Of a stretch of DNA of 64,000 bases, positions 1 to 64,000 are shown one piece after another. The stretch comes from an uncultured Peptococcaceae bacterium. Lineage in GTDB: Bacteria; Bacillota; Dehalobacteriia; UBA7702. Numbering within the stretch: position 1 is the stretch's first letter; every line of letters begins with the position of its first letter. The notes under the pieces were generated by a model. It saw only the letters and a list, made by a program, of their open reading frames with translations. It did no database searches and was not told the DNA's origin. Where the stretch lies: NCBI GenBank assembly GCA_964637365.1, contig CAZWWH010000005.1, forward strand, positions 18,980 to 82,979, written 5' to 3'. The position numbers were made by a program, and so were the translations under genes.

Positions 1-380
1 TCGGCGTGGCCAATATCGCCCTCCATACGAGAGAAAAAATGATCGACGTTATGGAGGAGGATTATGTACTTTTTGCCCGTGCCCGTGGCGAAAGCACGTT
101 TCAGATTCTGCGGCGCCATGGATTAAGAAATATTATGCTGCCTGCCATTACCTTACAGTTTGCATCGATCAGTGAAATTTTTGGCGGCTCTGTTTTGGTG
201 GAACAGGTATTTTCTTATCCCGGCTTAGGCAATGCCGCAGTTTCTGCAGGACTGGGGGGTGACGTTCCCATGTTACTGGGGATTGCGGTAATCAGTGCGG
301 CGTTAGTCTTTACCGGGAATTTGATTGCCAATATATTATATGGCGTCATCGATCCAAGAATCAGGAGGGGGGAATGCTGA
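1..380 (+). CDS. ABC transporter permease, DppB/OppB/NikB type, C-terminal fragment (5' end outside window)
   Basis: The frame is open from the window edge. The tail 'VEQVFSYPGLG...NILYGVIDPRIR' is typical of peptide/nickel permeases. The stop at 378-380 directly abuts the next ATG at 381. Confidence 0.85.
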   Translation, partial: GVANIALHTREKMIDVMEEDYVLFARARGESTFQILRRHGLRNIMLPAITLQFASISEIFGGSVLVEQVFSYPGLGNAAVSAGLGGDVPMLLGIAVISAALVFTGNLIANILYGVIDPRIRRGEC

Positions 381-1247
381 ATGAGTAACAGTCTTACGGT
401 TCCTGTTTTGCAGGAGGCAAAAAAGAGAAAATTTAATTTGCGGAAAAAGACGATCATTTCCCTGTGTCTGGCATTAGGATTCCTCGTTGCTGTGACCATC
501 GCGGGTTTTTTTGCCGGTGATGCCGCCATTACCACTGATTTTACCCAGAAGAATCTTGCTCCCTCAATGGAGCATCTTTTCGGTACTGACTGGCTGGGAC
601 GGGATATGTTGGCTCGTACCCTAAAGGGCCTATCCATTAGTATTGTCATTGGTCTTGCGGCTTCTGTGGTTAGCGCGTTAATCGCTTTGATTTTAGGGAC
701 TCTTGCCGCTACCTTAGGGAAAAAGGTGGATGCTGTGATTACATGGCTCGTGGACTTATTAATGGGGGTACCTCATTTATTATTGCTGATTTTAATTTCT
801 TTTGCCCTCGGTAAGGGAACCGTTGGTGTCACTGTGGCGGTGGCTTTAAGTCACTGGCCCAGTCTTACTCGTGTGATACGGGGTGAGATTTTACAAATCA
901 AAGAGGCAAATTATGTGAAGGTGGCTCAGAAATTGGGGCAAAGCAATGTGACCATTGCTTTGAAACATATTTTACCCCACGTTTTTCCTCAATTTTTGGT
1001 TGGACTGATTCTCTTGTTCCCTCACGCTATCTTGCACGAAGCTGCTATTACTTTTTTGGGCTTTGGTCTTCCACCGGAACAGCCTGGTATCGGCAACATA
1101 CTTTCGGAAAGCATGACGTATTTATCCATGGGAATGTGGTGGCTGGCGGTGTTCCCCGGCATTGCTTTGCTTGCTACGGTGATGATTTTTGATTTTGCTG
1201 GGGGAAATTTGCGGAAGCTGATTGACCCCTTCAGCGCACAAGATTAA
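381..1247 (+). CDS. ABC transporter permease, DppC/OppC/NikC type
   Basis: 288 aa, multi-TM. It carries the N-terminal 'TDFTQKNLAPSMEHLFGTDWLGRD' motif and the C-terminal 'GGNLRKLIDP' motif of OppC-family permeases. Confidence 0.9.
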   Translation: MSNSLTVPVLQEAKKRKFNLRKKTIISLCLALGFLVAVTIAGFFAGDAAITTDFTQKNLAPSMEHLFGTDWLGRDMLARTLKGLSISIVIGLAASVVSALIALILGTLAATLGKKVDAVITWLVDLLMGVPHLLLLILISFALGKGTVGVTVAVALSHWPSLTRVIRGEILQIKEANYVKVAQKLGQSNVTIALKHILPHVFPQFLVGLILLFPHAILHEAAITFLGFGLPPEQPGIGNILSESMTYLSMGMWWLAVFPGIALLATVMIFDFAGGNLRKLIDPFSAQD

Positions 1248-1258
1248 GGAGGGGTACC

Positions 1259-2233
1259 ATGAGTTGTCTCAATAAGCATCATATTTTGGAAATCGAGGAT
1301 CTCTCCATTTCCTTTTCCCAATATGAAAAAGGGCTGCGGCAAATTGAATTGCCTGTCATCTCCAAGCTCAATGTTTCGGTTCATACCGGTGAAATCGTGG
1401 CGGTGGTGGGCTCCAGCGGTTCGGGAAAAAGCTTGCTGGCCCATGCGGTATTGGGGCTTTTGCCCAACAATGCCAATGTGCGGGGCCGCGTCTTTTTTAA
1501 CGAGGAGCTGCTGACCCCCCAGCGCATTGAGGAGCTGCGGGGAAAGGACATTTCCCTGGTACCCCAAAGCGTCAACTACCTCGATCCCTTGATGAAGGTC
1601 GGCCCTCAGGTGCGCCAGAGCCGCAAGGATAAAAAGGCCATGGAACGACAGAGGAAGCTCTTTGACCATTACGATTTAGAGAAAACCACGGAGGATCTTT
1701 TCCCCTTTGAATTATCCGGCGGCATGGCTCGTCGTGTGTTACTTTCTTCAGCATTGATGGAAGCGCCTCAGTTAATCATTGCCGACGAACCGACGCCGGG
1801 GCTTCATCTGGAAATGGCCAAAAAAGCCATGGCCCATTTCAGAGCCTTTGCCGATGAGGGCAATGGCGTATTGCTGATTACCCACGACATTGAATTGGCC
1901 CTAGAGGTGGCGGATCGCATTGCTGTCTTTTACGCCGGAACCACGGTAGAGGAAGCTAAGGTCAGTGACTTCGCCCAGGAGGAAACCCTGCGCCATCCCT
2001 ATACCAAAGCCCTGTGGCGAGCCTTGCCGCAAAATGGCTTTCAAGCACTGCCTGGAAATCAACCCTATGTGAAGGATATGCCTGAAGGATGCCCCTTTGG
2101 CCCCCGTTGTGAATCTTTCACCGAGGAATGTAAAGGGGATATTCCTGTAAAAATCGTGCGCTGCGGTACGGTGCGCTGCATCCATGGTGAGCCGGGAGAG
2201 GCGCCGCACCATCATCACGGAGAGGAGTGCTGA
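1259..2233 (+). CDS. ABC transporter ATP-binding protein (OppD/DppD/NikD type) with a Cys-rich C-terminal domain and His-rich tail
   Basis: Walker A 'GSSGSGKS', signature 'LSGGMARR', Walker B 'IIADEPT'. Cys-rich oligopeptide-type C-terminal domain ending 'GEAPHHHHGEEC'. Confidence 0.9.
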   Translation: MSCLNKHHILEIEDLSISFSQYEKGLRQIELPVISKLNVSVHTGEIVAVVGSSGSGKSLLAHAVLGLLPNNANVRGRVFFNEELLTPQRIEELRGKDISLVPQSVNYLDPLMKVGPQVRQSRKDKKAMERQRKLFDHYDLEKTTEDLFPFELSGGMARRVLLSSALMEAPQLIIADEPTPGLHLEMAKKAMAHFRAFADEGNGVLLITHDIELALEVADRIAVFYAGTTVEEAKVSDFAQEETLRHPYTKALWRALPQNGFQALPGNQPYVKDMPEGCPFGPRCESFTEECKGDIPVKIVRCGTVRCIHGEPGEAPHHHHGEEC

Positions 2234-2237
2234 AATT

Positions 2238-2849
2238 ATGTTGTTGGAAGCGAATGACCTAACTTTTGCCTATCGGAAGGGCGGGGAGAAAATTCTTGAT
2301 AAATTCAGTATGACTGTGGAAAGTCACGAAAGGGTGGGACTTTTAGCCCCCAGTGGTTTTGGAAAGACGACTCTTTGTCAAATATTGGCCGGGTATTTGC
2401 GTCCTAACAGCGGAACTGTATTGTTGGACGGCAAACCTTTGCCGAAAAAAGGTATTTGTCCGGTGCAGATGATTTGGCAACATCCTGAAAAAGTGGTAAA
2501 CCCCCGTTTGAAAATGGGGGATACCTTGGCGGAAGGTGATCGTATTGACTCCCGTATCATCAAAGAACTGGGGATCGAAAAAGATTGGTTCCACCGTTAT
2601 CCGGGCGAGTTGTCTGGTGGTGAAATGCAGCGGTTCTGCATTGCCAGGGCTTTGGGAGAATCCACGCGGTTTATCATTGCCGATGAAATCAGCACCATGC
2701 TGGATTTGATTACTCAAAGCCAGATTTGGAATTTTCTCCTGAAGGAGGTGCGGGAGCGTGAAATTGGCCTTGTGGCTGTAACGCACAGCGATGCCTTGAT
2801 GGAACTGGTGACTACCCGTGTAATCAATTTGGAGACAGAAGAACGGTAA
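2238..2849 (+). CDS. ABC transporter ATP-binding protein (OppF/DppF/NikE type)
   Basis: Walker A 'APSGFGKTT', signature 'LSGGEMQR', Walker B 'IIADE'. The ATG at 2238 follows a GGAGAGGAG RBS. The longer track ORF from 2184 overlaps the upstream gene. Confidence 0.9.
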   Translation: MLLEANDLTFAYRKGGEKILDKFSMTVESHERVGLLAPSGFGKTTLCQILAGYLRPNSGTVLLDGKPLPKKGICPVQMIWQHPEKVVNPRLKMGDTLAEGDRIDSRIIKELGIEKDWFHRYPGELSGGEMQRFCIARALGESTRFIIADEISTMLDLITQSQIWNFLLKEVREREIGLVAVTHSDALMELVTTRVINLETEER

Positions 2850-3253
2850 CCCCAAAGAGGATCGGAGACACTTGTAAGGAAGTATTATAAAATTTCGATA
2901 GAAGCGGCGTGGCGAATGGTAGTTACTCACAAAACAGTATTACAGACAAATGAAATAGGGTAGCTGCCATACAGGGTGCACAAAAAGACGAGTGAGAAGC
3001 GATTGTTTTTCAATCGTCTTTTTTGTTGCGCAGTAGAAAGCCATTTTCTAAGATAGAAGTAAAAAACCCTTCTCCTTGCCATTATCGCGTCCACAAACCC
3101 GTATAAATCAAAACAACCATGATAGTTAGAGGGCGCGGTCTACTGCTTTTGGCTTTGCTGCTCGCTATCTGTCAGAACGAAACTTCAAGATAGCTTTTAT
3201 AAGCCGCGCCCCTATTCTTCATGGATATATATCGGGGATTGATATGCAGAACC

Positions 3254-3472
3254 TTAGTAATCAATCAACAGGAACAGCAGTTTTTCGGGATTGAATCGTT
3301 CCAAATGCTTCATAATTCCCTGCTTCAACTGCTTCATGGACCTCGTTTTGCCGTTTTCTATGCGGTTATAATGTTCTCTGCTGATACCGACAGCAACGGC
3401 TAGTTTCGTCTGTGATATGCCGTATCTGTCACGTTTTTCTTTTAATTCTTTGATAAAATCATTGTCATCCAT
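3254..3472 (-). CDS. XRE-family helix-turn-helix transcriptional regulator (small)
   Basis: HTH_3 motif 'ISQTKLAVAVGISREHYNRIENGKT'. The ATG at 3472 is preceded by AGGA. The longer ORF to 3529 lacks an RBS. Confidence 0.75.
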   Translation of the reverse strand: MDDNDFIKELKEKRDRYGISQTKLAVAVGISREHYNRIENGKTRSMKQLKQGIMKHLERFNPEKLLFLLIDY

Positions 3473-3610
3473 TCTAAAATTCCTACAATCAAAAAAGGCA
3501 ACTATCGTTCGTTGATAATTGCCTGTCATTATTAAACTTTTTCAAAAGAAAAGTAGTCAATCATATAGACAAACTGCTTGTGTCATGTGAGATACTAAAT
3601 CTCTTAATAT

Positions 3611-4246
3611 CTATATCTCAAAATCCATCTGTGCTAATTTTTTACCATTGGGTAGCATATGCTCCAAAGTTCTGATTGCATGATATCCAATTTCAATCAT
3701 TGCTTCCTCTAATGCTTGTTCTTCCATCTGATGATGTACTTGTTCCAGTCCATCGAACACATGCAAATAAGGCGAATCCGAAACCCAATGATCCTCAATA
3801 TTAATTTGAATGATACAAGAAACAAACTTCGGATTCACATGTTGGATTGCTTTCTGAAAACATTCATAACCAATATACTCAATGAGCAGATTTGCAATGA
3901 CCATATCTGCTTTTGGTAGCTTATTAGTTCCATCTATTAGATTAATACATAAACATTCCAGAAGTCCGTCTAAATCTGGGTATCTGTGGATAACTTCTTT
4001 CAAATAAGAAGAATTGACGTCGACTCCATATACTCTTTCAAATTTGTCTTTTTGGATATGTTCAAGACCATTGCCACCTGCAATCCCCAATATCATTACA
4101 CTAGAAATGGGATAAGTATCAAATTGACCTTTCATCATTTCGTTCATAGCCTGTAACTGCATAACAGAATCAAGTTTCATATGATTTTCATAATCAGTTA
4201 ATGGAATTTCCTCCCATGGATTTTTCATTTGATTACCTCTTTTCAA
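3611..4246 (-). CDS. class I SAM-dependent methyltransferase
   Basis: Motif I 'VMILGIAGGNGLEH', followed by 'VYGVDVN' and 'MVIANLLIEYI', typical of Rossmann-fold methyltransferases. Confidence 0.75.
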   Translation of the reverse strand: MKRGNQMKNPWEEIPLTDYENHMKLDSVMQLQAMNEMMKGQFDTYPISSVMILGIAGGNGLEHIQKDKFERVYGVDVNSSYLKEVIHRYPDLDGLLECLCINLIDGTNKLPKADMVIANLLIEYIGYECFQKAIQHVNPKFVSCIIQINIEDHWVSDSPYLHVFDGLEQVHHQMEEQALEEAMIEIGYHAIRTLEHMLPNGKKLAQMDFEI

Positions 4247-4594
4247 ATTTTAATTTATTATTTTCTATGATATTATATCATCAATATAAAAGCACGTCAT
4301 TAACTATTTAGAATTAGACAAAAGGCTGTGATATTATTATGATTCTATATTACATACCTCAAAACTCTTTTATACCGCATAAATATAGAATATTTTGTAC
4401 CTTTTGGTGTACAGTTTCCAGTTTTTATGCCCCCCCTTGTTAGATAACGGAGGCTTTATACAGGCTCGCTACGCTGGCCCGACTTTCGCATTCCTGCAAG
4501 GAAGGAAGAATGCTTGAGAAGATCTGAGGATTTTCCCTCATCGCTTTATTGGTATGCGTGCGAAGAAATGCTCTTTTACAAACTCAAATTGATA

Positions 4595-5023
4595 TTACTG
4601 TTTCCATATCATAAAGTATTCTTTTTCGCCAGTATTTTCGTCGGTATTTTCCCATTGAATCTCAAAATTTTCTCTTTGGTAGAATTTTATTGCCCGTGTA
4701 TTTTTTTGATATACACTTAAACCTAATTGCTTTTTAATACCTTTTACAAAGTCCAGCAACTGTTTACCTATACCGCTGGATTGTGCTTCATCCCAAACAA
4801 AAATTCCTGCGATATAATCATCACTTAGTCCAACAAAACCTTGTATTCTATTCTTGTTTTTATCTTCATAAACATACACTTCCGCTTGTGAAATCATTTC
4901 TTTCACTGCTTCAAAATTATCCTTCCAATATTGTGCAGGAATAAAATTGTGGGCTTTCATATTGGTATCAAACCAAATATCTGCAACTCTTTTTATATCT
5001 GTTTCTTGTAGCTTTCTAATCAT
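4595..5023 (-). CDS. GNAT family N-acetyltransferase
   Basis: Acetyl-CoA binding motif 'IFVWDEAQSSGIGKQLLDFV'. The ATG at 5023 has GGAG 8 nt upstream. Confidence 0.8.
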   Translation of the reverse strand: MIRKLQETDIKRVADIWFDTNMKAHNFIPAQYWKDNFEAVKEMISQAEVYVYEDKNKNRIQGFVGLSDDYIAGIFVWDEAQSSGIGKQLLDFVKGIKKQLGLSVYQKNTRAIKFYQRENFEIQWENTDENTGEKEYFMIWKQ

Positions 5024-5308
5024 GATAGATTCTCCATTCGTAAACGAATTCTGATTGAGCAAGTCATTGATATACACATATCATAGCATTGTTGAATCAT
5101 ATCATTATTCCTTTTCTGCTTTGTAGATCATATTTTTTTATCCCATAATTTGTCGGGAATGCAAGCATCGCCACGCAACAATTTCTTCTACTGGATGGCC
5201 ACTGTGTTTTACCGTATCTCCTTTTTAATGTAATTTTAAGGGGAGGGCCATTGCTTTTTCTTATGGGTTCCTGTATGATGGTAACAGTGATAAGAGAGAG
5301 GTGAAATA

Positions 5309-5764
5309 ATGAAAAAGCAGTTGCTTGGTATTCTTTTGATTTTTGGACTGGCACTTTTTTCTGGCTGTGGCGCGGAAGAAGATGAAAATGGTGGCTCCTG
5401 GCAAGCTGATATTGGAAAGGCCCAAGCCATTCGTATTGTGAATGCTGAAACAGACGATATCTTGGCAGAGCTTACGGGAAATCAGGAAATAGAAGCTTTT
5501 GTAACAGCTCTGGATTTAGACCGCTGGAAGTTATCTACTTTACCTGATCACGCTGAGTCCACGATGATTGTTTATCTTTCTCAGGAGCCTACTAAAACCT
5601 TATGGAATGAGGATTCCGAAGATTCTTTGGAAGAGGTAGGACATCTGACGGTATATCCTGATGTTTCTTATATTACTGTGACCTTTGTAGGCTTCTCCTT
5701 TGATTTTGAGGTTCCTCAGCAGGTGATGGAATCCCTTCAGCAGTATGCAGAAACCGAATATTAA
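5309..5764 (+). CDS. lipoprotein of unknown function
   Basis: Signal peptide with lipobox 'LALFSGC'. The RBS GAGAGGTG precedes the ATG. Confidence 0.7.
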   Translation: MKKQLLGILLIFGLALFSGCGAEEDENGGSWQADIGKAQAIRIVNAETDDILAELTGNQEIEAFVTALDLDRWKLSTLPDHAESTMIVYLSQEPTKTLWNEDSEDSLEEVGHLTVYPDVSYITVTFVGFSFDFEVPQQVMESLQQYAETEY

Positions 5765-5777
5765 ATCAAAAAGAGAA

Positions 5778-5811
5778 AACGCTGTGTCTTTTGACACAGC
5801 GTTATTTTTTG
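5778..5811. terminator. bidirectional rho-independent terminator between convergent genes
   Basis: Stem AACGCTGTGTC / GACACAGCGTT with a TTTT loop, followed by a T-run and preceded by an A-run. Confidence 0.8.
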
Positions 5812-5846
5812 TTTCAATAGGACATAAGATGGATTGGTTTATGGGT

Positions 5847-7076
5847 TTATTTCCCCACGGCTGTCAACATTGCCGAAACCATTTTTGCAGTTTCCGCCCG
5901 TGTGGCTTTATTTTGAGGACGAAAATGGTTGTCCTCATACCCATCAATGATATTTGCTTTTTGCATAGCGGTCACATAACTTTCCGCGTAAGACGAAATT
6001 TTATTATGGTCGGCAAATTTTTTTTGCGCGTTGATGCTGGGCAAAGTGCCATAATATTTTTGAGCAAAACGTCCCAGCATGGTAGCAATATCTTCTCTGG
6101 TGATAAAATCGTTGGGCGAGAAATAACCGGCGTAACCAGTTACAATTCCCTGTTGATAAGCCCAAGCAACATAGGACGCATACCATTGACCGGCTTTCAC
6201 ATCTTTAAAAGGAGAGGTTCCTCCATAATTGTCCGGATTGATTTTAGCGGTTTTTGCTAAAATTGTAGCCAATTCAGCACGGGTAATTTGGTTATCTGGT
6301 GTAAAGGTGCCATCTCCATTGCCGCCCAAAATATTCAGATCTGTTAAATCATAAATATAATCCGCCGCCCAGTGGGTACTTGGAACATCTTTGTATTCGC
6401 CTGGCTGTATGAGGCCCTGAACAGTGTAAACATAATAGGTATTATAGAATTGCCCATAGCTATCTTGGGATGACGTGGGGAAGGGAATACGACGGTTTTT
6501 GGCCGCTAAACGTACACCACTCGATGTCCAGCTCCAATTTTGTTCGATTAACGTCAATACGCCGTTTTCATAGCTTTTTACAATGGCGTAGTGGCCGTAG
6601 CCTTTCCCTCTTTGAGATGCCGTAGCATAAACGATATCGCCTTTCTTGGGATTATAGGTACGAACAATATTGTAGCCATTGTAGCTTTGCCCCAAACGAG
6701 AGGTAATATTTTTGATACCGTAAAGGGAACTGTAATAGCGGTTAATGTATTCCGCGCAGTCGTAACCGCTGCCGGAAGGATTATAATAGGCGGAGATGCC
6801 ATTAAGGGAATCCACGACAAAATTGCTGTGAGTAATGGAAATGCGTTCATAGCCCAAACTGTAGTCCATGCCGGATTTGGCGGCAGAGAGGATCACTTCT
6901 GGGGCTTGATCCAAAGTAACGACAGAAACAAAGGAATCACCGGAAGACGATGATTCATCAGTATTCGATAAAGATACGTTGGAAGCTCCCTCGGTAGAGA
7001 TTTCTTCTGCGAAGGTGACGGATGAGAAGCTAAGGAGTAGGATCAGAGTCACTAAAATAGAATATCGTTTCTTCAT
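5847..7076 (-). CDS. secreted CHAP-domain peptidoglycan hydrolase with three C-terminal SLH domains
   Basis: Signal peptide 'MKKRYSILVTLILLLSFSSVTFA'. CHAP-like 'CAEYINRYY ... GHYAIV'. Three SLH repeats ('YKDVPSTHWAADYIYDL', 'FKDVKAGQWYASYVAWA', 'FADHNKISSYAESYVTAM'). RBS AAAGGAG before the ATG at 7076. Confidence 0.85.
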   Translation of the reverse strand: MKKRYSILVTLILLLSFSSVTFAEEISTEGASNVSLSNTDESSSSGDSFVSVVTLDQAPEVILSAAKSGMDYSLGYERISITHSNFVVDSLNGISAYYNPSGSGYDCAEYINRYYSSLYGIKNITSRLGQSYNGYNIVRTYNPKKGDIVYATASQRGKGYGHYAIVKSYENGVLTLIEQNWSWTSSGVRLAAKNRRIPFPTSSQDSYGQFYNTYYVYTVQGLIQPGEYKDVPSTHWAADYIYDLTDLNILGGNGDGTFTPDNQITRAELATILAKTAKINPDNYGGTSPFKDVKAGQWYASYVAWAYQQGIVTGYAGYFSPNDFITREDIATMLGRFAQKYYGTLPSINAQKKFADHNKISSYAESYVTAMQKANIIDGYEDNHFRPQNKATRAETAKMVSAMLTAVGK

Positions 7077-7111
7077 GATTGCTCCTTTTTCTTTTACCAA
7101 TGTTCTTTCTT

Positions 7112-7140
7112 ATTATAATAAAAAACCAAAGATTTTTCAA
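7112..7140 (-). promoter_or_regulatory. sigma-A-like promoter for the CHAP-SLH gene
   Basis: On the minus strand, TTGAAA-17 nt-TATAAT lies about 35 nt upstream of the RBS. Confidence 0.5.
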
Positions 7141-7466
7141 TGGTTTATTTTTTCGTAAATGGGGAAATGATAAAGGGTAAAAGCAGCAATTAATGACAGT
7201 GTTGCAGAAACGATAAAAATCCCCTGGCAGACCCTGGTTCCATTAGAAATTCCTTCCATCAACCGTTCTTGGTTTTTTGGCGTTATGCAGGTGAAATTTG
7301 TTGAGAAATGATGTACATCTCGCGGAAGTCATTTGAACGCTTCCATTTTAGACCAGAACAGCGATTCCGTTTTGGAGTACCTGAATTTTTTGTAATATGA
7401 TATGTTGAAAATTTTGTCAAAATAATTCGTTTGTTCAATTTTATCAAATTTAGTTTGGTGATTCTT

Positions 7467-8327
7467 TCAATTCTTTTGGCTTTTCATGATGCTTACAAGC
7501 GCTTTCATATCCCGTGGCAACGGTGATGATATAACGTGGGCTTGGCCTTGATGAAAAAAGCTCATGATTCCGCAGTGAAGAGCTTGACGGCGGATATATT
7601 GTGTATCGCCACCATAGAGGGTATCACCTGCCAAAGGATGGCCCAGATGCGCCATATGAACACGAATTTGATGAGTACGACCTGTTTCTAGCCGCAGCTT
7701 TAATAAAGTATGCTTATGGCCTCGCGCCAGCACTTGGTAATGAGTCACAGAGGGTTGCCCTGCCGGGTCAACTTTTCTTTGGATGACGGAGCCCCCTACT
7801 CGCAACAAAGGGGCGTTGACGGTACCTCGGTCTTCTTCGATGATCCCTTGGGTAATGGCGAAATAATCCTTTTCAATGGCAGAGCCAAGCTTTACTGCAG
7901 TGAGACGGTTTTTGGCAATGAGGCAGAGTCCCGTGGTGTGCCGGTCTAGCCGGCCTAAGGGACGAAAAGGAATCCCCGGATGAAGGTAGGAAAAATAGTT
8001 CCCCAGAGCATCGTTAAAGTCCCGAGTCGCGGGATGGACTAAAATATCGTCGGGTTTTTCAAAGATCAGAAGATCATCGTTTTCAAAAACCACAGAGATG
8101 CCCAGATCGCCGTTGGGCGGCAATACCGGCGCTTTATCGGGAAAATCCACAGTGATGACGTCTCCCGCCTTCACCGGGTCAATGTTGCGGCGGAAACTAC
8201 CGTTGACACTGACGCCGCCCTCCTTTCTGAGCCGTTTCAGCATACTGGAGGAATATCCCTGTTCCTTTAAAAACTGTCCCACAGAGCAAGGAGCAAAAAG
8301 GGGAGGTACGCGATAAGATTTGACCAT
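7467..8327 (-). CDS. RluA-family 23S rRNA pseudouridine synthase (S4 domain plus catalytic domain)
   Basis: Catalytic 'GRLDRHTTGL' and C-terminal 'GRTHQIRVHMAHLGHPLAGDTLYG'. Confidence 0.9.
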   Translation of the reverse strand: MVKSYRVPPLFAPCSVGQFLKEQGYSSSMLKRLRKEGGVSVNGSFRRNIDPVKAGDVITVDFPDKAPVLPPNGDLGISVVFENDDLLIFEKPDDILVHPATRDFNDALGNYFSYLHPGIPFRPLGRLDRHTTGLCLIAKNRLTAVKLGSAIEKDYFAITQGIIEEDRGTVNAPLLRVGGSVIQRKVDPAGQPSVTHYQVLARGHKHTLLKLRLETGRTHQIRVHMAHLGHPLAGDTLYGGDTQYIRRQALHCGIMSFFHQGQAHVISSPLPRDMKALVSIMKSQKN

Positions 8328-8524
8328 GAGCTTTTAACCTTTCCAATCAATAGTGACCTTAGTCTAGCAAAAAAATGATAGTCCGTCAAATGGTGAGAAA
8401 ACATCAATGATAATAAAAAAGAGATAATGAAAGTAAAATTGAGAATTCATGAGAATACGGATGATTGTAAAATAATAAATGACAAAAAAGGTCAAGAAAT
8501 ATCAGAAATGGTCAAATATTTCTC

Positions 8525-8553
8525 TTGCCAATCATTTCCTGTGGGTATATAAT
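8525..8553 (+). promoter_or_regulatory. sigma-A-type promoter of the ctsR operon
   Basis: TTGCCA (8525-8530), 17-nt spacer, TATAAT (8548-8553). Confidence 0.6.
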
Positions 8554-8554
8554 A

Positions 8555-8572
8555 AGGTCAAGAAAGGTCAAT
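8555..8572 (+). promoter_or_regulatory. CtsR operator (heptad direct repeat)
   Basis: AGGTCAAGAAAGGTCAAT matches the CtsR box A/GGTCAAA-NAN-A/GGTCAAA and abuts the -10 box. Confidence 0.8.
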
Positions 8573-8594
8573 AGACCGAGAAAGAAGTGATTCC

Positions 8595-9062
8595 ATGAGT
8601 TCATTGGCAAGCCGTATTGAACGGTATATTAAAGATATGATGGCGGAGAACGGTACCAACTGCTTGGAGCTGAAACGCAATGAGCTGGCGCAGACCTTTA
8701 CCTGTGTGCCATCGCAAATCAATTATGTATTGGAAACAAGGTTCCGTGATGAACAGGGCTACCATGTGGTGAGCCGCCGCGGCGCCGGCGGATGTTTCCA
8801 GATTATTCGTTTGGAGGTCACTGATGATTCGGAATTAAAGCAGCTCATTGATAAGGTCTCTCAAAGTGATATGACCCGACAAACGGCGGAAGGGCTTCTG
8901 AACCGCTTGCTGGAAGAAGATTTCCTCAATAAAAATGAGTATATGCTTTTGAATGCCGTTATCAGTCCTGACTCCCTGTCTTTGGCGGGGGAAAACGAAA
9001 ATGCCCTCAGGGCGCAGTTAATGAAAAATATTTTAATCACGCTGTTACGTGTGGATTATTGA
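8595..9062 (+). CDS. ctsR: CtsR, repressor of class III heat-shock genes
   Basis: 'VPSQINYVLETRFRDEQGYHVVSRRGAGG' is the conserved CtsR winged-HTH region. It is the first gene of a ctsR-mcsA-mcsB-clpC arrangement. Confidence 0.95.
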   Translation: MSSLASRIERYIKDMMAENGTNCLELKRNELAQTFTCVPSQINYVLETRFRDEQGYHVVSRRGAGGCFQIIRLEVTDDSELKQLIDKVSQSDMTRQTAEGLLNRLLEEDFLNKNEYMLLNAVISPDSLSLAGENENALRAQLMKNILITLLRVDY

Positions 9063-9075
9063 GGAGGCGAGCGAT

Positions 9076-9564
9076 ATGTATTGTGAACGTTGTGGGAAAG
9101 AGCATGCCGCAGTGACCGTGACCATCAATGGTCAGACCCAACGGCTCTGTTCCAAATGTTATAGTGAGCTTTACGGTTCCCAGCTGGCTTTGGGAGGGGG
9201 AAATCCCTTAGCGGCCCTCATGGGGATGCTGAGCGGCCAGGGTTTTGAAATACCTTACAGCCAAAGCCTCCAATGTCCCTCCTGCGGCATGACTTACCGC
9301 CAGTTTGTTGGTGATGGTAAATTCGGCTGCGCTCATTGTTATACGGCCTTTGCCGATTTTTTAGATCCACTTTTCCGTAAACTGCATTTTTCCACGGAGC
9401 ATTGCGGAAAAATACCTAAGGATAATCCCAAAGTGCAGACAAAGGATCGCCTGGCCATTCTGGAAGCCCAAAAGCGGGAAGCTGTGGAGCGGGAGGATTA
9501 TGAGCGAGCCAGCCGTTTGAAACGGCAGATTGAGGTAATAATGAAGGAGGGAGGAGAGGAATGA
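9076..9564 (+). CDS. mcsA: McsA, protein-arginine kinase activator (zinc-finger plus UVR motif protein)
   Basis: CxxC pairs ('CERCGK', 'CSKC', 'CPSCG', 'CAHC') and a C-terminal UVR-like 'REDYERASRLKRQIE'. RBS GAGGAGG before the ATG at 9076. Confidence 0.9.
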   Translation: MYCERCGKEHAAVTVTINGQTQRLCSKCYSELYGSQLALGGGNPLAALMGMLSGQGFEIPYSQSLQCPSCGMTYRQFVGDGKFGCAHCYTAFADFLDPLFRKLHFSTEHCGKIPKDNPKVQTKDRLAILEAQKREAVEREDYERASRLKRQIEVIMKEGGEE

Positions 9565-10649
9565 CGGGGTATCGTGCTTTTAATGATATCAATAGTTTTT
9601 GGATGGAGCATCCCGGCGTTGACGATGATATTGTCATCAGCAGCCGTGTGCGGTTGGCCCGCAATTCTGCGGACTTTCCTTTTTCCGAACAAATCACCGT
9701 TCAGGAGGAACGAAAGTTTCTGGAGCGAGTGGCGGCCATCCCCAACCGCAAGGAGGAGAATGGCTTTGAGGATTTTGACTTCATTGACTTGTCCTTAATC
9801 CCCGTAGAGGAAAAACAAGTTCTGGTAGAAAAACATCAAATCAGCCCGGCGTTGGCCATGGCCGAAGGTGCTACGGGGTTGTTGATTAACGCTGCGGAAA
9901 CCATATCAGTGATGGTCAACGAAGAGGATCATTTGCGAATTCAAAGCATTTTCCCAGGACTTTCGGTGCGAGACTGCTGGCGAAAGGCTTCCGCCGCTGA
10001 TGATATGATTTCTCAATATATCCCCGCTGCCTTTGATTCCCGCTGGGGGTATTTGACCAGCTGCCCCACGAACGCCGGTACAGGAATGCGGGCATCTGCC
10101 ATGCTTCATCTGCCGGCCATTACAATGACAGGGCAGGTCAAACGGTTCCTGGGAAATTTGCCTAAATACGGTTTTACCTTCCGTGGCTTGTACGGCGAAG
10201 GTTCAGCCTGCAAGGGGAATCTCTTTCAGATTTCCAACCAGATTACCATGGGTGTTTCCGAGGAAGAGATTATCGGCCAACTCATGGACATTGTGAGCAG
10301 CATCGTGAAACGGGAACGGGAAATGCGGGAAATCCTGATGGAGAGGGAACGCCTTCAGCTGGAGGATCGTGTGATTCGAGCCGAAGCGCTATTGACCCAC
10401 GCCAAACTTCTAACCGTTGACGAAGCCTTTGACCTTCTTTCCGACCTACGTCTCGGTATTGACCTAGGCATTTTAAAACAGTATAATCCCAAAATTTTTA
10501 ATACGTTGATGATTCAATCTCAGGTGCCCGTGCTGGAAAAATTTGCGCGGGAAACCAGAAATTCACAGAATAAAATGACGCCGTTGGAACAAAACCAACA
10601 ACGTGCAGATTTGATTCGTAAAAAATTGATCGGAGGTGCAAAATCATGA
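9561..10649 (+). CDS. mcsB: McsB, protein arginine kinase
   Basis: Phosphagen-kinase core 'NEEDHLRIQ', 'CPTNAGTGMRASAMLHLP'. Its start overlaps the mcsA stop. Confidence 0.95.
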   Translation: MTGYRAFNDINSFWMEHPGVDDDIVISSRVRLARNSADFPFSEQITVQEERKFLERVAAIPNRKEENGFEDFDFIDLSLIPVEEKQVLVEKHQISPALAMAEGATGLLINAAETISVMVNEEDHLRIQSIFPGLSVRDCWRKASAADDMISQYIPAAFDSRWGYLTSCPTNAGTGMRASAMLHLPAITMTGQVKRFLGNLPKYGFTFRGLYGEGSACKGNLFQISNQITMGVSEEEIIGQLMDIVSSIVKREREMREILMERERLQLEDRVIRAEALLTHAKLLTVDEAFDLLSDLRLGIDLGILKQYNPKIFNTLMIQSQVPVLEKFARETRNSQNKMTPLEQNQQRADLIRKKLIGGAKS

Positions 10650-13105
10650 TGGATCGTTTTACCAACGGTTCTCGGCGTGTGATTGAAACGGCGGTCAACA
10701 TCGCCCGTCAGCTTCACTCGTCGGTAGTGGGAACCGAACATTTATTGGCGGGGATCGCCTATACGGAGACTTGTGTCGCCGCGAAAATCCTCGCGCTGCT
10801 TCAATTTGACAAGCAAGGTTTTTTCCGTGCCTTACGGGAAACTGCGGAACAGGGCAATGTGCCCCATTCCATTGACTTCAGTCCTCGTTCCAAACATGTT
10901 TTTGATTTGGCGCGGGAGGCAGCTGCGGAACAAAAAGTAAATTATATCGCTACGGAACATATTCTCATTGGCATTTTGCGAGAAGACGAGGGTTACGGCG
11001 CTCAGGCTTTGGCCGATGCCGGCATTACCGAAGACCGTGTGTGGGAACTGCTGGTGAGCGACGGCAACGCCGCTCCTTCCGGTGCGCCTATGGCTTCCGG
11101 CGGAGGCGGGAAAAATGCCTATCCTGGTGGGAATAAGCCTCATAGTGCTGCCACCAAGGAATTGGATAAAAACAGCCGTGACCTTACCGCCATGGCCCGT
11201 CAGGGGGATCTTGACCCCGTCGTGGGCCGTGACCGCGAAATTGAGCGTGTGGTACAGATTCTCTCCCGCCGCAGCAAAAACAACCCGGTACTCATCGGGG
11301 AACCTGGCGTGGGGAAAACCGCTATTGCCGAAGGCTTAGCCCAGCGTATTGCTGCAGGAACCGTGCCCCAAAACATCATTGACAAGCGTGTTCTTGCCTT
11401 GGACTTGTCTTCCCTGGTGGCGGGAACCAAATACCGCGGTGAGTTTGAGGAACGTTTGCAGACGATTTTGAAGGAAATCAACGGCGCCAAGAATATCATC
11501 CTCTTTGTGGATGAACTCCATACCTTGGTGGGAGCGGGCTCCGCCGAAGGGGCCATGGACGCCGCCAATATTTTAAAACCCGCTTTGGCGCGTGGGGAAC
11601 TCCAATGTGTCGGCGCAACGACCTTGGATGAATACCGCAAATACATCGAAAAAGACGCCGCTTTGGAACGGCGGTTCCAGCCAGTCATCGTGGATGAGCC
11701 CACGCCGGAAGATACCATTGAGATTTTGAAGGGGCTGAAGGACCGTTACGAAGCTCATCATCGTGTCACCATTACCGATGATGCCATTGACGCGGCGGTG
11801 AAACTCTCGGTACGTTATATTACCGACCGTTTCCTCCCGGATAAAGCCATCGATCTCATTGATGAAGCCTCTTCCAAGGTTCGTATCGGCGCTTACCAGG
11901 CTCCTCCGGATTTGAAGGGCTTAGAGGATGCGTTAGAGGCGGTTCAGAGGGAAAAATCTGAAGCCGTCAACAATCAGGATTATGAAAAAGCGGCGGAGCT
12001 TCGTGATAAGACCAAAAACCTGAAGGAAGAATTGGAAAACAAGAAGAAGGAATGGCAGGCTTCCCAAAGCTCCGCGGATTTGTCGGTCACAGCCGATGAT
12101 ATTGCTGATGTGGTGTCCCTATGGACGAAAATCCCCGTAAGCCGCTTGCAAAGTGAAGAAAAGGAACGCTTGCTTCATTTGGAAGAAACCCTTCATCAGC
12201 GCCTGATCGGCCAGGAGGAAGCGGTAAAGGCTGTCAGCAGCGCCATTCGCCGGGCCGGTGCCGGCTTGAAAAACACCAAACGTCCCATTGGCTCCTTTAT
12301 CTTCTTAGGGCCTACCGGCGTCGGCAAAACGGAATTGGCCAAATCCTTGGCTGAGGCGGTATTCGGCTCCGAAGACGCCATGGTGCGGATTGATATGTCA
12401 GAATACATGGAACGCCATACCGTGTCCCGTTTAGTGGGGGCTCCTCCCGGATATGTGGGACATGATGAGGGTGGTCAGCTTACCGAGGCGATTCGGCGGA
12501 ATCCCTACTCCGTGGTTCTGTTGGACGAAATCGAAAAAGCCCATCCAGAGGTATTCAACATCCTTTTGCAGGTATTGGATGATGGTCGGCTCACCGACTC
12601 TGTGGGACGTACCGTGGATTTCCGTAACGCCATTATCATTATGACCTCTAATGTTGGCGCTCAAAATGTTTACAGCACCAACAAGAGCTTGGGCTTCCTC
12701 TCCGATGAGAACGCCGATGAAAACGAAGATATGCGGGAAAAATACATGGCCGATCTAAAATCGGTATTCCGTCCCGAATTTATTAACCGTGTTGATGAAA
12801 TCATCGTATTCCATCCTTTGGATGAGGAAAATATTGTGGCCATTGCCTCGCTGATGCTCAAGGAATTGTCCGTGCGGTTACAAGAACAGAACATCACCTT
12901 AAAAGTGACTGATGATGTAAAGAAATACCTGGCTGAAACAGGCTATGATAAAACCTTTGGCGCACGTCCATTGCGTCGCACCATATTGCAAAAAGTAGAG
13001 GATCCCATGGCCGACGCTCTGCTCCGAGGAGATTTCTCCGAAGGAGATACAGTGGAAGCTGTGATGGGAGAAGACGGAGCCATTGCTTTCCGCAAAGTAT
13101 CATAA
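10646..13105 (+). CDS. clpC: ClpC, AAA+ ATPase subunit of Clp protease
   Basis: Clp N-domain repeats, two Walker A motifs ('GEPGVGKT', 'GPTGVGKT'), a UVR linker, 819 aa. Consistent with ctsR operon synteny. Confidence 0.97.
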
Positions 13106-13123
13106 ATATAATATATGGCTAAA

Positions 13124-13158
13124 GAATCCCGACGTCTTATGACGTCGGGATTCTTTCT
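13124..13158 (+). terminator. rho-independent terminator after clpC
   Basis: 13-bp perfect stem GAATCCCGACGTC / GACGTCGGGATTC with a TTAT loop, followed by TTTCT. Confidence 0.85.
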
Positions 13159-13288
13159 ATGGAGCGAAAGGTTGGAAAGAATAAAATTAATCAGGGATGA
13201 AACTGTGATTTTTAAGGGAAAGACTTTTCTTTTCCTTATATATGTAGTATAATCATAATGGAATATCATAATATGGAGAAACAGGAAC

Positions 13289-14647
13289 TTGAAAAAAAGC
13301 AAAAGCGTTTTTGTTTGTGATAATTGTGGATATGAAAGCGTAAAATGGGTGGGGAGATGTCCCATTTGCGATGCTTGGAATTCTTTCAAGGAAGAGCGGT
13401 TGACCCCTCAACCCCGAGGCGGCATTCGATTGGCTTCTTCCTCGTCAGAGGCATGTCCTGTGGGGGAAGTAAATCTCGACGAAGGACAGCGCCTCTCTCT
13501 TTTTGACGAAGAGTTGGATTTGATTTTTGGTGGAGGCCTCGTCATTGGTTCTGTAGTATTACTGGGCGGCGAGCCCGGCATTGGCAAAAGTACCTTTTTG
13601 ACTCAATTAGCGGCGGAGTTTGCCCGCCATCATGGTAAGGTGCTCTATGCTACCGGTGAGGAATCCCTTAAGCAGGTACGTCTCCGGGCCGAACGCATTG
13701 AAGCAGAGAACAAAGACTTCTATCTGCTGGCGGAAAACAACCTTTCCGCTGTTACGGAAAATGTGAAAAAAATTCAGCCCAAAGTCCTAATTATCGACTC
13801 CATTCAAACACTTTTTGATGATACTTTGGATTCGATTCCAGGCAGTGTTGGACAAATTCGGGAATGCACTGCCAAGCTTTTGGAGCTGGCTAAGAAAAAC
13901 CAGGTAACGGTGTTGATCGCCGGTCACGTCACCAAGGAAGGGGTCATTGCCGGGCCTCGTCTGTTGGAGCATATGGTGGACGTGGTGCTTTATTTTGAAG
14001 GCCAACGCCACCAGGGCTTCCGCATTTTGCGTTCGGTAAAAAACCGTTTTGGTTCCACCAATGAAGTGGCGTTGCTGGAAATGACGGAAAAGGGCTTGTT
14101 GCCCTTTCATAATCCTTCGGCGATTTTCCTAGCTCAACGGGGCGATGCCGCTCCCGGCAATGCTGTCAGCGCCATTATGGAGGGAACGCGGCCGTTTCTT
14201 TTGGAAATTCAGGCTCTTGTGGCCAAAACGCCCTATGGTAATCCCCGAAGGCTTGCTACCGGTATAGAATTTAACCGTTTGCTTTTGATTATCGCCGTGC
14301 TGGAAAAGGTGGTGGGGCTGCCCTTAGCCATGGAGGACGTCTATCTGAACATCACCGGCGGCATGAAAATAGACGATCCTTCCTCGGATTTGGCAGTGGC
14401 TGCCGCCATTGTTTCCAGTTTTCGGGGACTCCCTTTGAAGGAACATACCATTCTTTTGGGTGAAATCGGCCTTGGCGGCGAAGTACGCGGCGTTGGGGAA
14501 ATTGATAAACGTATCAAAGAAGGGAAAAAATTCGGCTTCGATACCTTTATCATTCCGTCATTTCTCTTGAAAGAGCTGAAGGACATGGAGGGAGCCAATT
14601 TGGTTCCGGTAAAAACGCTGAAGGAAGCGTTATCACATATATTTTAG
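13289..14647 (+). CDS. radA: RadA/Sms DNA repair protein
   Basis: N-terminal zinc finger 'CDNCGYESVKWVGRCPIC', Walker A 'GEPGIGKST', 'KNRFG' motif and a Lon-like C-terminus. TTG start. Confidence 0.95.
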   Translation: MKKSKSVFVCDNCGYESVKWVGRCPICDAWNSFKEERLTPQPRGGIRLASSSSEACPVGEVNLDEGQRLSLFDEELDLIFGGGLVIGSVVLLGGEPGIGKSTFLTQLAAEFARHHGKVLYATGEESLKQVRLRAERIEAENKDFYLLAENNLSAVTENVKKIQPKVLIIDSIQTLFDDTLDSIPGSVGQIRECTAKLLELAKKNQVTVLIAGHVTKEGVIAGPRLLEHMVDVVLYFEGQRHQGFRILRSVKNRFGSTNEVALLEMTEKGLLPFHNPSAIFLAQRGDAAPGNAVSAIMEGTRPFLLEIQALVAKTPYGNPRRLATGIEFNRLLLIIAVLEKVVGLPLAMEDVYLNITGGMKIDDPSSDLAVAAAIVSSFRGLPLKEHTILLGEIGLGGEVRGVGEIDKRIKEGKKFGFDTFIIPSFLLKELKDMEGANLVPVKTLKEALSHIF

Positions 14648-14658
14648 GAGTGATGTAT

Positions 14659-15744
14659 ATGCGCATGGAAGGTAACTGGCAAAGAGACTTACGCAACGCC
14701 TTGGAATTAATCGCCCCGGGTACCGTAATTCGTGAAGGGGTAGAAAATATTTTGAGGGCCCATACCGGCGGTCTTTTGGTGATTGGCGATGGCCCTGACG
14801 TCCGTAATATTGTGGAAGGTGGATTTTTGATTAACGAAGAATTGAATGAGGCTCGCCTTTATGAATTGGCTAAAATGGACGGTGCGATCATCCTCGACGA
14901 AAAAGGTGAGAATATTTGGCGGGCCAATGCCCAGTTACAGCCGTTATCGGAATTGAAATCCGATGAAACGGGGATTCGACATCGAGTGGCAGCCCGCACC
15001 GCGGCGCAAACCGGCGCTATCGTCATTGCTGTGTCCCAACGCCGTTCTATGATTACGATCTATCTTGGACGGAAAAAATTCATTCTTTCGGATATCGGTA
15101 CTCTTTTGACCAAAGCTAACCAGGCACTGCAAACCTTGGAGCGCTATTGCCAGGAGTTAAAAAAAGAACTGGATAATCTCAGCATGTTGGAATTCGATGA
15201 TATGGTTCTCGTAAATGACGTCGTGAAGGTGGTGCAGCGTGGGGAACGAGTGAAGCGTATTTCTGACGAATTGGATTTTTATCTTATCCAAATGGGGATC
15301 GAAGGACGTTTGATTCGCATGCAGATGGATGAGGTAACCTCGGATCTCGGCACGGAAAGTCATAGCGTGCTTTTAGATTATGCGGAAATAAATGATAAAA
15401 AGAGTATTCAGGAATTGGAAAAACGGTTGTCTGAAATGGACGATGAGGACTTGATGGATAAAACTTCTGTCGCTAAATTCCTTGGTTTGGGCAGCGGCAG
15501 CGACTTGTTGGAGCATCCCCTTTCGACCAGGGGATACCGTATTTTAAGCCGTGTACCCCGTTTGCCGGCTCCTATTATCAATAATATTGTGGAATACTTT
15601 GGCGGTGATTTCCAGCAAATTGTCAGAGCCTCTATTGAAGAGTTGGATGATGTGGAAGGCATCGGGACTGTGCGTTCCAATACCATTCACCGCAGCTTGT
15701 TGCGGCAGCGGGAGTATGCCAGTAATCATCCCATCAACTTGTAA
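14659..15744 (+). CDS. disA: DisA, DNA integrity scanning protein / diadenylate cyclase
   Basis: DAC domain 'GGLLVIG...DGAIILD...GIRHRVAAR' and a C-terminal HhH. Follows radA as in B. subtilis. Start is ambiguous (GTG 14650, ATG 14653/14659/14665); 14659 best fits AGGAG at 14646-14650. Confidence 0.9.
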   Translation: MRMEGNWQRDLRNALELIAPGTVIREGVENILRAHTGGLLVIGDGPDVRNIVEGGFLINEELNEARLYELAKMDGAIILDEKGENIWRANAQLQPLSELKSDETGIRHRVAARTAAQTGAIVIAVSQRRSMITIYLGRKKFILSDIGTLLTKANQALQTLERYCQELKKELDNLSMLEFDDMVLVNDVVKVVQRGERVKRISDELDFYLIQMGIEGRLIRMQMDEVTSDLGTESHSVLLDYAEINDKKSIQELEKRLSEMDDEDLMDKTSVAKFLGLGSGSDLLEHPLSTRGYRILSRVPRLPAPIINNIVEYFGGDFQQIVRASIEELDDVEGIGTVRSNTIHRSLLRQREYASNHPINL

Positions 15745-15855
15745 GCGTTGGGATTCCGCTTTCAAAGCGAATCCCCATGATATGATATATAGGAATTGTA
15801 TGGATTATGGGAGAGAATTTTTGTGAAGGAAGATGAATCAAAGGAGGTGAAAAAA

Positions 15856-16923
15856 GTGAAGTATATTCGGACTGTTTTACGATTTATTTTAGTCATCGTT
15901 GGCATGATTGGTTCCTATTTTTTGGCTGCCTATGTGATGGATTTATTTTTCCCCGCAGTGGATACCTTGGTACATTATATCGTTGTTATCCTGTCTGGGA
16001 TTCTTGTTGGTCTTATTCTGTTTCTTTTTTCTTCTCACATCGTGCGCGGCTTGGAAGTTTTTTGCGGAACTGTTGTTTCCAATATGGCAAAGCGTTCCTC
16101 TCGGGAATTATTGGGGGGATGTGCCGGATTGATTTTGGGCTTGATGATTGCCAATCTCATTGGGAATCCACTGAGAGAATTAGCCTGGGGGCCTTACGTT
16201 ACCATGGTTTTATCCATTTTTCTCGGTTATGTAGGGTTTTGGGTTGGTATTGGTAAAAAGGATGAAATCGGACGTTATTTGAATCGACCCAAACAGCAAA
16301 AGGAAAAAATTAATAAAAAGGAAGCGCGTTTTGCGGCGCCTGCGGTGTTAGATACCAGTGTTATTATTGACGGACGTATTGCAGATATTTACCGTACAGG
16401 GTTTATCCAATCTCAGCTGATTTTACCCAATTTTGTTTTGGATGAATTGAAACGGGTGGCTGATTCTCCTGATCCTTTAAAAAAGAATCGGGGTCGCCGC
16501 GGGATGGACATCCTCAACGATTTGCAAAAGGATTATCCCGATGCCTTCATCAAAACCAATATGGATTACGAAGACATCAAGGAAGTGGATATTAAGATCA
16601 TTCGTCTGGTCATGGACATGAAGGCCCGAATTTATACCAATGATTTTAACCTGAATAAAATGGCTCAAGTGCAGAATGTCACGGTGCTCAATATCAACGA
16701 CCTGGCTAACGCTGTGAAAATGGTGGTGTTACCAGGGGAAGAACTGATTGTCCGAATCATTAAGGAAGGCCGCGAGGCAGATCAGGGGATTGCTTATTAT
16801 GATGATGGTACCATGATTGTGGTAGAGGGCGGTAAAGCCTACTCTGGCGTGACTTTAACCGTAGTTGTGACCAGTGTGCTGCAAACTACGGCAGGACGGA
16901 TGATTTTTGCGAAACCAAAGTGA
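15856..16923 (+). CDS. yacL: YacL-like membrane protein with PIN and TRAM domains
   Basis: N-terminal TM helices, PIN 'VLDTSVIIDGRI', C-terminal TRAM-like 'GEELIVRIIKEGREADQGIAYYDDGTMIVVEG'. GTG at 15856 lies 6 nt after AAGGAGGTG. Synteny with disA. Confidence 0.85.
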   Translation: MKYIRTVLRFILVIVGMIGSYFLAAYVMDLFFPAVDTLVHYIVVILSGILVGLILFLFSSHIVRGLEVFCGTVVSNMAKRSSRELLGGCAGLILGLMIANLIGNPLRELAWGPYVTMVLSIFLGYVGFWVGIGKKDEIGRYLNRPKQQKEKINKKEARFAAPAVLDTSVIIDGRIADIYRTGFIQSQLILPNFVLDELKRVADSPDPLKKNRGRRGMDILNDLQKDYPDAFIKTNMDYEDIKEVDIKIIRLVMDMKARIYTNDFNLNKMAQVQNVTVLNINDLANAVKMVVLPGEELIVRIIKEGREADQGIAYYDDGTMIVVEGGKAYSGVTLTVVVTSVLQTTAGRMIFAKPK

Positions 16924-17142
16924 GACTGATGGCGGAATATTCTGCATGGTGCTAATATGCTTCCATTGATTCAATGTATCCGGCGATGTATTCGACGGTG
17001 CTATGGGTATGAAAACCGTGCGGTGTCTATTTTTTGTTGATATGCTAATATTTTTATATATCACATAAAATTCTGACGGAAATTTTCTTTGCCCTATGGT
17101 AAGGCTTGCGGTATAATAACACTGGAAAGAAAGAACAATACC

Positions 17143-18321
17143 ATGAAAATCAGTGTGATTATTCCTGCTGCCGGCTCCGGTCGGCGGTTAGGGAAGGATA
17201 AAAATAAAATACTTCTTGATTTTTTGGGAAAGCCAGTGTTGGGATACAGTCTCGATTTGTTTTCCCGAGAATCTCAGGTTGCGGAGATTATCATTGCCGC
17301 TGCCCAGGGAGAGGAGGTGCTTTGTGATGCCATTGCCCAAAAGTATTGCGGTGAAACTCCCTTTAAAGTGGTGACCGGCGGAGCAGAGCGTATGGATTCC
17401 GTATGGCACGCTTTGGAACGGGTTTCACCCGCCGCCGATTATGTGATGGTTCACGATGGAGCCCGCCCCTTCTTGGACAAGGCGACGCTGCGGCGTCTGT
17501 TGACGGCGGAATTTACCGATGGCGCCATTTTGGCCCTGCCGGTAAAGGAAACGGTAAAGGCGGTTTCCGCTGCCGGAGACAGTAAGATGATTATATCAAC
17601 TGTGCCGCGCCAAAATTTATATCATGCCCAAACGCCTCAGCTATTTCGTAAGGAAGCGCTGATGGACGCATATAAAAAAGGGATTGCCGAGAGCTTCACT
17701 GCCACTGACGACGCTTCTCTGGCAGAAAATCTCGGTTATCATATCCGAATCGTCGAAGGCTGCGAGGACAACGTAAAAATCACCACGCCGCACGATTGGG
17801 AAACATCATTGCTGAAGGAGAGCAGGAAAATGATACGAATCGGCTCCGGTTACGATGTTCATATTTTAGGCCCTGACCGTCCTTTGATTTTAGGCGGTGT
17901 CGCCATTCCCTTTGAACGGGGCCTAGTGGGACATTCCGATGCTGATGTGGCTGTTCATGCCCTGATGGACGCACTGTTGGGCGCCATGGCTATGGGTGAT
18001 ATCGGTCAGCATTTTCCCCCCTCGGACGATGCCTATTTGAATGCCGATAGTATAGAGCTGTTAAAACATGTTTTTGAAATGATGGAGAGAGAACATTTTC
18101 ATTTAGTCAATGCGGATTTGACGATTATGGCGGAACGGCCGAAAATGGCCCCCCATATCAAAGAAATGAGAGAAAACATCGCCGCCGCGTTGCAGGCCGA
18201 TATTTCACAAATCAGTGTGAAAGCCACCACAACAGAAAAGCTCGGTTTCGTCGGCAGGGAAGAGGGCATCGCCGCTTCGGCTGTGGTTTTACTGGAACAA
18301 CTTGACTCGGAACGAAATTAG
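17143..18321 (+). CDS. ispDF: bifunctional IspD/IspF (MEP cytidylyltransferase fused to MEcPP synthase)
   Basis: N-terminal '[12 protein letters not shown]' (IspD) and C-terminal '[10 protein letters not shown]...[12 protein letters not shown]...TTTEKLGF' (IspF) in one frame. Confidence 0.92.
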
Positions 18322-18333
18322 GAGGAATCGACA

Positions 18334-20184
18334 ATGGAATACACTGTCAATTTTAAATCCCATGGCAAAAGTGTTGCCGTGGAAGAAGGAAAAACTATTC
18401 TTGACGCCGCCGCCTTGGCCTCTATCGCGGTGGAAGGGAACTGTGGCGCAGCCGGTACCTGCGGCAAATGTAAAGTCCATGTAGTAGAAGGCTTTGACCC
18501 CAAGGCGGAACGTATCGGCGCGAAATTCTTTACGGAAGAGGAAATGAACGAAGGTTGGGTTCTGGCCTGCAAATATGAAGTGCATCAGGACCTCACCGTG
18601 GAAGTACCCATCCAGAAGGATGCATTTAGCCGTAAAACGAAGCTGAATTCTCTGTTGGACAACATTAAAATTAATTCCCCCGTGAAAAAAGTCTATCTGG
18701 AAATGGAAAAGCCCTCCATTCAAGACCAATGTCCGGACTTTGAGCGGATCATCCGCGCTTTGGAGCTCGACATCACAAAACAAAAACCCACCAGAGGTTT
18801 GTTGGCCATTATTCCCAAAACCTTGCGCGACAATCAATTCTGTGTCACTGCTGTGGTCAATGGTGATGATCTGATGTGGCTTGAAGGCGGCGATACGACT
18901 GACAAAAAATATGGTATGGTATTTGATATCGGCACCACCACTGTGGTGTGCTTGCTGATTAACTTGGAAACCGGTGATATTGAAGGCGCTGCTGCTGAAA
19001 CCAATCCTCAGAATGTCTTTGGCGCCGACGTTATTTCCCGTATCAACTACGTCATCTCCAAACAGGAAACAGGCGAAGGTTTGGCTCAGTGCCATGAAAA
19101 GGTCACTACCTGCATGAATGATTTAGCATTGCGCGCCGTGGCCGAGGCTGGCGTGGACAAATCCATGGTTTACGAAGCTACCGTGGTAGGGAATACCACC
19201 ATGAGTGAATTATTCGCCGGCGTGGATCCCTCTTATCTGGCTCCATCTCCTTTTATTCCGGGCTACGTTTCCGGCGTTCATATGACAGGGAAGGAATTGG
19301 GTTTCGATATCAATCCGGAAGCCCATGTTTACCTCTTGCCCAATATCGCGGGGTACGTCGGTTCCGATACCGTTGGCGTCATTTTAGGTACCCATATCCA
19401 TGAACGTCCCCAGTATAGCGGCGCTATTGACGTCGGCACCAACGGGGAAATCGTGCTGGCGGGGAATGGCCGTATTTTGGCTTGCTCCACCGCTGCCGGT
19501 CCTGCTTTTGAAGGTGCGCAAATCAAGTTTGGGATGCGCGCTGCCGAAGGCGCCATTGAGGCCGTCTACATTGACAACGAAGCCGGTACCTGCAAGGTGG
19601 ACACCATTGGCGATAAAAAAGCGAAGGGCATCTGTGGTTCCGGTATCCTCGATGCTATCGCTCAGCTCTATAAAAATAATATCATTGATTTCCGCGGCAG
19701 ATTCCGCGGGGACGCCGAAGACATTCATCCCGATTTGAAGGAACGCATGATCAAAACCGATGAAGGCTATGAATTCGTTTTGACCACTGCCGAAGAATCT
19801 GTCAAAGGCCGTCCCGTGGTGATTTGTCAGAAGGATATTGGCGAACTCCAGTTGGCCAAAGGCGCCATTTACGCTGGGTTCAAAGTGCTCATGTCGGAAA
19901 TGGGCATCACTGTTGACGATATGAAGGAAATCATGATCGCCGGCGCTTTCGGCAGCTATATTAAGGTAGAAAGCGCCATGGCCATTGGGCTCTTCCCTGA
20001 ATTGCCCAACGGCAAAATTATTTCCATTGGGAACGCCGCCTCTGAAGGGGCCAGATTGGCGTTGGTATCTCAGGAAGAACGGGAGCTCTGCGCTGAATTG
20101 GCCAGAAAAGCTGAATATATTGAGCTTTCCAGCCGTAACGATTTCCAGGATGAATACATTATGGCAATGTATTTACCCCAGTAA
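18334..20184 (+). CDS. RACo/AcsV-like corrinoid activation protein (2Fe-2S ferredoxin domain plus ASKHA ATPase domain)
   Basis: N-terminal 'GNCGAAGTCGKCKV...WVLAC' plant-type ferredoxin cluster motif. ASKHA-like 'GMVFDIGTTTV' and 'GAIDVGTNGEI'. 616 aa. Confidence 0.75.
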   Translation: MEYTVNFKSHGKSVAVEEGKTILDAAALASIAVEGNCGAAGTCGKCKVHVVEGFDPKAERIGAKFFTEEEMNEGWVLACKYEVHQDLTVEVPIQKDAFSRKTKLNSLLDNIKINSPVKKVYLEMEKPSIQDQCPDFERIIRALELDITKQKPTRGLLAIIPKTLRDNQFCVTAVVNGDDLMWLEGGDTTDKKYGMVFDIGTTTVVCLLINLETGDIEGAAAETNPQNVFGADVISRINYVISKQETGEGLAQCHEKVTTCMNDLALRAVAEAGVDKSMVYEATVVGNTTMSELFAGVDPSYLAPSPFIPGYVSGVHMTGKELGFDINPEAHVYLLPNIAGYVGSDTVGVILGTHIHERPQYSGAIDVGTNGEIVLAGNGRILACSTAAGPAFEGAQIKFGMRAAEGAIEAVYIDNEAGTCKVDTIGDKKAKGICGSGILDAIAQLYKNNIIDFRGRFRGDAEDIHPDLKERMIKTDEGYEFVLTTAEESVKGRPVVICQKDIGELQLAKGAIYAGFKVLMSEMGITVDDMKEIMIAGAFGSYIKVESAMAIGLFPELPNGKIISIGNAASEGARLALVSQEERELCAELARKAEYIELSSRNDFQDEYIMAMYLPQ

Positions 20185-20196
20185 TTTTAGGATGTT

Positions 20197-21699
20197 GTGT
20201 TACCGGAAAACTCGGTCTTTTTGACAAGGATGATGGAATATAGTATGGAAATAATCGGTATTCTTTTATCGGTGATTGCCATTGTATTGCTTGTTATGGT
20301 CCTTCTGCTGCTGAAGCGGCAGAAGGACTTTGACGGCAAGGATGAGAAAATCACTGCCCTCCGCCAACGGTTGGCGGGGATGGAACAACATTTGACCTCT
20401 CTGAAAGAACAACTTTCGGAAGAGTCCCGTGCCAATCGAGAGGAAATCACCAAGCATATTCAAGGCTTTGGCCAGGCTGTTCACAGTCAAATCAGTGAGC
20501 AGGGGCTGAACCAGCAGAAGCAAATCGGCGAGCTGACCCATAGCAATGAGGAAGGTATGGAGCGGCTCCGTACTACCATGGATCAGAAAATGGAGATCAT
20601 CCGCAGCGGCAACGAGGTCAAGCTGGAACAAATGCGGAAAACCGTTGAGGACAAGCTGGCAGAATCGGTAAACCGCCTCAATGAGCAGGGAGTCTCCCAG
20701 AATAAGCAGTTGGCGGAATTGTCACGCGGTAACGAGGAGAGCCTGGAGCGCTTGCGTATTACTATGGATTCCAAATTGAATCTGATGCGAGAAAATAACG
20801 AAGCCAAGCTGGAGCAGATGCGAAAAACTGTGGACGAAAAGCTGGAAACCACTTTGAACCAGCGCATCAATGAATCCTTCAATCTGGTGAACGAACGTTT
20901 GGAACAGGTTCATAAGGGGTTGGGGGAAATGCAGAGCTTGTCCACAAATCTGACGGATATCAAAAAAATCTTCTCCAACGTCAAATCCCGCGGGGTTTGG
21001 GGAGAAGTGCAGTTGGCCCATATTCTGGAAGAAATTCTAACACCGGAACAGTATGAAGCCAATGTCGCCACGAAAAAACGCAGCCTAGAACGGGTAGAAT
21101 TCGCCGTTCGTTTGCCGGGCCGTGATGGTGACAGCGGCGTGATTTATTTGCCCATTGATTCGAAATTCCCTGTCGAGGATTATCAGCGTCTGCTGGATGC
21201 TGAGGAAATCGGCGATCCCGTTGCCGTGGATACCTGCCGCAAGGCATTGGAGAGGGCCCTGAAGAACGCGGCCAAAACCATTCACGACAAATACATCAAT
21301 CCACCTGTGACTTTGGAATACGCTGTGATGTTTTTGCCTACGGAAGGGCTTTACGCAGAAGCGCTGCGGCTTCCCTCCTTTATGGATGAGGCGCAAGAGA
21401 AATACCAGATCATGGTGGCTGGACCCACCAGTCTCGCGGCGCTGCTGAACAGCATTAAGCTGGGCTTCCGCACTCTGGCCATTCAGGCGAAAAGCGGTGA
21501 GATTCGGAAACTGCTGGGAACCATTAAGACGGAAATGGGGCGTTTTGAGGATGCTCTGGAAACCGCCCAGAAAAAAATCAGCGAGGCTGACAACGCTTTG
21601 GGTAAAGCCAGCGATCGCGGTCGGATTCTTAACAATAAACTGAAAAAAGTGGAATTGCCACAGGGACAGGAAAAAGAATCATTGTCCAATGAGGCTTGA
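20197..21699 (+). CDS. rmuC: RmuC DNA recombination protein
   Basis: N-terminal TM helix, long coiled coil and the conserved C-terminal RmuC nuclease-like region ('VEFAVRLPG...YLPIDSKFP...AVMFLPTEGLY'). Start uncertain (GTG 20197, ATG 20230 or ATG 20245). Confidence 0.85.
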   Translation: MLPENSVFLTRMMEYSMEIIGILLSVIAIVLLVMVLLLLKRQKDFDGKDEKITALRQRLAGMEQHLTSLKEQLSEESRANREEITKHIQGFGQAVHSQISEQGLNQQKQIGELTHSNEEGMERLRTTMDQKMEIIRSGNEVKLEQMRKTVEDKLAESVNRLNEQGVSQNKQLAELSRGNEESLERLRITMDSKLNLMRENNEAKLEQMRKTVDEKLETTLNQRINESFNLVNERLEQVHKGLGEMQSLSTNLTDIKKIFSNVKSRGVWGEVQLAHILEEILTPEQYEANVATKKRSLERVEFAVRLPGRDGDSGVIYLPIDSKFPVEDYQRLLDAEEIGDPVAVDTCRKALERALKNAAKTIHDKYINPPVTLEYAVMFLPTEGLYAEALRLPSFMDEAQEKYQIMVAGPTSLAALLNSIKLGFRTLAIQAKSGEIRKLLGTIKTEMGRFEDALETAQKKISEADNALGKASDRGRILNNKLKKVELPQGQEKESLSNEA

Positions 21700-21792
21700 T
21701 ATTAAAAATCTAAAAACGTTTGGCTTTTTCATCAATTGGGTATATAATACAATATAGTTATATAGTTATATAGTAGAAGGAGATTGGATATC

Positions 21793-23271
21793 ATGGATAA
21801 TTATCGTCTGAGATTTGCTCCCAGCCCCACCGGGCCTTTGCACATCGGCGGCGCCCGTTCCGCGTTGTTCAACTATTTGTTGGCCAAAAAGCATAACGGT
21901 ACCTTTGTCGTTCGTGTAGAGGATACGGATTTGGAGCGCTCCAGCAAAGAATCGGAAGAAAATATCAAAAACAGCCTAAAATGGTTAGGCATGGATTGGG
22001 ATGAAGGCATTGACGTGGGCGGTGAATACGGCCCCTACCGTCAGATGGAACGCCTTGATATCTACAAAGCCGCCATTGACAAACTGTTGGCCGAAGGAAA
22101 AGCCTATTACTGCTTTTGCAGTGAAGAGGAATTGACAGCGGAAAAAGAAGCCCAGCAAGCCAAAGGTGAAACCCCGAAATACAGTGGTAAATGCCGTGAC
22201 CTCACTCCGGAACAGCAGCAGGAACTGCTGGCCAAAGGCATCAAGCCTGTGATTCGTTTCCGCGTGCCCGAGCATGAGCAGGTGGTTATTGACGACTTAG
22301 TGCGTGGGGAAGTGACCTTTGATACTGATGGGATTGGGGATTTTATCATTGTGAAATCCGACGGAATTCCCGTTTACAATTTCGCCGTAGTTTTGGACGA
22401 TGTTACCATGAAAATCAGTCATGTGATCCGTGGGGAAGAACATCTGTCCAACACCCCGAGACAAGCGGTAATTTATGACGCTTTGGGCTATGAACGTCCG
22501 AAGTTTGCTCATATTTCCCTGATTTTGGGCCGTGACAATGAAGGCAAGCTGACGAAAATGAGCAAGCGTCATGGCTCCACCTCCGTAGTGGCTTATCAGG
22601 AAATGGGCTTCCTCCCCGAAGCCATTGATAATTTCCTGGCACTTTTGGGCTGGGCTCCCGAGGGAGAAGAAGAATTGTTCACTTTGGAAGAGCTGACCCA
22701 GCAATTCTCCTTGGAACGGGTTTCTAAAAGCCCCGCTGTTTTCGACATGGAGAAATTAAAATGGATCAACGGTATGTATATCCGTAAGGCCTCTGCCGAA
22801 CGTTTGCTGGAATATGGTCTTCCCTTCCTGAAAAAGGCTGGTTATGTCGATGAGGAACCCACCATGGAACAAATGATTTGGGCCATGATGACCATTGAGG
22901 CCTTAAAGAATCATATCAGCTGCTTTAGTGAGTTGCCGGAAATTGTTGATAAATATCGTGGAAAGGTCTTCTATAATGATGAAATCTTAGAGGATATCAA
23001 AGCCAATAAGGAAATCATCGTTACGGTTATGACCGCAATGAAGGAAAAATTAGAAGGTATTCAGACCTTGAATGCTGATACCTATCAGCAGATTCTGAAA
23101 CAGATTCGCAAGGAAACGGGTTACAAGGGCCGCAACCTGTTCCATTCCATCCGCGTGGCTAAAACCGGGGAAGATCATGGTCCCGATTTGGACAAGCTGG
23201 CCATTGTGATGGGCCGTGACTTGATGTTGGAACGGACCAATGAGTTCTTGGAATTCGCCGCGACGCTTTAA
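21793..23271 (+). CDS. gltX: glutamyl-tRNA synthetase
   Basis: 'RFAPSPTGPLHIGGAR' (HIGH) and 'KMSKRHG' (KMSKS). The ATG at 21793 lies 10 nt after AGGAG. Confidence 0.97.
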   Translation: MDNYRLRFAPSPTGPLHIGGARSALFNYLLAKKHNGTFVVRVEDTDLERSSKESEENIKNSLKWLGMDWDEGIDVGGEYGPYRQMERLDIYKAAIDKLLAEGKAYYCFCSEEELTAEKEAQQAKGETPKYSGKCRDLTPEQQQELLAKGIKPVIRFRVPEHEQVVIDDLVRGEVTFDTDGIGDFIIVKSDGIPVYNFAVVLDDVTMKISHVIRGEEHLSNTPRQAVIYDALGYERPKFAHISLILGRDNEGKLTKMSKRHGSTSVVAYQEMGFLPEAIDNFLALLGWAPEGEEELFTLEELTQQFSLERVSKSPAVFDMEKLKWINGMYIRKASAERLLEYGLPFLKKAGYVDEEPTMEQMIWAMMTIEALKNHISCFSELPEIVDKYRGKVFYNDEILEDIKANKEIIVTVMTAMKEKLEGIQTLNADTYQQILKQIRKETGYKGRNLFHSIRVAKTGEDHGPDLDKLAIVMGRDLMLERTNEFLEFAATL

Positions 23272-23282
23272 GGAAAAAATCG

Positions 23283-23313
23283 CCGCGCCTTAATGATGGA
23301 GGCGCGGTTTTTC
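23283..23313 (+). terminator. rho-independent terminator after gltX
   Basis: CCGCGCC / GGCGCGG stem with an 11-nt loop, followed by TTTTT. Confidence 0.7.
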
Positions 23314-23525
23314 TATTTATGAAAACAGGAAGAAAGACGCTCTGTTCTTAATGGGGAACAGAGCGTTTGCGCATCATTTTACAGCGACGGAGAGAATATA
23401 ACAAACCATTTGAAGAAACTGTTTGAAACTGCGGGCACGATGTTTCAAATAATATTTCACACTATTTTTACAGTTTATTGATAAAAATGTATAGTTTAAC
23501 ATTTATACTAAAAACGTAAAAGCAT

Positions 23526-24848
23526 ATGAGGAGAAATATTATGAACGTTTCTTTATGGAAAAAACATTGGCAGAAAGCGGTCTGTGTATTTGCAGTGTTG
23601 GCTGCTTTTGTCATTGCGATTTTGGGAACCACGGTATGGGCCGCCGACGCCGCAGAATTACCCGGCGCCCCCTATGATGATGAGGGAAATTATGATGTCA
23701 CGATCCCTCATATATTGGTGAATCAGGTCTATGGCGGAAGTGACGACGGATATGCTTCCCACAGCTTTATCGAACTTTATAATCCCATGGAGCAAGATGT
23801 TTTTCTAGAGGGATGGTCAGTGCAATATCGTTCTTCGGAAGATGGCGCCCAGGCCGACGCTTGGGCGAAATATGACCTCCACGGAACCATTAGAGCCAAG
23901 ATTACTACTTGATCCGCTATCCGCTGCGCTGCCATGACCGATGATTCCAATGTGGCTTATCAGGTGCCATCGGGCGATGGTCAATGGAAAATGTCTCTTC
24001 ATAACAAAGGCATATCTGTGGCTTTGATGAGCAATCAGACTCTTTTGGAAACCAATGACGTAATGTCCGCAGCGGGTTTTGTGGATTTGGCCGCGGCCAA
24101 TGGTAATGATGGCGAACCAGAACAATATGCCCCCGCGGTGGAAACTGCTGCTGATATTCAGTCCAAGAAAAAGGCTATCCGGCGGGTAGGTTTTGTGGAT
24201 ACCGATGATAACAGCGCCGATTTTGTCGCGATCAATTACAGCAATCCTGTTTCCGATGACCTTGGTCCTCATGGTGCCGCTCCGGAATTTACTGATGTGG
24301 CGGAAGACGCCTGGTATGCTTTGGCGGTGCAGTACACGGTGGAAAAGGGCTGGTTTCGGGGGATAACGGAAACGGCCTTTGGTCCTGATGTAACCATGAC
24401 TCGCGCTATGTTCGTCACTGTTTTGGGACGCCATGAGGGAATCGCCGACGCTTCCGCCGATACCCCCAGCACCACAGACTTTACCGATGTAGTTCTTACG
24501 CACTACTACGCCTCTCATGTGAACTGGGCGCAGGAAAATGAGGTTGTGGAAGGTTACAGCGACACGATTTACGCTCCCTTTGATGATGTTACTAGAGAAC
24601 AAATGGTGACCATGATGTACCGCTATGCTGCTGTTACGGGAAAGGACATTACCGTAAACGGTCTTGATGGTTTGAACCGCTTTAAGGATGGCGATAAAGT
24701 GGCGGACTGGGCCCAGGAAGCCATGGCTTGGGCTGTGGAACAGGGGATTATCTAGGGAATGGGGGACGATATGATTTCTCCCAAATCTACTGCCATCAGA
24801 GCACAAGTGGCCACAGTGTTACAGCGCTTCTTTACTGAATCAATATAG
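23526..24848 (+). pseudogene. lamin-tail-domain (LTD) plus SLH-domain surface protein, interrupted by in-frame TGA (23910-23912) and in-frame TAG (24753-24755)
   Basis: The two track ORFs (23526-23912 and 23934-24755), together with an unlisted 93-nt tail after the TAG (24756-24848), share one frame. Signal peptide present. LTD motif 'SFIELYNP...GWSVQYRS'. The SLH repeats continue past the TAG as 'GMGDDMISPKSTAIRAQVATVLQRF'. Confidence 0.8.
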
Positions 24849-25171
24849 CTGTAACCTCAAATGATGCTCCTTGAATCAATTTCACATAAGTCACAACGTA
24901 CCAATTTAGAATCATAAGAAATCGCTTCTTACCATTTTGAGTATTCGCGGAAAACGCCGAAGGATCGCTTTTGCCCTCCTTCGGTGTTTTCTCCAATAAA
25001 ATGGGAAAGACTATGCCTTGTCAGCCATAAAAGGGATGAAGATCTCGAAGAATTTTTGGGGTTTGGCGCAAGGAGATTGCCATAATCGCGGCGAATGTTA
25101 TAAGGATATGGAAAGGGGTTTGTCTGAGGGCTGTGATTCCGTCATAGTGATTCCAGAAGAAAGGTGTTTGT

Positions 25172-26311
25172 ATGTTTGATAAGCGAATGAAGCGAGTCCT
25201 TCTATGTATTACATACGGTGTGGTTTTGGCTTTTTTACTGAGAGATCTCAGCGGCGTGGCATCGTTTTTGGTCTGGATTTGGCAGATCATTTCTCCCTTT
25301 GTGTTAGGGGCCTGCCTTGCCTTTATTCTCAGCATACCCGTGGGATTCTTTGAACGGATTTGGCTGAAGCACATCAAAAGAGAGCGTTTTAAAAAAATGA
25401 TGCGTCCTCTGTCCATCGTTGTTTCATTAATACTTTTTATTGGCATTGTTGTGCTGGTGATTTTTACAGTGATTCCGGAATTGGTACGCTCCTTCGCCAA
25501 AATTGCAGAAGAAATTCCTGGTTTTCTCGTTCAGACCCAGGAGTGGATCAACACTTTGCCAGTCAGCTGGAATGAGGTTCAGGATTATTTAGGAAAAATA
25601 GAATTCGATTGGAATTCCACGAAGGGAAAACTGATTCAGTTGGCCCAGAATTCCATTTCTGTGTTCTTTAGTTCCACTGTTGGCATGGTGTCGTCGGTGA
25701 TCGGTGTTTTCGTGTCCTTTGGTATCGGTATTGTTTTTGCCGTGTATCTCCTGTTTGCCAAAGAAAAGGTGTCGCTTTGGAGTAAAAAGATTTGTTACGC
25801 TGTTCTTCCTCAAAGAGTTGCCGACAGAGCTGTAGAAATTGCTCGTTTATCCCATGGCACCTTTGCCCGATTTTTGACAGGACAATGTACCGAGGCTTTA
25901 ATACTCGGCGGAATGTTCTTTGTGGCAATGACGATTTTGAGAATGCCTTATGCTCTGTTAATTGGTGTATTGATTGCAGTGACTGCGTTAATTCCTATTT
26001 TCGGCGCTTTTATCGGCTGTATTGTCGGTGCATTTTTGATTTTAATTGTCAATCCCATTCAGGCTCTTTGGTTCATTATTTTATTCCTCATCCTCCAGCA
26101 AATTGAGGGGAACTTGATTTATCCCCATGTGGTAGGGAATTCTGTGGGACTCCCGGCGATTCTCGTGTTGGTAGCGGTGACGGTAGGCGCCAATCTTATG
26201 GGGGTCTTAGGGATGTTGCTCTTCATTCCCATTGTTTCTGTTCTCTACGTATTGTTGCGCCAAGGCGTCGACCATCGTTTAGAAAAAAAAGGCATTGATG
26301 GTACTTTTTAG
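25172..26311 (+). CDS. AI-2E family transporter (PerM/YdbI-like)
   Basis: Multi-TM protein with the conserved 'IPIFGAFIG' and 'LILQQIEGNLIYPHVVGNSVGLP' motifs. Confidence 0.9.
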   Translation: MFDKRMKRVLLCITYGVVLAFLLRDLSGVASFLVWIWQIISPFVLGACLAFILSIPVGFFERIWLKHIKRERFKKMMRPLSIVVSLILFIGIVVLVIFTVIPELVRSFAKIAEEIPGFLVQTQEWINTLPVSWNEVQDYLGKIEFDWNSTKGKLIQLAQNSISVFFSSTVGMVSSVIGVFVSFGIGIVFAVYLLFAKEKVSLWSKKICYAVLPQRVADRAVEIARLSHGTFARFLTGQCTEALILGGMFFVAMTILRMPYALLIGVLIAVTALIPIFGAFIGCIVGAFLILIVNPIQALWFIILFLILQQIEGNLIYPHVVGNSVGLPAILVLVAVTVGANLMGVLGMLLFIPIVSVLYVLLRQGVDHRLEKKGIDGTF

Positions 26312-26374
26312 GATCCTAAGCTGTAAGGAAAAGCATATCTTTATAAAGACGTGCTGATAAGCTGAAACGAAAGA

Positions 26375-26417
26375 CTTACCCCTATTCCTTTTCGATGGAA
26401 TAGGGGTAAGTTATTTT
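26375..26417. terminator. terminator hairpin between convergent AI-2E and EamA genes
   Basis: 14-bp perfect stem CTTACCCCTATTCC / GGAATAGGGGTAAG, followed by TTATTTT. Confidence 0.8.
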
Positions 26418-26473
26418 ATCATCTTTCCCAAATTTCAATGATCTGGAATATGGGGATTTCCATAATCGAAGGA

Positions 26474-27346
26474 TTATTTTTTCGGAAAAAGTTCCAACAG
26501 CGCAATGGCGGTTAATACCAGAATAACGCCAAAGCCTTGCATTGGAGCGATTGACTCTCCTAAAAAGGCGGCGGCCATGGTAATACTGAAAACAGGCTCC
26601 ATGGAGCCAACAATTCCAACCTTGCTGGGCGGAAGATATTGTAGTCCCCAGGCATAAAAGATGAAGGCTAAGGTATAAGGAATGGCCAAAATCAATATGG
26701 AGAGAAAATCCATTGCGCTGGGTATTTGTTCCGGCAAACAAAAGGGCAAGGTCAAGCAGTACAGCAGGGATGTGACGGTAAAGCAGCAAAAGTTGATGGC
26801 AAGTCCACTGTAAGAGGAAGAGAGATTCTTGACGAAAATGGCGTAAATAGCGATGCCTGCCGCGGCGCTCAGCACCAAGAGAATTCCGGGAAGGGACAGT
26901 TTTCCCAGATCCGCGCTGAAGATTCCAAGGGTAAGAAGAATGCCTAAAAACGTCAAAATCATCGCGGTAAGCGTGACTTTCGTGGGCTTTTCTTTATAAA
27001 CGAAGATGGAGGCAGCCACTAGCATCGCAGGATAGGTATAAAGCAACACCACGGCTATGGAAACGTCGAGATATACTAAGCTCAAAAAATAGCCGGCAGA
27101 ATAGACGAATAGTACAAAGCCCAAAATGATAAAGGTTTTTATGTCCTTTTTGGCGATGGAGATCTTTTCCTTTTTCACCATGAGAACTAAAAAGCCCAGA
27201 AGGATCGTGCAGATAATGGTGCGCAAAACCAATGTGAGCATTGGCGGTAGGCCGTCTGTAATAAGGAATTTACTGATGATACCGGTTAGGGCATAGCCCA
27301 AACTGGATAGTAAAACATAGATGAACCCTTTTTTACTTTGCGTCAT
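26474..27346 (-). CDS. DMT-superfamily (EamA) transporter, paralog 1
   Basis: 10-TM protein with two EamA halves. The internal ATG at 27346 ('MTQSKKGFIYVLLSS') overlaps the stop of the upstream paralog by 4 nt. Confidence 0.8.
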   Translation of the reverse strand: MTQSKKGFIYVLLSSLGYALTGIISKFLITDGLPPMLTLVLRTIICTILLGFLVLMVKKEKISIAKKDIKTFIILGFVLFVYSAGYFLSLVYLDVSIAVVLLYTYPAMLVAASIFVYKEKPTKVTLTAMILTFLGILLTLGIFSADLGKLSLPGILLVLSAAAGIAIYAIFVKNLSSSYSGLAINFCCFTVTSLLYCLTLPFCLPEQIPSAMDFLSILILAIPYTLAFIFYAWGLQYLPPSKVGIVGSMEPVFSITMAAAFLGESIAPMQGFGVILVLTAIALLELFPKK

Positions 27347-28311
27347 AGTCGCTCGTTGCCTTTCTCTATTGTCCGAGGTTTTTTCTTGATAAAGTTGAGT
27401 AAAAGATGCCCCTTTTCCATAAAAAGAATTCCGCCGAATACCAGTACGCAGCCGAGGAATTGCCATATGGTGAGGCGCTCACCCAGAATTAAAATGGCCA
27501 TAGAAACACTGAGGACAGGATCTAAAGTCACCAAAAGACTGGCCTTGCCCGCGTCAATATACTGCATGGACAGAGCATAAAGCGTATAGGCCGCCAAACC
27601 CACCAATGCCATGACGATGATACCGATGAGAGCTGTGTTCTCCCAAGAATACGAAGCAATATGTGGTGTGCCGATAAGAAAGAAAATGGGAAATCCCATA
27701 AAATAGCACCAGGAGTTTACAGTCCAACCGGGATAAAATGCATTGAGCTTTTTCGTAAAAATTGTGTATAGGGAGCTTAAAAGCCCGGACATCAGCCCGA
27801 TAAGAATACCGAAAATGGCAGAGGGCATACCAAAAATTTTTGCACCCCCATCAGCAGACAGGGAGCCGATATTGAAAATCTCAATGATGAAAAGAATGCC
27901 CAGGAAGGCCATGATCATAGCTATGACTTTTGGGGCTGTAAAGGCCTCTTTCAGCATGATGCGGGATAGAAGAACCGTAAATACCGGTAAGGTGTAAAGG
28001 AGCACCGTGGCGACAGCCGCATCAATATAATAAAGGGAGCAATAGTTGCACACAGAGATAAAGCCAAAGCTGAGCCCATTGAGAATGAAGAGATGAAGAT
28101 GTTCCTTTTTGATTTGGAATACATAACGGGCAGAGCAAAGTGCGTATATCAACAGTAGTACAGCGGGAATCATGCCCCGCAATGTCACCACCACTTGCCA
28201 GGGCAAACCTACGGCAAACATCAGTTTCCCTAAGATTGGTCCCAGGGAATAGCAGAAGGCCGCCAGCAGACAAAGAATCACTCCTTTGTGTTCGATGGAT
28301 TTCGTTGCCAT
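27343..28311 (-). CDS. DMT-superfamily (EamA) transporter, paralog 2
   Basis: 10-TM EamA architecture. Closely similar to paralog 3. Confidence 0.85.
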   Translation of the reverse strand: MATKSIEHKGVILCLLAAFCYSLGPILGKLMFAVGLPWQVVVTLRGMIPAVLLLIYALCSARYVFQIKKEHLHLFILNGLSFGFISVCNYCSLYYIDAAVATVLLYTLPVFTVLLSRIMLKEAFTAPKVIAMIMAFLGILFIIEIFNIGSLSADGGAKIFGMPSAIFGILIGLMSGLLSSLYTIFTKKLNAFYPGWTVNSWCYFMGFPIFFLIGTPHIASYSWENTALIGIIVMALVGLAAYTLYALSMQYIDAGKASLLVTLDPVLSVSMAILILGERLTIWQFLGCVLVFGGILFMEKGHLLLNFIKKKPRTIEKGNERL

Positions 28312-28360
28312 AATGAGACACTCCTTGCACAGTGCTGCGGAATAGGTTTTTGGGGTCTCC

Positions 28361-29287
28361 TTAGCCTATTTTTTTTGAACGGAGGAAGTTTAGTACGAGA
28401 TATCCTTTTTCAATAAAGATGATGCCGCCCAAAACTAAGACGCAGCCAATGAATTGAAAAATAGTCAAATGCTCTCCTAAAATAAAGATGGCCATAGTTA
28501 CGCTGAAAACTGGATCTAAGGCTACAAAAAGGCTGGCTTTGCCGGCGTCAATATATTGCATGGAAAGGACGTAAAGGGAATATGCGGCAAAACCAATCAT
28601 GGCAATGGCCAAAACGCTGGCCAAGGAGAAGCCACTCCAAGAAAACGCAGCAATTTCTCGAAATCCCACAATCAGAAAGATGGGGAATCCAGCAAAAAAG
28701 CACCAACAGTTTACGGTCCAACCGGAATAGTATTGATTGAGTTTTTTGGTGAAAATGGTGTAAAATGCGCTAAGCACGCCGGACATGATGCCGATGAGGA
28801 TGCCGAAAATTGACGAGGGAATTCCCAACACTTTGGTGCCGTCCGAAACAGCCAGAGAGCTGATATTGAATACCTCAATGATAAAGAGTACACCGCAGAA
28901 CACCATAATCATAGCGATAATTTTCGGAGCAGTAAAAGCTTCCTTTAAAATAATGCGGGAAAAAATTACGGTAAACACCGGCAAGGTATAGACCAGCACC
29001 GTGGCGACGGCCGCGTCAATGTAGTACAGGGCGCAATAATTACACACGGAAAATAGGCTGAAGCTGGCGCCGTCTAGAATAAACAGGGGCAAATGCTTTT
29101 TCTGGATTTGAAAGACCTCCCGAGAGAAACAAAGGCTGTAAATCAGAATCAGCATTGCCGGAATCATGCAACGTAAAGAAACGACGACTTGCCAGGGTAA
29201 GCCCGCGGAAAACAGCAGTTTTCCGGTAATGGGTCCCAGAGAAAAGCAAAACGCCGATATGATACAAATGAGAATACCTTTTTTTTC
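28361..29287 (-). CDS. DMT-superfamily (EamA) transporter, paralog 3
   Basis: 10-TM EamA architecture. About three quarters identical by eye to paralog 2 over the N-terminal half. Start 'MEKKGILICI'. Confidence 0.85.
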   Translation of the reverse strand, partial: EKKGILICIISAFCFSLGPITGKLLFSAGLPWQVVVSLRCMIPAMLILIYSLCFSREVFQIQKKHLPLFILDGASFSLFSVCNYCALYYIDAAVATVLVYTLPVFTVIFSRIILKEAFTAPKIIAMIMVFCGVLFIIEVFNISSLAVSDGTKVLGIPSSIFGILIGIMSGVLSAFYTIFTKKLNQYYSGWTVNCWCFFAGFPIFLIVGFREIAAFSWSGFSLASVLAIAMIGFAAYSLYVLSMQYIDAGKASLFVALDPVFSVTMAIFILGEHLTIFQFIGCVLVLGGIIFIEKGYLVLNFLRSKKIG

Positions 29288-29576
29288 CATAATAACTCCT
29301 ACCAATTACGAATTAGGAGATATGCAATATGTTTTATGTATAATTATTTTATAAAAGAAAGAAAAAAATCAATTTCATTATAGCACCGACCTGAAAAAAA
29401 TGGAATAGTTTTTGACGAAATGATGAAATTTTTGCGAAAGACGTGGTTTGATTTTATAAAGTGGCCAAAATCTTGCGAGGATAGGGCGAGATAAACGTTA
29501 CCGAGAGGATGCGTTTTGCATGGTATGAAATAATATGGTATAATAAAAGCACGTAATCACAGTGGGGAGGGATTGC

Positions 29577-30395
29577 ATGAATCCTGTGGCCTTTACCATA
29601 TTTGGCTGGCCGGTACGGTGGTATGGAATACTCATCGCATTAGGGCTTCTGATTGGTATTTTTATCGTAACACGTTTGGCCAAGCAGCGAGGACTGAACG
29701 AAGACCATGTTTGGACCGTACTGTTGGCGGCTGTTCCCTGTGCCATTATCGGCGCCCGGCTATACTATGTGATTTTTCAGTGGGAAAATTACGGCTTTGA
29801 CCTGGGAAAAATCGTCGCTGTGTGGCATGGCGGCTTAGCCATCCATGGTGGTATCCTCGGTGGAATTTTAGCGGTATTCCTGGTATGCCGTCATTACCGC
29901 ATGAGCTTTGGTTCCATGGCGGACTGCTTTGCCCCTGCGCTGTCCTTAGGACAGGCCATTGGCCGCTGGGGAAATTATATTAACGGAGAAGCTCACGGCT
30001 ATGCCACAGATTTACCCTGGGCCATTGAAGTCAACGGTGAAATGGTTCATCCCACCTTTTTATATGAATCTCTGTGGGACTTGGCAGTATTTTTTGTGAC
30101 GCTGTTTTTATTCAAACGCGCGAAGCGAAACGGTAATATTTTTCTATGGTATTTAATGCTTTATTCCGTGGGCCGTTTCATCGTGGAGAGTTTCCGTACC
30201 GATAGCTTAATGGTGGGCCCCCTGCGTCAGGCCCAGGTCATCAGCATTGTGCTTTTTGTTGTAGCGTTAGTAATATATCTTGGGGGACGGCGCAAAAGCG
30301 CTGCGGAACCGGAAACCACAAACGCGGTGAAACATAATCCCAAAGGCAACCGGGCCAAGTCAGAAAGGAAAAAGCAGAAAAAGCAGAAGAAATAA
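29577..30395 (+). CDS. lgt: prolipoprotein diacylglyceryl transferase
   Basis: 'WYGILIALG', 'GLAIHGG', 'GRWGNYINGE' and 'HPTFLYESLW' are Lgt signature blocks. Lys-rich C-terminal tail. Confidence 0.95.
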   Translation: MNPVAFTIFGWPVRWYGILIALGLLIGIFIVTRLAKQRGLNEDHVWTVLLAAVPCAIIGARLYYVIFQWENYGFDLGKIVAVWHGGLAIHGGILGGILAVFLVCRHYRMSFGSMADCFAPALSLGQAIGRWGNYINGEAHGYATDLPWAIEVNGEMVHPTFLYESLWDLAVFFVTLFLFKRAKRNGNIFLWYLMLYSVGRFIVESFRTDSLMVGPLRQAQVISIVLFVVALVIYLGGRRKSAAEPETTNAVKHNPKGNRAKSERKKQKKQKK

Positions 30396-30466
30396 TGGAT
30401 TGCAAAGAGGCTGCTATTCACAGGTTTATCCGGTGGATCGCAGCCTCTTGTTCCAAGAAAGTATTA

Positions 30467-30913
30467 TTATTTTTTTTCGTCTTCTTTTAAAATTGTAATA
30501 ATTTCCGTTAAAAGTTTTTTTAGCATTTCTCTGTCGTTGGCTTTGGGTTGAGGAATTTGCTGTTGGGGCGGTTTGGGAGGGCCCCCGGGAGACATTCCCA
30601 TAGGCATCATGGGCATCATAGGCATTCCTCCGCTGGGGCCTCCTGTTCCGTTCATCGGGGGCATTTGCCCGCTCATAGGGGGCATCGGCGGCACGTTGCC
30701 ATTGGCGCCACCTAGCAGTCCCGCCAAGGCTCCAAGGCCGCCTTGGGGATTCATGCTGTTTCCGCCACCGTTTCCCATCCCTTGCATGGGAATGGGTTGT
30801 TGATTTGGGGGTAAGGCTCCGTTGTTCTGAACAAAACCATTGCGGCGTAACGTCTCCATGAGGTCGTTGAGATTGACCATGGGTCCGTTGGAGTGTCGAT
30901 GTCTTTTACTCAT
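30467..30913 (-). CDS. low-complexity Met/Pro/Gly-rich protein of unknown function
   Basis: 148 aa. Ordered N- and C-terminal ends flank 'GMGNGGGNSMNPQGG...PPMPPMSGQMPPMNG...GMPMMPMMPMGMSPGGPPKPP'. RBS AGAGGTGA precedes the ATG at 30913. Confidence 0.6.
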   Translation of the reverse strand: MSKRHRHSNGPMVNLNDLMETLRRNGFVQNNGALPPNQQPIPMQGMGNGGGNSMNPQGGLGALAGLLGGANGNVPPMPPMSGQMPPMNGTGGPSGGMPMMPMMPMGMSPGGPPKPPQQQIPQPKANDREMLKKLLTEIITILKEDEKK

Positions 30914-31048
30914 AGAATCACCTCTTTTCAGTATAATACATAGACAGAAAAACGGAAATTATGACGACAGGATAAAAAAAAGAGTCTTTTCACTTTTGGG
31001 TAATTATAGTATAATATATGGAAAAGATGAAGTTCGGAGGATTTCCCA

Positions 31049-32383
31049 ATGAGCAAATATTCAAAAGATGATATTTTAGCCAGTGTCCGAGACCATGGCA
31101 TTCGTTTTGTCCGTTTGCAGTTCAGCGATGTGTTCGGTGTTCTGAAAAATGTCAATATTCCCGTATCACAATTAGAAAAAGCCATGGATGGGGAAATCAT
31201 GTTTGATGGATCTTCGGTGGAAGGTTTTGTCCGCATCGAAGAAAGCGATATGTATTTAAAACCTGATCTTGATACTTGGCAAATTTTTCCCTGGAGTTAC
31301 CAGGAAGGCGGTCTTGCCCGTTTAATCTGCGATATTTACACTGATAAAAATGAGCCCTTTGAGGGAGATCCCCGGTTTGTTTTGAAGAGAGCACTGAAAA
31401 CCGCCAGAGATATGGGCTATATTATGAATGTAGGCCCTGAAGCAGAGTTCTTCCTTTTCCATACTGACAGCGCGGGGCGTCCCACTTTGGAAACCCATGA
31501 CCAAGCGGGATATTTTGACCTTTCTCCCATTGATTTGGGCTCCGCTGCCCGTCGAGAAATGGTAAATTCCCTAGAAGATATGGGGTATGAAATTGAGGCT
31601 TCGCATCACGAATGCGCTCCTGGCCAGCATGAGATTGATTTTAAATATGGTGACGCCCTCTCCTCTGCCGACAGGATGCAGACCTTTAAGCTTGTCGTCC
31701 GCATTGTGGCTAAACGCCATGGGCTCCACGCTACTTTTATGCCGAAGCCAATTTACGGCATTGCCGGTTCCGGAATGCATATGAACCAGAGTCTTTCTAC
31801 CTTGGACGGAAAAAATGTTTTTGACGATCCCAACGGCGTTGACGGTCTTTCGGAAAATGCATACTATTATATTGGCGGCCTTTTGAAACACGCGCGTGCC
31901 ATTACCGCCATTACGAATCCCACGGTAAACTCTTACAAGCGTCTTGTTTCCGGATACGAAGCCCCTGTTTATATTGCTTGGTCCGGAAAAAACCGCAGTC
32001 CTTTGGTGCGTATTCCCGCGAAACGCGGCGTTTCCACCCGGGTGGAGATGCGCAGCCCTGACCCAACCTGTAACCCTTATTTGGGAACTGCCGCTATGCT
32101 TGTTGCCGGATTGGACGGTATTAAAAATAAAATTGAACCGCCGAAAGCCTGCGATTATAATCTTTATGATCTCACTGATGATGAACGGTTGGCCCGGGGC
32201 ATTGGCTGTCTGCCTGTGAATTTGGCAGCGGCTTTGGAGGATCTCAAAAGCGATATCGTGATTTCAGAGGCTTTAGGGAATCATGTCTTTAACTGCTTCA
32301 TCGAAGCCAAGGAAAAAGAGTGGAAATCCTATCGTACCCAAGTAACTCCTTGGGAAATTGGGCAGTACTTGACAAAATTCTAA
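31049..32383 (+). CDS. glnA: glutamine synthetase, type I
   Basis: '[13 protein letters not shown]', 'FDGSSVEGF', '[13 protein letters not shown]', '[14 protein letters not shown]' and '[13 protein letters not shown]' are GS-I signatures. Confidence 0.97.
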
Positions 32384-32440
32384 TGAATCTGCCTGAAATA
32401 TCATTTTAAAAAACCGTGAGGCTTTAACGCCGAGGAGGAT

Positions 32441-33298
32441 ATGATGAAACTGCATTTTACAAAAATGAATGGTTTGGGCAATGATTTTGTACTTTTTGAC
32501 GGACGTGATGGAAATTTGCCTGAGGACCTTGGGGCCTTAGCCCAAAAGGTATGTGACCGTCATTTTGGTATCGGAGCCGACGGCATTTTGGTGGTGCTTC
32601 CTTCGGATATGAATGATATTCGTATGCGCATTATTAACAGTGACGGTAGCGAAGCTCAGATGTGCGGCAACGGTATCCGCTGTTTTGCCGCTTATGTATA
32701 TGACAGAGATATCGTTTCCACCAAAGAAATGACCGTGGAAACCGCTGCGGGGACGATTCGTCCCGTATTGATTGACGCGGAAGAAAATCGTGCCATGGTA
32801 AAAGTGAATATGGGAACGCCCCGTATCAAGCCTTGGGAAATTCCGGTGGAGGTAGAAGGGGATAAGGTGATAGGTATGCCCATGGAAATCAATGGCTACC
32901 ATTTTGATTTGAACTGCGTTTCCATGGGAAATCCCCATGCTGTGACCTTTTGGCGCAATCTTGACGAGGCGCCGGTGGCGACCTTGGGGCCGGTATTGGA
33001 GCGCCATCCATTGTTCCCGGAAAAAACCAATGTGGAATTTGTGGAAATTATGGATGTGGATGAAATTCGCATGCGTGTTTATGAACGAGGCTGTGGAGAA
33101 ACCCTGGCCTGTGGCACTGGGGCATCCGCCTCGGTCGTGGCCTCGATTTTAAATGGTTATACTGATCGAAAAGTAAAAGTCCGCCTATTAGGCGGCGTCC
33201 TGGAGTGCGAATGGTGTGACGACGGCAGTCTTATGATGACGGGCCCCGCAGCCTATGTCGCAGAAGGGGAATATATTTATCAAGAGGCTGAAGAGTAA
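32441..33298 (+). CDS. dapF: diaminopimelate epimerase
   Basis: '[15 protein letters not shown]', catalytic 'MCGNGIRCF' and 'ACGTGASA'. The start may be the second ATG at 32444. Confidence 0.95.
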
Positions 33299-33371
33299 TA
33301 TTATCTCGGCCAGCTATTTTACAGGAATCTTGGTATTTGTAATTGATCAACCAAGATTGAAAGGAGTACCC

Positions 33372-34547
33372 ATGAAACAAGAAGCCAAACGCATTCGTGA
33401 AATTCCGCCGTATCTGTTTGCTGGGATAGAGAAAAAAACCCAGGAATACAAGGACAAGGGCGTTGATATCATTAGTTTTGGCATCGGTGACCCAGATCTT
33501 CCCACGCCTGACTTTATCATTGAAAAAATGGCGGAAGAGATCAAGAACCCTGTCAACCATCAATATCCTTCCTCCGCGGGGATGCTGTTCTTCCGTGAGG
33601 CAGTGGCCAACTGGTACAAAAGAAGATTTCATGTGGAATTGAATGCTGATACGGAGGTTGTGACCCTTATCGGTTCCAAAGAGGGGATTGCGAATATTAA
33701 CTACTGTTATGTGGATCCCGGCGATATCAATCTAGTGCCGGATCCGGGGTATCCCGTTTATGGCATTGGCACTATGCTGGCCGGCGGCGAGCCCTATTAT
33801 ATGCCTTTGAAAAAGGAGAACGGCTTTTTGCCTGATTTAAAAGCCATTCCGGAAGAGATTGCTCAAAAGGCTAAGATTTTATGGATTGGCTATCCCAATA
33901 ATCCCACGGGAGCCACTGCTCCCATTTCCTTCTTTGAAGAAGTGGTGGCCTTTGCCAAGAAGTATGACATTCTTGTTTGCCATGACAACGCTTATTCTGA
34001 AGTTTGTTACGATGGGTATCAACCCCCCAGTTTTTTGGAGGTGGAGGGCGCAAAGGATGTGGGCATTGAGTTTAATTCCCTATCCAAGCCTTTTAATATG
34101 ACAGGCTGGCGTATTGGCTTTGCTGTTGGTAATGCCCAGGTTATCAGCACTTTGGCTCGTTATAAAAGCAATGTGGACAGCGGCGCGTTTCAGGCTGTGC
34201 AGGCCGCGGCCATTGAGGCTCTTAACAGCGACCAGGCAGCGGTGCAGCAAAATCGTGACGTATACGCCAAACGCCGTAACGTGATTGTGAAAACCTTTAA
34301 CGATTTGGGTTGGAATTTGGAAGCACCCAAAGCGACTTTTTATATTTGGGCTCCGGTACCTAAGGGATATACCTCGGCTTCCTTTGCCGAATATGTTTTG
34401 GATAAAGCTGGTATTGTCATTACTCCCGGCAGCGGTTACGGCCCTTCGGGGGAAGGATACTTCCGTATTTCTCTGACGATTCCTGAAGAGCGTGTGATGG
34501 AAGCCGCTGAACGGCTGAAAAAACATTTGGGAAAGGTAACTTTCTAA
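33372..34547 (+). CDS. dapL: LL-diaminopimelate aminotransferase (DapL-type class I aminotransferase)
   Basis: '[12 protein letters not shown]', '[10 protein letters not shown]', 'YPNNPTG' and '[14 protein letters not shown]' (PLP lysine). Adjacent to dapF. The ATG at 33372 follows AAGGAG. Confidence 0.85.
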
Positions 34548-34548
34548 T

Positions 34549-35415
34549 ATGGTGACATATCATTCCGCTGCAAAAATCAATTTGCTTCTGAAGGTTGAAG
34601 GAAGATTACCCGATGGATATCACCGTCTTGTTTCGGTGATGCAATCGGTATCTTTGTTCGATTGTTTGGATTTTGATTTTGAACGGCGGAATTTTTCTTT
34701 GCACTTAAAGAATGCTGACTTGGATTTGGGATCCGTAGAAAAAAATATCATTACCCGCAGTTGGCGGCTGATGAAGGAGCGGTTTCACCTCCCTGGTGAA
34801 GTGGCAGTGACTTTGGATAAACGGATTCCTGTAGGAGCGGGTTTGGCCGGCGGCAGCGGTAATGGCGCCGCCATGTTTCACGCGGTCAATGATTATTTCC
34901 ATTTGGGGCTGTCACTTGATGAGCTGGCGGCTTTCGGTAGTGAGATCGGGGCCGATGTGCCCTTTTGCATTCAGGGTGGTACGATGCTGGCTCGTGGGAA
35001 GGGAGAAAAACTGGAAAAATTGCCGCCGTTAACCAATACGGAAATTGTTCTGGTCAATGGAGGATTTTCCGTATCCACCGCTGAGGTATTCCGTAGGTTT
35101 GATGCTCTGCCGCCCTGTGAGGAAACGCCTTCGCTTAATAGGATGGTTGAGGGACTCGTGCAGAAAACCCCGGAGTTGATCCAGAGCGCAATGTACAATG
35201 ATCTGGAACGGGTTACCATTCCGATGTGTCCTGCTTTGGCAGAGCTGAAGGAACGTATGACATCCCTGGGACTTCATCCCCTAATGAGCGGCAGTGGCCC
35301 GACTGTATTCGCCCTGATTCCATTGGATGGCGGAGTTTTATTGCGACAACGATGGCAGGACCTTGGGGGAAAATTATATTGCTGTAGCCCTGTGAATCAG
35401 GGGGTTTTTCGATGA
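34549..35415 (+). CDS. ispE: 4-diphosphocytidyl-2-C-methyl-D-erythritol kinase
   Basis: GHMP kinase motif 'IPVGAGLAGGSGNGAA' and N-terminal 'AKINLLLKV'. Confidence 0.93.
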   Translation: MVTYHSAAKINLLLKVEGRLPDGYHRLVSVMQSVSLFDCLDFDFERRNFSLHLKNADLDLGSVEKNIITRSWRLMKERFHLPGEVAVTLDKRIPVGAGLAGGSGNGAAMFHAVNDYFHLGLSLDELAAFGSEIGADVPFCIQGGTMLARGKGEKLEKLPPLTNTEIVLVNGGFSVSTAEVFRRFDALPPCEETPSLNRMVEGLVQKTPELIQSAMYNDLERVTIPMCPALAELKERMTSLGLHPLMSGSGPTVFALIPLDGGVLLRQRWQDLGGKLYCCSPVNQGVFR

Positions 35416-35551
35416 ACAAAAAATTGTTGTAATATTCGACAAAAATCATAACAATTTGCAAAAAATTGCAGGAAATCCTGATTTTTTGTAGAAGACTTTC
35501 TAAATCAACAAGATTCCCGTTGGATTGCTTACGGAGAAGGGGGATGTTTTT

Positions 35552-35845
35552 GTGAATATTACAGATGTGAGAGTACGAAAAATTTTACCCGAAGGGAAAA
35601 TGAAAGCGATTGTTTCTGTGACTTTAGACAATGCCTTTGTGATCCATGATATCAAGGTTGTGCAGGGACAGAGTGGATTATTTGTCGCCATGCCCAGCAG
35701 AAAAACGCCCACCGGCGAGTTTCGGGATATTGCGCATCCGATTTCCCAAGAATCCAGAGATATGCTCCAAGATAAGGTTTTGGCCGTTTATGAACAGGCT
35801 TTGGTTGAGGAAAGCATCAAGGTAGATTCCACCGAGACAGAATAA
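35552..35845 (+). CDS. spoVG: SpoVG septation/regulatory protein
   Basis: '[10 protein letters not shown]...[46 protein letters not shown]' is near-canonical SpoVG. GTG start after GAGAAGGGGG. Confidence 0.95.
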
Positions 35846-36000
35846 ATTTTGCGTTTAAAATCTCAATTTAGAAGATGAATTGATTTTTCTGATGCATGGG
35901 ATTATAATAGAAGAATCAAGGGGGGAATTTTTGTCCCCAATGAGAAAAAAATGATTGGGTGCTCCTGTCATTTTTTTCTGTCTGTATAGGAGTGATTTTT

Positions 36001-37383
36001 TTGCAACGATATGCTGTGATTCTGGCGGCGGGAAAAGGCACCAGAATGAAATCGGAGTTGCCCAAGGTTTTGCATGAGGCGGCATTCCATCCAATTCTTC
36101 ATTATGTATTGACTGCGGCGGAGTCAGTTTCCGCCGAAAAAATATTGACGGTGATTGGCCATGGCGCAGAGCAGGTAAAGGCTGTCTTTGGAGGCCGCAC
36201 TGAGTTTGTGTTGCAGCGGGAGCAAAAGGGTACGGGGCATGCGGTGATGGAAGCGATGCCCGCTTTGGCTGAGGTCCATGGCACGGTGCTGATCCTTTGT
36301 GGTGACACGCCGCTGTTGCGGGGGGAAACTTTGGACGCCTTTTTGCAAGCTCATGAAGCAGAGAAGGCGGCCTGTTCCGTTTTAACAGCCAACATTGATA
36401 ACCCCTTTGGCTACGGACGCATCATCCGCGGGGCTAACGGCGCTTTGCTGAAAATTGTGGAACAGAGGGACGCTACCCCAGAGGAGCAGGCCGTTACGGA
36501 AATTAATAGTGGCGTTTACTGCTTTGACCTGGATTTTCTCCGCGAAGCTGTAAAGGAATTAAAAACCGATAATGACCAAGGGGAGTTTTATCTTACCGAT
36601 ACCGTGGCCATTTGCAACGGACAGGGCAAAAAGGCCCTGGCTTGGATTGTGGAGGATTTTGAGGAGGTCAAGGGCATTAACGACAGAAAGCAACTGAGCG
36701 AAGCGGGTGCCATCCTTTTTCGCCGGAAAAACGAGGCTCTGATGGCTCAAGGCGTCACTATGATTTCTCCGGAGAATACCTTTGTGGACCCGGAAGCTGA
36801 AGTGGGTTGTGACACTGTGCTGGAACCCTTCTGCACCTTGCGGGGAAAAGTGAAAATTGGTAAAGGTTGTACCATCGGTCCCCGTTCGGAATTAAAGGAT
36901 TCTACCCTTGGCGACGGTGTACGTTTTTGGCAGAGCATCGCGGTGGAGGCAACATTGGGGGATGATTGTAATATCGGACCGTTTGCTTATCTTCGTCCCC
37001 AAACGGCTTTGGCGGATCAAGTAAAGGTTGGCGATTTTGTGGAAGTGAAAAACAGCTCTATCGGGCAAGGTTCCAAGCTGCCACACTTGGCTTATATTGG
37101 CGATTCTGACGTGGGTTCAGGCGTTAATATTGCCTGCGGTACCATTACCTGTAATTATGATGGTTTCAAAAAATACCGTAGTACCATTGGGAATCATGTT
37201 TTCGTGGGGTGTAACGCGAACTTGGTGTCTCCTGTTACCGTTGAGGATGGCGCTTACATTGCCGCCGGTTCTACAGTAACGAAAAATGTTCCTGCCGATA
37301 GCTTGGCTGTGGCCCGGGAAAAGCAGAAGAATATCGAGGGCTGGGCCCGCAGCTTCCGTTCCCGTCACAAAGATAAGGAATAA
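36001..37383 (+). CDS. glmU: bifunctional GlmU (UDP-GlcNAc pyrophosphorylase / GlcN-1-P acetyltransferase)
   Basis: 'AVILAAGKGTRMKS' and a C-terminal left-handed beta-helix hexapeptide region. TTG at 36001 lies 8 nt after AGGAG. Confidence 0.95.
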   Translation: MQRYAVILAAGKGTRMKSELPKVLHEAAFHPILHYVLTAAESVSAEKILTVIGHGAEQVKAVFGGRTEFVLQREQKGTGHAVMEAMPALAEVHGTVLILCGDTPLLRGETLDAFLQAHEAEKAACSVLTANIDNPFGYGRIIRGANGALLKIVEQRDATPEEQAVTEINSGVYCFDLDFLREAVKELKTDNDQGEFYLTDTVAICNGQGKKALAWIVEDFEEVKGINDRKQLSEAGAILFRRKNEALMAQGVTMISPENTFVDPEAEVGCDTVLEPFCTLRGKVKIGKGCTIGPRSELKDSTLGDGVRFWQSIAVEATLGDDCNIGPFAYLRPQTALADQVKVGDFVEVKNSSIGQGSKLPHLAYIGDSDVGSGVNIACGTITCNYDGFKKYRSTIGNHVFVGCNANLVSPVTVEDGAYIAAGSTVTKNVPADSLAVAREKQKNIEGWARSFRSRHKDKE

Positions 37384-37569
37384 TTTTAACTGTGAAATGT
37401 TAAATTTTATTGGCAAGTTCTGTTTGGGGAAAAAGCGCGAACTTTGTAGAATCTTGGAGATTATACAATAAATTTTGGTGAAGAAAAAGGAAAATGGCTG
37501 TAAATAGCCAATTATTATATGGTTGTTCTTATTTGGTGACGGTTGATTTATTTTTGTGGAGGAATGGCA

Positions 37570-38520
37570 ATGAATGATAATACCTTAAAACTGTTTGCTG
37601 GAAATGCCCATCCCGCCCTTGCCCAGGAGGTGGCGGAGCACCTAAAAATGAATCTTGGGGTATCGACGGTGAAGCGCTTCCGCGATGGTGAAATTGCGGT
37701 AAATATTGACGAAAGTGTACGTGGCGCTGACGTTTATATCGTGCAGCCTACTTGTCCCCCGGTCAATGATAATTTGATGGAACTACTAATTATGATTGAC
37801 GCTATGCGCAGAGCTTCGGCGCGGCGTATCACCGCCGTGATTCCTTATTATGGTTATGCCCGTCAAGAACGGAAAAGCAAAGCCAGAGATCCCATCTCGG
37901 CCAAATTGACGGCAAATCTTATTACCGCTGCCGGTGCTCATCGTGTCATTTGTATGGATCTCCATGCGGCGGCCATCCAAGGGTTTTTTGATATTCCTGT
38001 GGATCATCTCTCGGCCATGCCGATTTTGGCCAATTACTATAAAAAACGTCAGTTTGATGGGGAGATTGTTGTAGTTTCTCCTGATATTGGTGGTGTATCC
38101 AGGGCTCGGAATATTGCGGACCGGCTCCATTGCGGCATCGCCATTGTGGACAAGCGCCGTCCCGCTCCCGGGGAAGCGGAGATTATGAACCTTATCGGCG
38201 ATGTAAAGGGAAAAATTGCCATCATGGCCGATGACATCATTGACAGCGGCGGTACCATTACTTTGGGGGCTGAAGCGTTAATGAATATGGGAGCCAAAGA
38301 AGTTCATGTTTGTTGCAGTCATGCGCTGTTTAGCGGCCCGGCAGTAGAACGCTTGACCAATTCCTGCATCAAAGAAGTGGTGGTGACTAACACCATTCCC
38401 CAAAGAAATGACGCAGTCATCACCAATGATAAATTTAAGGTGCTTTCTGTTGGCTCTTTATTGGGGGAAGCCATTCGCTCTATCAATAATAACCTTTCGG
38501 TCAGCAGATTATTTGAATAA
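37570..38520 (+). CDS. prs: ribose-phosphate pyrophosphokinase
   Basis: 'RFRDGEI', '[10 protein letters not shown]', '[11 protein letters not shown]' and 'DDIIDSGGT'. Confidence 0.97.
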
Positions 38521-38524
38521 AAAG

Positions 38525-39415
38525 TTATTCGTCTTGGGCCCCTTGGGCCCTTTGGGCCCTTTGGGCCTTTGACACTTTTTGTGATATATAGGAGATTCCC
38601 GCTTTCGCTCGCTTTGGACGTTGTTCCGGTGCGGAAGCGGTTTTCTTTTCTTCCATTTTTGTGGGGGCCGTCAGTGTTGACTGCTCTTCGGGAGTAATTT
38701 CGGAGCAATAAGTTTTATCCCGATGGGAAAGTGCGGCGATTTTTGCGCCGTAGCCGTTTTTTCGCCAGGTTTCTGTTTTGGTTCTCAGGGTACGGCGGGT
38801 TTCCTTGAAGGAGGGGATTTTTTGTTTTAAGTCGCTGATGGGTTCGCTTTTCATGACGGAAGATAGTTCCTTAGATTTGGGCGCTTCCCTTACTTTTGCT
38901 GTAGTGGTTTTTGCGGCATGGGAACGGGGAACGGTGCCTGGCGCCGTGATGATCACATCGGAGCCGAAAACAGTGACATCTTCAATGGGGAGTTCATTTT
39001 TCCCTTTGAGTAAATCATCAAAAAGGCCGTTTTTTAAGGTAATACGGCTAATGGCGCCGGTGTTTCCGTCGATGATAAAATCCGCGGCTTTCCCCAGGAA
39101 TTGGCCATTTTCTGTCATGACGCTGAGTCCGTTTACGTCGGGCATGGCTTTGAGCAGTGGCAGCAGGTGAGGGAATTCCTGTTTCCTCCCCAGAGCGTTG
39201 GCGGTTTCCACGGTGATAGCTTCTTTGCTGATGCCTTTTATGTTTTCAAAAGGGAGAATGGATTCGTCCCGGAACCGTTTAGTACCTCCTACAATCAGCG
39301 CCGTAACCGCGCGGGCGGCGGGGTCCAAGACGTAATCTTTTATTTGTCCTAGCTTTTTGCCGTCGGTAATACTGAACACCGTGAGGCCCAGGAGTTGCTT
39401 GCTTTGTAGTTCCAT
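38525..39415 (-). CDS. tandem PRC-barrel domain protein with a disordered basic C-terminal half
   Basis: Two PRC-barrel-like modules ('LLGLTVFSITDGKKLGQIKDYVLD', 'VNGLSVMTENGQFLGKAADFIIDG'). RBS AGAGAGG before the ATG at 39415. The C-terminus ends in an A-Q-R/G repeat. Confidence 0.7.
   Translation of the reverse strand: MELQSKQLLGLTVFSITDGKKLGQIKDYVLDPAARAVTALIVGGTKRFRDESILPFENIKGISKEAITVETANALGRKQEFPHLLPLLKAMPDVNGLSVMTENGQFLGKAADFIIDGNTGAISRITLKNGLFDDLLKGKNELPIEDVTVFGSDVIITAPGTVPRSHAAKTTTAKVREAPKSKELSSVMKSEPISDLKQKIPSFKETRRTLRTKTETWRKNGYGAKIAALSHRDKTYCSEITPEEQSTLTAPTKMEEKKTASAPEQRPKRAKAGISYISQKVSKAQRAQRAQGAQDE
38534..38570. repeat. 9-bp tandem repeat (about 4 units, each containing GGGCCC) at the 3' end of the PRC-barrel gene
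   Basis: The plus strand reads GGGCCCCTT GGGCCCTTT GGGCCCTTT GGGCCTTTG. The minus strand encodes 'AQRAQRAQGAQ'. Confidence 0.9.
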
Positions 39416-39543
39416 GGTGATGCCTCTCTTTCTTTTCCGCCTGAAAAGCAGCGGAATGCTTTCGGGAAAGAGTATGTTTATTTCCATAAAAATATGATAG
39501 AATATAGAAGAGTCATCTTAATGGATGGAAAGGGAACAATGGT

Positions 39544-40191
39544 ATGAAAATGATTGTGGGGTTAGGGAACCCGGGGAAAAAATATGAAACCACCCGCCAT
39601 AACGTGGGGTTTATCACTGCGGATTTAATTGGCGATGAACTGGGGGTGGAAATCAGTCAGAAAAATTTCATGGGGCTTTGCTGCGAGGTATTTCGCAACG
39701 GTGAAAAAATTATTTTGGTAAAACCCCAGACCTTTATGAATCTCAGCGGCCAGTGTGTCGGCGAGATTGCCCGCTATTATAAAATTGACAATGAAGATAT
39801 TCTCGTCATTGCCGATGACCTCTCTTTGCCCGCCGGCACTTTGAAGCTGCGGCCCAAAGGAAGCAGCGGTGGCCATAACGGTTTAAAATCCATCATCTCC
39901 CATTTGGAGGGCGATGATTTTCCCCGTTTGAAAATTGGCATTGGGCGGGGAAGAAATGACGACGTCATCGACCATGTGCTGGGACATTTCGGCGAGGAGG
40001 AATGGAAGCTCATTGCCGATATGATGGAAAAAGGGCGAGACTGTGCCTTGCTCTGGCTGGATCGAGGGATTGACGAGGCTATGAATCGATATAACGTCTT
40101 TTCCAAGCTGCCGAAGCCGCCCAAAAAGAAGAAAGGCGATGAGGAACTCCAGGAGAACGAAATGCCTGATAGGCAAGGGACGGAATCATGA
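39544..40191 (+). CDS. pth: peptidyl-tRNA hydrolase with a Lys-rich/acidic C-terminal extension
   Basis: 'IVGLGNPGKKYETTRHNVGF' and 'GSSGGHNGLKS'. Extra tail 'KLPKPPKKKKGDEELQENE'. Confidence 0.95.
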   Translation: MKMIVGLGNPGKKYETTRHNVGFITADLIGDELGVEISQKNFMGLCCEVFRNGEKIILVKPQTFMNLSGQCVGEIARYYKIDNEDILVIADDLSLPAGTLKLRPKGSSGGHNGLKSIISHLEGDDFPRLKIGIGRGRNDDVIDHVLGHFGEEEWKLIADMMEKGRDCALLWLDRGIDEAMNRYNVFSKLPKPPKKKKGDEELQENEMPDRQGTES

Positions 40192-40237
40192 ATTTTGGCA
40201 ATAACGCATATGATAGAGAAGGATTAATAAAGGAACC

Positions 40238-43200
40238 ATGATGAAAGTGGATCAACTGGATTTTTTATGGAAGGAGATACCCCTATACCGGGAGATTGCG
40301 GAGTCTGGTGGGAAAACAACGCGAGTAGAGCTTACGGGGCTCACCGATGAGCTGAAAACCATCCTCTCTGCTTCTCTCACGGCGGAACAAGGGAAAAATG
40401 TTCTATACGTCGCTAAAAGCGAGGAACAGGCAAAGAAAATCAGCCGCGCTGCGGCGCATTTTTTGTCCGCCGATATGGTGGGGTATTATCCCAGACGGGA
40501 GCTTTTACCTTATGAGACTGCGGCGGGAAATCGGGAATCGAGCCGTCAAAGGCTTCGAGTGTTACACGGGCTTTTATCCAAAAAGCCCTTTTTTGCCGTG
40601 GTTTCTGTGGGAGCTATGTCCCAGCATTTGGTGCCGCCTGGGGCTTGGCGAAGTCTGTCTTTCTCCCTAGAAGTCGGGGCTACTATTGCCTTGGATTCCT
40701 TAGTGGAGCGTCTGGTGGATTTGGGATATCGCCGGGAGGTTCTAACAGAAGAGCCCGGCTCTTTTAGTCTGCGCGGCAGTATTGTAGATATCTTTTCTCC
40801 AGCAGTAAAGTATCCCTTCCGTTTGGATTTTTTTGACGATGAATTGGAATCCATTCGTCTCTTTGATCCTGAGAAGCAGACCTCAATGGGGACGGTGAAG
40901 CAGGCGGTAATTGTCCCAGCCGCGGAATTGATTTTTCCCAGGGATAAAACCGAGGAGGGCCTGGCCGCCATGAAAGCCGAGGCTATGGCAGTGGCCAAAG
41001 AATTAAAGGGGCCTCAAAAGAAACAGTGTGTGGATAAATCCAACCGCCTTTGCGACGCGGTGCGGGAGGGGTTTCGTTCCAATGATTTGGAGCAGCTATT
41101 GCCTTATTTTTATGAAACCTGCGGTGTGCTGGAGGATTATCTCGGCGACGGCATCGTGGTAATGGAGGAAGCTGCGGAATTACGGAAAACCCTTTTGAAA
41201 GGCGATGAAGAACTCCTCGATTTTTACGGGGAGCTGTTTCAGGAAGGGGAGGTTTGGCCCTCTTATCTGAAAAATTACCGCAGCCAAAGTGAGATATGGT
41301 GTTCTCTGAATCAACGAAATTTGCTCCATTTAGCCTTTTTGCCGGGGCCTACGGGCTTAGATATTTCTGTTTCGGAATCTCCGCCGCTGCGGGAATTCTC
41401 CTTTCAGCGAGAACGTCAGGAGCGGGGGATGGAATTACAGGAAATGTCGGAACGGGGAACTGTGGTATTCTGCGGTACCGACGATGCCATGGTTGAGCAA
41501 ATGAAGGGCTTTGCTGAAACGTGGCATATCCGCAATTATCGGTTATGCCGCTTTCCTTTGGCAAAGAGCGCTGAATTTTATCAGATCCCCGCTTGGCTCA
41601 TTGGCGGTTCTGACCTGTTTCATCTGGCGGAGGAACCGCGCCGTGCCGGAAAACGGCCCAAAAAAGAAAAGGGAAAAGCCATTGAATCCTTTGTGGACTT
41701 GAGAGAAGGGGACTATGTCGTCCACGAAAACCATGGCATCGGCCAGTATATGGGAATTGAGCATTTGAAGGTTGGCGATACGGAGCGGGATTATCTCAAT
41801 ATCCGTTACCGCGGTCAAGATAAGCTTTATGTGCCTACGGATCAGTTGGATCTGCTGCAAAAGTATATTGGCAATACCGATACGCCCCCAAAGGTAAATC
41901 AACTGGGGGGAAGAGAATGGAAGGCTACCAAGGCAAAAGTGCGCTGTTCCGTTCAGGAAATGGCAGGAGAGCTTTTAAAGCTTTATGCCCAGCGGGAGGC
42001 GGAAAAAGGCTTTGCTTTTTCCCAGGATACCACCTGGCTCTGGGAAATGGAGCAGGATTTTCCCTTTGAAGAAACCCCTGATCAGCTTGACGCCATTGCC
42101 GATGTCAAGGCTGATATGGAAGAGGAGAGGCCTATGGACCGCTTGCTTTGCGGCGATGTAGGCTATGGCAAAACCGAAGTGGCCCTTCGCGCGGCCTTTA
42201 AAGCGGTTCTGGACGGCAAACAATGCGCGGTTCTGGTGCCTACCACGGTTTTGGCCCAGCAGCATGAACGAACCTTCCGGGAGCGTTTGGCGAAATTCGG
42301 CGTAACCGTTGGCGGTTTATCCCGTTTTAAATCACGGAAGGAGGTCAATGAGACCTTGAGCGGCCTTGCCGCCGGAACTGTTGATATCATTATAGGTACC
42401 CATATGCTTTTTGGTAAACGGGTAAAGTATCATGATTTGGGGCTTCTGGTCATTGATGAGGAGCAGCGGTTTGGCGTAGCTCATAAAGAAAAGCTAAAGG
42501 AATTGAAAAAAAATGTGGATGTTTTATCCATGTCTGCTACGCCCATTCCCCGAACCCTCCATATGTCCCTTTTGGGGGTTCGCGATATTAGTATTATTGA
42601 AACGCCGCCGGCCTTTCGCCAGCCAGTACAAACCTATGTGATGGAGCGGCAAAACCGGGTAATCAAAGAAGCCATCGTCCGAGAGATGCTCCGGGACGGA
42701 CAGACCTATTTTATCCACAACCGTGTGGAGGACATTCAGGAAGTAGCTGACGAGCTGCATCAGCTGGTTCCCGAGGCCCGAATTCTGGTGGGTCACGGTC
42801 AAATGGCCGAAGGCGAACTGGAGCAGGTGATGGTGGACTTTATGAACGGAGAGGCCGATATTTTGCTGGCCACCACCATTGTGGAATCGGGGTTGGATTT
42901 TCCCAACGTCAATACATTGATTGTGGATGAATCGGATCGATTGGGACTGTCGCAGATGTATCAACTCCGTGGCAGAGTAGGCCGCAGCAGAAAGCAAGGG
43001 TATGCTTATTTCTTTTATCGCAAAGGAGAGCTCTTAGCCATGCCTGCTAAAAAGCGTTTGGCGGCTATTCGGGATTACACGGACCTGGGTTCCGGCTTTA
43101 AAATCGCCCTGCGAGATATGGAAATCCGCGGTGTCGGTAATATTCTGGGACCGGAACAGCACGGCCATATGGCCTCGGTGGGCTTTGATATGTATTGTCA

Positions 43201-43723
43201 GCTAGTGTCTGAAGAAGTGCAGCGGTTAAAAGGCGAAGATGTGCCTGAGGAAAAAGCAGAGGTCGCCATTGATGTGGCCTGTTCGGCCTATTTACCGGAC
43301 GAATATATCGGCGACAGTGATATTAAAATTGAAATGTATAAAAAAATCGCGGAAATTAAAAGTCAGACCCAACTTAAAGCACTGCTCAACGAAATTGAGG
43401 ATCGCTTTGGCGCGGTGCCGGACAGCGTTTATCATCTTTTTTTGGTGGCTCGTCTCAAGATTTTGGCGGAAAAGCTTGGAATTATCGCCATTTCGCAACA
43501 GAATCGTTCCTTTTTGGTCACATTCAAAGGTCTTAATCATATAGAGAGCCGCGACATCGCTGACCTGATGGAAAAATTTGGCCGCCGCTTTGGCTTCAAA
43601 ATGGGAGAAACCCTGGAAATGACGGTGCGCTGCGATAAGCTTTCCAATGTAAAGGCGCTGCTGCTGTTAATAAAAATTCTTGTTTATCTCTCAGAAAAGA
43701 GGGAAAACGAAAAAAATGTTTAA
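40238..43723 (+). CDS. mfd: transcription-repair coupling factor
   Basis: 1161 aa. RNAP-interacting 'GDYVVHENHGIGQY', helicase motifs 'GDVGYGKTEVA', 'DEEQRFG' and 'QLRGRVGRS', plus a TRCF C-terminal domain. Confidence 0.97.
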   Translation: MMKVDQLDFLWKEIPLYREIAESGGKTTRVELTGLTDELKTILSASLTAEQGKNVLYVAKSEEQAKKISRAAAHFLSADMVGYYPRRELLPYETAAGNRESSRQRLRVLHGLLSKKPFFAVVSVGAMSQHLVPPGAWRSLSFSLEVGATIALDSLVERLVDLGYRREVLTEEPGSFSLRGSIVDIFSPAVKYPFRLDFFDDELESIRLFDPEKQTSMGTVKQAVIVPAAELIFPRDKTEEGLAAMKAEAMAVAKELKGPQKKQCVDKSNRLCDAVREGFRSNDLEQLLPYFYETCGVLEDYLGDGIVVMEEAAELRKTLLKGDEELLDFYGELFQEGEVWPSYLKNYRSQSEIWCSLNQRNLLHLAFLPGPTGLDISVSESPPLREFSFQRERQERGMELQEMSERGTVVFCGTDDAMVEQMKGFAETWHIRNYRLCRFPLAKSAEFYQIPAWLIGGSDLFHLAEEPRRAGKRPKKEKGKAIESFVDLREGDYVVHENHGIGQYMGIEHLKVGDTERDYLNIRYRGQDKLYVPTDQLDLLQKYIGNTDTPPKVNQLGGREWKATKAKVRCSVQEMAGELLKLYAQREAEKGFAFSQDTTWLWEMEQDFPFEETPDQLDAIADVKADMEEERPMDRLLCGDVGYGKTEVALRAAFKAVLDGKQCAVLVPTTVLAQQHERTFRERLAKFGVTVGGLSRFKSRKEVNETLSGLAAGTVDIIIGTHMLFGKRVKYHDLGLLVIDEEQRFGVAHKEKLKELKKNVDVLSMSATPIPRTLHMSLLGVRDISIIETPPAFRQPVQTYVMERQNRVIKEAIVREMLRDGQTYFIHNRVEDIQEVADELHQLVPEARILVGHGQMAEGELEQVMVDFMNGEADILLATTIVESGLDFPNVNTLIVDESDRLGLSQMYQLRGRVGRSRKQGYAYFFYRKGELLAMPAKKRLAAIRDYTDLGSGFKIALRDMEIRGVGNILGPEQHGHMASVGFDMYCQLVSEEVQRLKGEDVPEEKAEVAIDVACSAYLPDEYIGDSDIKIEMYKKIAEIKSQTQLKALLNEIEDRFGAVPDSVYHLFLVARLKILAEKLGIIAISQQNRSFLVTFKGLNHIESRDIADLMEKFGRRFGFKMGETLEMTVRCDKLSNVKALLLLIKILVYLSEKRENEKNV

Positions 43724-43850
43724 TATATATTAAGACTGTACTTTATCCTATCTGCGAGGTCATGGAAAAGGCAATGCCGGGTCTTGGACTTGATCTGAGG
43801 GAAAGATAAGGTGATTTCATAAAAAGTAGAAAGGTGGAGCTTGAAACCGT

Positions 43851-44963
43851 ATGAAAAAATTACTTACAGCTTTTGTTGGCCTGTTGATGGTGTTCTCGTT
43901 GGCAAGCTGCGGTGGCAGCAATGTGGCAACGGTGAATGGGGAAGATATTTCCAATGATGAATACACGGAGTATCTGGAGGGCGTTCTTAGCATTTATGAA
44001 GCCAATGGCTATACCATGGAAAATGAGCAGCTTTTGTCCATGAGAGACACTGTGGTCAATGAACTGGTCAATACCAAATTGGTGGAACAGGCAGCGAAGG
44101 AATTGGACTGTTATCCTTCCCGAAAAGAAATCGACAAGTACTATGAAGAAAAAATGACGGAAATGTACGGCGATGTGAAAACTGGTGAAAAGTACATCGA
44201 ATCCTACGGCCTGGATCTGGATTTTTTCCGCAACAGCTATGCTGTTTCTCTTTGTCAGGAAAAAATCTCCGAATCTTTGGTTCCTGAGGCATCTATGACG
44301 AAGGACGAGGCAAAAAAAATCTACGATGCGGATCCCGAAGCTTATAACACTCGTACCGTATCCCACATTTTGATCATGCCCGACGCCGGCGATAGGGAAA
44401 CTGAAACGGACGACTCCGGCAATACCATCTACACTGATGAAGAGTGGGCAGCTGCTGAAGAAAAAGCCAAAGAGTTGATTAAGAAATTAGACGATGGCGC
44501 TGATTTTGCTGATTTGGCTAAGAAGAATTCCGATGATACTGGCAGCGCTGAAAACGGCGGTGCTTTAAATGGGGCATTCACCAAGGAAGGCAGCAATTAT
44601 GTCCAGGAATTTACTGACGCGGCCTTTGCTCTGGAAAAGGTTGGCGCTTATTCCAAAGAACCGGTAAAATCCTCTTATGGCTATCACATTATTAAAATTG
44701 ATGATATGACCAGCGATGATAACATGGACGACGTACTCCAAGGTATTATTGATGACGACCTGGCCAGCCAGCGTTCGGAAAAGTTAACTTCTTATATGGA
44801 TGAATTTGAAGCTGACGCTGTTATCGTTTATTACGATGAAAATGGTAAGGAAGTAAAAAAGGAAGAAGAAGCTGACGCCGAAGGCGATGACAGTAAACAA
44901 GACAAAGCTGCTGACAGCGAATCGACTGATGGGGATGCCACTGAAGACACTGCCGCAGAATAA
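43851..44963 (+). CDS. prsA: PrsA-like lipoprotein peptidyl-prolyl isomerase (SurA-N plus parvulin domain) with an acidic tail
   Basis: Lipobox 'SLASCG'. Parvulin 'VSHILIM...GGALNG...SYGYHIIKI'. Asp/Glu-rich C-terminus. Confidence 0.85.
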   Translation: MKKLLTAFVGLLMVFSLASCGGSNVATVNGEDISNDEYTEYLEGVLSIYEANGYTMENEQLLSMRDTVVNELVNTKLVEQAAKELDCYPSRKEIDKYYEEKMTEMYGDVKTGEKYIESYGLDLDFFRNSYAVSLCQEKISESLVPEASMTKDEAKKIYDADPEAYNTRTVSHILIMPDAGDRETETDDSGNTIYTDEEWAAAEEKAKELIKKLDDGADFADLAKKNSDDTGSAENGGALNGAFTKEGSNYVQEFTDAAFALEKVGAYSKEPVKSSYGYHIIKIDDMTSDDNMDDVLQGIIDDDLASQRSEKLTSYMDEFEADAVIVYYDENGKEVKKEEEADAEGDDSKQDKAADSESTDGDATEDTAAE

Positions 44964-44980
44964 TGAATTGCTGAAATAGA

Positions 44981-45024
44981 AAAGGAGCGTGAAACAGGAT
45001 TTCTGTTTCAGCGCTCCTTTTTTG
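44981..45024 (+). terminator. rho-independent terminator after prsA
   Basis: Long stem AAAGGAGCGTGAAACAG / CTGTTTCAGCGCTCCTTT (one bulge), followed by TTTT. Confidence 0.85.
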
Positions 45025-45051
45025 TACATGATGGGGGAAAGGAGGAACACT

Positions 45052-45828
45052 GTGAAGAATTATCCGATTTTGTTGCTCCATGGTGCAAACTGCCGCAATG
45101 ACGGAAAGCGTCACTATTATGGACGCCTACCAGATATTTTGAAGGAAATGGGATGGGAATGCCACTTACTTTACGGCGATGCTTGGGGGACGATTGAAAG
45201 CAACTGCCAAAAATATCAAAGGCAGATTAACCGGATTATGCGGCAAACCCGTTGTGAAAAGGTGCATTTACTGGCACATTCCAAAGGCGGTTTGGAGGCC
45301 CGTTACTTGGTATCTTCCATGGGGATGGGAGGTCGAGTAGCTTCTGTGACAACGCTGTCAACGCCCCATCATGGTTCCCGTACTGCTGCAGTGTGGGCGG
45401 CGCGCCCTAAACGACTGCGGCTTATTGGTTCGCTGCTGGAAGTCTTTTGGAGGAAAAGAGGAGATACAGCACCTGATGTGACTGCGGTGGTTCAAGCTTT
45501 AACTCCCGAAGCCATGGCGATATTTAATAAGAAAAATCCTGATGTTCCGGAGGTTCATTACCGTAGCTTTGGGGCGGCACTGGGGAGAAGTCGTCTAGAC
45601 CTTGGCATGGTATTTTTGTCTCGTTGCTTGACTCATTGGGACGGAAAAACTGATGGGCTGGTGTCGCCGGAATCTGCGATATGGAGCGAAAACCACTGTT
45701 TCATTCACGATATTTCCCATCGTGATTTGGTGGATAATCGTCGTAAAGATTTGAATCATGGTCATGATATGAAAGCTTTTTGCGAGGAGCTTAGCAAGTG
45801 GTTGGAACAGGTGGAAAAAAATAAATAG
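45052..45828 (+). CDS. lipase-like alpha/beta hydrolase
   Basis: 'PILLLHG', nucleophile elbow 'AHSKGG', 'TLSTPHHGS'. GTG at 45052 follows AAAGGAGG. The track ORF start at 44989 lies inside the prsA terminator. Confidence 0.7.
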   Translation: MKNYPILLLHGANCRNDGKRHYYGRLPDILKEMGWECHLLYGDAWGTIESNCQKYQRQINRIMRQTRCEKVHLLAHSKGGLEARYLVSSMGMGGRVASVTTLSTPHHGSRTAAVWAARPKRLRLIGSLLEVFWRKRGDTAPDVTAVVQALTPEAMAIFNKKNPDVPEVHYRSFGAALGRSRLDLGMVFLSRCLTHWDGKTDGLVSPESAIWSENHCFIHDISHRDLVDNRRKDLNHGHDMKAFCEELSKWLEQVEKNK

Positions 45829-46013
45829 GGAGGATGGCGATTTTGTATGGGAAATCGCTTGAATGCGAACATCTTACCAAACAGTATTCCTTAAAAATGA
45901 ATTAAGGGTAGTGCTGGAATAGGCGAGTGAGAATACTCGTCTATTTTTCATACAAAAAAGTGTTGATTTTGTGGTCTAGCCTCATTTTCGCATTACTGAG
46001 AAACGTTTTATGA

Positions 46014-46226
46014 AATGGAATCGTTGATGGAAAAGTATTCTTTACTGATATGGAAGGTCGTGTCTGGCGGTATCAGGTGGGATGGATTGAAGTTCTGGAA
46101 CCCGAATCAGTGGAAGAAATGGTGGTGCCCAAGGCGAAAGCGGATTGGGACTTAACTCTGTTTACTTGTACGATAGGAGGACAGACCCGCCGGGTGGTTA
46201 GGTGTATCAGGATTGAGGGCGAATGA
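46014..46226 (+). pseudogene. sortase remnant (C-terminal catalytic-Cys/Arg region only)
   Basis: Translation 'NGIVDGKVFFTDMEGRVWRYQV...DWDLTLFTCTIGGQTRRVVRC' carries the sortase TLxTC Cys motif and the conserved Arg. An in-frame TGA at 46011 separates it from a hydrophobic N-terminal-anchor-like stretch (45960-46010). The His-containing core is absent. Confidence 0.6.
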
Positions 46227-46480
46227 AAAGGATGTACTGGACATGGGGCAAACTTTTTACCAATTGATGACAATATCTGCTGGTCTGTGGAGATGATAAA
46301 AGTGAGAAATTGTAAAAAAATAATACTACGAGATTAATGAGAATTAAAAGGTCAAACGGCATAGCCCGTAGGCTACGCCATTTCCCGAAAACAATTTTAT
46401 ACTGTTTTGACGAACACTGTCTTAAAAAGCGGTGTTTTTTTATGGTTTTTGAAGATGGATGCTTTTGAGCACAAGGCTGG

Positions 46481-46756
46481 TTACCAGTGCCCCAAGAGAT
46501 ATGGAGCAAAAAAACAATAACATCTGAGGGGTAAAAAATCGTCGCCGGTCTTGGGTGAAAGGTTACCTTTTCCAAATTGTGAGTCTGGTGTGATGTTGTC
46601 ATTGGAGGAATTATCCGCATAGATAAATTGGAAGGAGGTTCCTTTCTCCATCGGAGCCGTGTCATTGGTTGCCGCAAACAATAGGGATGGAGAAAGGAGA
46701 GAGACACACAACAAGGATAGGGTCAAAATTGATAGAAAACGAATCTTATTCCGCAT
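46481..46756 (-). CDS. small secreted protein with an SPKTG sortase-sorting-like motif
   Basis: Signal peptide 'FLSILTLSLLCVSLLSPSLLFA'. 'LSPKTGDD' is followed by a hydrophobic C-terminus. The start overlaps the stop of the upstream gene (coupling). Confidence 0.5.
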   Translation of the reverse strand: MRNKIRFLSILTLSLLCVSLLSPSLLFAATNDTAPMEKGTSFQFIYADNSSNDNITPDSQFGKGNLSPKTGDDFLPLRCYCFFAPYLLGHW

Positions 46757-47270
46757 CGGTTAAGGCAATGCCGTAAGTCATACTGCCAGTATAGGTAACG
46801 CCTTTGGCCGTAGTGGGAGCGACGACGGGTTTTACAACGTAGTTGACGGTACCGTTATCGGTAAAGGAAGCCAGTTCTGTGCCGGTTGCGGTATCTTTCC
46901 CAGTGGTTTCCACGGTGGTACCATCTTCCGTGATGATTTGATAACGAAGAACTTTGTTTATGCCTTGATTATCTTTGCCTTCCAATACCATTTGGTTGCG
47001 GTAGTAGTTAGTACCAGCGATGGTGACAGCAATTTCTTTTCCACCGAGATTCGCTACATTTTCCGCCGTGATATCCACAGTGGTGCCATCTTGAGCAATG
47101 GTGACAGCCGAAGGAATGGTCACGGTATAGATGGGATCATTCTGTACGGTAAAAGTAAAATCAGTACCCAAATTTTCAGTAGTTGTCTGGTCTGCGGTAG
47201 CAGCAAAGGCAGGCAGAGAAAAACCAAGACACATGGTGGCGGCCATAATGGCGGAGAGTAATTTTTTCAT
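46746..47270 (-). CDS. secreted Thr-rich beta-rich protein of unknown function
   Basis: Signal peptide 'MKKLLSAIMAATMCLGFSLPAFA'. RBS AGGAGGAAC upstream. No family recognised. Confidence 0.65.
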   Translation of the reverse strand: MKKLLSAIMAATMCLGFSLPAFAATADQTTTENLGTDFTFTVQNDPIYTVTIPSAVTIAQDGTTVDITAENVANLGGKEIAVTIAGTNYYRNQMVLEGKDNQGINKVLRYQIITEDGTTVETTGKDTATGTELASFTDNGTVNYVVKPVVAPTTAKGVTYTGSMTYGIALTDAE

Positions 47271-47332
47271 AATTGTTCCTCCTGAATGATAATAAAATAG
47301 TATTTATAAAAACGCTGCGTAAAGCCGCTGTT

Positions 47333-47800
47333 TTATTCCACGGTAAGCTCTGTGGAAACTTGGGCGCGGTTTAACGGCGTTGTTTTGTCCATGGTGTAAG
47401 GGGAAATTTCAATCATGAGGGTGTATTCTCCAGAAGGCAGCGGATGATTTAGTGTAATCTCCTCAAAGGCTTGACCCGGTTCAAGGAATTCCGAGGTGTA
47501 AAGAGGTTCGTTCTCTTCTTCTAAATAAAGGGTGAATAGAAATAGACAATCGTTATCTTCGGGGTTCCAAAGGGTGATGGGAACCTTTTGGGTATCAGCG
47601 GGGAAATATAGATGGGAGTAACCGGGGATTTTGATACCGGGGTTTTCCGAAGCATAGGCAATTAGGTTTTTGCCGTCCCATTCCGTTATGGAATCATCTT
47701 GTCCTTCGGTTATATGTAAAAGCATGGCCATTGTGACCAAGGCTGCCATGATAATAACGATGGAAATGATGATTGCTATACGTGTTTTCCTGATTGTCAT
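47333..47800 (-). CDS. N-terminally membrane-anchored protein of unknown function
   Basis: One TM helix 'IAIIISIVIIMAALVTMAMLL' followed by a ~120-aa extracytoplasmic domain. First gene of a three-gene minus-strand operon. Confidence 0.6.
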   Translation of the reverse strand: MTIRKTRIAIIISIVIIMAALVTMAMLLHITEGQDDSITEWDGKNLIAYASENPGIKIPGYSHLYFPADTQKVPITLWNPEDNDCLFLFTLYLEEENEPLYTSEFLEPGQAFEEITLNHPLPSGEYTLMIEISPYTMDKTTPLNRAQVSTELTVE

Positions 47801-48039
47801 GGAGGATTATCCTTTCGTTGAGGGTTGTAATTTATTATAGACGTGAAAATCAAGAGATATAGAGGAATTTCGTTAAATCTTGGTTAAAATGAAAAGCCAA
47901 ATTATATGCTTAAGAACGTAGTAGTTTTAAAAACTAGTTTCCAATAAATACGATTATATTTTTAGAGATAATAACAAAATGGAATCACCAAACTGTTGCT
48001 TTTTTTCAAAAAAAACAAGTATAATGAAAATAGAGATCA

Positions 48040-48215
48040 ATACGCAACGGTAAAGTGATGGAATCGGGTGTAAATCCCGAACGGGCCGGCCACTGTAAAT
48101 TCGTAGTCTCCAAAGTATCGACGAGTATTATGAAAAGTCAGAATACATCCTTTGTCGGAACCTCTGGGAACGGGGGACGCCTATGGTCTGTGTCATAACA
48201 GGCATGGATAAGGGA
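48040..48215 (+). promoter_or_regulatory. cobalamin (B12) riboswitch aptamer
   Basis: The core 'GGAAUCGGGUGUAAAUCCCGAACGGGCCGGCCACUGUAA' (48060-48098) matches the conserved GGGAA..GGUGAAAAUCC..CGG.CCCGCCACUGU block. B12-box-like 'AAAGUCAGAAUAC' at 48134-48146. Candidate promoter TTGCTT-18-TATAAT at 47996-48025. Outer boundaries are approximate. Confidence 0.8.
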
Positions 48216-48345
48216 ATCATAGGCACGACTGCTGATAAACGCTTACTTCTGTGTTGCTTGCTTCAAACCAGACTTGAAGCAGCGGACTTGGATTAAAGTT
48301 GTTCATAACAGCCTATTTGTCGAAAAGACTTCTTCGACAATTTGA

Positions 48346-48380
48346 CCGTATCTTGGAGTGAGATACGGCATTTTTGTTTT
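48346..48380 (+). terminator. intrinsic terminator, likely expression platform of the B12 riboswitch
   Basis: CCGTATCT / AGATACGG stem with a 7-nt loop, followed by CATTTTTGTTTT. It lies between the aptamer and the ATG at 48512. Confidence 0.75.
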
Positions 48381-48511
48381 ATAAAAAGGCCGATATTCAT
48401 GGGCGTAATGACCGTTGTCACAAAAATGCAATATCAAGAAAAGAGAAATCGCGCGTTATTCATTGCATTGATGATCACGATGTGAAAAACGAAAAAAGAA
48501 AGGAAAGAAGC

Positions 48512-51500
48512 ATGAAAAAAACACTGATTGTTCTGTTGTTGACGCTGGCCATGGTATTATCCATGGGTGGGGCTGTCCTTGCCGAAGACAGCAGCGTCTA
48601 CACAGTGTCGGTAGCTACCAGCGACCTGACCCTGACTGCAACAGACAGCCAAGGAAAGGCTGTGACACTAAAAGACGGCGGTATTGTAGATAGTTATCAC
48701 CAGTATACCTTTGAAGGGGCTCCCGGTACCTACACTTTCTCCGCGGTAGATGAAAAGGGTAGCTGGGGAACGGTGACAATGAAGATGGATGCTGAAACAT
48801 CTTCTGTGGTACTGCGGGCGACGACCTTGGCCGTCAGCACCAAGGTAGACAGCAATTATCTGTCTGCGGATCAGTATCGTATGGAGGTTTTCTGTCCTAC
48901 GGATGTTAGCGTAACTCCTGGGATTATTGATGTGGCGGACAATGGCCAAAGCAAGAACCGTTATCTCTTTTATGCCAACGGCAACGCTACCGTATATGCC
49001 GCTGCGGTCTATCCCGTGGATGAAAGTTTAACCCTCCAGTTTGCGCAGTTATCTAGGGCTGTAACAGTGGGTACCAGCGTTAATGCTTTAACCATGAGTA
49101 TGCCCCAGGCCGTGCAGGGAGTATTTACCGTACCCCATGGCGCTGACTTAAAAATTGAAGCAAAATTAGTCAATTATAAAAATATGGAGGTTACCTCCTT
49201 TACCAAGGTGGAAGGAGACACCACCGATACTTATACTTATAAGCTGCCGAAAAGCAATTCCAGCCTTACTTATCGCTGTACTTTGGCGGGGAAGGTAACC
49301 CGCGCCGGGTATTTGACCACTTCGAAAGATTTTGAAAAAGAAATTGTCTTTTCCGATGAAGCTCCGGACGCGCGTCCCGGCTATGCTGCTGATGGTGGCA
49401 GCGGTTATGGCTATGTAGAAGACAGTATGCTGATGAATATCAGCGACAGCAACTATATGGTCATGGCCCAAGGTGATACCTTCCGTATTCGTCCCTATCG
49501 GGCATGGCAGATCGTAAATAATACTTCCAGCAATTTGATGATTGAGCCTGATTATCATTTTCGTGTGGTAGAAGGCAACTCCGTAACGGTGGACGCCAAA
49601 GGTCTGCTGACGGCTGTAGGAAATGGTGTCAGTGTGGTGGAAGTGACCTATGACGCCATTGATGTCGATGGCTGCGGTATTTACAACGGCATTTATGGTG
49701 CCGTGGATCCTGACCGCAAAGGCATATTTGTTGTCAATGTCGGCGGCAAAGCTGATTCTTTTGATACCGGTATTAAGTTGACAGAGTTTGATACTGTCTA
49801 CCATACTGACAAAGAGGCCGGTTCCTATACCTTTACACCTCCGACAGGGGCAACGGTGGAAGTGAATGGTAGCACTGTGGCCGCTGCAGAGGATGGCTCT
49901 GTGACCCTGCCTTTGCAAAATGGCAACAATATTGTAAAGGTGACCAAGGGAAACGATGTACAGTATCATGTAATTAAATGTAAAGAAGTTACCATCAATA
50001 TTAAGAACACCACCAATCCTGATGCTACTGTGGTGAAACAAGGCGATACCCTTGAGATCTCCTTTGAAGGATTATCCATGCCGATTCCCAAAATGAGCGG
50101 GATCTATAACCCCGGTTATATGGGAACTGCCCGTGTGCTTTATGAAATTGCCGGCGGCGGTTCTATGGGCAGCAAAGGTGTGCAGTATAATCTTATTTCC
50201 AGCAATACCATCAGCGCTACCATGTGGCAAAGCGGAACTTGCCATTTGCAGAATGGGCATATCAGCTTAACCAGTATGGGGGATCCATTTGGTGAGCACC
50301 GCACCATTGATGATAGTGGACGTGGTGCCAACTTTAACGCATTGGAACGAAGCGGAGAGTTTAGTCCTCTGCCAGATATCTCCATTGAAGTAGAACCCAA
50401 CAGTGAAGTGGTATTTCCTGAAAATTTCAGCGATCTTTCCAAATTGGTCATGTACCATGGTACCAGCTCTTTTGTGTGCAGCTTCAGCAAATCCTTGAGT
50501 GCCACGGCTGCCAAACCCATTGATCCTAACACCGTCGTGACCTTCACCTCGGCGAAATGGAAAGAAACCTACGATATGGTAGCCACTGCTACGACTTCAC
50601 AACCGCAGGTGGATATTACGGTTCAGTATGGCCATGGCACAGAAGGCGACGGCGGCACCGCCAAGCTGTTGTCCGGCGTGAAAGGCACTTTGGGAACAGG
50701 TATTATCAGCGCTGACAAAGTGAATTATCTGGATTTTGTGGTGACTCCCACCGACGAATCCCTGGGTAGTCCTAAAACCTACTCCATCTTAGCTTACAAC
50801 ACTGACACGGTGAAAAATCCCGGATTGAAAGATATCACTTTGTCTATGGAAGAAGGCGTGACATTAGAAGCTGGCCAAGGCGTTTTAAGCTCCGACAAAG
50901 GAGAAGGCTTCTTCCTCTCCCAACGTGAATATGTTGCTGAGGTTCCCTGTGACGTAAGCAAGGTGACTTTGAACTGGACAGCCATCAACGCTGCCAGCAA
51001 GGTAAAAATCAATGGCACTGAAATTGTTGAGGAAGCCTCTTCGGAAGTATTGCTTACCTCTGGAGAAAACAAAATTACTTTGGAAACCACCGCTGCCGAT
51101 GGCAGTGAGGCTATTGTTTATACGATCAACGTCACCAGAGCGCCGAAGCCCGAAGCTCCCCTCAATGATTTGCGGGTATACAATGCTTATTCCATCAGTG
51201 CTTCCACAGCTTTACTCCAATACTCTACGGACAATTACGGCGACAATATTCCCCGTTTTGACGCCAACACCAGAGAGTATAACTTGGCGCAGCAAATGGA
51301 TGGAGCATCCTTCTATCTTCGTTCCAAATTTGATACCACTTATCAAACAACAGTGTCTGTCAACGGCGGCAATGCTGTTGAAATCAAAAATGATTCTTAT
51401 AAGTCCTTTTCCTTATCTGCCGGTAAAAATAAGGTAGTCATTACCGTGACACCTCCAGAAGACAGCGAGTACGGTGTGGGCCAATATACACTTTATGTGG

Positions 51501-53911
51501 ACTATTTACCCTGTGTTACCTCAATGCCTTTGAAAATAGACGGTGTCGCCCTCGATTTGGAGCCGGCCTTTAAAAAGGATATTAATCAGTACAACGCAGT
51601 AATTCTTGATAGTGCAAAGACCTTGACCATCGATAGGGCTTACACCAAATCAACGAATACCGTGAAGGTCAACGGGAAAGAGTACAATGGCGGCTATTTC
51701 AGCTGCGATGTGGATATTACAGATTTGGATAAGATCGAAGTCGCCGTTAGCGGCGGCAGTGGTGAAAATGCCTTGAGCAATACTTATACCATTAACCTGA
51801 AAAAGGCTACTACTGGCTATCTCACCATGAATGTGACTCCCACCGACGCTACGGTTAAGATTTTGGATGCCAAAGGGAATGAAGTAAAGCCCGATGAAAA
51901 CGGTAAATATGCCGGTATGTTCACGGAAAAGGTTTATACCTATTCGGTTATGAAGGAAGGATATATTCCTGCCAAAGGTACTGTGCCTCAGGAAGCAGCT
52001 CCCGTGATCAATGTTGATCTGGAAAAGGCCGTTCCCATGGATATCACCTTCAGTGTCCAGGATGGCAACCGTTATCTTATGTCCCGTCAGACAGTGAAAC
52101 CTGTGGCAGGGTTGGCAGAGCTTTACGGCTACTCTTATGGCGATAATGTAAAACCTGCCGACGTGACTGCTTTAGACGCCTTGGTAGCTGCTCATATTGC
52201 TTACTATGGCGATGAATTTACTCCTGAAACTGCCCAAGATTTCCTTGATATTGCGGAAAACAGCGGCATGATTCGGAGAATGTTTGAGAAGGAATCCTCC
52301 AGTTTGGGCTTTGCCGTCAACGGGCGCTGCCCCAATGATGGTGTACAGGTAGGGAATGGTTATACCGGTTATGCTGTTCATCAAGGGGTAATCAGTGCCA
52401 ATGATGTTGTGGAATTTTTCTTCTATCAGGACAGCTACTGGAGTGACCAGTATGTATGGTTTGAACAGAATGGCAAAAAGACTGAAGCTGTTACCGTGGC
52501 ACAGGGGGAACCTGTGACCTTATCCCTCCGGGGCTTCCCCTATGGTTATTACAGCTACGCTACGGAAGAATACATCGCTATGATGACCAGCGATATTGCC
52601 AATGCTCAGATTTCCAAGGTAAATATGAGTAACGGTCGTTTGGTCGCCATCAAAGATGCAGTCACTGGCAGTGACGGCGAAGCTCGTGGCAAGGTGACTC
52701 TGACCTTTGACAAAGCCGGAACTTATGTCATTTCTGCCAAAGGCGCTGACTCCAATAATTATCTCATCTCACCTTGGTGCGTGGTGACCGTTACGGAGCA
52801 GGGTTCTCAAACCGTGATTGCTATGGTCGAAGCCTTGCCGGAGACCATTACCGCAGAACAAAAAGCCGATGTGGAAGCTGCTCGCAAAGCTTACGATGCT
52901 TTGAGCGATGAACAAAAGGATTTAATTCCTGATAATATCCTCAAAAAATTAGAGGATGCGGAAAACGCTCTTAGCGCTTTGGAGGACGCTTCGGCACAGA
53001 GTGTGGTTAAAATGATTCAGGCTTTGCCTGCTCCTCATAAAGTGACTGTCAATGATGAGGAAGCTGTAAAGGCCGCCAGAGCTGCTTATGAAGGTCTCAG
53101 TGCCGGCGAAAAAGCCAAGGTTACCAATGTGTCCCGTTTGGAAGAAATTGAAGACGCTTTAAGTGGCCTAAAGGTAAAAGCCGTAAACGACGCCATCAAT
53201 GCCTTGCCTGACCAAGTTACCTTGGAGAATAAGAACGCGGTGGAAGCTGCTCGCGAAGCCTACGACGCCTTGAGTGACAAGGAAAAAGGCGAAATTGCTG
53301 AGGAAACCTTGGCTAAATTGATCCAGGCTGAAGAGGCCTTAAAAAATACTCCCCACACCTTACCTTTCAGCGATGTTGCGGAAACCCAGTGGTTCTATCA
53401 AGATGTGGTTTACGTTTATGAAAATAATATTATGAGGGGCATGACTGACACCGTGTTTGGCCCTCAAGAATCCATGACCCGCGGGCAATTCGTTGCCATT
53501 TTAGGCCGTATGTCTGGAGTGGAGGACAGCAATCCGAAAACTCCCGTTGAAACCAAATTTGGTGATGTGAAAGCGACTGCTTATTATGCGGCTCACATTG
53601 CCTGGGCTACGGAAAAGGGTATTGTCAATGGTGTTTCGGAAAGCGCCTTTGCTCCTGAAGAAAAAGTGACCAGAGAGCAGATGGCTGCGATGATGGCTCG
53701 CTATGGAGAAGCTATGGGCATTGATTTGCCTGCAGCCGACGGAAATGCCTTTGCCGATGATGGAAAAATTTCCGCATATGCAAAAGAGGCAGTTTACCGC
53801 ATGAAAGCTGCTGGAATCCTTCAAGGTCAAGGAGGGAATCTCTTTAATCCCAAAGGCAACGCCAATCGAGGCGAAGCTGCCAAAGTGATCCATCTTTTCA
53901 TGGAGCTTTAA
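48512..53911 (+). CDS. giant (~1,799 aa) SLH-anchored multidomain surface protein with cadherin-like beta-sandwich repeats and a DUF4430/transcobalamin-like segment
   Basis: Signal peptide 'MKKTLIVLLLTLAMVLSMGGAVLA' after an AAAGGAAAGAAG RBS. Three cadherin-like sandwich repeats (~50.82-51.81 kb). DUF4430-like 'TALDALVAAH...GFAVNG...ISANDVVEFFFYQD' (~52.04-52.44 kb). Three 'ALP..V....V.AAR.AYD.LS..EK' helical repeats. Three C-terminal SLH domains (~53.35-53.91 kb). Confidence 0.85.
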   Translation: MKKTLIVLLLTLAMVLSMGGAVLAEDSSVYTVSVATSDLTLTATDSQGKAVTLKDGGIVDSYHQYTFEGAPGTYTFSAVDEKGSWGTVTMKMDAETSSVVLRATTLAVSTKVDSNYLSADQYRMEVFCPTDVSVTPGIIDVADNGQSKNRYLFYANGNATVYAAAVYPVDESLTLQFAQLSRAVTVGTSVNALTMSMPQAVQGVFTVPHGADLKIEAKLVNYKNMEVTSFTKVEGDTTDTYTYKLPKSNSSLTYRCTLAGKVTRAGYLTTSKDFEKEIVFSDEAPDARPGYAADGGSGYGYVEDSMLMNISDSNYMVMAQGDTFRIRPYRAWQIVNNTSSNLMIEPDYHFRVVEGNSVTVDAKGLLTAVGNGVSVVEVTYDAIDVDGCGIYNGIYGAVDPDRKGIFVVNVGGKADSFDTGIKLTEFDTVYHTDKEAGSYTFTPPTGATVEVNGSTVAAAEDGSVTLPLQNGNNIVKVTKGNDVQYHVIKCKEVTINIKNTTNPDATVVKQGDTLEISFEGLSMPIPKMSGIYNPGYMGTARVLYEIAGGGSMGSKGVQYNLISSNTISATMWQSGTCHLQNGHISLTSMGDPFGEHRTIDDSGRGANFNALERSGEFSPLPDISIEVEPNSEVVFPENFSDLSKLVMYHGTSSFVCSFSKSLSATAAKPIDPNTVVTFTSAKWKETYDMVATATTSQPQVDITVQYGHGTEGDGGTAKLLSGVKGTLGTGIISADKVNYLDFVVTPTDESLGSPKTYSILAYNTDTVKNPGLKDITLSMEEGVTLEAGQGVLSSDKGEGFFLSQREYVAEVPCDVSKVTLNWTAINAASKVKINGTEIVEEASSEVLLTSGENKITLETTAADGSEAIVYTINVTRAPKPEAPLNDLRVYNAYSISASTALLQYSTDNYGDNIPRFDANTREYNLAQQMDGASFYLRSKFDTTYQTTVSVNGGNAVEIKNDSYKSFSLSAGKNKVVITVTPPEDSEYGVGQYTLYVDYLPCVTSMPLKIDGVALDLEPAFKKDINQYNAVILDSAKTLTIDRAYTKSTNTVKVNGKEYNGGYFSCDVDITDLDKIEVAVSGGSGENALSNTYTINLKKATTGYLTMNVTPTDATVKILDAKGNEVKPDENGKYAGMFTEKVYTYSVMKEGYIPAKGTVPQEAAPVINVDLEKAVPMDITFSVQDGNRYLMSRQTVKPVAGLAELYGYSYGDNVKPADVTALDALVAAHIAYYGDEFTPETAQDFLDIAENSGMIRRMFEKESSSLGFAVNGRCPNDGVQVGNGYTGYAVHQGVISANDVVEFFFYQDSYWSDQYVWFEQNGKKTEAVTVAQGEPVTLSLRGFPYGYYSYATEEYIAMMTSDIANAQISKVNMSNGRLVAIKDAVTGSDGEARGKVTLTFDKAGTYVISAKGADSNNYLISPWCVVTVTEQGSQTVIAMVEALPETITAEQKADVEAARKAYDALSDEQKDLIPDNILKKLEDAENALSALEDASAQSVVKMIQALPAPHKVTVNDEEAVKAARAAYEGLSAGEKAKVTNVSRLEEIEDALSGLKVKAVNDAINALPDQVTLENKNAVEAAREAYDALSDKEKGEIAEETLAKLIQAEEALKNTPHTLPFSDVAETQWFYQDVVYVYENNIMRGMTDTVFGPQESMTRGQFVAILGRMSGVEDSNPKTPVETKFGDVKATAYYAAHIAWATEKGIVNGVSESAFAPEEKVTREQMAAMMARYGEAMGIDLPAADGNAFADDGKISAYAKEAVYRMKAAGILQGQGGNLFNPKGNANRGEAAKVIHLFMEL

Positions 53912-53933
53912 AATCAGCAAAATTATGAAATGT

Positions 53934-53968
53934 AGAGACAGCCTGCGGGCTGTCTCTTTTCTTTTTTT
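53934..53968 (+). terminator. rho-independent terminator after the giant surface protein gene
   Basis: AGAGACAGCC / GGCTGTCTCT stem with a TGCG loop and a long T-run. Confidence 0.9.
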
Positions 53969-54282
53969 GATTTATGGCTGTATGATCCCCATATCTGATG
54001 AAATAAATGATTGAGTTATTATCCGTTAATGCTGTGATAAAAAGAATCAAGGAGCGTGACCTTATGAATGAAGCGGGGATCATTGATTGGACTGAGCAGC
54101 AATATTCCTTGCAATTTTGGTAATTATTGTAACCTCTATTCCTGCCAAAGCATGGATCTATCACACCATTAAATGATTTAGTTTGTCGCTTTCATCGTAG
54201 GCAGCGTTTTTGTGACTTACGATTTTTCCAGGAAACCATGGAATGAGAGAAGAAACAGAAGGCGGCTCTTTGGACAAATTCT

Positions 54283-54311
54283 GCATAAATTCCTCTGTTT
54301 TACAGATACTA
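54283..54311 (+). promoter_or_regulatory. forespore (sigma-G/F-like) promoter candidate for spoVT
   Basis: GCATA-17 nt-GATACTA resembles the sigma-G consensus (GNATA / CATACTA). spoVT is sigma-G dependent in B. subtilis. Confidence 0.4.
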
Positions 54312-54357
54312 CATTTACTTGAAAAAATGTTAACACTGCAAACGGAGGAGTTTTTAT

Positions 54358-54921
54358 ATGAAAGCAACAGGAATTGTGCGAAGAATCGATGATCTGGGCC
54401 GCGTGGTCATCCCCAAAGAAATACGGCGTACCATGCGCATTAAGGAAGGAGACCCTTTGGAAATCTTCGTAGACCGTGAAGGGGAAGTGATTCTGAAAAA
54501 ATATTCTCCCATTAGCGAATTGGGAGATTTTGCTCGGGAATATGCCGGCGCTTTGAGTGAAACGTTAGGCACCACCGTGCTGATTGGCGACAGGGACTCC
54601 ATTATTGCGGTGAGCGGCGGTTCCAAAAAGGAATTTTTGGATAAAAATATTGGCTCTATTGTGGAAAAGGTTATGGATGACCGCAGAACCTTGCTGGTCA
54701 ACCGTATTCAGGAGGAAGTGGATAAAAATTATCTATCCCTCATTGATAGCGATGAGCCCAATGACATTACAGCCTTTTGTATCGCCCCCATTATCCCCAT
54801 GGGCGATGTCATTGGTACGGTGATTATTTGTTCCAAGGATCCCAAAGCCAATATGGGGGATTTGGAACAGAAGCTGGCGGAGACTGCCGCTGGTTTTTTG
54901 GCCAAGCAGTTGGAACAGTAA
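54358..54921 (+). CDS. spoVT: SpoVT, AbrB-family stage V sporulation regulator
   Basis: N-terminal SpoVT/AbrB swapped-hairpin 'MKATGIVRRIDDLGRVVIPKEIRRTMRIKEGDPLEIF' plus a GAF-like C-terminal domain. 187 aa. Confidence 0.93.
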   Translation: MKATGIVRRIDDLGRVVIPKEIRRTMRIKEGDPLEIFVDREGEVILKKYSPISELGDFAREYAGALSETLGTTVLIGDRDSIIAVSGGSKKEFLDKNIGSIVEKVMDDRRTLLVNRIQEEVDKNYLSLIDSDEPNDITAFCIAPIIPMGDVIGTVIICSKDPKANMGDLEQKLAETAAGFLAKQLEQ

Positions 54922-54979
54922 GTTGTATCTCATCAATGGTTTATGATTAAGCCGGAGCAGCTCTTTGTTTGTTTTGCAC

Positions 54980-55008
54980 TTGACAGGAAATGGCAGTGCG
55001 GGTATAAT
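54980..55008 (+). promoter_or_regulatory. consensus sigma-A promoter of the ABC-F leader
   Basis: Perfect TTGACA (54980-54985), 17-nt spacer, perfect TATAAT (55003-55008). Confidence 0.75.
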
Positions 55009-55041
55009 AACGGTGAAATATGAAAGAATGGAGATGAAAGG

Positions 55042-55062
55042 ATGCGTAATTTTTCTTGCTAA
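55042..55062 (+). CDS. candidate leader peptide uORF (MRNFSC) of the ABC-F attenuator
   Basis: The ATG lies 8 nt after GGAG, giving 6 codons plus TAA. It sits ~30 nt into the predicted transcript and upstream of the attenuator hairpin. Other tiny uORFs overlap it. Confidence 0.3.
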   Translation: MRNFSC

Positions 55063-55200
55063 CAATTGATGGTATGCCCTGGAGGGAGCGGGACTCCCTG
55101 TATTTGGCGTACTGAGCAGGAAAGTTACGTTTAAATTTCATGGTCGTATGATATAAGGTGAGGAATCTTTGGAGGTTCCTTTGTCGTGAATGCAATTTGA

Positions 55201-55231
55201 CCGCAGGAATGTACTTTCCTGCGGTATTTTT
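55201..55231 (+). terminator. leader (attenuator) terminator immediately upstream of the ABC-F RBS
   Basis: CCGCAGGA / TCCTGCGG stem followed by TATTTTT. It ends 6 nt before the GGAGG RBS of the ABC-F gene. Confidence 0.75.
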
Positions 55232-55250
55232 GTGTTTGGAGGTATGCCGT

Positions 55251-56741
55251 ATGACCGCGATTTTTGTAAATGATTTGACTTTTGCCTATGATGGCAGTGA
55301 TGATGTGATTTTTGACCATGTGAATTTGGCTTTAGACAGCAAATGGAAGCTAGGGCTCATTGGACGGAACGGCCGTGGAAAAACCACCTTTCTCCACCTT
55401 TTGGAGGGGAGCTTAAACCATGGCGGCGCGATTGTTTCTTCGGTTCCCTTTTTCTACTTCTCTTTTGTTCCTCGGGATATTAAGACTTTGACGTTGGAGG
55501 TTGTGGAAGACCTTTCCAACGCCTTACTGTGGCAGATTCAGCGGGAGCTTTCGTTCTTACAGATGGAGGATGAGGTACTTTACCGACCTTTTGACACTTT
55601 GAGCCATGGAGAGCGCACCAAGGTACTTTTAGCAGCGTTGTTTTTAAAGGAGGATGGTTTTTTACTGATTGACGAACCGACCAATCATTTGGATATTGAG
55701 GGGCGAAAGGTCGTTTCCGATTATCTCAACCGCAAGGAAGGGTTCATCGTGGTGTCCCATGACCGCGCTTTTCTTGATGGATGCGTGAATTATACATTAT
55801 CCATTGAGCGCAATGGAATACGGGTGCGGAAAGGAACTTTTTCCCAATGGCAAACAGAAAAAGATATGGAGGACGCATGGGAAATTGCCGAGCATGAAAA
55901 ACATCGGCGAGAGACGAAACGACTTTCTGACGCCGCCAGGAGAGCGGAACAATGGTCAATAGTAACGGAGAAATCGAAAAAGAAGAAGAATGGTCCTTCC
56001 AATAGTGGTTCTGGCAAGCTTGACCGAGGGTATTTGGGACATCAGGCCGCAAAAATGATGAAGCGGGCCAAAACCATTGAGACCAGAAGAGAGGAAGCCT
56101 TAGAGCAGCAGAAGGCATTGTTGAAGAATCTGGACACCGCCGAAGTATTAAAAATGCACCCTTTGGCATATCATGGGGAGCGATTAGCCTATGGCCGGGG
56201 ATTGATATTCTCTTATGATAAAAAACAGATTTGCGGGCCATTATCTTTTGAGTTATGCCGTGGCGACCGATGGGTGTTACAGGGCAGAAATGGCGCGGGG
56301 AAAAGTACTTTTTTGCAGCTCTTGGTGGGGAATTGTCAAGCGCAATGGCAGGGAGAATTTTCCATGGGAAGTAATATTACGATCTCCTATGTGCCTCAAG
56401 ACGCCGATGGCCTGGATGGCACAGTTCATGCGATGGCGAAGGTTTGGGGAATTGATGAAACCTTGTGGATCACCAATATGCGGAAGCTCGGTATAGAACG
56501 CCGCCAATTTGAACGAGATTTATCAGAGTGGAGCAGCGGCCAAAAGAAAAAGGCCATGTTGGCTAGAAGTCTCAGTGAAGAGGCTCATTTATATCTTTGG
56601 GATGAACCGTTAAATTATCTTGACTTTATTTCCAGACTTCAACTGGAGGAATTGCTGAAGCAGTACGGTCCCACCCTGGTTCTGGTGGAGCATGACGCGG
56701 CCTTTTGTAGAGAAATTGCTACCAAAGAATTGTTGTTTTAA
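55251..56741 (+). CDS. ABC-F ribosomal protection protein, Lsa-like (ARE-ABCF)
   Basis: Two ABC cassettes with no TM domain. 'WKLGLIGRNGRGKTTF', 'LSHGERTK', 'LLIDEPTNHLD', a Lys/Arg-rich interdomain linker, 'GRNGAGKST', 'WSSGQKKK' and 'YLWDEPLNYLD'. ~496 aa, typical of Lsa/Vga-type proteins. Confidence 0.8.
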   Translation: MTAIFVNDLTFAYDGSDDVIFDHVNLALDSKWKLGLIGRNGRGKTTFLHLLEGSLNHGGAIVSSVPFFYFSFVPRDIKTLTLEVVEDLSNALLWQIQRELSFLQMEDEVLYRPFDTLSHGERTKVLLAALFLKEDGFLLIDEPTNHLDIEGRKVVSDYLNRKEGFIVVSHDRAFLDGCVNYTLSIERNGIRVRKGTFSQWQTEKDMEDAWEIAEHEKHRRETKRLSDAARRAEQWSIVTEKSKKKKNGPSNSGSGKLDRGYLGHQAAKMMKRAKTIETRREEALEQQKALLKNLDTAEVLKMHPLAYHGERLAYGRGLIFSYDKKQICGPLSFELCRGDRWVLQGRNGAGKSTFLQLLVGNCQAQWQGEFSMGSNITISYVPQDADGLDGTVHAMAKVWGIDETLWITNMRKLGIERRQFERDLSEWSSGQKKKAMLARSLSEEAHLYLWDEPLNYLDFISRLQLEELLKQYGPTLVLVEHDAAFCREIATKELLF

Positions 56742-56804
56742 AAATGCCCAGCTGCACCCGGAAAATCAAGCTAAAATTTATATCATCAGAAAAGAATGAA
56801 TGAA

Positions 56805-56834
56805 AAGCCGTATCCAGAAGGATGCGGCTTTTTT
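56805..56834 (+). terminator. rho-independent terminator after the ABC-F gene
   Basis: AAGCCGTATCC / GGATGCGGCTT stem with an AGAA loop, followed by TTTT. Confidence 0.85.
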
Positions 56835-56856
56835 ATGGAAGAAAGGAGACATGTCC

Positions 56857-58104
56857 ATGGAGGATGAGGGCCGCAAGGTGGATATTTCCGCTGTGGTAGG
56901 AAAGAGATACGGTGCTTTTTGGCGGTATCGAGGACGCTATCGGGTGGTCAAAGGGGGGCGCGGTGCAAAAAAAAGTGCTACTACGGCGTTGTGGTACATC
57001 TATCATCTGATGAAATATCCTAAGGCTAATTTATTGGTGGTACGGCGTTATGTCAACGGTCATAGGGACAGTACTTGGGCTCAACTGAAGTGGGCTGCCA
57101 AACGGTTGGGTGTGGCAAATTTATGGAAAAGTACACGAACACCGCTTTCCATGGAATATTTACCCACAGGGCAAAAGATTCTATTTCGGGGCATGGACGA
57201 CCCAGAAAGCATTCATTCCATTACTGTGGAGCGGGGGTACTTATGCTGGGTTTGGGTGGAGGAGGCCTTCCAAATTGAGGAGGAGGGGGCTTTTGACAAG
57301 TTGGATATGTCCATCCGCGGCGATATGGAGAAGGGATATTTTAAACAGTTGACTTTGACCTTTAATCCTTGGTCAGGGCAGCACTGGTTAAAGGAGCGTT
57401 TTTTTGATTGTCCTTCCGAGGATGTACTGGCGCTAACCAAAACGTATCTTGACAATGAATTCCTTGATGACCACGACCGTGACCTTTTTGAGGAAATGAA
57501 GCGCCGATTCCCACGGCGGTACGATGTGGAGGGTTTGGGGCAGTGGGGCATTGCCAGTGGACTGGTTTATGAAAACTGGCGGGTAGAGGATTTTGATTGG
57601 CGAGAAATTGCTGCCAAGCGTTCTGATTCTCGAGTGCTGTTTGGTTTGGATTTCGGTTTTACCCATGACCCCACGGCTTTGATCGGTTGTGTTGTCGATG
57701 AAGGGAAACGGGAGATTTTTATTTTTGATGAGATTTATCAAAGGGGAATGCTCAACAGCGATATCGCCCAAGGGATTTTGGATCGCGGCTATGGGAAATG
57801 CCGCATCATTGCCGACAGCGCTGAGCCCAAGTCCATTGCGGAGCTGAGGCGTTTGGGAATTTCTAAAATCACGGGAGCTAAGAAAGGCCCCGACAGTTTG
57901 CGCCACGGCATTCAGCGGCTGTGCGGTTATGAGATGGTAATACACCCGCGCTGCGTTCATACCAAAGAGGAGTTGGAGTCCTACATCTGGCAGGAAAGCG
58001 GCGGTATGCTGCAAAATATCCCTGTGGACTGTAACAACCATCTGATGGACGCGCTGCGCTATGCTACCGAAGGATTGGATCGTAATATCTTAGTTTTAAA
58101 ATAG
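56857..58104 (+). CDS. phage terminase large subunit (PBSX/Terminase_3 family)
   Basis: Walker A-like 'VVKGGRGAKKSATTA', 'LLVVRR', and a nuclease-domain C-terminus 'NNHLMDALRYA'. The ATG at 56857 lies 8 nt after GGAG. The track start at 56800 lies inside the upstream terminator. Confidence 0.88.
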   Translation: MEDEGRKVDISAVVGKRYGAFWRYRGRYRVVKGGRGAKKSATTALWYIYHLMKYPKANLLVVRRYVNGHRDSTWAQLKWAAKRLGVANLWKSTRTPLSMEYLPTGQKILFRGMDDPESIHSITVERGYLCWVWVEEAFQIEEEGAFDKLDMSIRGDMEKGYFKQLTLTFNPWSGQHWLKERFFDCPSEDVLALTKTYLDNEFLDDHDRDLFEEMKRRFPRRYDVEGLGQWGIASGLVYENWRVEDFDWREIAAKRSDSRVLFGLDFGFTHDPTALIGCVVDEGKREIFIFDEIYQRGMLNSDIAQGILDRGYGKCRIIADSAEPKSIAELRRLGISKITGAKKGPDSLRHGIQRLCGYEMVIHPRCVHTKEELESYIWQESGGMLQNIPVDCNNHLMDALRYATEGLDRNILVLK

Positions 58105-58114
58105 GAGGTAATTT

Positions 58115-59455
58115 ATGAAATCACTGACGGAAATTTTGGGAGCACGAAATTGGAAGGCATTGGAGAAGTTTTGTAATGAATTGGTGGCATCAGAAATGTT
58201 AAGAAACGGCGCCGCCATGGAGGGAAAGCGTTATTACGAAAATGACAATGGCATCCGCCGCAAAAAGCGCATGGATGAATTGATGGCGGTAGCGCGGAGG
58301 GACCGCAACCCGTTACGCAATGCAGACTTCCGTATTTCCCACAATTGGCATCAGCTTTTGGTGAACCAGAAGGCCTCGTACCTATTTACCTATCCTCCCA
58401 TGTTTGACTGCGGTATTGACAGCGTCAACGAAAAAATCAGTACGGTACTGGGAGAGGATTTCCCTCGAAAAGTAAAAGACCTGGCCATTGACGCTGCCAA
58501 CTGCGGTATGGCCTGGCTCCACTGTTGGGTTGATTCCAAAGGGCGGTTCCGTTATCATACCGTACCTATGGAGGAGATTTATCCATTGTATGACAGTGGT
58601 TTGGAACCGGCGATGGAATATTTGCTCCGCATTTACGACGGAAAAAATCAAGATGGGAGCATGGTGCGGAAGGTGGAAATTTGGAATGAGCGAGAGGCGC
58701 TGTTTTTCCGAAAGGAATCCAACGGAGCATTGGAGCCTGACGGCTGTTTTGATGGCGGAGCATACAGTTGGGAGCATGGTATGGGAGAGATTCCTTTTGT
58801 GCCCTTTTATAATAACCGCAGCCGCAGCGGTGATTTGACCATGGTGAAGGATTTGATAGACCAATATGATTTGGTGGTTTCAGGCTTTGCCAATGATCTT
58901 TCCGATATTCAGGAGGTCATTTTTGTGCTGCGGAATTACGGCGGCGAGGATCTTAACACCTTTTTGTCGGAACTAAAACGATACAAGGCCATTAAGGTGG
59001 AGGGGGATAGTCTCAGCGCCGGCGGTGTAGAGACCATGAGCATCGAGATTCCCATTGAGGCTCGAGTAAAATTTTTGGAAATTTTGAAGCGGCAGATTTT
59101 TATCTCGGGACAAGGGGTGGATCCAGACCCCGCTTCCTTTGGCAACAGCTCAGGTGTGGCTCTGAAATATCTATACAGTCTTTTGGAAATCAAGGCGGGG
59201 CTGCTGGAAACGGAATTCCGCGCGGGTTTTAAGTCCTTTCTCCGCATGGCGCTCCGTTATTTGAATGTTCCGGAGGATTTGCCTGTGATGCAGATTTATA
59301 CGCGGAACGCCATTGAAAATGATTTGGAAACCGCGGAAATCGCCCAGAAGAGCCAGGGAGTCGTCAGTAAAGAGACGATTTTGCGCAATCATCCCTGGGT
59401 GGAAAATGTTGGTCAGGAAAAGGAGGCGCTGGGTAAGGATATTTTTTCGGAGTAA
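58115..59455 (+). CDS. phage portal protein (SPP1 gp6-like)
   Basis: 446 aa immediately after terL. Portal-like conserved blocks ('NWHQLLVNQKASYL', 'DLIDQYD', 'DLSDIQEV'). Confidence 0.8.
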   Translation: MKSLTEILGARNWKALEKFCNELVASEMLRNGAAMEGKRYYENDNGIRRKKRMDELMAVARRDRNPLRNADFRISHNWHQLLVNQKASYLFTYPPMFDCGIDSVNEKISTVLGEDFPRKVKDLAIDAANCGMAWLHCWVDSKGRFRYHTVPMEEIYPLYDSGLEPAMEYLLRIYDGKNQDGSMVRKVEIWNEREALFFRKESNGALEPDGCFDGGAYSWEHGMGEIPFVPFYNNRSRSGDLTMVKDLIDQYDLVVSGFANDLSDIQEVIFVLRNYGGEDLNTFLSELKRYKAIKVEGDSLSAGGVETMSIEIPIEARVKFLEILKRQIFISGQGVDPDPASFGNSSGVALKYLYSLLEIKAGLLETEFRAGFKSFLRMALRYLNVPEDLPVMQIYTRNAIENDLETAEIAQKSQGVVSKETILRNHPWVENVGQEKEALGKDIFSE

Positions 59456-59492
59456 AAACCCGTGGATGAAAATAGACTTTAGAAAACAAAAC

Positions 59493-59520
59493 TCCCGATG
59501 TCTTGTGACATCGGGAATTT
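59493..59520. terminator. bidirectional terminator between the portal gene and the reverse-strand gene
   Basis: TCCCGATGTC / GACATCGGGA stem with a TTGT loop. A-run upstream and T-rich downstream. Confidence 0.8.
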
Positions 59521-59521
59521 G

Positions 59522-59806
59522 TTAAATCAGTGTCTTTGCTTTTTCGTAGACAGCCTCGACGCTTTTGCGGAACTCGGTGCTGTCGATTACTTTGCCATCG
59601 GGCAAGTTATAGAAATTAAAGGGATCGAATTTTTGGCAAAGGGGTTTTAATTCATTCTCCATCAGCTGGGAAAACGCTGGATTTTTTTTGTCCAGCTGTT
59701 TTGCGTGGAGAGAGTAGGTCACGGGAAAATCGTAGGAAAAATCCTCATCAGAAATATTTCCCGCCAAAAAGGATCCAATTTTTTTCATTACAGTTTCTAT
59801 CATCAT
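59522..59806 (-). CDS. hypothetical 94-aa acidic cytoplasmic protein, reverse-oriented insert in the head module
   Basis: Clean ORF on the opposite strand with its own terminator. No signal peptide or TM helix. No family confidently recognised. Confidence 0.55.
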   Translation of the reverse strand: MMIETVMKKIGSFLAGNISDEDFSYDFPVTYSLHAKQLDKKNPAFSQLMENELKPLCQKFDPFNFYNLPDGKVIDSTEFRKSVEAVYEKAKTLI

Positions 59807-60017
59807 AGTGTATTTATTATAGCAAATTTTATCGGGAAACGCAAGTTGCCCGGCTGTGCCCGAAAACTCTGATTATAATGAAAATCACAGGGGCGAATCA
59901 GTTATTTATACTGGTACTCCGTACCCTATTGGCCCTTTTTTGGCATTTTTGAGGGTGGATCAAAAAGACCGCAGGGGTGGCGGGTAACACCTAAAAAAAA
60001 CGAAGTGGGAGGTAACA

Positions 60018-60608
60018 ATGGAAACATTAAGAGAGCTTTTAGGAGAGGAACTTTTTGAGGCGGTATGCGTCGCATTGCGGGGAAAGGGCCACGATGGACG
60101 AGACGTGGAGCTGGCAGTGGCCAATGACGGCAGCTATTTGCCCAAAGGGAAATTCGACGCTTTATTGGCGGAAAACCGAGACTTAAAGGAACGGCTGAGC
60201 CAAGGAGACGGTATGACTGCTGTGGTTGCTACCTTAGAGGAAGAAAAAGCGGCGCTGAGCCAAGCGTTATCTGAGGCAGAGGAAAAGATGGCGACGGCAG
60301 AGGCTTCCTGGCAAAGCCGCATGGATCAAATGACCTTTGACCACGCCTTAGACAATGCTTTGACGGAGCATCATGTGAAAAACGGCAAGGCGGTTCGTGC
60401 TTTGCTAGATATGGATGCCATTGGCTGGGAGGACGGTTCTTTGGTGGGGGTCGGTGAAGCTTTGGCTGCGGTAAAAGCAGAAGCCCCCTACCTTTTTGAA
60501 AACATTGGAGAGTCTCTTCCTTACCGTCCTCGGGGCGGGCAGTATGTTCCTGATTATTCCAAAATGAGCGACTCCGAGTACTATCAATTTCTAAATATGA
60601 AAGGATGA
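60018..60608 (+). CDS. phage scaffolding protein (GP20-like)
   Basis: Positioned just upstream of the capsid gene. Coiled-coil 'LLAENRDLKERL...EEEKAALSQALSEAEEK'. RBS GGGAGG. Confidence 0.7.
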   Translation: METLRELLGEELFEAVCVALRGKGHDGRDVELAVANDGSYLPKGKFDALLAENRDLKERLSQGDGMTAVVATLEEEKAALSQALSEAEEKMATAEASWQSRMDQMTFDHALDNALTEHHVKNGKAVRALLDMDAIGWEDGSLVGVGEALAAVKAEAPYLFENIGESLPYRPRGGQYVPDYSKMSDSEYYQFLNMKG

Positions 60609-60615
60609 ATGATTA

Positions 60616-61716
60616 ATGTCAAACACATTTTTAACAGCCCAAGAAATCGCGAGACAAGCCCTGCCTATTTTAAAGGACAATCTCGTGTTTCCCATGCTGA
60701 CTTACACCGATTATGCCGAGGACTTTGCCAATGTCGGCGACACCATTCAGATTCGAAAACCCCCTGTTTATGAGGCCAAGGAATTTAACGGTACTATTGA
60801 GACCCAGGACATTGTGGAGGATAAGGTCTTGGTGACTATGGATAAAATTGCCGATGTTTCGGTGGAGGTTACCGCCAAGGAAATGGCGTTGGAAATTGAA
60901 AACTTCACCAGCCAAGTCATTGAACCCGCTGCCATTGCCATTGCTGAAAAAATCAATCGTGACGGATTGAGTCTCTACAAAGATGTTTATACCGTCGGCG
61001 GCACGGCTGGAACTGCTCCTTCCTCCTTGGAGGATTTGGCCGCCGCCAGAAAAGTTCTGAACATTAACAAAGCCCCTGTATTCCCCCGTTATGCCGTGTG
61101 GGATCCTGAGGCTGATATGAATTTCAGCGTGATTCCCGCCATTGTCAACGCCGAAAAAAGCGGCAGCACTGAGGCGCTGCGAGAAGGTTCTATCGGGCGT
61201 ATTCAAGGGGTGGATAACTATATGTCCCAGGCCATACACAGCCATATGCCCCAGGTGAACGCCAGCGGTCTTACGGTAAAATCCGCCGTCACCGCTGGCA
61301 GTGACTCTCTGAGTATCAGTGGAACAGCCTTGACAGGGAAATTCATCAAAGGCGATATTCTCACTATTTCCGGTCAGACCTATACCGTGACCGAAGACAG
61401 CGCCGATTCCGCCTCTAATACCGTTGCATCTGTGAAGGTGGCGCCTGCTTTGCCTCAGCTTGCCGCAGGTACTGCTGTGACGGTGGCCGGCGCTCACGCC
61501 GCCAACCTGGTATTCCATAAAAACGCTTTCGCTTTTGTAAGCAGACCGTTGGAGTTGGCCCGTGGGGCTGAAAGCTATGTGACCTCCTTTGAGGGCATTA
61601 CCTTGCGCGTGACCTTTAGTTATGACGCTGCTACCAAGAAGCAGATGCTCTCTATTGATACGCTTTATGGCTTTAAAACCATTTATCCTCAGTTAGCCAT
61701 GCGCTATATGGGTTAA
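60616..61716 (+). CDS. phage major capsid protein (P22-coat-like family)
   Basis: 366 aa after the scaffold gene. The N-terminal 'FLTAQEIARQALPILKDNLVF...FANVGDTIQIRKP' pattern is typical of this coat family. Confidence 0.75.
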   Translation: MSNTFLTAQEIARQALPILKDNLVFPMLTYTDYAEDFANVGDTIQIRKPPVYEAKEFNGTIETQDIVEDKVLVTMDKIADVSVEVTAKEMALEIENFTSQVIEPAAIAIAEKINRDGLSLYKDVYTVGGTAGTAPSSLEDLAAARKVLNINKAPVFPRYAVWDPEADMNFSVIPAIVNAEKSGSTEALREGSIGRIQGVDNYMSQAIHSHMPQVNASGLTVKSAVTAGSDSLSISGTALTGKFIKGDILTISGQTYTVTEDSADSASNTVASVKVAPALPQLAAGTAVTVAGAHAANLVFHKNAFAFVSRPLELARGAESYVTSFEGITLRVTFSYDAATKKQMLSIDTLYGFKTIYPQLAMRYMG

Positions 61717-61723
61717 AACGGAG

Positions 61724-62098
61724 ATGGGGTTTATGGATAAAGAGTGCGCCACAGTAGATGAAGTGAGGGAAATGGTGCTCCGTCGTTTGGGCCTGGACAG
61801 TGCCACCGATGAGATTCAATGGGCTGTAACAAAGGCTGAAGATATTATCAAGGGGTATTGCTGTTTGCCTGCGGTGCCAATAGAGGGGAAGATTCTTTGG
61901 GCGGATCTCAGTTATGACTTGGCCCAGGAAACTACTGGCATCGGTGGATTAGCGGGGAGCACGGTGGTCGCCGCTTCCATGGGGGATGTGTCCTACACCT
62001 TTGGCTCCGGGGATCATAGCAGCATGACCGCAGATTTCCTGGCGGAGAATTACCGACACCGCCTGGACAAAATGAGAAGGGGGCTATTTCGTACATGA
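61724..62098 (+). CDS. phage head-tail connector protein (gp6-like), putative
   Basis: Size (124 aa) and position directly after the capsid gene. Confidence 0.5.
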   Translation: MGFMDKECATVDEVREMVLRRLGLDSATDEIQWAVTKAEDIIKGYCCLPAVPIEGKILWADLSYDLAQETTGIGGLAGSTVVAASMGDVSYTFGSGDHSSMTADFLAENYRHRLDKMRRGLFRT

Positions 62099-62478
62099 GC
62101 TGGCGCCGTCATAACTTGAAGGTATTTTATCGGGACCGCTTTTCTCTTTTTCGTTCCCAATGGCAAAAAGGTGAAGATGGCTTGCCATTGGAGGTATTGA
62201 ATAAAACTCCCTTATGGGAGGAGGTGCCCTGCTATCTCTCTATGAATAAAAACTCTTTAGGGGTGGCCGGCCGTTTGGACCATCCTCGTGATGACGACCC
62301 GCAAAGAAATGTGGAGGAGCAAGCTTTTTTGCTTTTTTGCGGACGAGAGTGTATCGTCATGGCCGGAGATATTCTCGCTGTGACCCATGAGGGCGTTACA
62401 CGTAATTATGTGGCGGGGGAGCCACATTTATATCCTGAGTTTCAGGAATTTTTGGTTTACCGGAGGGAGGATGCTTAA
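62095..62478 (+). CDS. phage head-closure/adaptor protein, putative
   Basis: 127 aa. Start overlaps the upstream stop (ATGA). Assignment is positional. Confidence 0.45.
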   Translation: MSWRRHNLKVFYRDRFSLFRSQWQKGEDGLPLEVLNKTPLWEEVPCYLSMNKNSLGVAGRLDHPRDDDPQRNVEEQAFLLFCGRECIVMAGDILAVTHEGVTRNYVAGEPHLYPEFQEFLVYRREDA

Positions 62479-62897
62479 TGGCAGAGGAGCTATTGCGTCG
62501 ACTGCGGCAGATGCTGCAAGAAGGTTTTCCCGGGGAGATGAGCTATGGAGAATATGTGGGACAGGGATTTCATCGTCCCGGATTTTTTACCGAATTGAAG
62601 CGCATCATTATGCGCCGAGGTGTAGGCGGAAGGTATCGCATTCGGGCAGATGTGGAAATTCGATTTTACGATGATGAACGCAGTGGACAGGGGGCGGCCG
62701 ACAGAAACGGTCGTCTCCACCGCAGGGCCATGGAGCTCTACGATGTGTTAGATCTTCCCGGTATGATCTCTTTGGAAATGTCCCACAGTATCAAAAACGG
62801 CATACTGATTGTGACAGCCTCTTATGTATTTTACGCAGAAAAGTCCCAGGCTGAGTTTGGGGCTTTCATGAAAACGATAAATTTAGAAATGGAGTGA
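62478..62897 (+). CDS. phage tail-completion/neck protein, putative
   Basis: 139 aa. Overlapping start/stop (TAATG). It lies just before the sheath gene. Confidence 0.45.
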   Translation: MAEELLRRLRQMLQEGFPGEMSYGEYVGQGFHRPGFFTELKRIIMRRGVGGRYRIRADVEIRFYDDERSGQGAADRNGRLHRRAMELYDVLDLPGMISLEMSHSIKNGILIVTASYVFYAEKSQAEFGAFMKTINLEME

Positions 62898-62903
62898 TGA
62901 ACG

Positions 62904-64000
62904 ATGGCCGGAGGTAATTGGACCTTACAGGATAAAATTCGTCCCGGCGCTTACCTGCGCTTTAAAAATCAAAGCGGCGGCACCATCGGCCTTGGTGGCA
63001 GTGGTGTTGTTACCATTGCGGTGGAGTTGGATTGGGGGCCCCAAGGCATTTTGCAGGAATTGACTGCAGAGGAAATGATTAGCAGTAATATTTTGGCAAA
63101 GCTGGGGCACTACAGTTGGGAGAACGCTGTGCTTCCCCTTTATGAAGCTCTGAAAAACTGCGAAAAGGTACTGTATTATAGAGTGAACAGTGGCGGAACA
63201 GCTGCTGCGGCCCTTTTGGGGACATTAACGGTAACCGCCAAATATCATGGCAGCCGCGGCAATGATTTGGCCGTAGGTATTACTTCCGCGACCGGAGGCT
63301 TTGAAGTTGCTACTTATTTAGACGGAGAACTGGTGGAATGTCAAACAGTTAGTGCCAGTGGTACTCCTCAGGATAATGATTGGGTCTCCTTCCAACTGAG
63401 CAACACCTTATCGGCCGCAGCTGTTACCGCTCTGACCGGAGGCAGCAACGGTATTGCCACCGCAGAGAATTATGGAGCATATTTGACGGCGGTAAAGGGA
63501 AAGGACTGGCAGGTTATGGCCTTGCCCACGGATAACAGCGACGTATTGCCCACAGTGAAGACGTACATTCAAGATTTGAGAGAAAACAGCGGTAAAAAAG
63601 TGCAGGCTGTCGTTTACGACTACTGTGCTGACTATGAAGGTATCATCACAGTAAAACAAGGCTACGTTCGTGACGGTGTAACCATTGCCCCGAAAGATTT
63701 TACTGCATGGGTAGCCGGTGTTACGGCCGGTGCAGAAACGGCCCAGAGCAATACTTACCGTATTGTAGACGGTGCTGATGAAATCATCGGGGAAATGGAC
63801 AGCGCGGCTATTGAGTTCGGCCTAACTCAGGGATATTTCCTTTTGAGTCGTCGCACTGACGGCACCATAGTGGTAGAGCAGGATATTAACACTTTGATTT
63901 CTTCGGCGACGGAATTAAGGAAAAACAGGATGCTCCGTACTCTGGATCGCATCGCCAATGAGGTGGCACATCGCTTTGAAACGGGATACTTGGGGAAAAT
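62904..64000 (+). CDS. phage tail sheath protein (XkdK-like), 3' end outside window
   Basis: My own translation from the ATG at 62904 stays open to the window end. 'MAGGNWTLQDKIRPGAYLRF...VQAVVYDYCADYEGIITV...FTAWVAGVTAGAETAQSNTY' resembles PBSX XkdK-type sheaths. Absent from the ORF track because it has no stop. Confidence 0.75.
   Translation, partial: MAGGNWTLQDKIRPGAYLRFKNQSGGTIGLGGSGVVTIAVELDWGPQGILQELTAEEMISSNILAKLGHYSWENAVLPLYEALKNCEKVLYYRVNSGGTAAAALLGTLTVTAKYHGSRGNDLAVGITSATGGFEVATYLDGELVECQTVSASGTPQDNDWVSFQLSNTLSAAAVTALTGGSNGIATAENYGAYLTAVKGKDWQVMALPTDNSDVLPTVKTYIQDLRENSGKKVQAVVYDYCADYEGIITVKQGYVRDGVTIAPKDFTAWVAGVTAGAETAQSNTYRIVDGADEIIGEMDSAAIEFGLTQGYFLLSRRTDGTIVVEQDINTLISSATELRKNRMLRTLDRIANEVAHRFETGYLGK

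Follow-up and report, generated by a model that had tools for sequence, protein, structure and literature searches.

The gene at 48512-53911, on the + strand of the window (the whole 64,000-nucleotide stretch of DNA analysed here), is best read as a single-gene unit repressed by a cobalamin riboswitch, whose product would be an SLH-anchored protein capturing environmental corrinoids. We put the probability of this reading at about two in three. The decisive evidence for the probable link to B12 is comparative, and the window protein appears as a strong candidate for a Gram-positive protein that captures B12 at the cell surface.

A short cobalamin riboswitch aptamer in the leader

The initial annotation had placed a promoter, an aptamer core, a B12 box and an intrinsic terminator upstream of this gene. 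The candidate sigma-70-type promoter at 47996-48025 (+ strand) indeed reads TTGCTT-18 nt-TATAAT. It was unlisted in a promoter scan of the window because its -35 hexamer has 3 of 6 matches; at the aligned position of the orthologous locus L001, whose protein is 71% identical, TTGATT-16 nt-TATAAT was found, with the perfect -10 hexamer kept. The core GGAATCGGGTGTAAATCCCGAACGGGCCGGCCACTGTAA at 48060-48098 and the B12 box AAAGTCAGAATAC at 48134-48146 were also recovered.

When the whole window was searched with Infernal against Rfam 15, zero matches reached the gathering score. An E-value scan of the leader matched 48016-48168 (+ strand) to the full cobalamin riboswitch model RF00174 (positions 1-189) with 28.0 bits and an E-value of 4e-5, with high posterior probability across the core and B12 box. 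The same short aptamer occupies the syntenic site in L001 (30.2 bits, E 1.7e-4). Both scores lie below the RF00174 gathering score of 31.5 bits while their E-values are significant, so that the riboswitch claimed by the initial annotation gained a significant match but not one above threshold. The RF00174 match in the leader is real, though sub-threshold, and this short aptamer also shows that real cobalamin riboswitches escape the Rfam gathering score.

In the aptamers of both the window and L001, several of the pairs forming P1, P2 and P3 are non-canonical. Such mismatches, together with the sub-gathering scores, would suit a decaying remnant, in which case the leader would be a constitutive or otherwise regulated attenuator and the protein a generic SLH surface adhesin, or one associated with the S-layer, that has no connection with B12. 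We consider this very unlikely, since the core (48043-48100) and the B12 box with the P1 3' strand (48117-48165) are 80-87% identical to L001, against 0-40% in flanking DNA and 70% in the coding sequence of proteins only 71% identical; the aptamer core and B12 box are the best-kept parts of the leader.

Between the aptamer and the ATG, the stem and T-run of the intrinsic terminator were confirmed at 48346-48380 (+ strand), with a 10-bp stem (48346-48368), a 3-nt loop and an energy of -12 kcal/mol; this would be the OFF-state structure. The terminators of the window and L001 are homologous, with the 5' arm CCGUAUCY common to both and one compensatory change (U-A to C-G) in the stem. A putative switching element lies directly 3' of P1 at 48161-48176 (+ strand), where it may act either as a local hairpin in the P13 position, which is present in MFE folds, or as the 5' strand of an anti-terminator. 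Positions 48162-48173 are predicted to pair with 48346-48358 over 12 bp (-14.8 kcal/mol), and of all 17-mers lying upstream they are the top partner of the terminator 5' arm (shuffle p 0.014); in L001, the homologous pairing (-19.1 kcal/mol, p 0.0005) is also top-ranked, and this retained complementarity again speaks against a remnant. In favour of one, MFE folding predicted the terminator whether or not the aptamer 3' side was free, and thermodynamics alone thus does not predict switching. A structured spacer with about three predicted hairpins separates aptamer and terminator (48177-48343, + strand) and is missing from L001, where the alignment has a gap.

We infer an anti-terminator mechanism and, from the sequence, a probable ligand response of the leader RNA. 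Under the preferred reading, transcription probably starts from the promoter at 47996-48025 and the aptamer would sense intracellular corrinoid. Without ligand, 48162-48173 would pair with the terminator 5' arm and allow read-through into the gene; with ligand, this element would be held at the aptamer as a P13-type hairpin, possibly kissing L5, so that the terminator forms and the gene is off.

Architecture of the protein and its two-domain module

The gene starts at an ATG at 48512, preceded by an AGGA ribosome-binding site (48501-48504), and encodes 1799 amino acids. As the initial annotation had stated, it is the sole gene between the leader and the next terminator at 53934-53967 (+ strand), which has a 10-bp stem (53934-53957) with 6 GC pairs and a T-run and closes the monocistronic unit. 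No transporter gene was found near 48512-53911. Elsewhere in the window, a RACo gene was noted at 18334-20184, on account of which the organism is taken to use corrinoids.

All features of the protein are on the + strand. The translation begins with a Sec signal peptide, MKKTLIVLLLTLAMVLSMGGAVLA (48512-48583), judged by eye, followed by an N-region of ~600 aa outside Pfam annotation (48584-50398, about residues 25-628 by HMM mapping). Both repeat types named in the initial annotation were retrieved by Pfam: cadherin-like beta-sandwich repeats, presumably a stalk, at approximately 50900-51810 (PF12733, 2.3e-18, four stretches, the best being residues 800-876), and three SLH domains, a non-covalent cell-wall anchor, at 53363-53890 (PF00395, 1.4e-31, three stretches), which also match the SLH structures of Sap from B. 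anthracis (6bt4 and 3pyw). With its N-terminal signal peptide and three tandem SLH domains, the protein has the features of an SLH-anchored surface protein. Three helical repeats of ~60 aa, read from the translation by their motif ALP...AAR.AY..LS..EK and presumed to be a spacer, lie at 52799-53347 and matched no Pfam family at E<=1.

The initial annotation had also proposed a DUF4430-like segment at 52.04-52.44 kb. Pfam failed to support it, as DUF4430 (PF14478, gathering score 23.8 bits) matched neither the whole protein (E<=1) nor the isolated segment (E<=10), and only 4 of 35 members of the module family matched weakly (best 1e-3). Profile-profile comparison with hhalign upheld it: residues 1217-1304 (nt 52160-52423) aligned with canonical DUF4430 with a probability of 94.5% (E 7.8e-8, 73 columns; alignments of 35 and 96 sequences), and smaller alignments (A7 against A6, in which 16/16 members are canonical DUF4430) gave 81.7% (E 1.1e-5), with negative controls at <=2.6%.

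The segment belongs to a two-domain module of 257 aa, for which an AF2 model was obtained with pLDDT 97 and pTM 0.92. Domain 1 (52028-52447), probably a divergent transcobalamin-like (SLBB/DUF4430-related) beta-grasp by hhalign and the AF2 model, is built of beta-beta, a long helix, a hairpin and then beta-beta-beta, an element order that fits the definition of SLBB as a beta-grasp with a beta-hairpin insert after the helix (PMC1796856). Domain 2 (52448-52798) is a prealbumin/CarboxypepD_reg-like Ig-type beta-sandwich, with 16 of 35 family members matching PF13620 and DUF4198, and is always joined to domain 1 in the module family. Foldseek searches of the PDB with the two-domain model returned Ig-like matches only, all to domain 2, and transcobalamin was absent from the top 50. 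The family comprises 1,638 cluster representatives, and a canonical DUF4430 is also present in 70 of 151 module proteins. Domain 1 carries a family-specific invariant His at residue 1228. These comparisons suggest that domain 1 is related to DUF4430 and the transcobalamin C-terminal beta domain as a remote homologue, and point to it as a candidate corrinoid-binding site.

The N-region gave no match and no recognisable binding fold against Pfam and the PDB. Its 12 homologues have DUF4430, the module or DUF4465 as fusion partner; the last of these, joined to the N-region in P0163, is a validated B12 binder (PMC13398666). Among paralogues, the module and DUF4430 occupy an equivalent slot ahead of the N-region. 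The B12 link of the N-region, overlooked in the initial annotation, is at least as strong as that of the module.

The protein could also be an accessory or wall-anchored scaffold for B12 acquisition that does not itself bind corrinoid; it might dock separate SLH-anchored transcobalamin-like alpha/beta proteins, free corrinoids held by binders of the food or the host, or attach to producer cells. The window protein differs from most relatives in lacking both a canonical DUF4430 and an alpha/alpha-toroid partner, and this absence, the N-region without a recognisable binding fold and the cadherin-like repeats typical of adhesive proteins all fit such a role. Weighing against it are the relationship of domain 1 to the B12-binding SLBB domain and the module taking the position of DUF4430 in paralogues, and we regard a non-binding scaffold as unlikely.

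Under the reading that we prefer, namely capture, the protein would be exported via its Sec signal peptide, attached to the wall by the three C-terminal SLH domains and projected outward on the helical and cadherin-like spacers. Corrinoid would be bound by the beta-grasp/Ig module (residues 1173-1429), possibly also by the N-region, and handed to a membrane importer whose gene would lie elsewhere in the genome. Both the binding, as judged from sequence, and the hand-off are put forward here as probable steps.

Riboswitches and neighbours at related loci

Twelve non-redundant loci encoding relatives of the module or the N-region have a cobalamin riboswitch above the gathering score directly upstream, on the same strand. 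In the survey of homologous loci that the initial annotation had called for, an above-gathering riboswitch lies upstream in all three relatives of the first search (L002, L003, L004), in 4 of the 13 non-redundant module loci from metagenomes that could be assessed (L007, L008/L009, L011/L012, L022) and in 5 of 6 N-region loci (L024-L028). No cobalamin riboswitch was detected away from these gene-upstream sites in the ~230 kb scanned. About half of the module-family loci are without a riboswitch. So is L005, which encodes the protein closest in architecture to that of the window; this would agree with a decaying remnant, against which stands the recurrence of both families behind bona fide riboswitches.

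The operon partners at related loci are SLH+DUF4430, SLH+alpha/alpha-toroid and DUF4430 proteins, CbiQ, an ABC ATPase and CobA/BtuR. L004, L024-L026 and L029 have the same set of toroid, DUF4430 and CbiQ/ABC as the transcobalamin-like scavenging systems predicted for Gram-positives. The module and N-region families recur as fusions with, or neighbours of, DUF4430, alpha/alpha-toroid, BtuJ-type DUF4465 and ECF components. Membership in the B12 regulon, considered in the initial annotation, is favoured by related loci that combine riboswitches with DUF4430, toroid, CbiQ or DUF4465 as neighbours or fusions. The same loci bear on the scaffold: relatives have operons with separate genes for SLH+DUF4430 and SLH+toroid proteins, headed by the gene of the N-region protein, which would suit a scaffold, but P0001, a short protein with the module and a wall anchor only, is itself the first gene after a riboswitch.

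Instead of complete cobamides, the protein might capture a precursor of corrinoids or a different tetrapyrrole, for instance haem. In L. sakei, Lsa1836-1840 form an ECF system with split alpha/beta transcobalamin-like subunits, of which Lsa1839/1840 were argued to serve haem uptake (bioRxiv 10.1101/864751), and domain 1 has diverged far from canonical DUF4430. The L. sakei claim is based largely on docking, however, and the cobalamin riboswitch control here and at 12 related loci, with the CobA/BtuR adenosyltransferase and DUF4465 among the neighbours, renders a different ligand highly improbable.

Going beyond the window protein, the N-region (here residues ~32-627) and the module may be two previously undescribed corrinoid-binding or -handling families that, with the SLH-anchored split transcobalamin proteins, form the Gram-positive equivalent of the relay which handles cobamides outside the cell in Bacteroides. 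We advance this broader proposal tentatively, at somewhat less than even odds. It would place the B12 pocket between the divergent SLBB and the Ig-like domain, in place of the alpha/alpha toroid, with the invariant His 1228 as a candidate cobalt ligand.

Relation to known systems of cobamide capture

The extracellular competition for cobamides among Gram-positive bacteria of the gut and the environment is a recognised gap, described in a 2026 review as "entirely uncharacterized" (PMC13616437). The locus and its relatives offer concrete candidates in the 257-aa module, small enough to express, and the ~600-aa N-region; Pfam covers neither, and both recur behind cobalamin riboswitches and adjoin validated B12-binding folds. 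Should binding be confirmed, it would provide ~1,600 protein clusters with an annotation, enlarge the repertoire of B12-binding folds and define what corresponds to the BtuG/H/J relay in monoderms.

The window aptamer resembles other RF00174 riboswitches (clan CL00101) in its core, its T-loop-like GGUG..AAAUCC, ACUGUAA and B12-box elements, and its position in a 5' leader on the same strand, followed by an intrinsic terminator. It differs in its length of ~150 nt, compared with ~190-320 nt at related loci, in a truncated P6 extension (19 nt against 50 in the model) and in weak P1 and P2.

Surface B12 scavenging by transcobalamin-like SLBB proteins of low-GC Gram-positives was predicted in 2007 by Burroughs et al., in a paper that leaves riboswitch control unmentioned (PMC1796856). 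The statement of the initial annotation that no such protein has been characterised holds insofar as the Firmicutes transcobalamin-like scavengers are still uncharacterised, while the idea itself is older. Like those proteins, the window protein is secreted, wall-associated and multidomain, with a beta-grasp related to the transcobalamin C-terminal domain and a predicted role in B12 scavenging. Unlike them, it has neither canonical DUF4430 nor alpha/alpha toroid. The SLBB-like domain that it does have goes unrecognised by the Pfam model and invariably comes fused to an Ig-type sandwich, and the undescribed ~600-aa N-region is a further addition. The protein also differs in being SLH-anchored, not LPXTG-anchored, and in having a gene that stands alone, with no transporter next to it.

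The surface-exposed B12-binding lipoproteins BtuG, BtuH and BtuJ (DUF4465) of Bacteroides (PMC8941943, PMC13398666, PMC13616437) would share with the window protein, on our reading of it, riboswitch repression, surface display and an accessory role in binding corrinoids and feeding a membrane transporter. Pfam and PDB searches gave no homology of the window protein to the BtuG beta-propeller, the BtuH C-terminal domain or DUF4465, and among relatives only P0163 recalls BtuJ, through its DUF4465 fusion. In contrast to the Btu proteins, which are lipoproteins of the outer membrane, it belongs to a monoderm, has an SLH anchor and is without a BtuB partner. In mammalian transcobalamin, intrinsic factor and haptocorrin, B12 lies sandwiched between an alpha/alpha-toroid and a beta domain, whereas the window module lacks the toroid and has an Ig-like fixed partner; their C-terminal beta domain is, in all likelihood, remotely homologous to module domain 1, and extracellular cobalamin capture, which they perform, is what we likewise propose for the window protein.

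A short cobalamin riboswitch upstream of an SLH-anchored protein

The gene at 48512-53911 (+) encodes a protein of 1799 amino acids (ATG at 48512 with an AGGA site 5' of it, stop at 53911). Its leader comprises a candidate promoter (TTGCTT-18 nt-TATAAT, 47996-48025), a 39-nt aptamer core (48060-48098), a B12-box-like string (48134-48146) and a terminator formed by a 10-bp hairpin and a T-run (48346-48380), and a strong terminator lies 3' of the gene (53934-53957). The coordinates proposed in the initial annotation were all correct when checked against the sequence. Scanning the whole 64-kb window with Rfam 15 at gathering thresholds gave zero matches. An E-value scan of the leader, the sole scan in which the window aptamer is visible, aligned the full cobalamin riboswitch model (RF00174) to 48016-48168. 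The proposed riboswitch is thus a significant match (E 4e-5), but its 28.0 bits remain below the gathering score of 31.5. Score is lost through several non-canonical pairs in P1, P2 and P3 and through the P6 extension, which measures 19 nt versus 50 in the model. The Rfam threshold misses this short riboswitch variant.

A scan of genome collections recovered a single full-length orthologue (L001), from a Candidatus Cryptoclostridium obscurum MAG, with 71% protein identity and the same neighbouring genes. The L001 leader has an RF00174 match at the equivalent position (5641-5787, 30.2 bits, E 1.7e-4). Sliding comparison of the two leaders showed two peaks of 80-87% identity, one over the aptamer core (48043-48100), the other over the B12 box and the P1 3' strand (48117-48165); identity was 0-40% in the remaining intergenic DNA and 70% at the nucleotide level in the coding sequence. 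Such peaks within diverged intergenic DNA are the pattern expected from purifying selection on a ligand-binding RNA. The leader terminators are also homologous: their 5' arms both read CCGUAUCY and align without a shift, with a U-A to C-G change at one position.

When the leaders were folded by MFE, the aptamer was not recovered and no anti-terminator stood out; the anti-terminator candidate came from duplex scanning alone. Among all upstream 17-mers, the best partner of the terminator 5' arm was, in both species, the element directly 3' of P1: 48162-48173 pairs with 48346-48358 in the window (12 bp, -14.8 kcal/mol, shuffle p 0.014) and 5781-5795 with 5847-5861 in L001 (-19.1 kcal/mol, p 0.0005). 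This element can also fold into a small local hairpin, at the P13 position of cobalamin riboswitches, and would alternate between this hairpin and pairing with the terminator 5' arm. The leader, with its candidate anti-terminator, is therefore read as a transcriptional OFF switch whose ligand dependence we infer. Pairing of L5 with the terminator loop or the P13-like loop is weak (about -7 kcal/mol), so that a kissing loop involving L5 stays speculative.

Two other features of the leader region were observed. An extra block of ~170 nt with about three stable hairpins (48177-48343, +) separates aptamer and terminator and is absent from the L001 leader. A ~25-nt island (47952-47980, GATAAT/AACAAAATGGAATC) is kept in L001 (5572-5596) amid diverged intergenic DNA; it lies a short way upstream both of the promoter of the riboswitch and of a promoter-like site in divergent orientation (47930->47901), and may act as an operator or as a promoter element that is shared.

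Domain organisation and a DUF4430-related module

The protein starts with a Sec signal peptide (residues 1-24), followed by the N-region (~25-628), a family without Pfam annotation, cadherin-like repeats (~800-1100), a two-domain module (1173-1429), three helical repeats of ~60 amino acids (1430-1612) and three SLH domains (1618-1793). Pfam confirmed the three SLH domains that had been announced, and likewise four cadherin-like repeats. Two further SLH proteins are encoded in the window (5847-7100 and 23934-24755), indicating that this anchor is in general use by the organism. Sequence and profile searches of the PDB with the segment, the whole protein and the module and N-region profiles returned nothing useful except SLH. 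Homology of the protein to BtuH was considered and rejected.

A word-indexed search found just 3 relatives of the module; an exhaustive profile search yielded 1,638 cluster representatives at E<=1e-3, including 281 at E<=1e-30. The module is mostly embedded in large multidomain proteins, with 1-5 copies per protein. Its AF2 model, built from a 35-sequence alignment, reached pLDDT 97 and pTM 0.92, and a model from a 4-sequence alignment was set aside (pLDDT 48). Domain 2, for which 16 of the 35 members match CarboxypepD_reg and DUF4198, is modelled as a prealbumin or Ig-type sandwich, and Foldseek comparison of the two-domain model with the PDB gave nothing but generic Ig-like matches. Domain 1 is predicted to run beta-beta, long helix, beta-hairpin and three strands, an order that agrees with the transcobalamin-like SLBB topology (PMC1796856).

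DUF4430, the transcobalamin-like domain, was detected neither in the protein by Pfam and NCBIfam nor in the isolated segment by Pfam at E<=10. When the module was compared by hhalign with a 96-sequence DUF4430 alignment, residues 1217-1304 matched over 73 columns with 94.5% probability (E 7.8e-8); smaller alignments gave 81.7% (E 1.1e-5). The controls, namely domain 2, 20 column-shuffled alignments and one reversed alignment, all stayed at or below 2.6%, and 16/16 reference sequences were canonical DUF4430 by Pfam. Given these matches and low controls, the description of the segment as DUF4430-like is right as remote homology, but the segment falls below the Pfam membership threshold. His 1228, in the motif TALDALVAAH, is near-invariant across the module family, whereas canonical DUF4430 does not conserve it; that it acts as a cobalt ligand is speculative. 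Y1205, G1206, D1222, N1270, G1271, D1298 and D1307 are further conserved residues of the module.

Riboswitches and gene partners at related loci

For the predicted link to B12, comparative genomics provides the decisive evidence. The three first-found module relatives all have a strong cobalamin riboswitch directly 5' on the same strand (73.6 bits in L002, 78.3 in L003, 96 in L004). A metagenome scan queried with the 4-sequence alignment added 18 module loci, six of which (4 non-redundant: L007, L008/L009, L011/L012, L022) have an above-gathering riboswitch directly 5'. About ten assessable module loci have none, sub-threshold matches included, L006 being scanned at the gathering score only. 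The N-region has just 12 homologues, and five of the six loci fetched (L024-L028) carry above-gathering riboswitches 5' (37-69 bits); the sixth, L029, has a gene for a CobA/BtuR adenosyltransferase on one side and a DUF4430-CbiQ pair on the other. Riboswitches thus recur at homologous loci of both families: in the ~230 kb scanned, 12 non-redundant ones were found, each 5' of a family gene on the same strand.

The most similar architecture is that of P0014 (L005:6001-11922), which has the N-region, cadherin-like, module and SLH layout of the window protein and additionally a canonical DUF4430 domain (residues 1592-1630). No cobalamin riboswitch was detectable in the 770 nt 5' of its gene; within this architecture, therefore, neither control by a riboswitch nor the content of DUF4430 is constant. 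Two other RNA matches were noticed: a type-P1 twister ribozyme (RF03160) at L015:1066-1129 (+), with 55.5 bits (gathering 67.2) and E 1e-9, which overlaps the start (1089) of a module and DUF4430 gene, and a DUF3800-XI motif at L028:9442-9489 (+), with 32.2 bits (gathering 37.8), 3' of the riboswitch-controlled operon.

Canonical DUF4430 occurs elsewhere in the chain of 70/151 module proteins. P0152 and P0154 combine module and N-region, and their paralogues P0153 and P0155 have canonical DUF4430 at the module's exact position. In P0163 the N-region is fused to DUF4465, a BtuJ-type fold for which B12 binding was demonstrated structurally and biochemically (PMC13398666). L024-L026 share an operon encoding an N-region protein, SLH+DUF4430, SLH+alpha/alpha-toroid and DUF4430, which by its domain content would amount to an SLH-anchored split transcobalamin. 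In L004 the module protein is followed by a toroid-like protein, then DUF4430 and an ABC ATPase, an arrangement similar to the L. sakei ECF system. By HMM tally, module, N-region and DUF4430 co-occur in nearly every sufficiently long locus, and the proteins of the window and of L001 stand out by combining N-region and module with no canonical DUF4430.

Genomic setting and comparison with known systems

The window covers an unremarkable part of a Clostridia chromosome, with clpC, radA, disA, ispDF and gltX through mfd to spoVT, and contains neither a transporter partner for 48512-53911 nor a second riboswitch. Among the housekeeping genes lies a RACo-type reductive activator of corrinoid enzymes (18334-20184, +; Fer2 plus RACo linker, middle and C-terminal domains). 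Its presence indicates that the organism uses corrinoids and, judged from gene content, shows a dependence on corrinoid enzymes. Three small ORFs (46207-47800, -; 166, 174 and 155 aa), divergent from the riboswitch promoter region, have no Pfam match and are syntenic in L001. Directly 3' of spoVT and an ABC-F gene, a large terminase and an SPP1-type portal are encoded (56800-59455, +); these phage genes belong to a prophage, or the remnant of a phage, that adjoins the locus. Three tandem EamA-family transporter paralogues lie at 26474-29305 (-).

Taken together, the finding is real, and its reading as a candidate surface corrinoid-capture protein, by guilt by association, is supported well beyond chance. 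At this locus, the sensing of a ligand by the leader, its anti-terminator and the binding of corrinoids by the protein are putative. Full-text literature searches found the module, the N-region and riboswitch-controlled SLH proteins nowhere described, and what the analysis chiefly adds is the recognition of two B12-regulon domain families that lack annotation, together with a short variant of the riboswitch under the Rfam threshold. According to a 2026 review, the capture of cobamides outside the cell by Gram-positives "remains entirely uncharacterized" (PMC13616437). For low-GC Gram-positives, Burroughs et al. (2007) predicted B12 scavenging by transcobalamin-like SLBB proteins that are secreted and multidomain, with CbiO/CbiQ-type transporters as partners (PMC1796856). 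The locus belongs to a predicted yet uncharacterised kind and is not a categorically new system; its characterised functional analogues are BtuG, BtuH and BtuJ of Bacteroides (PMC8941943, PMC13398666).
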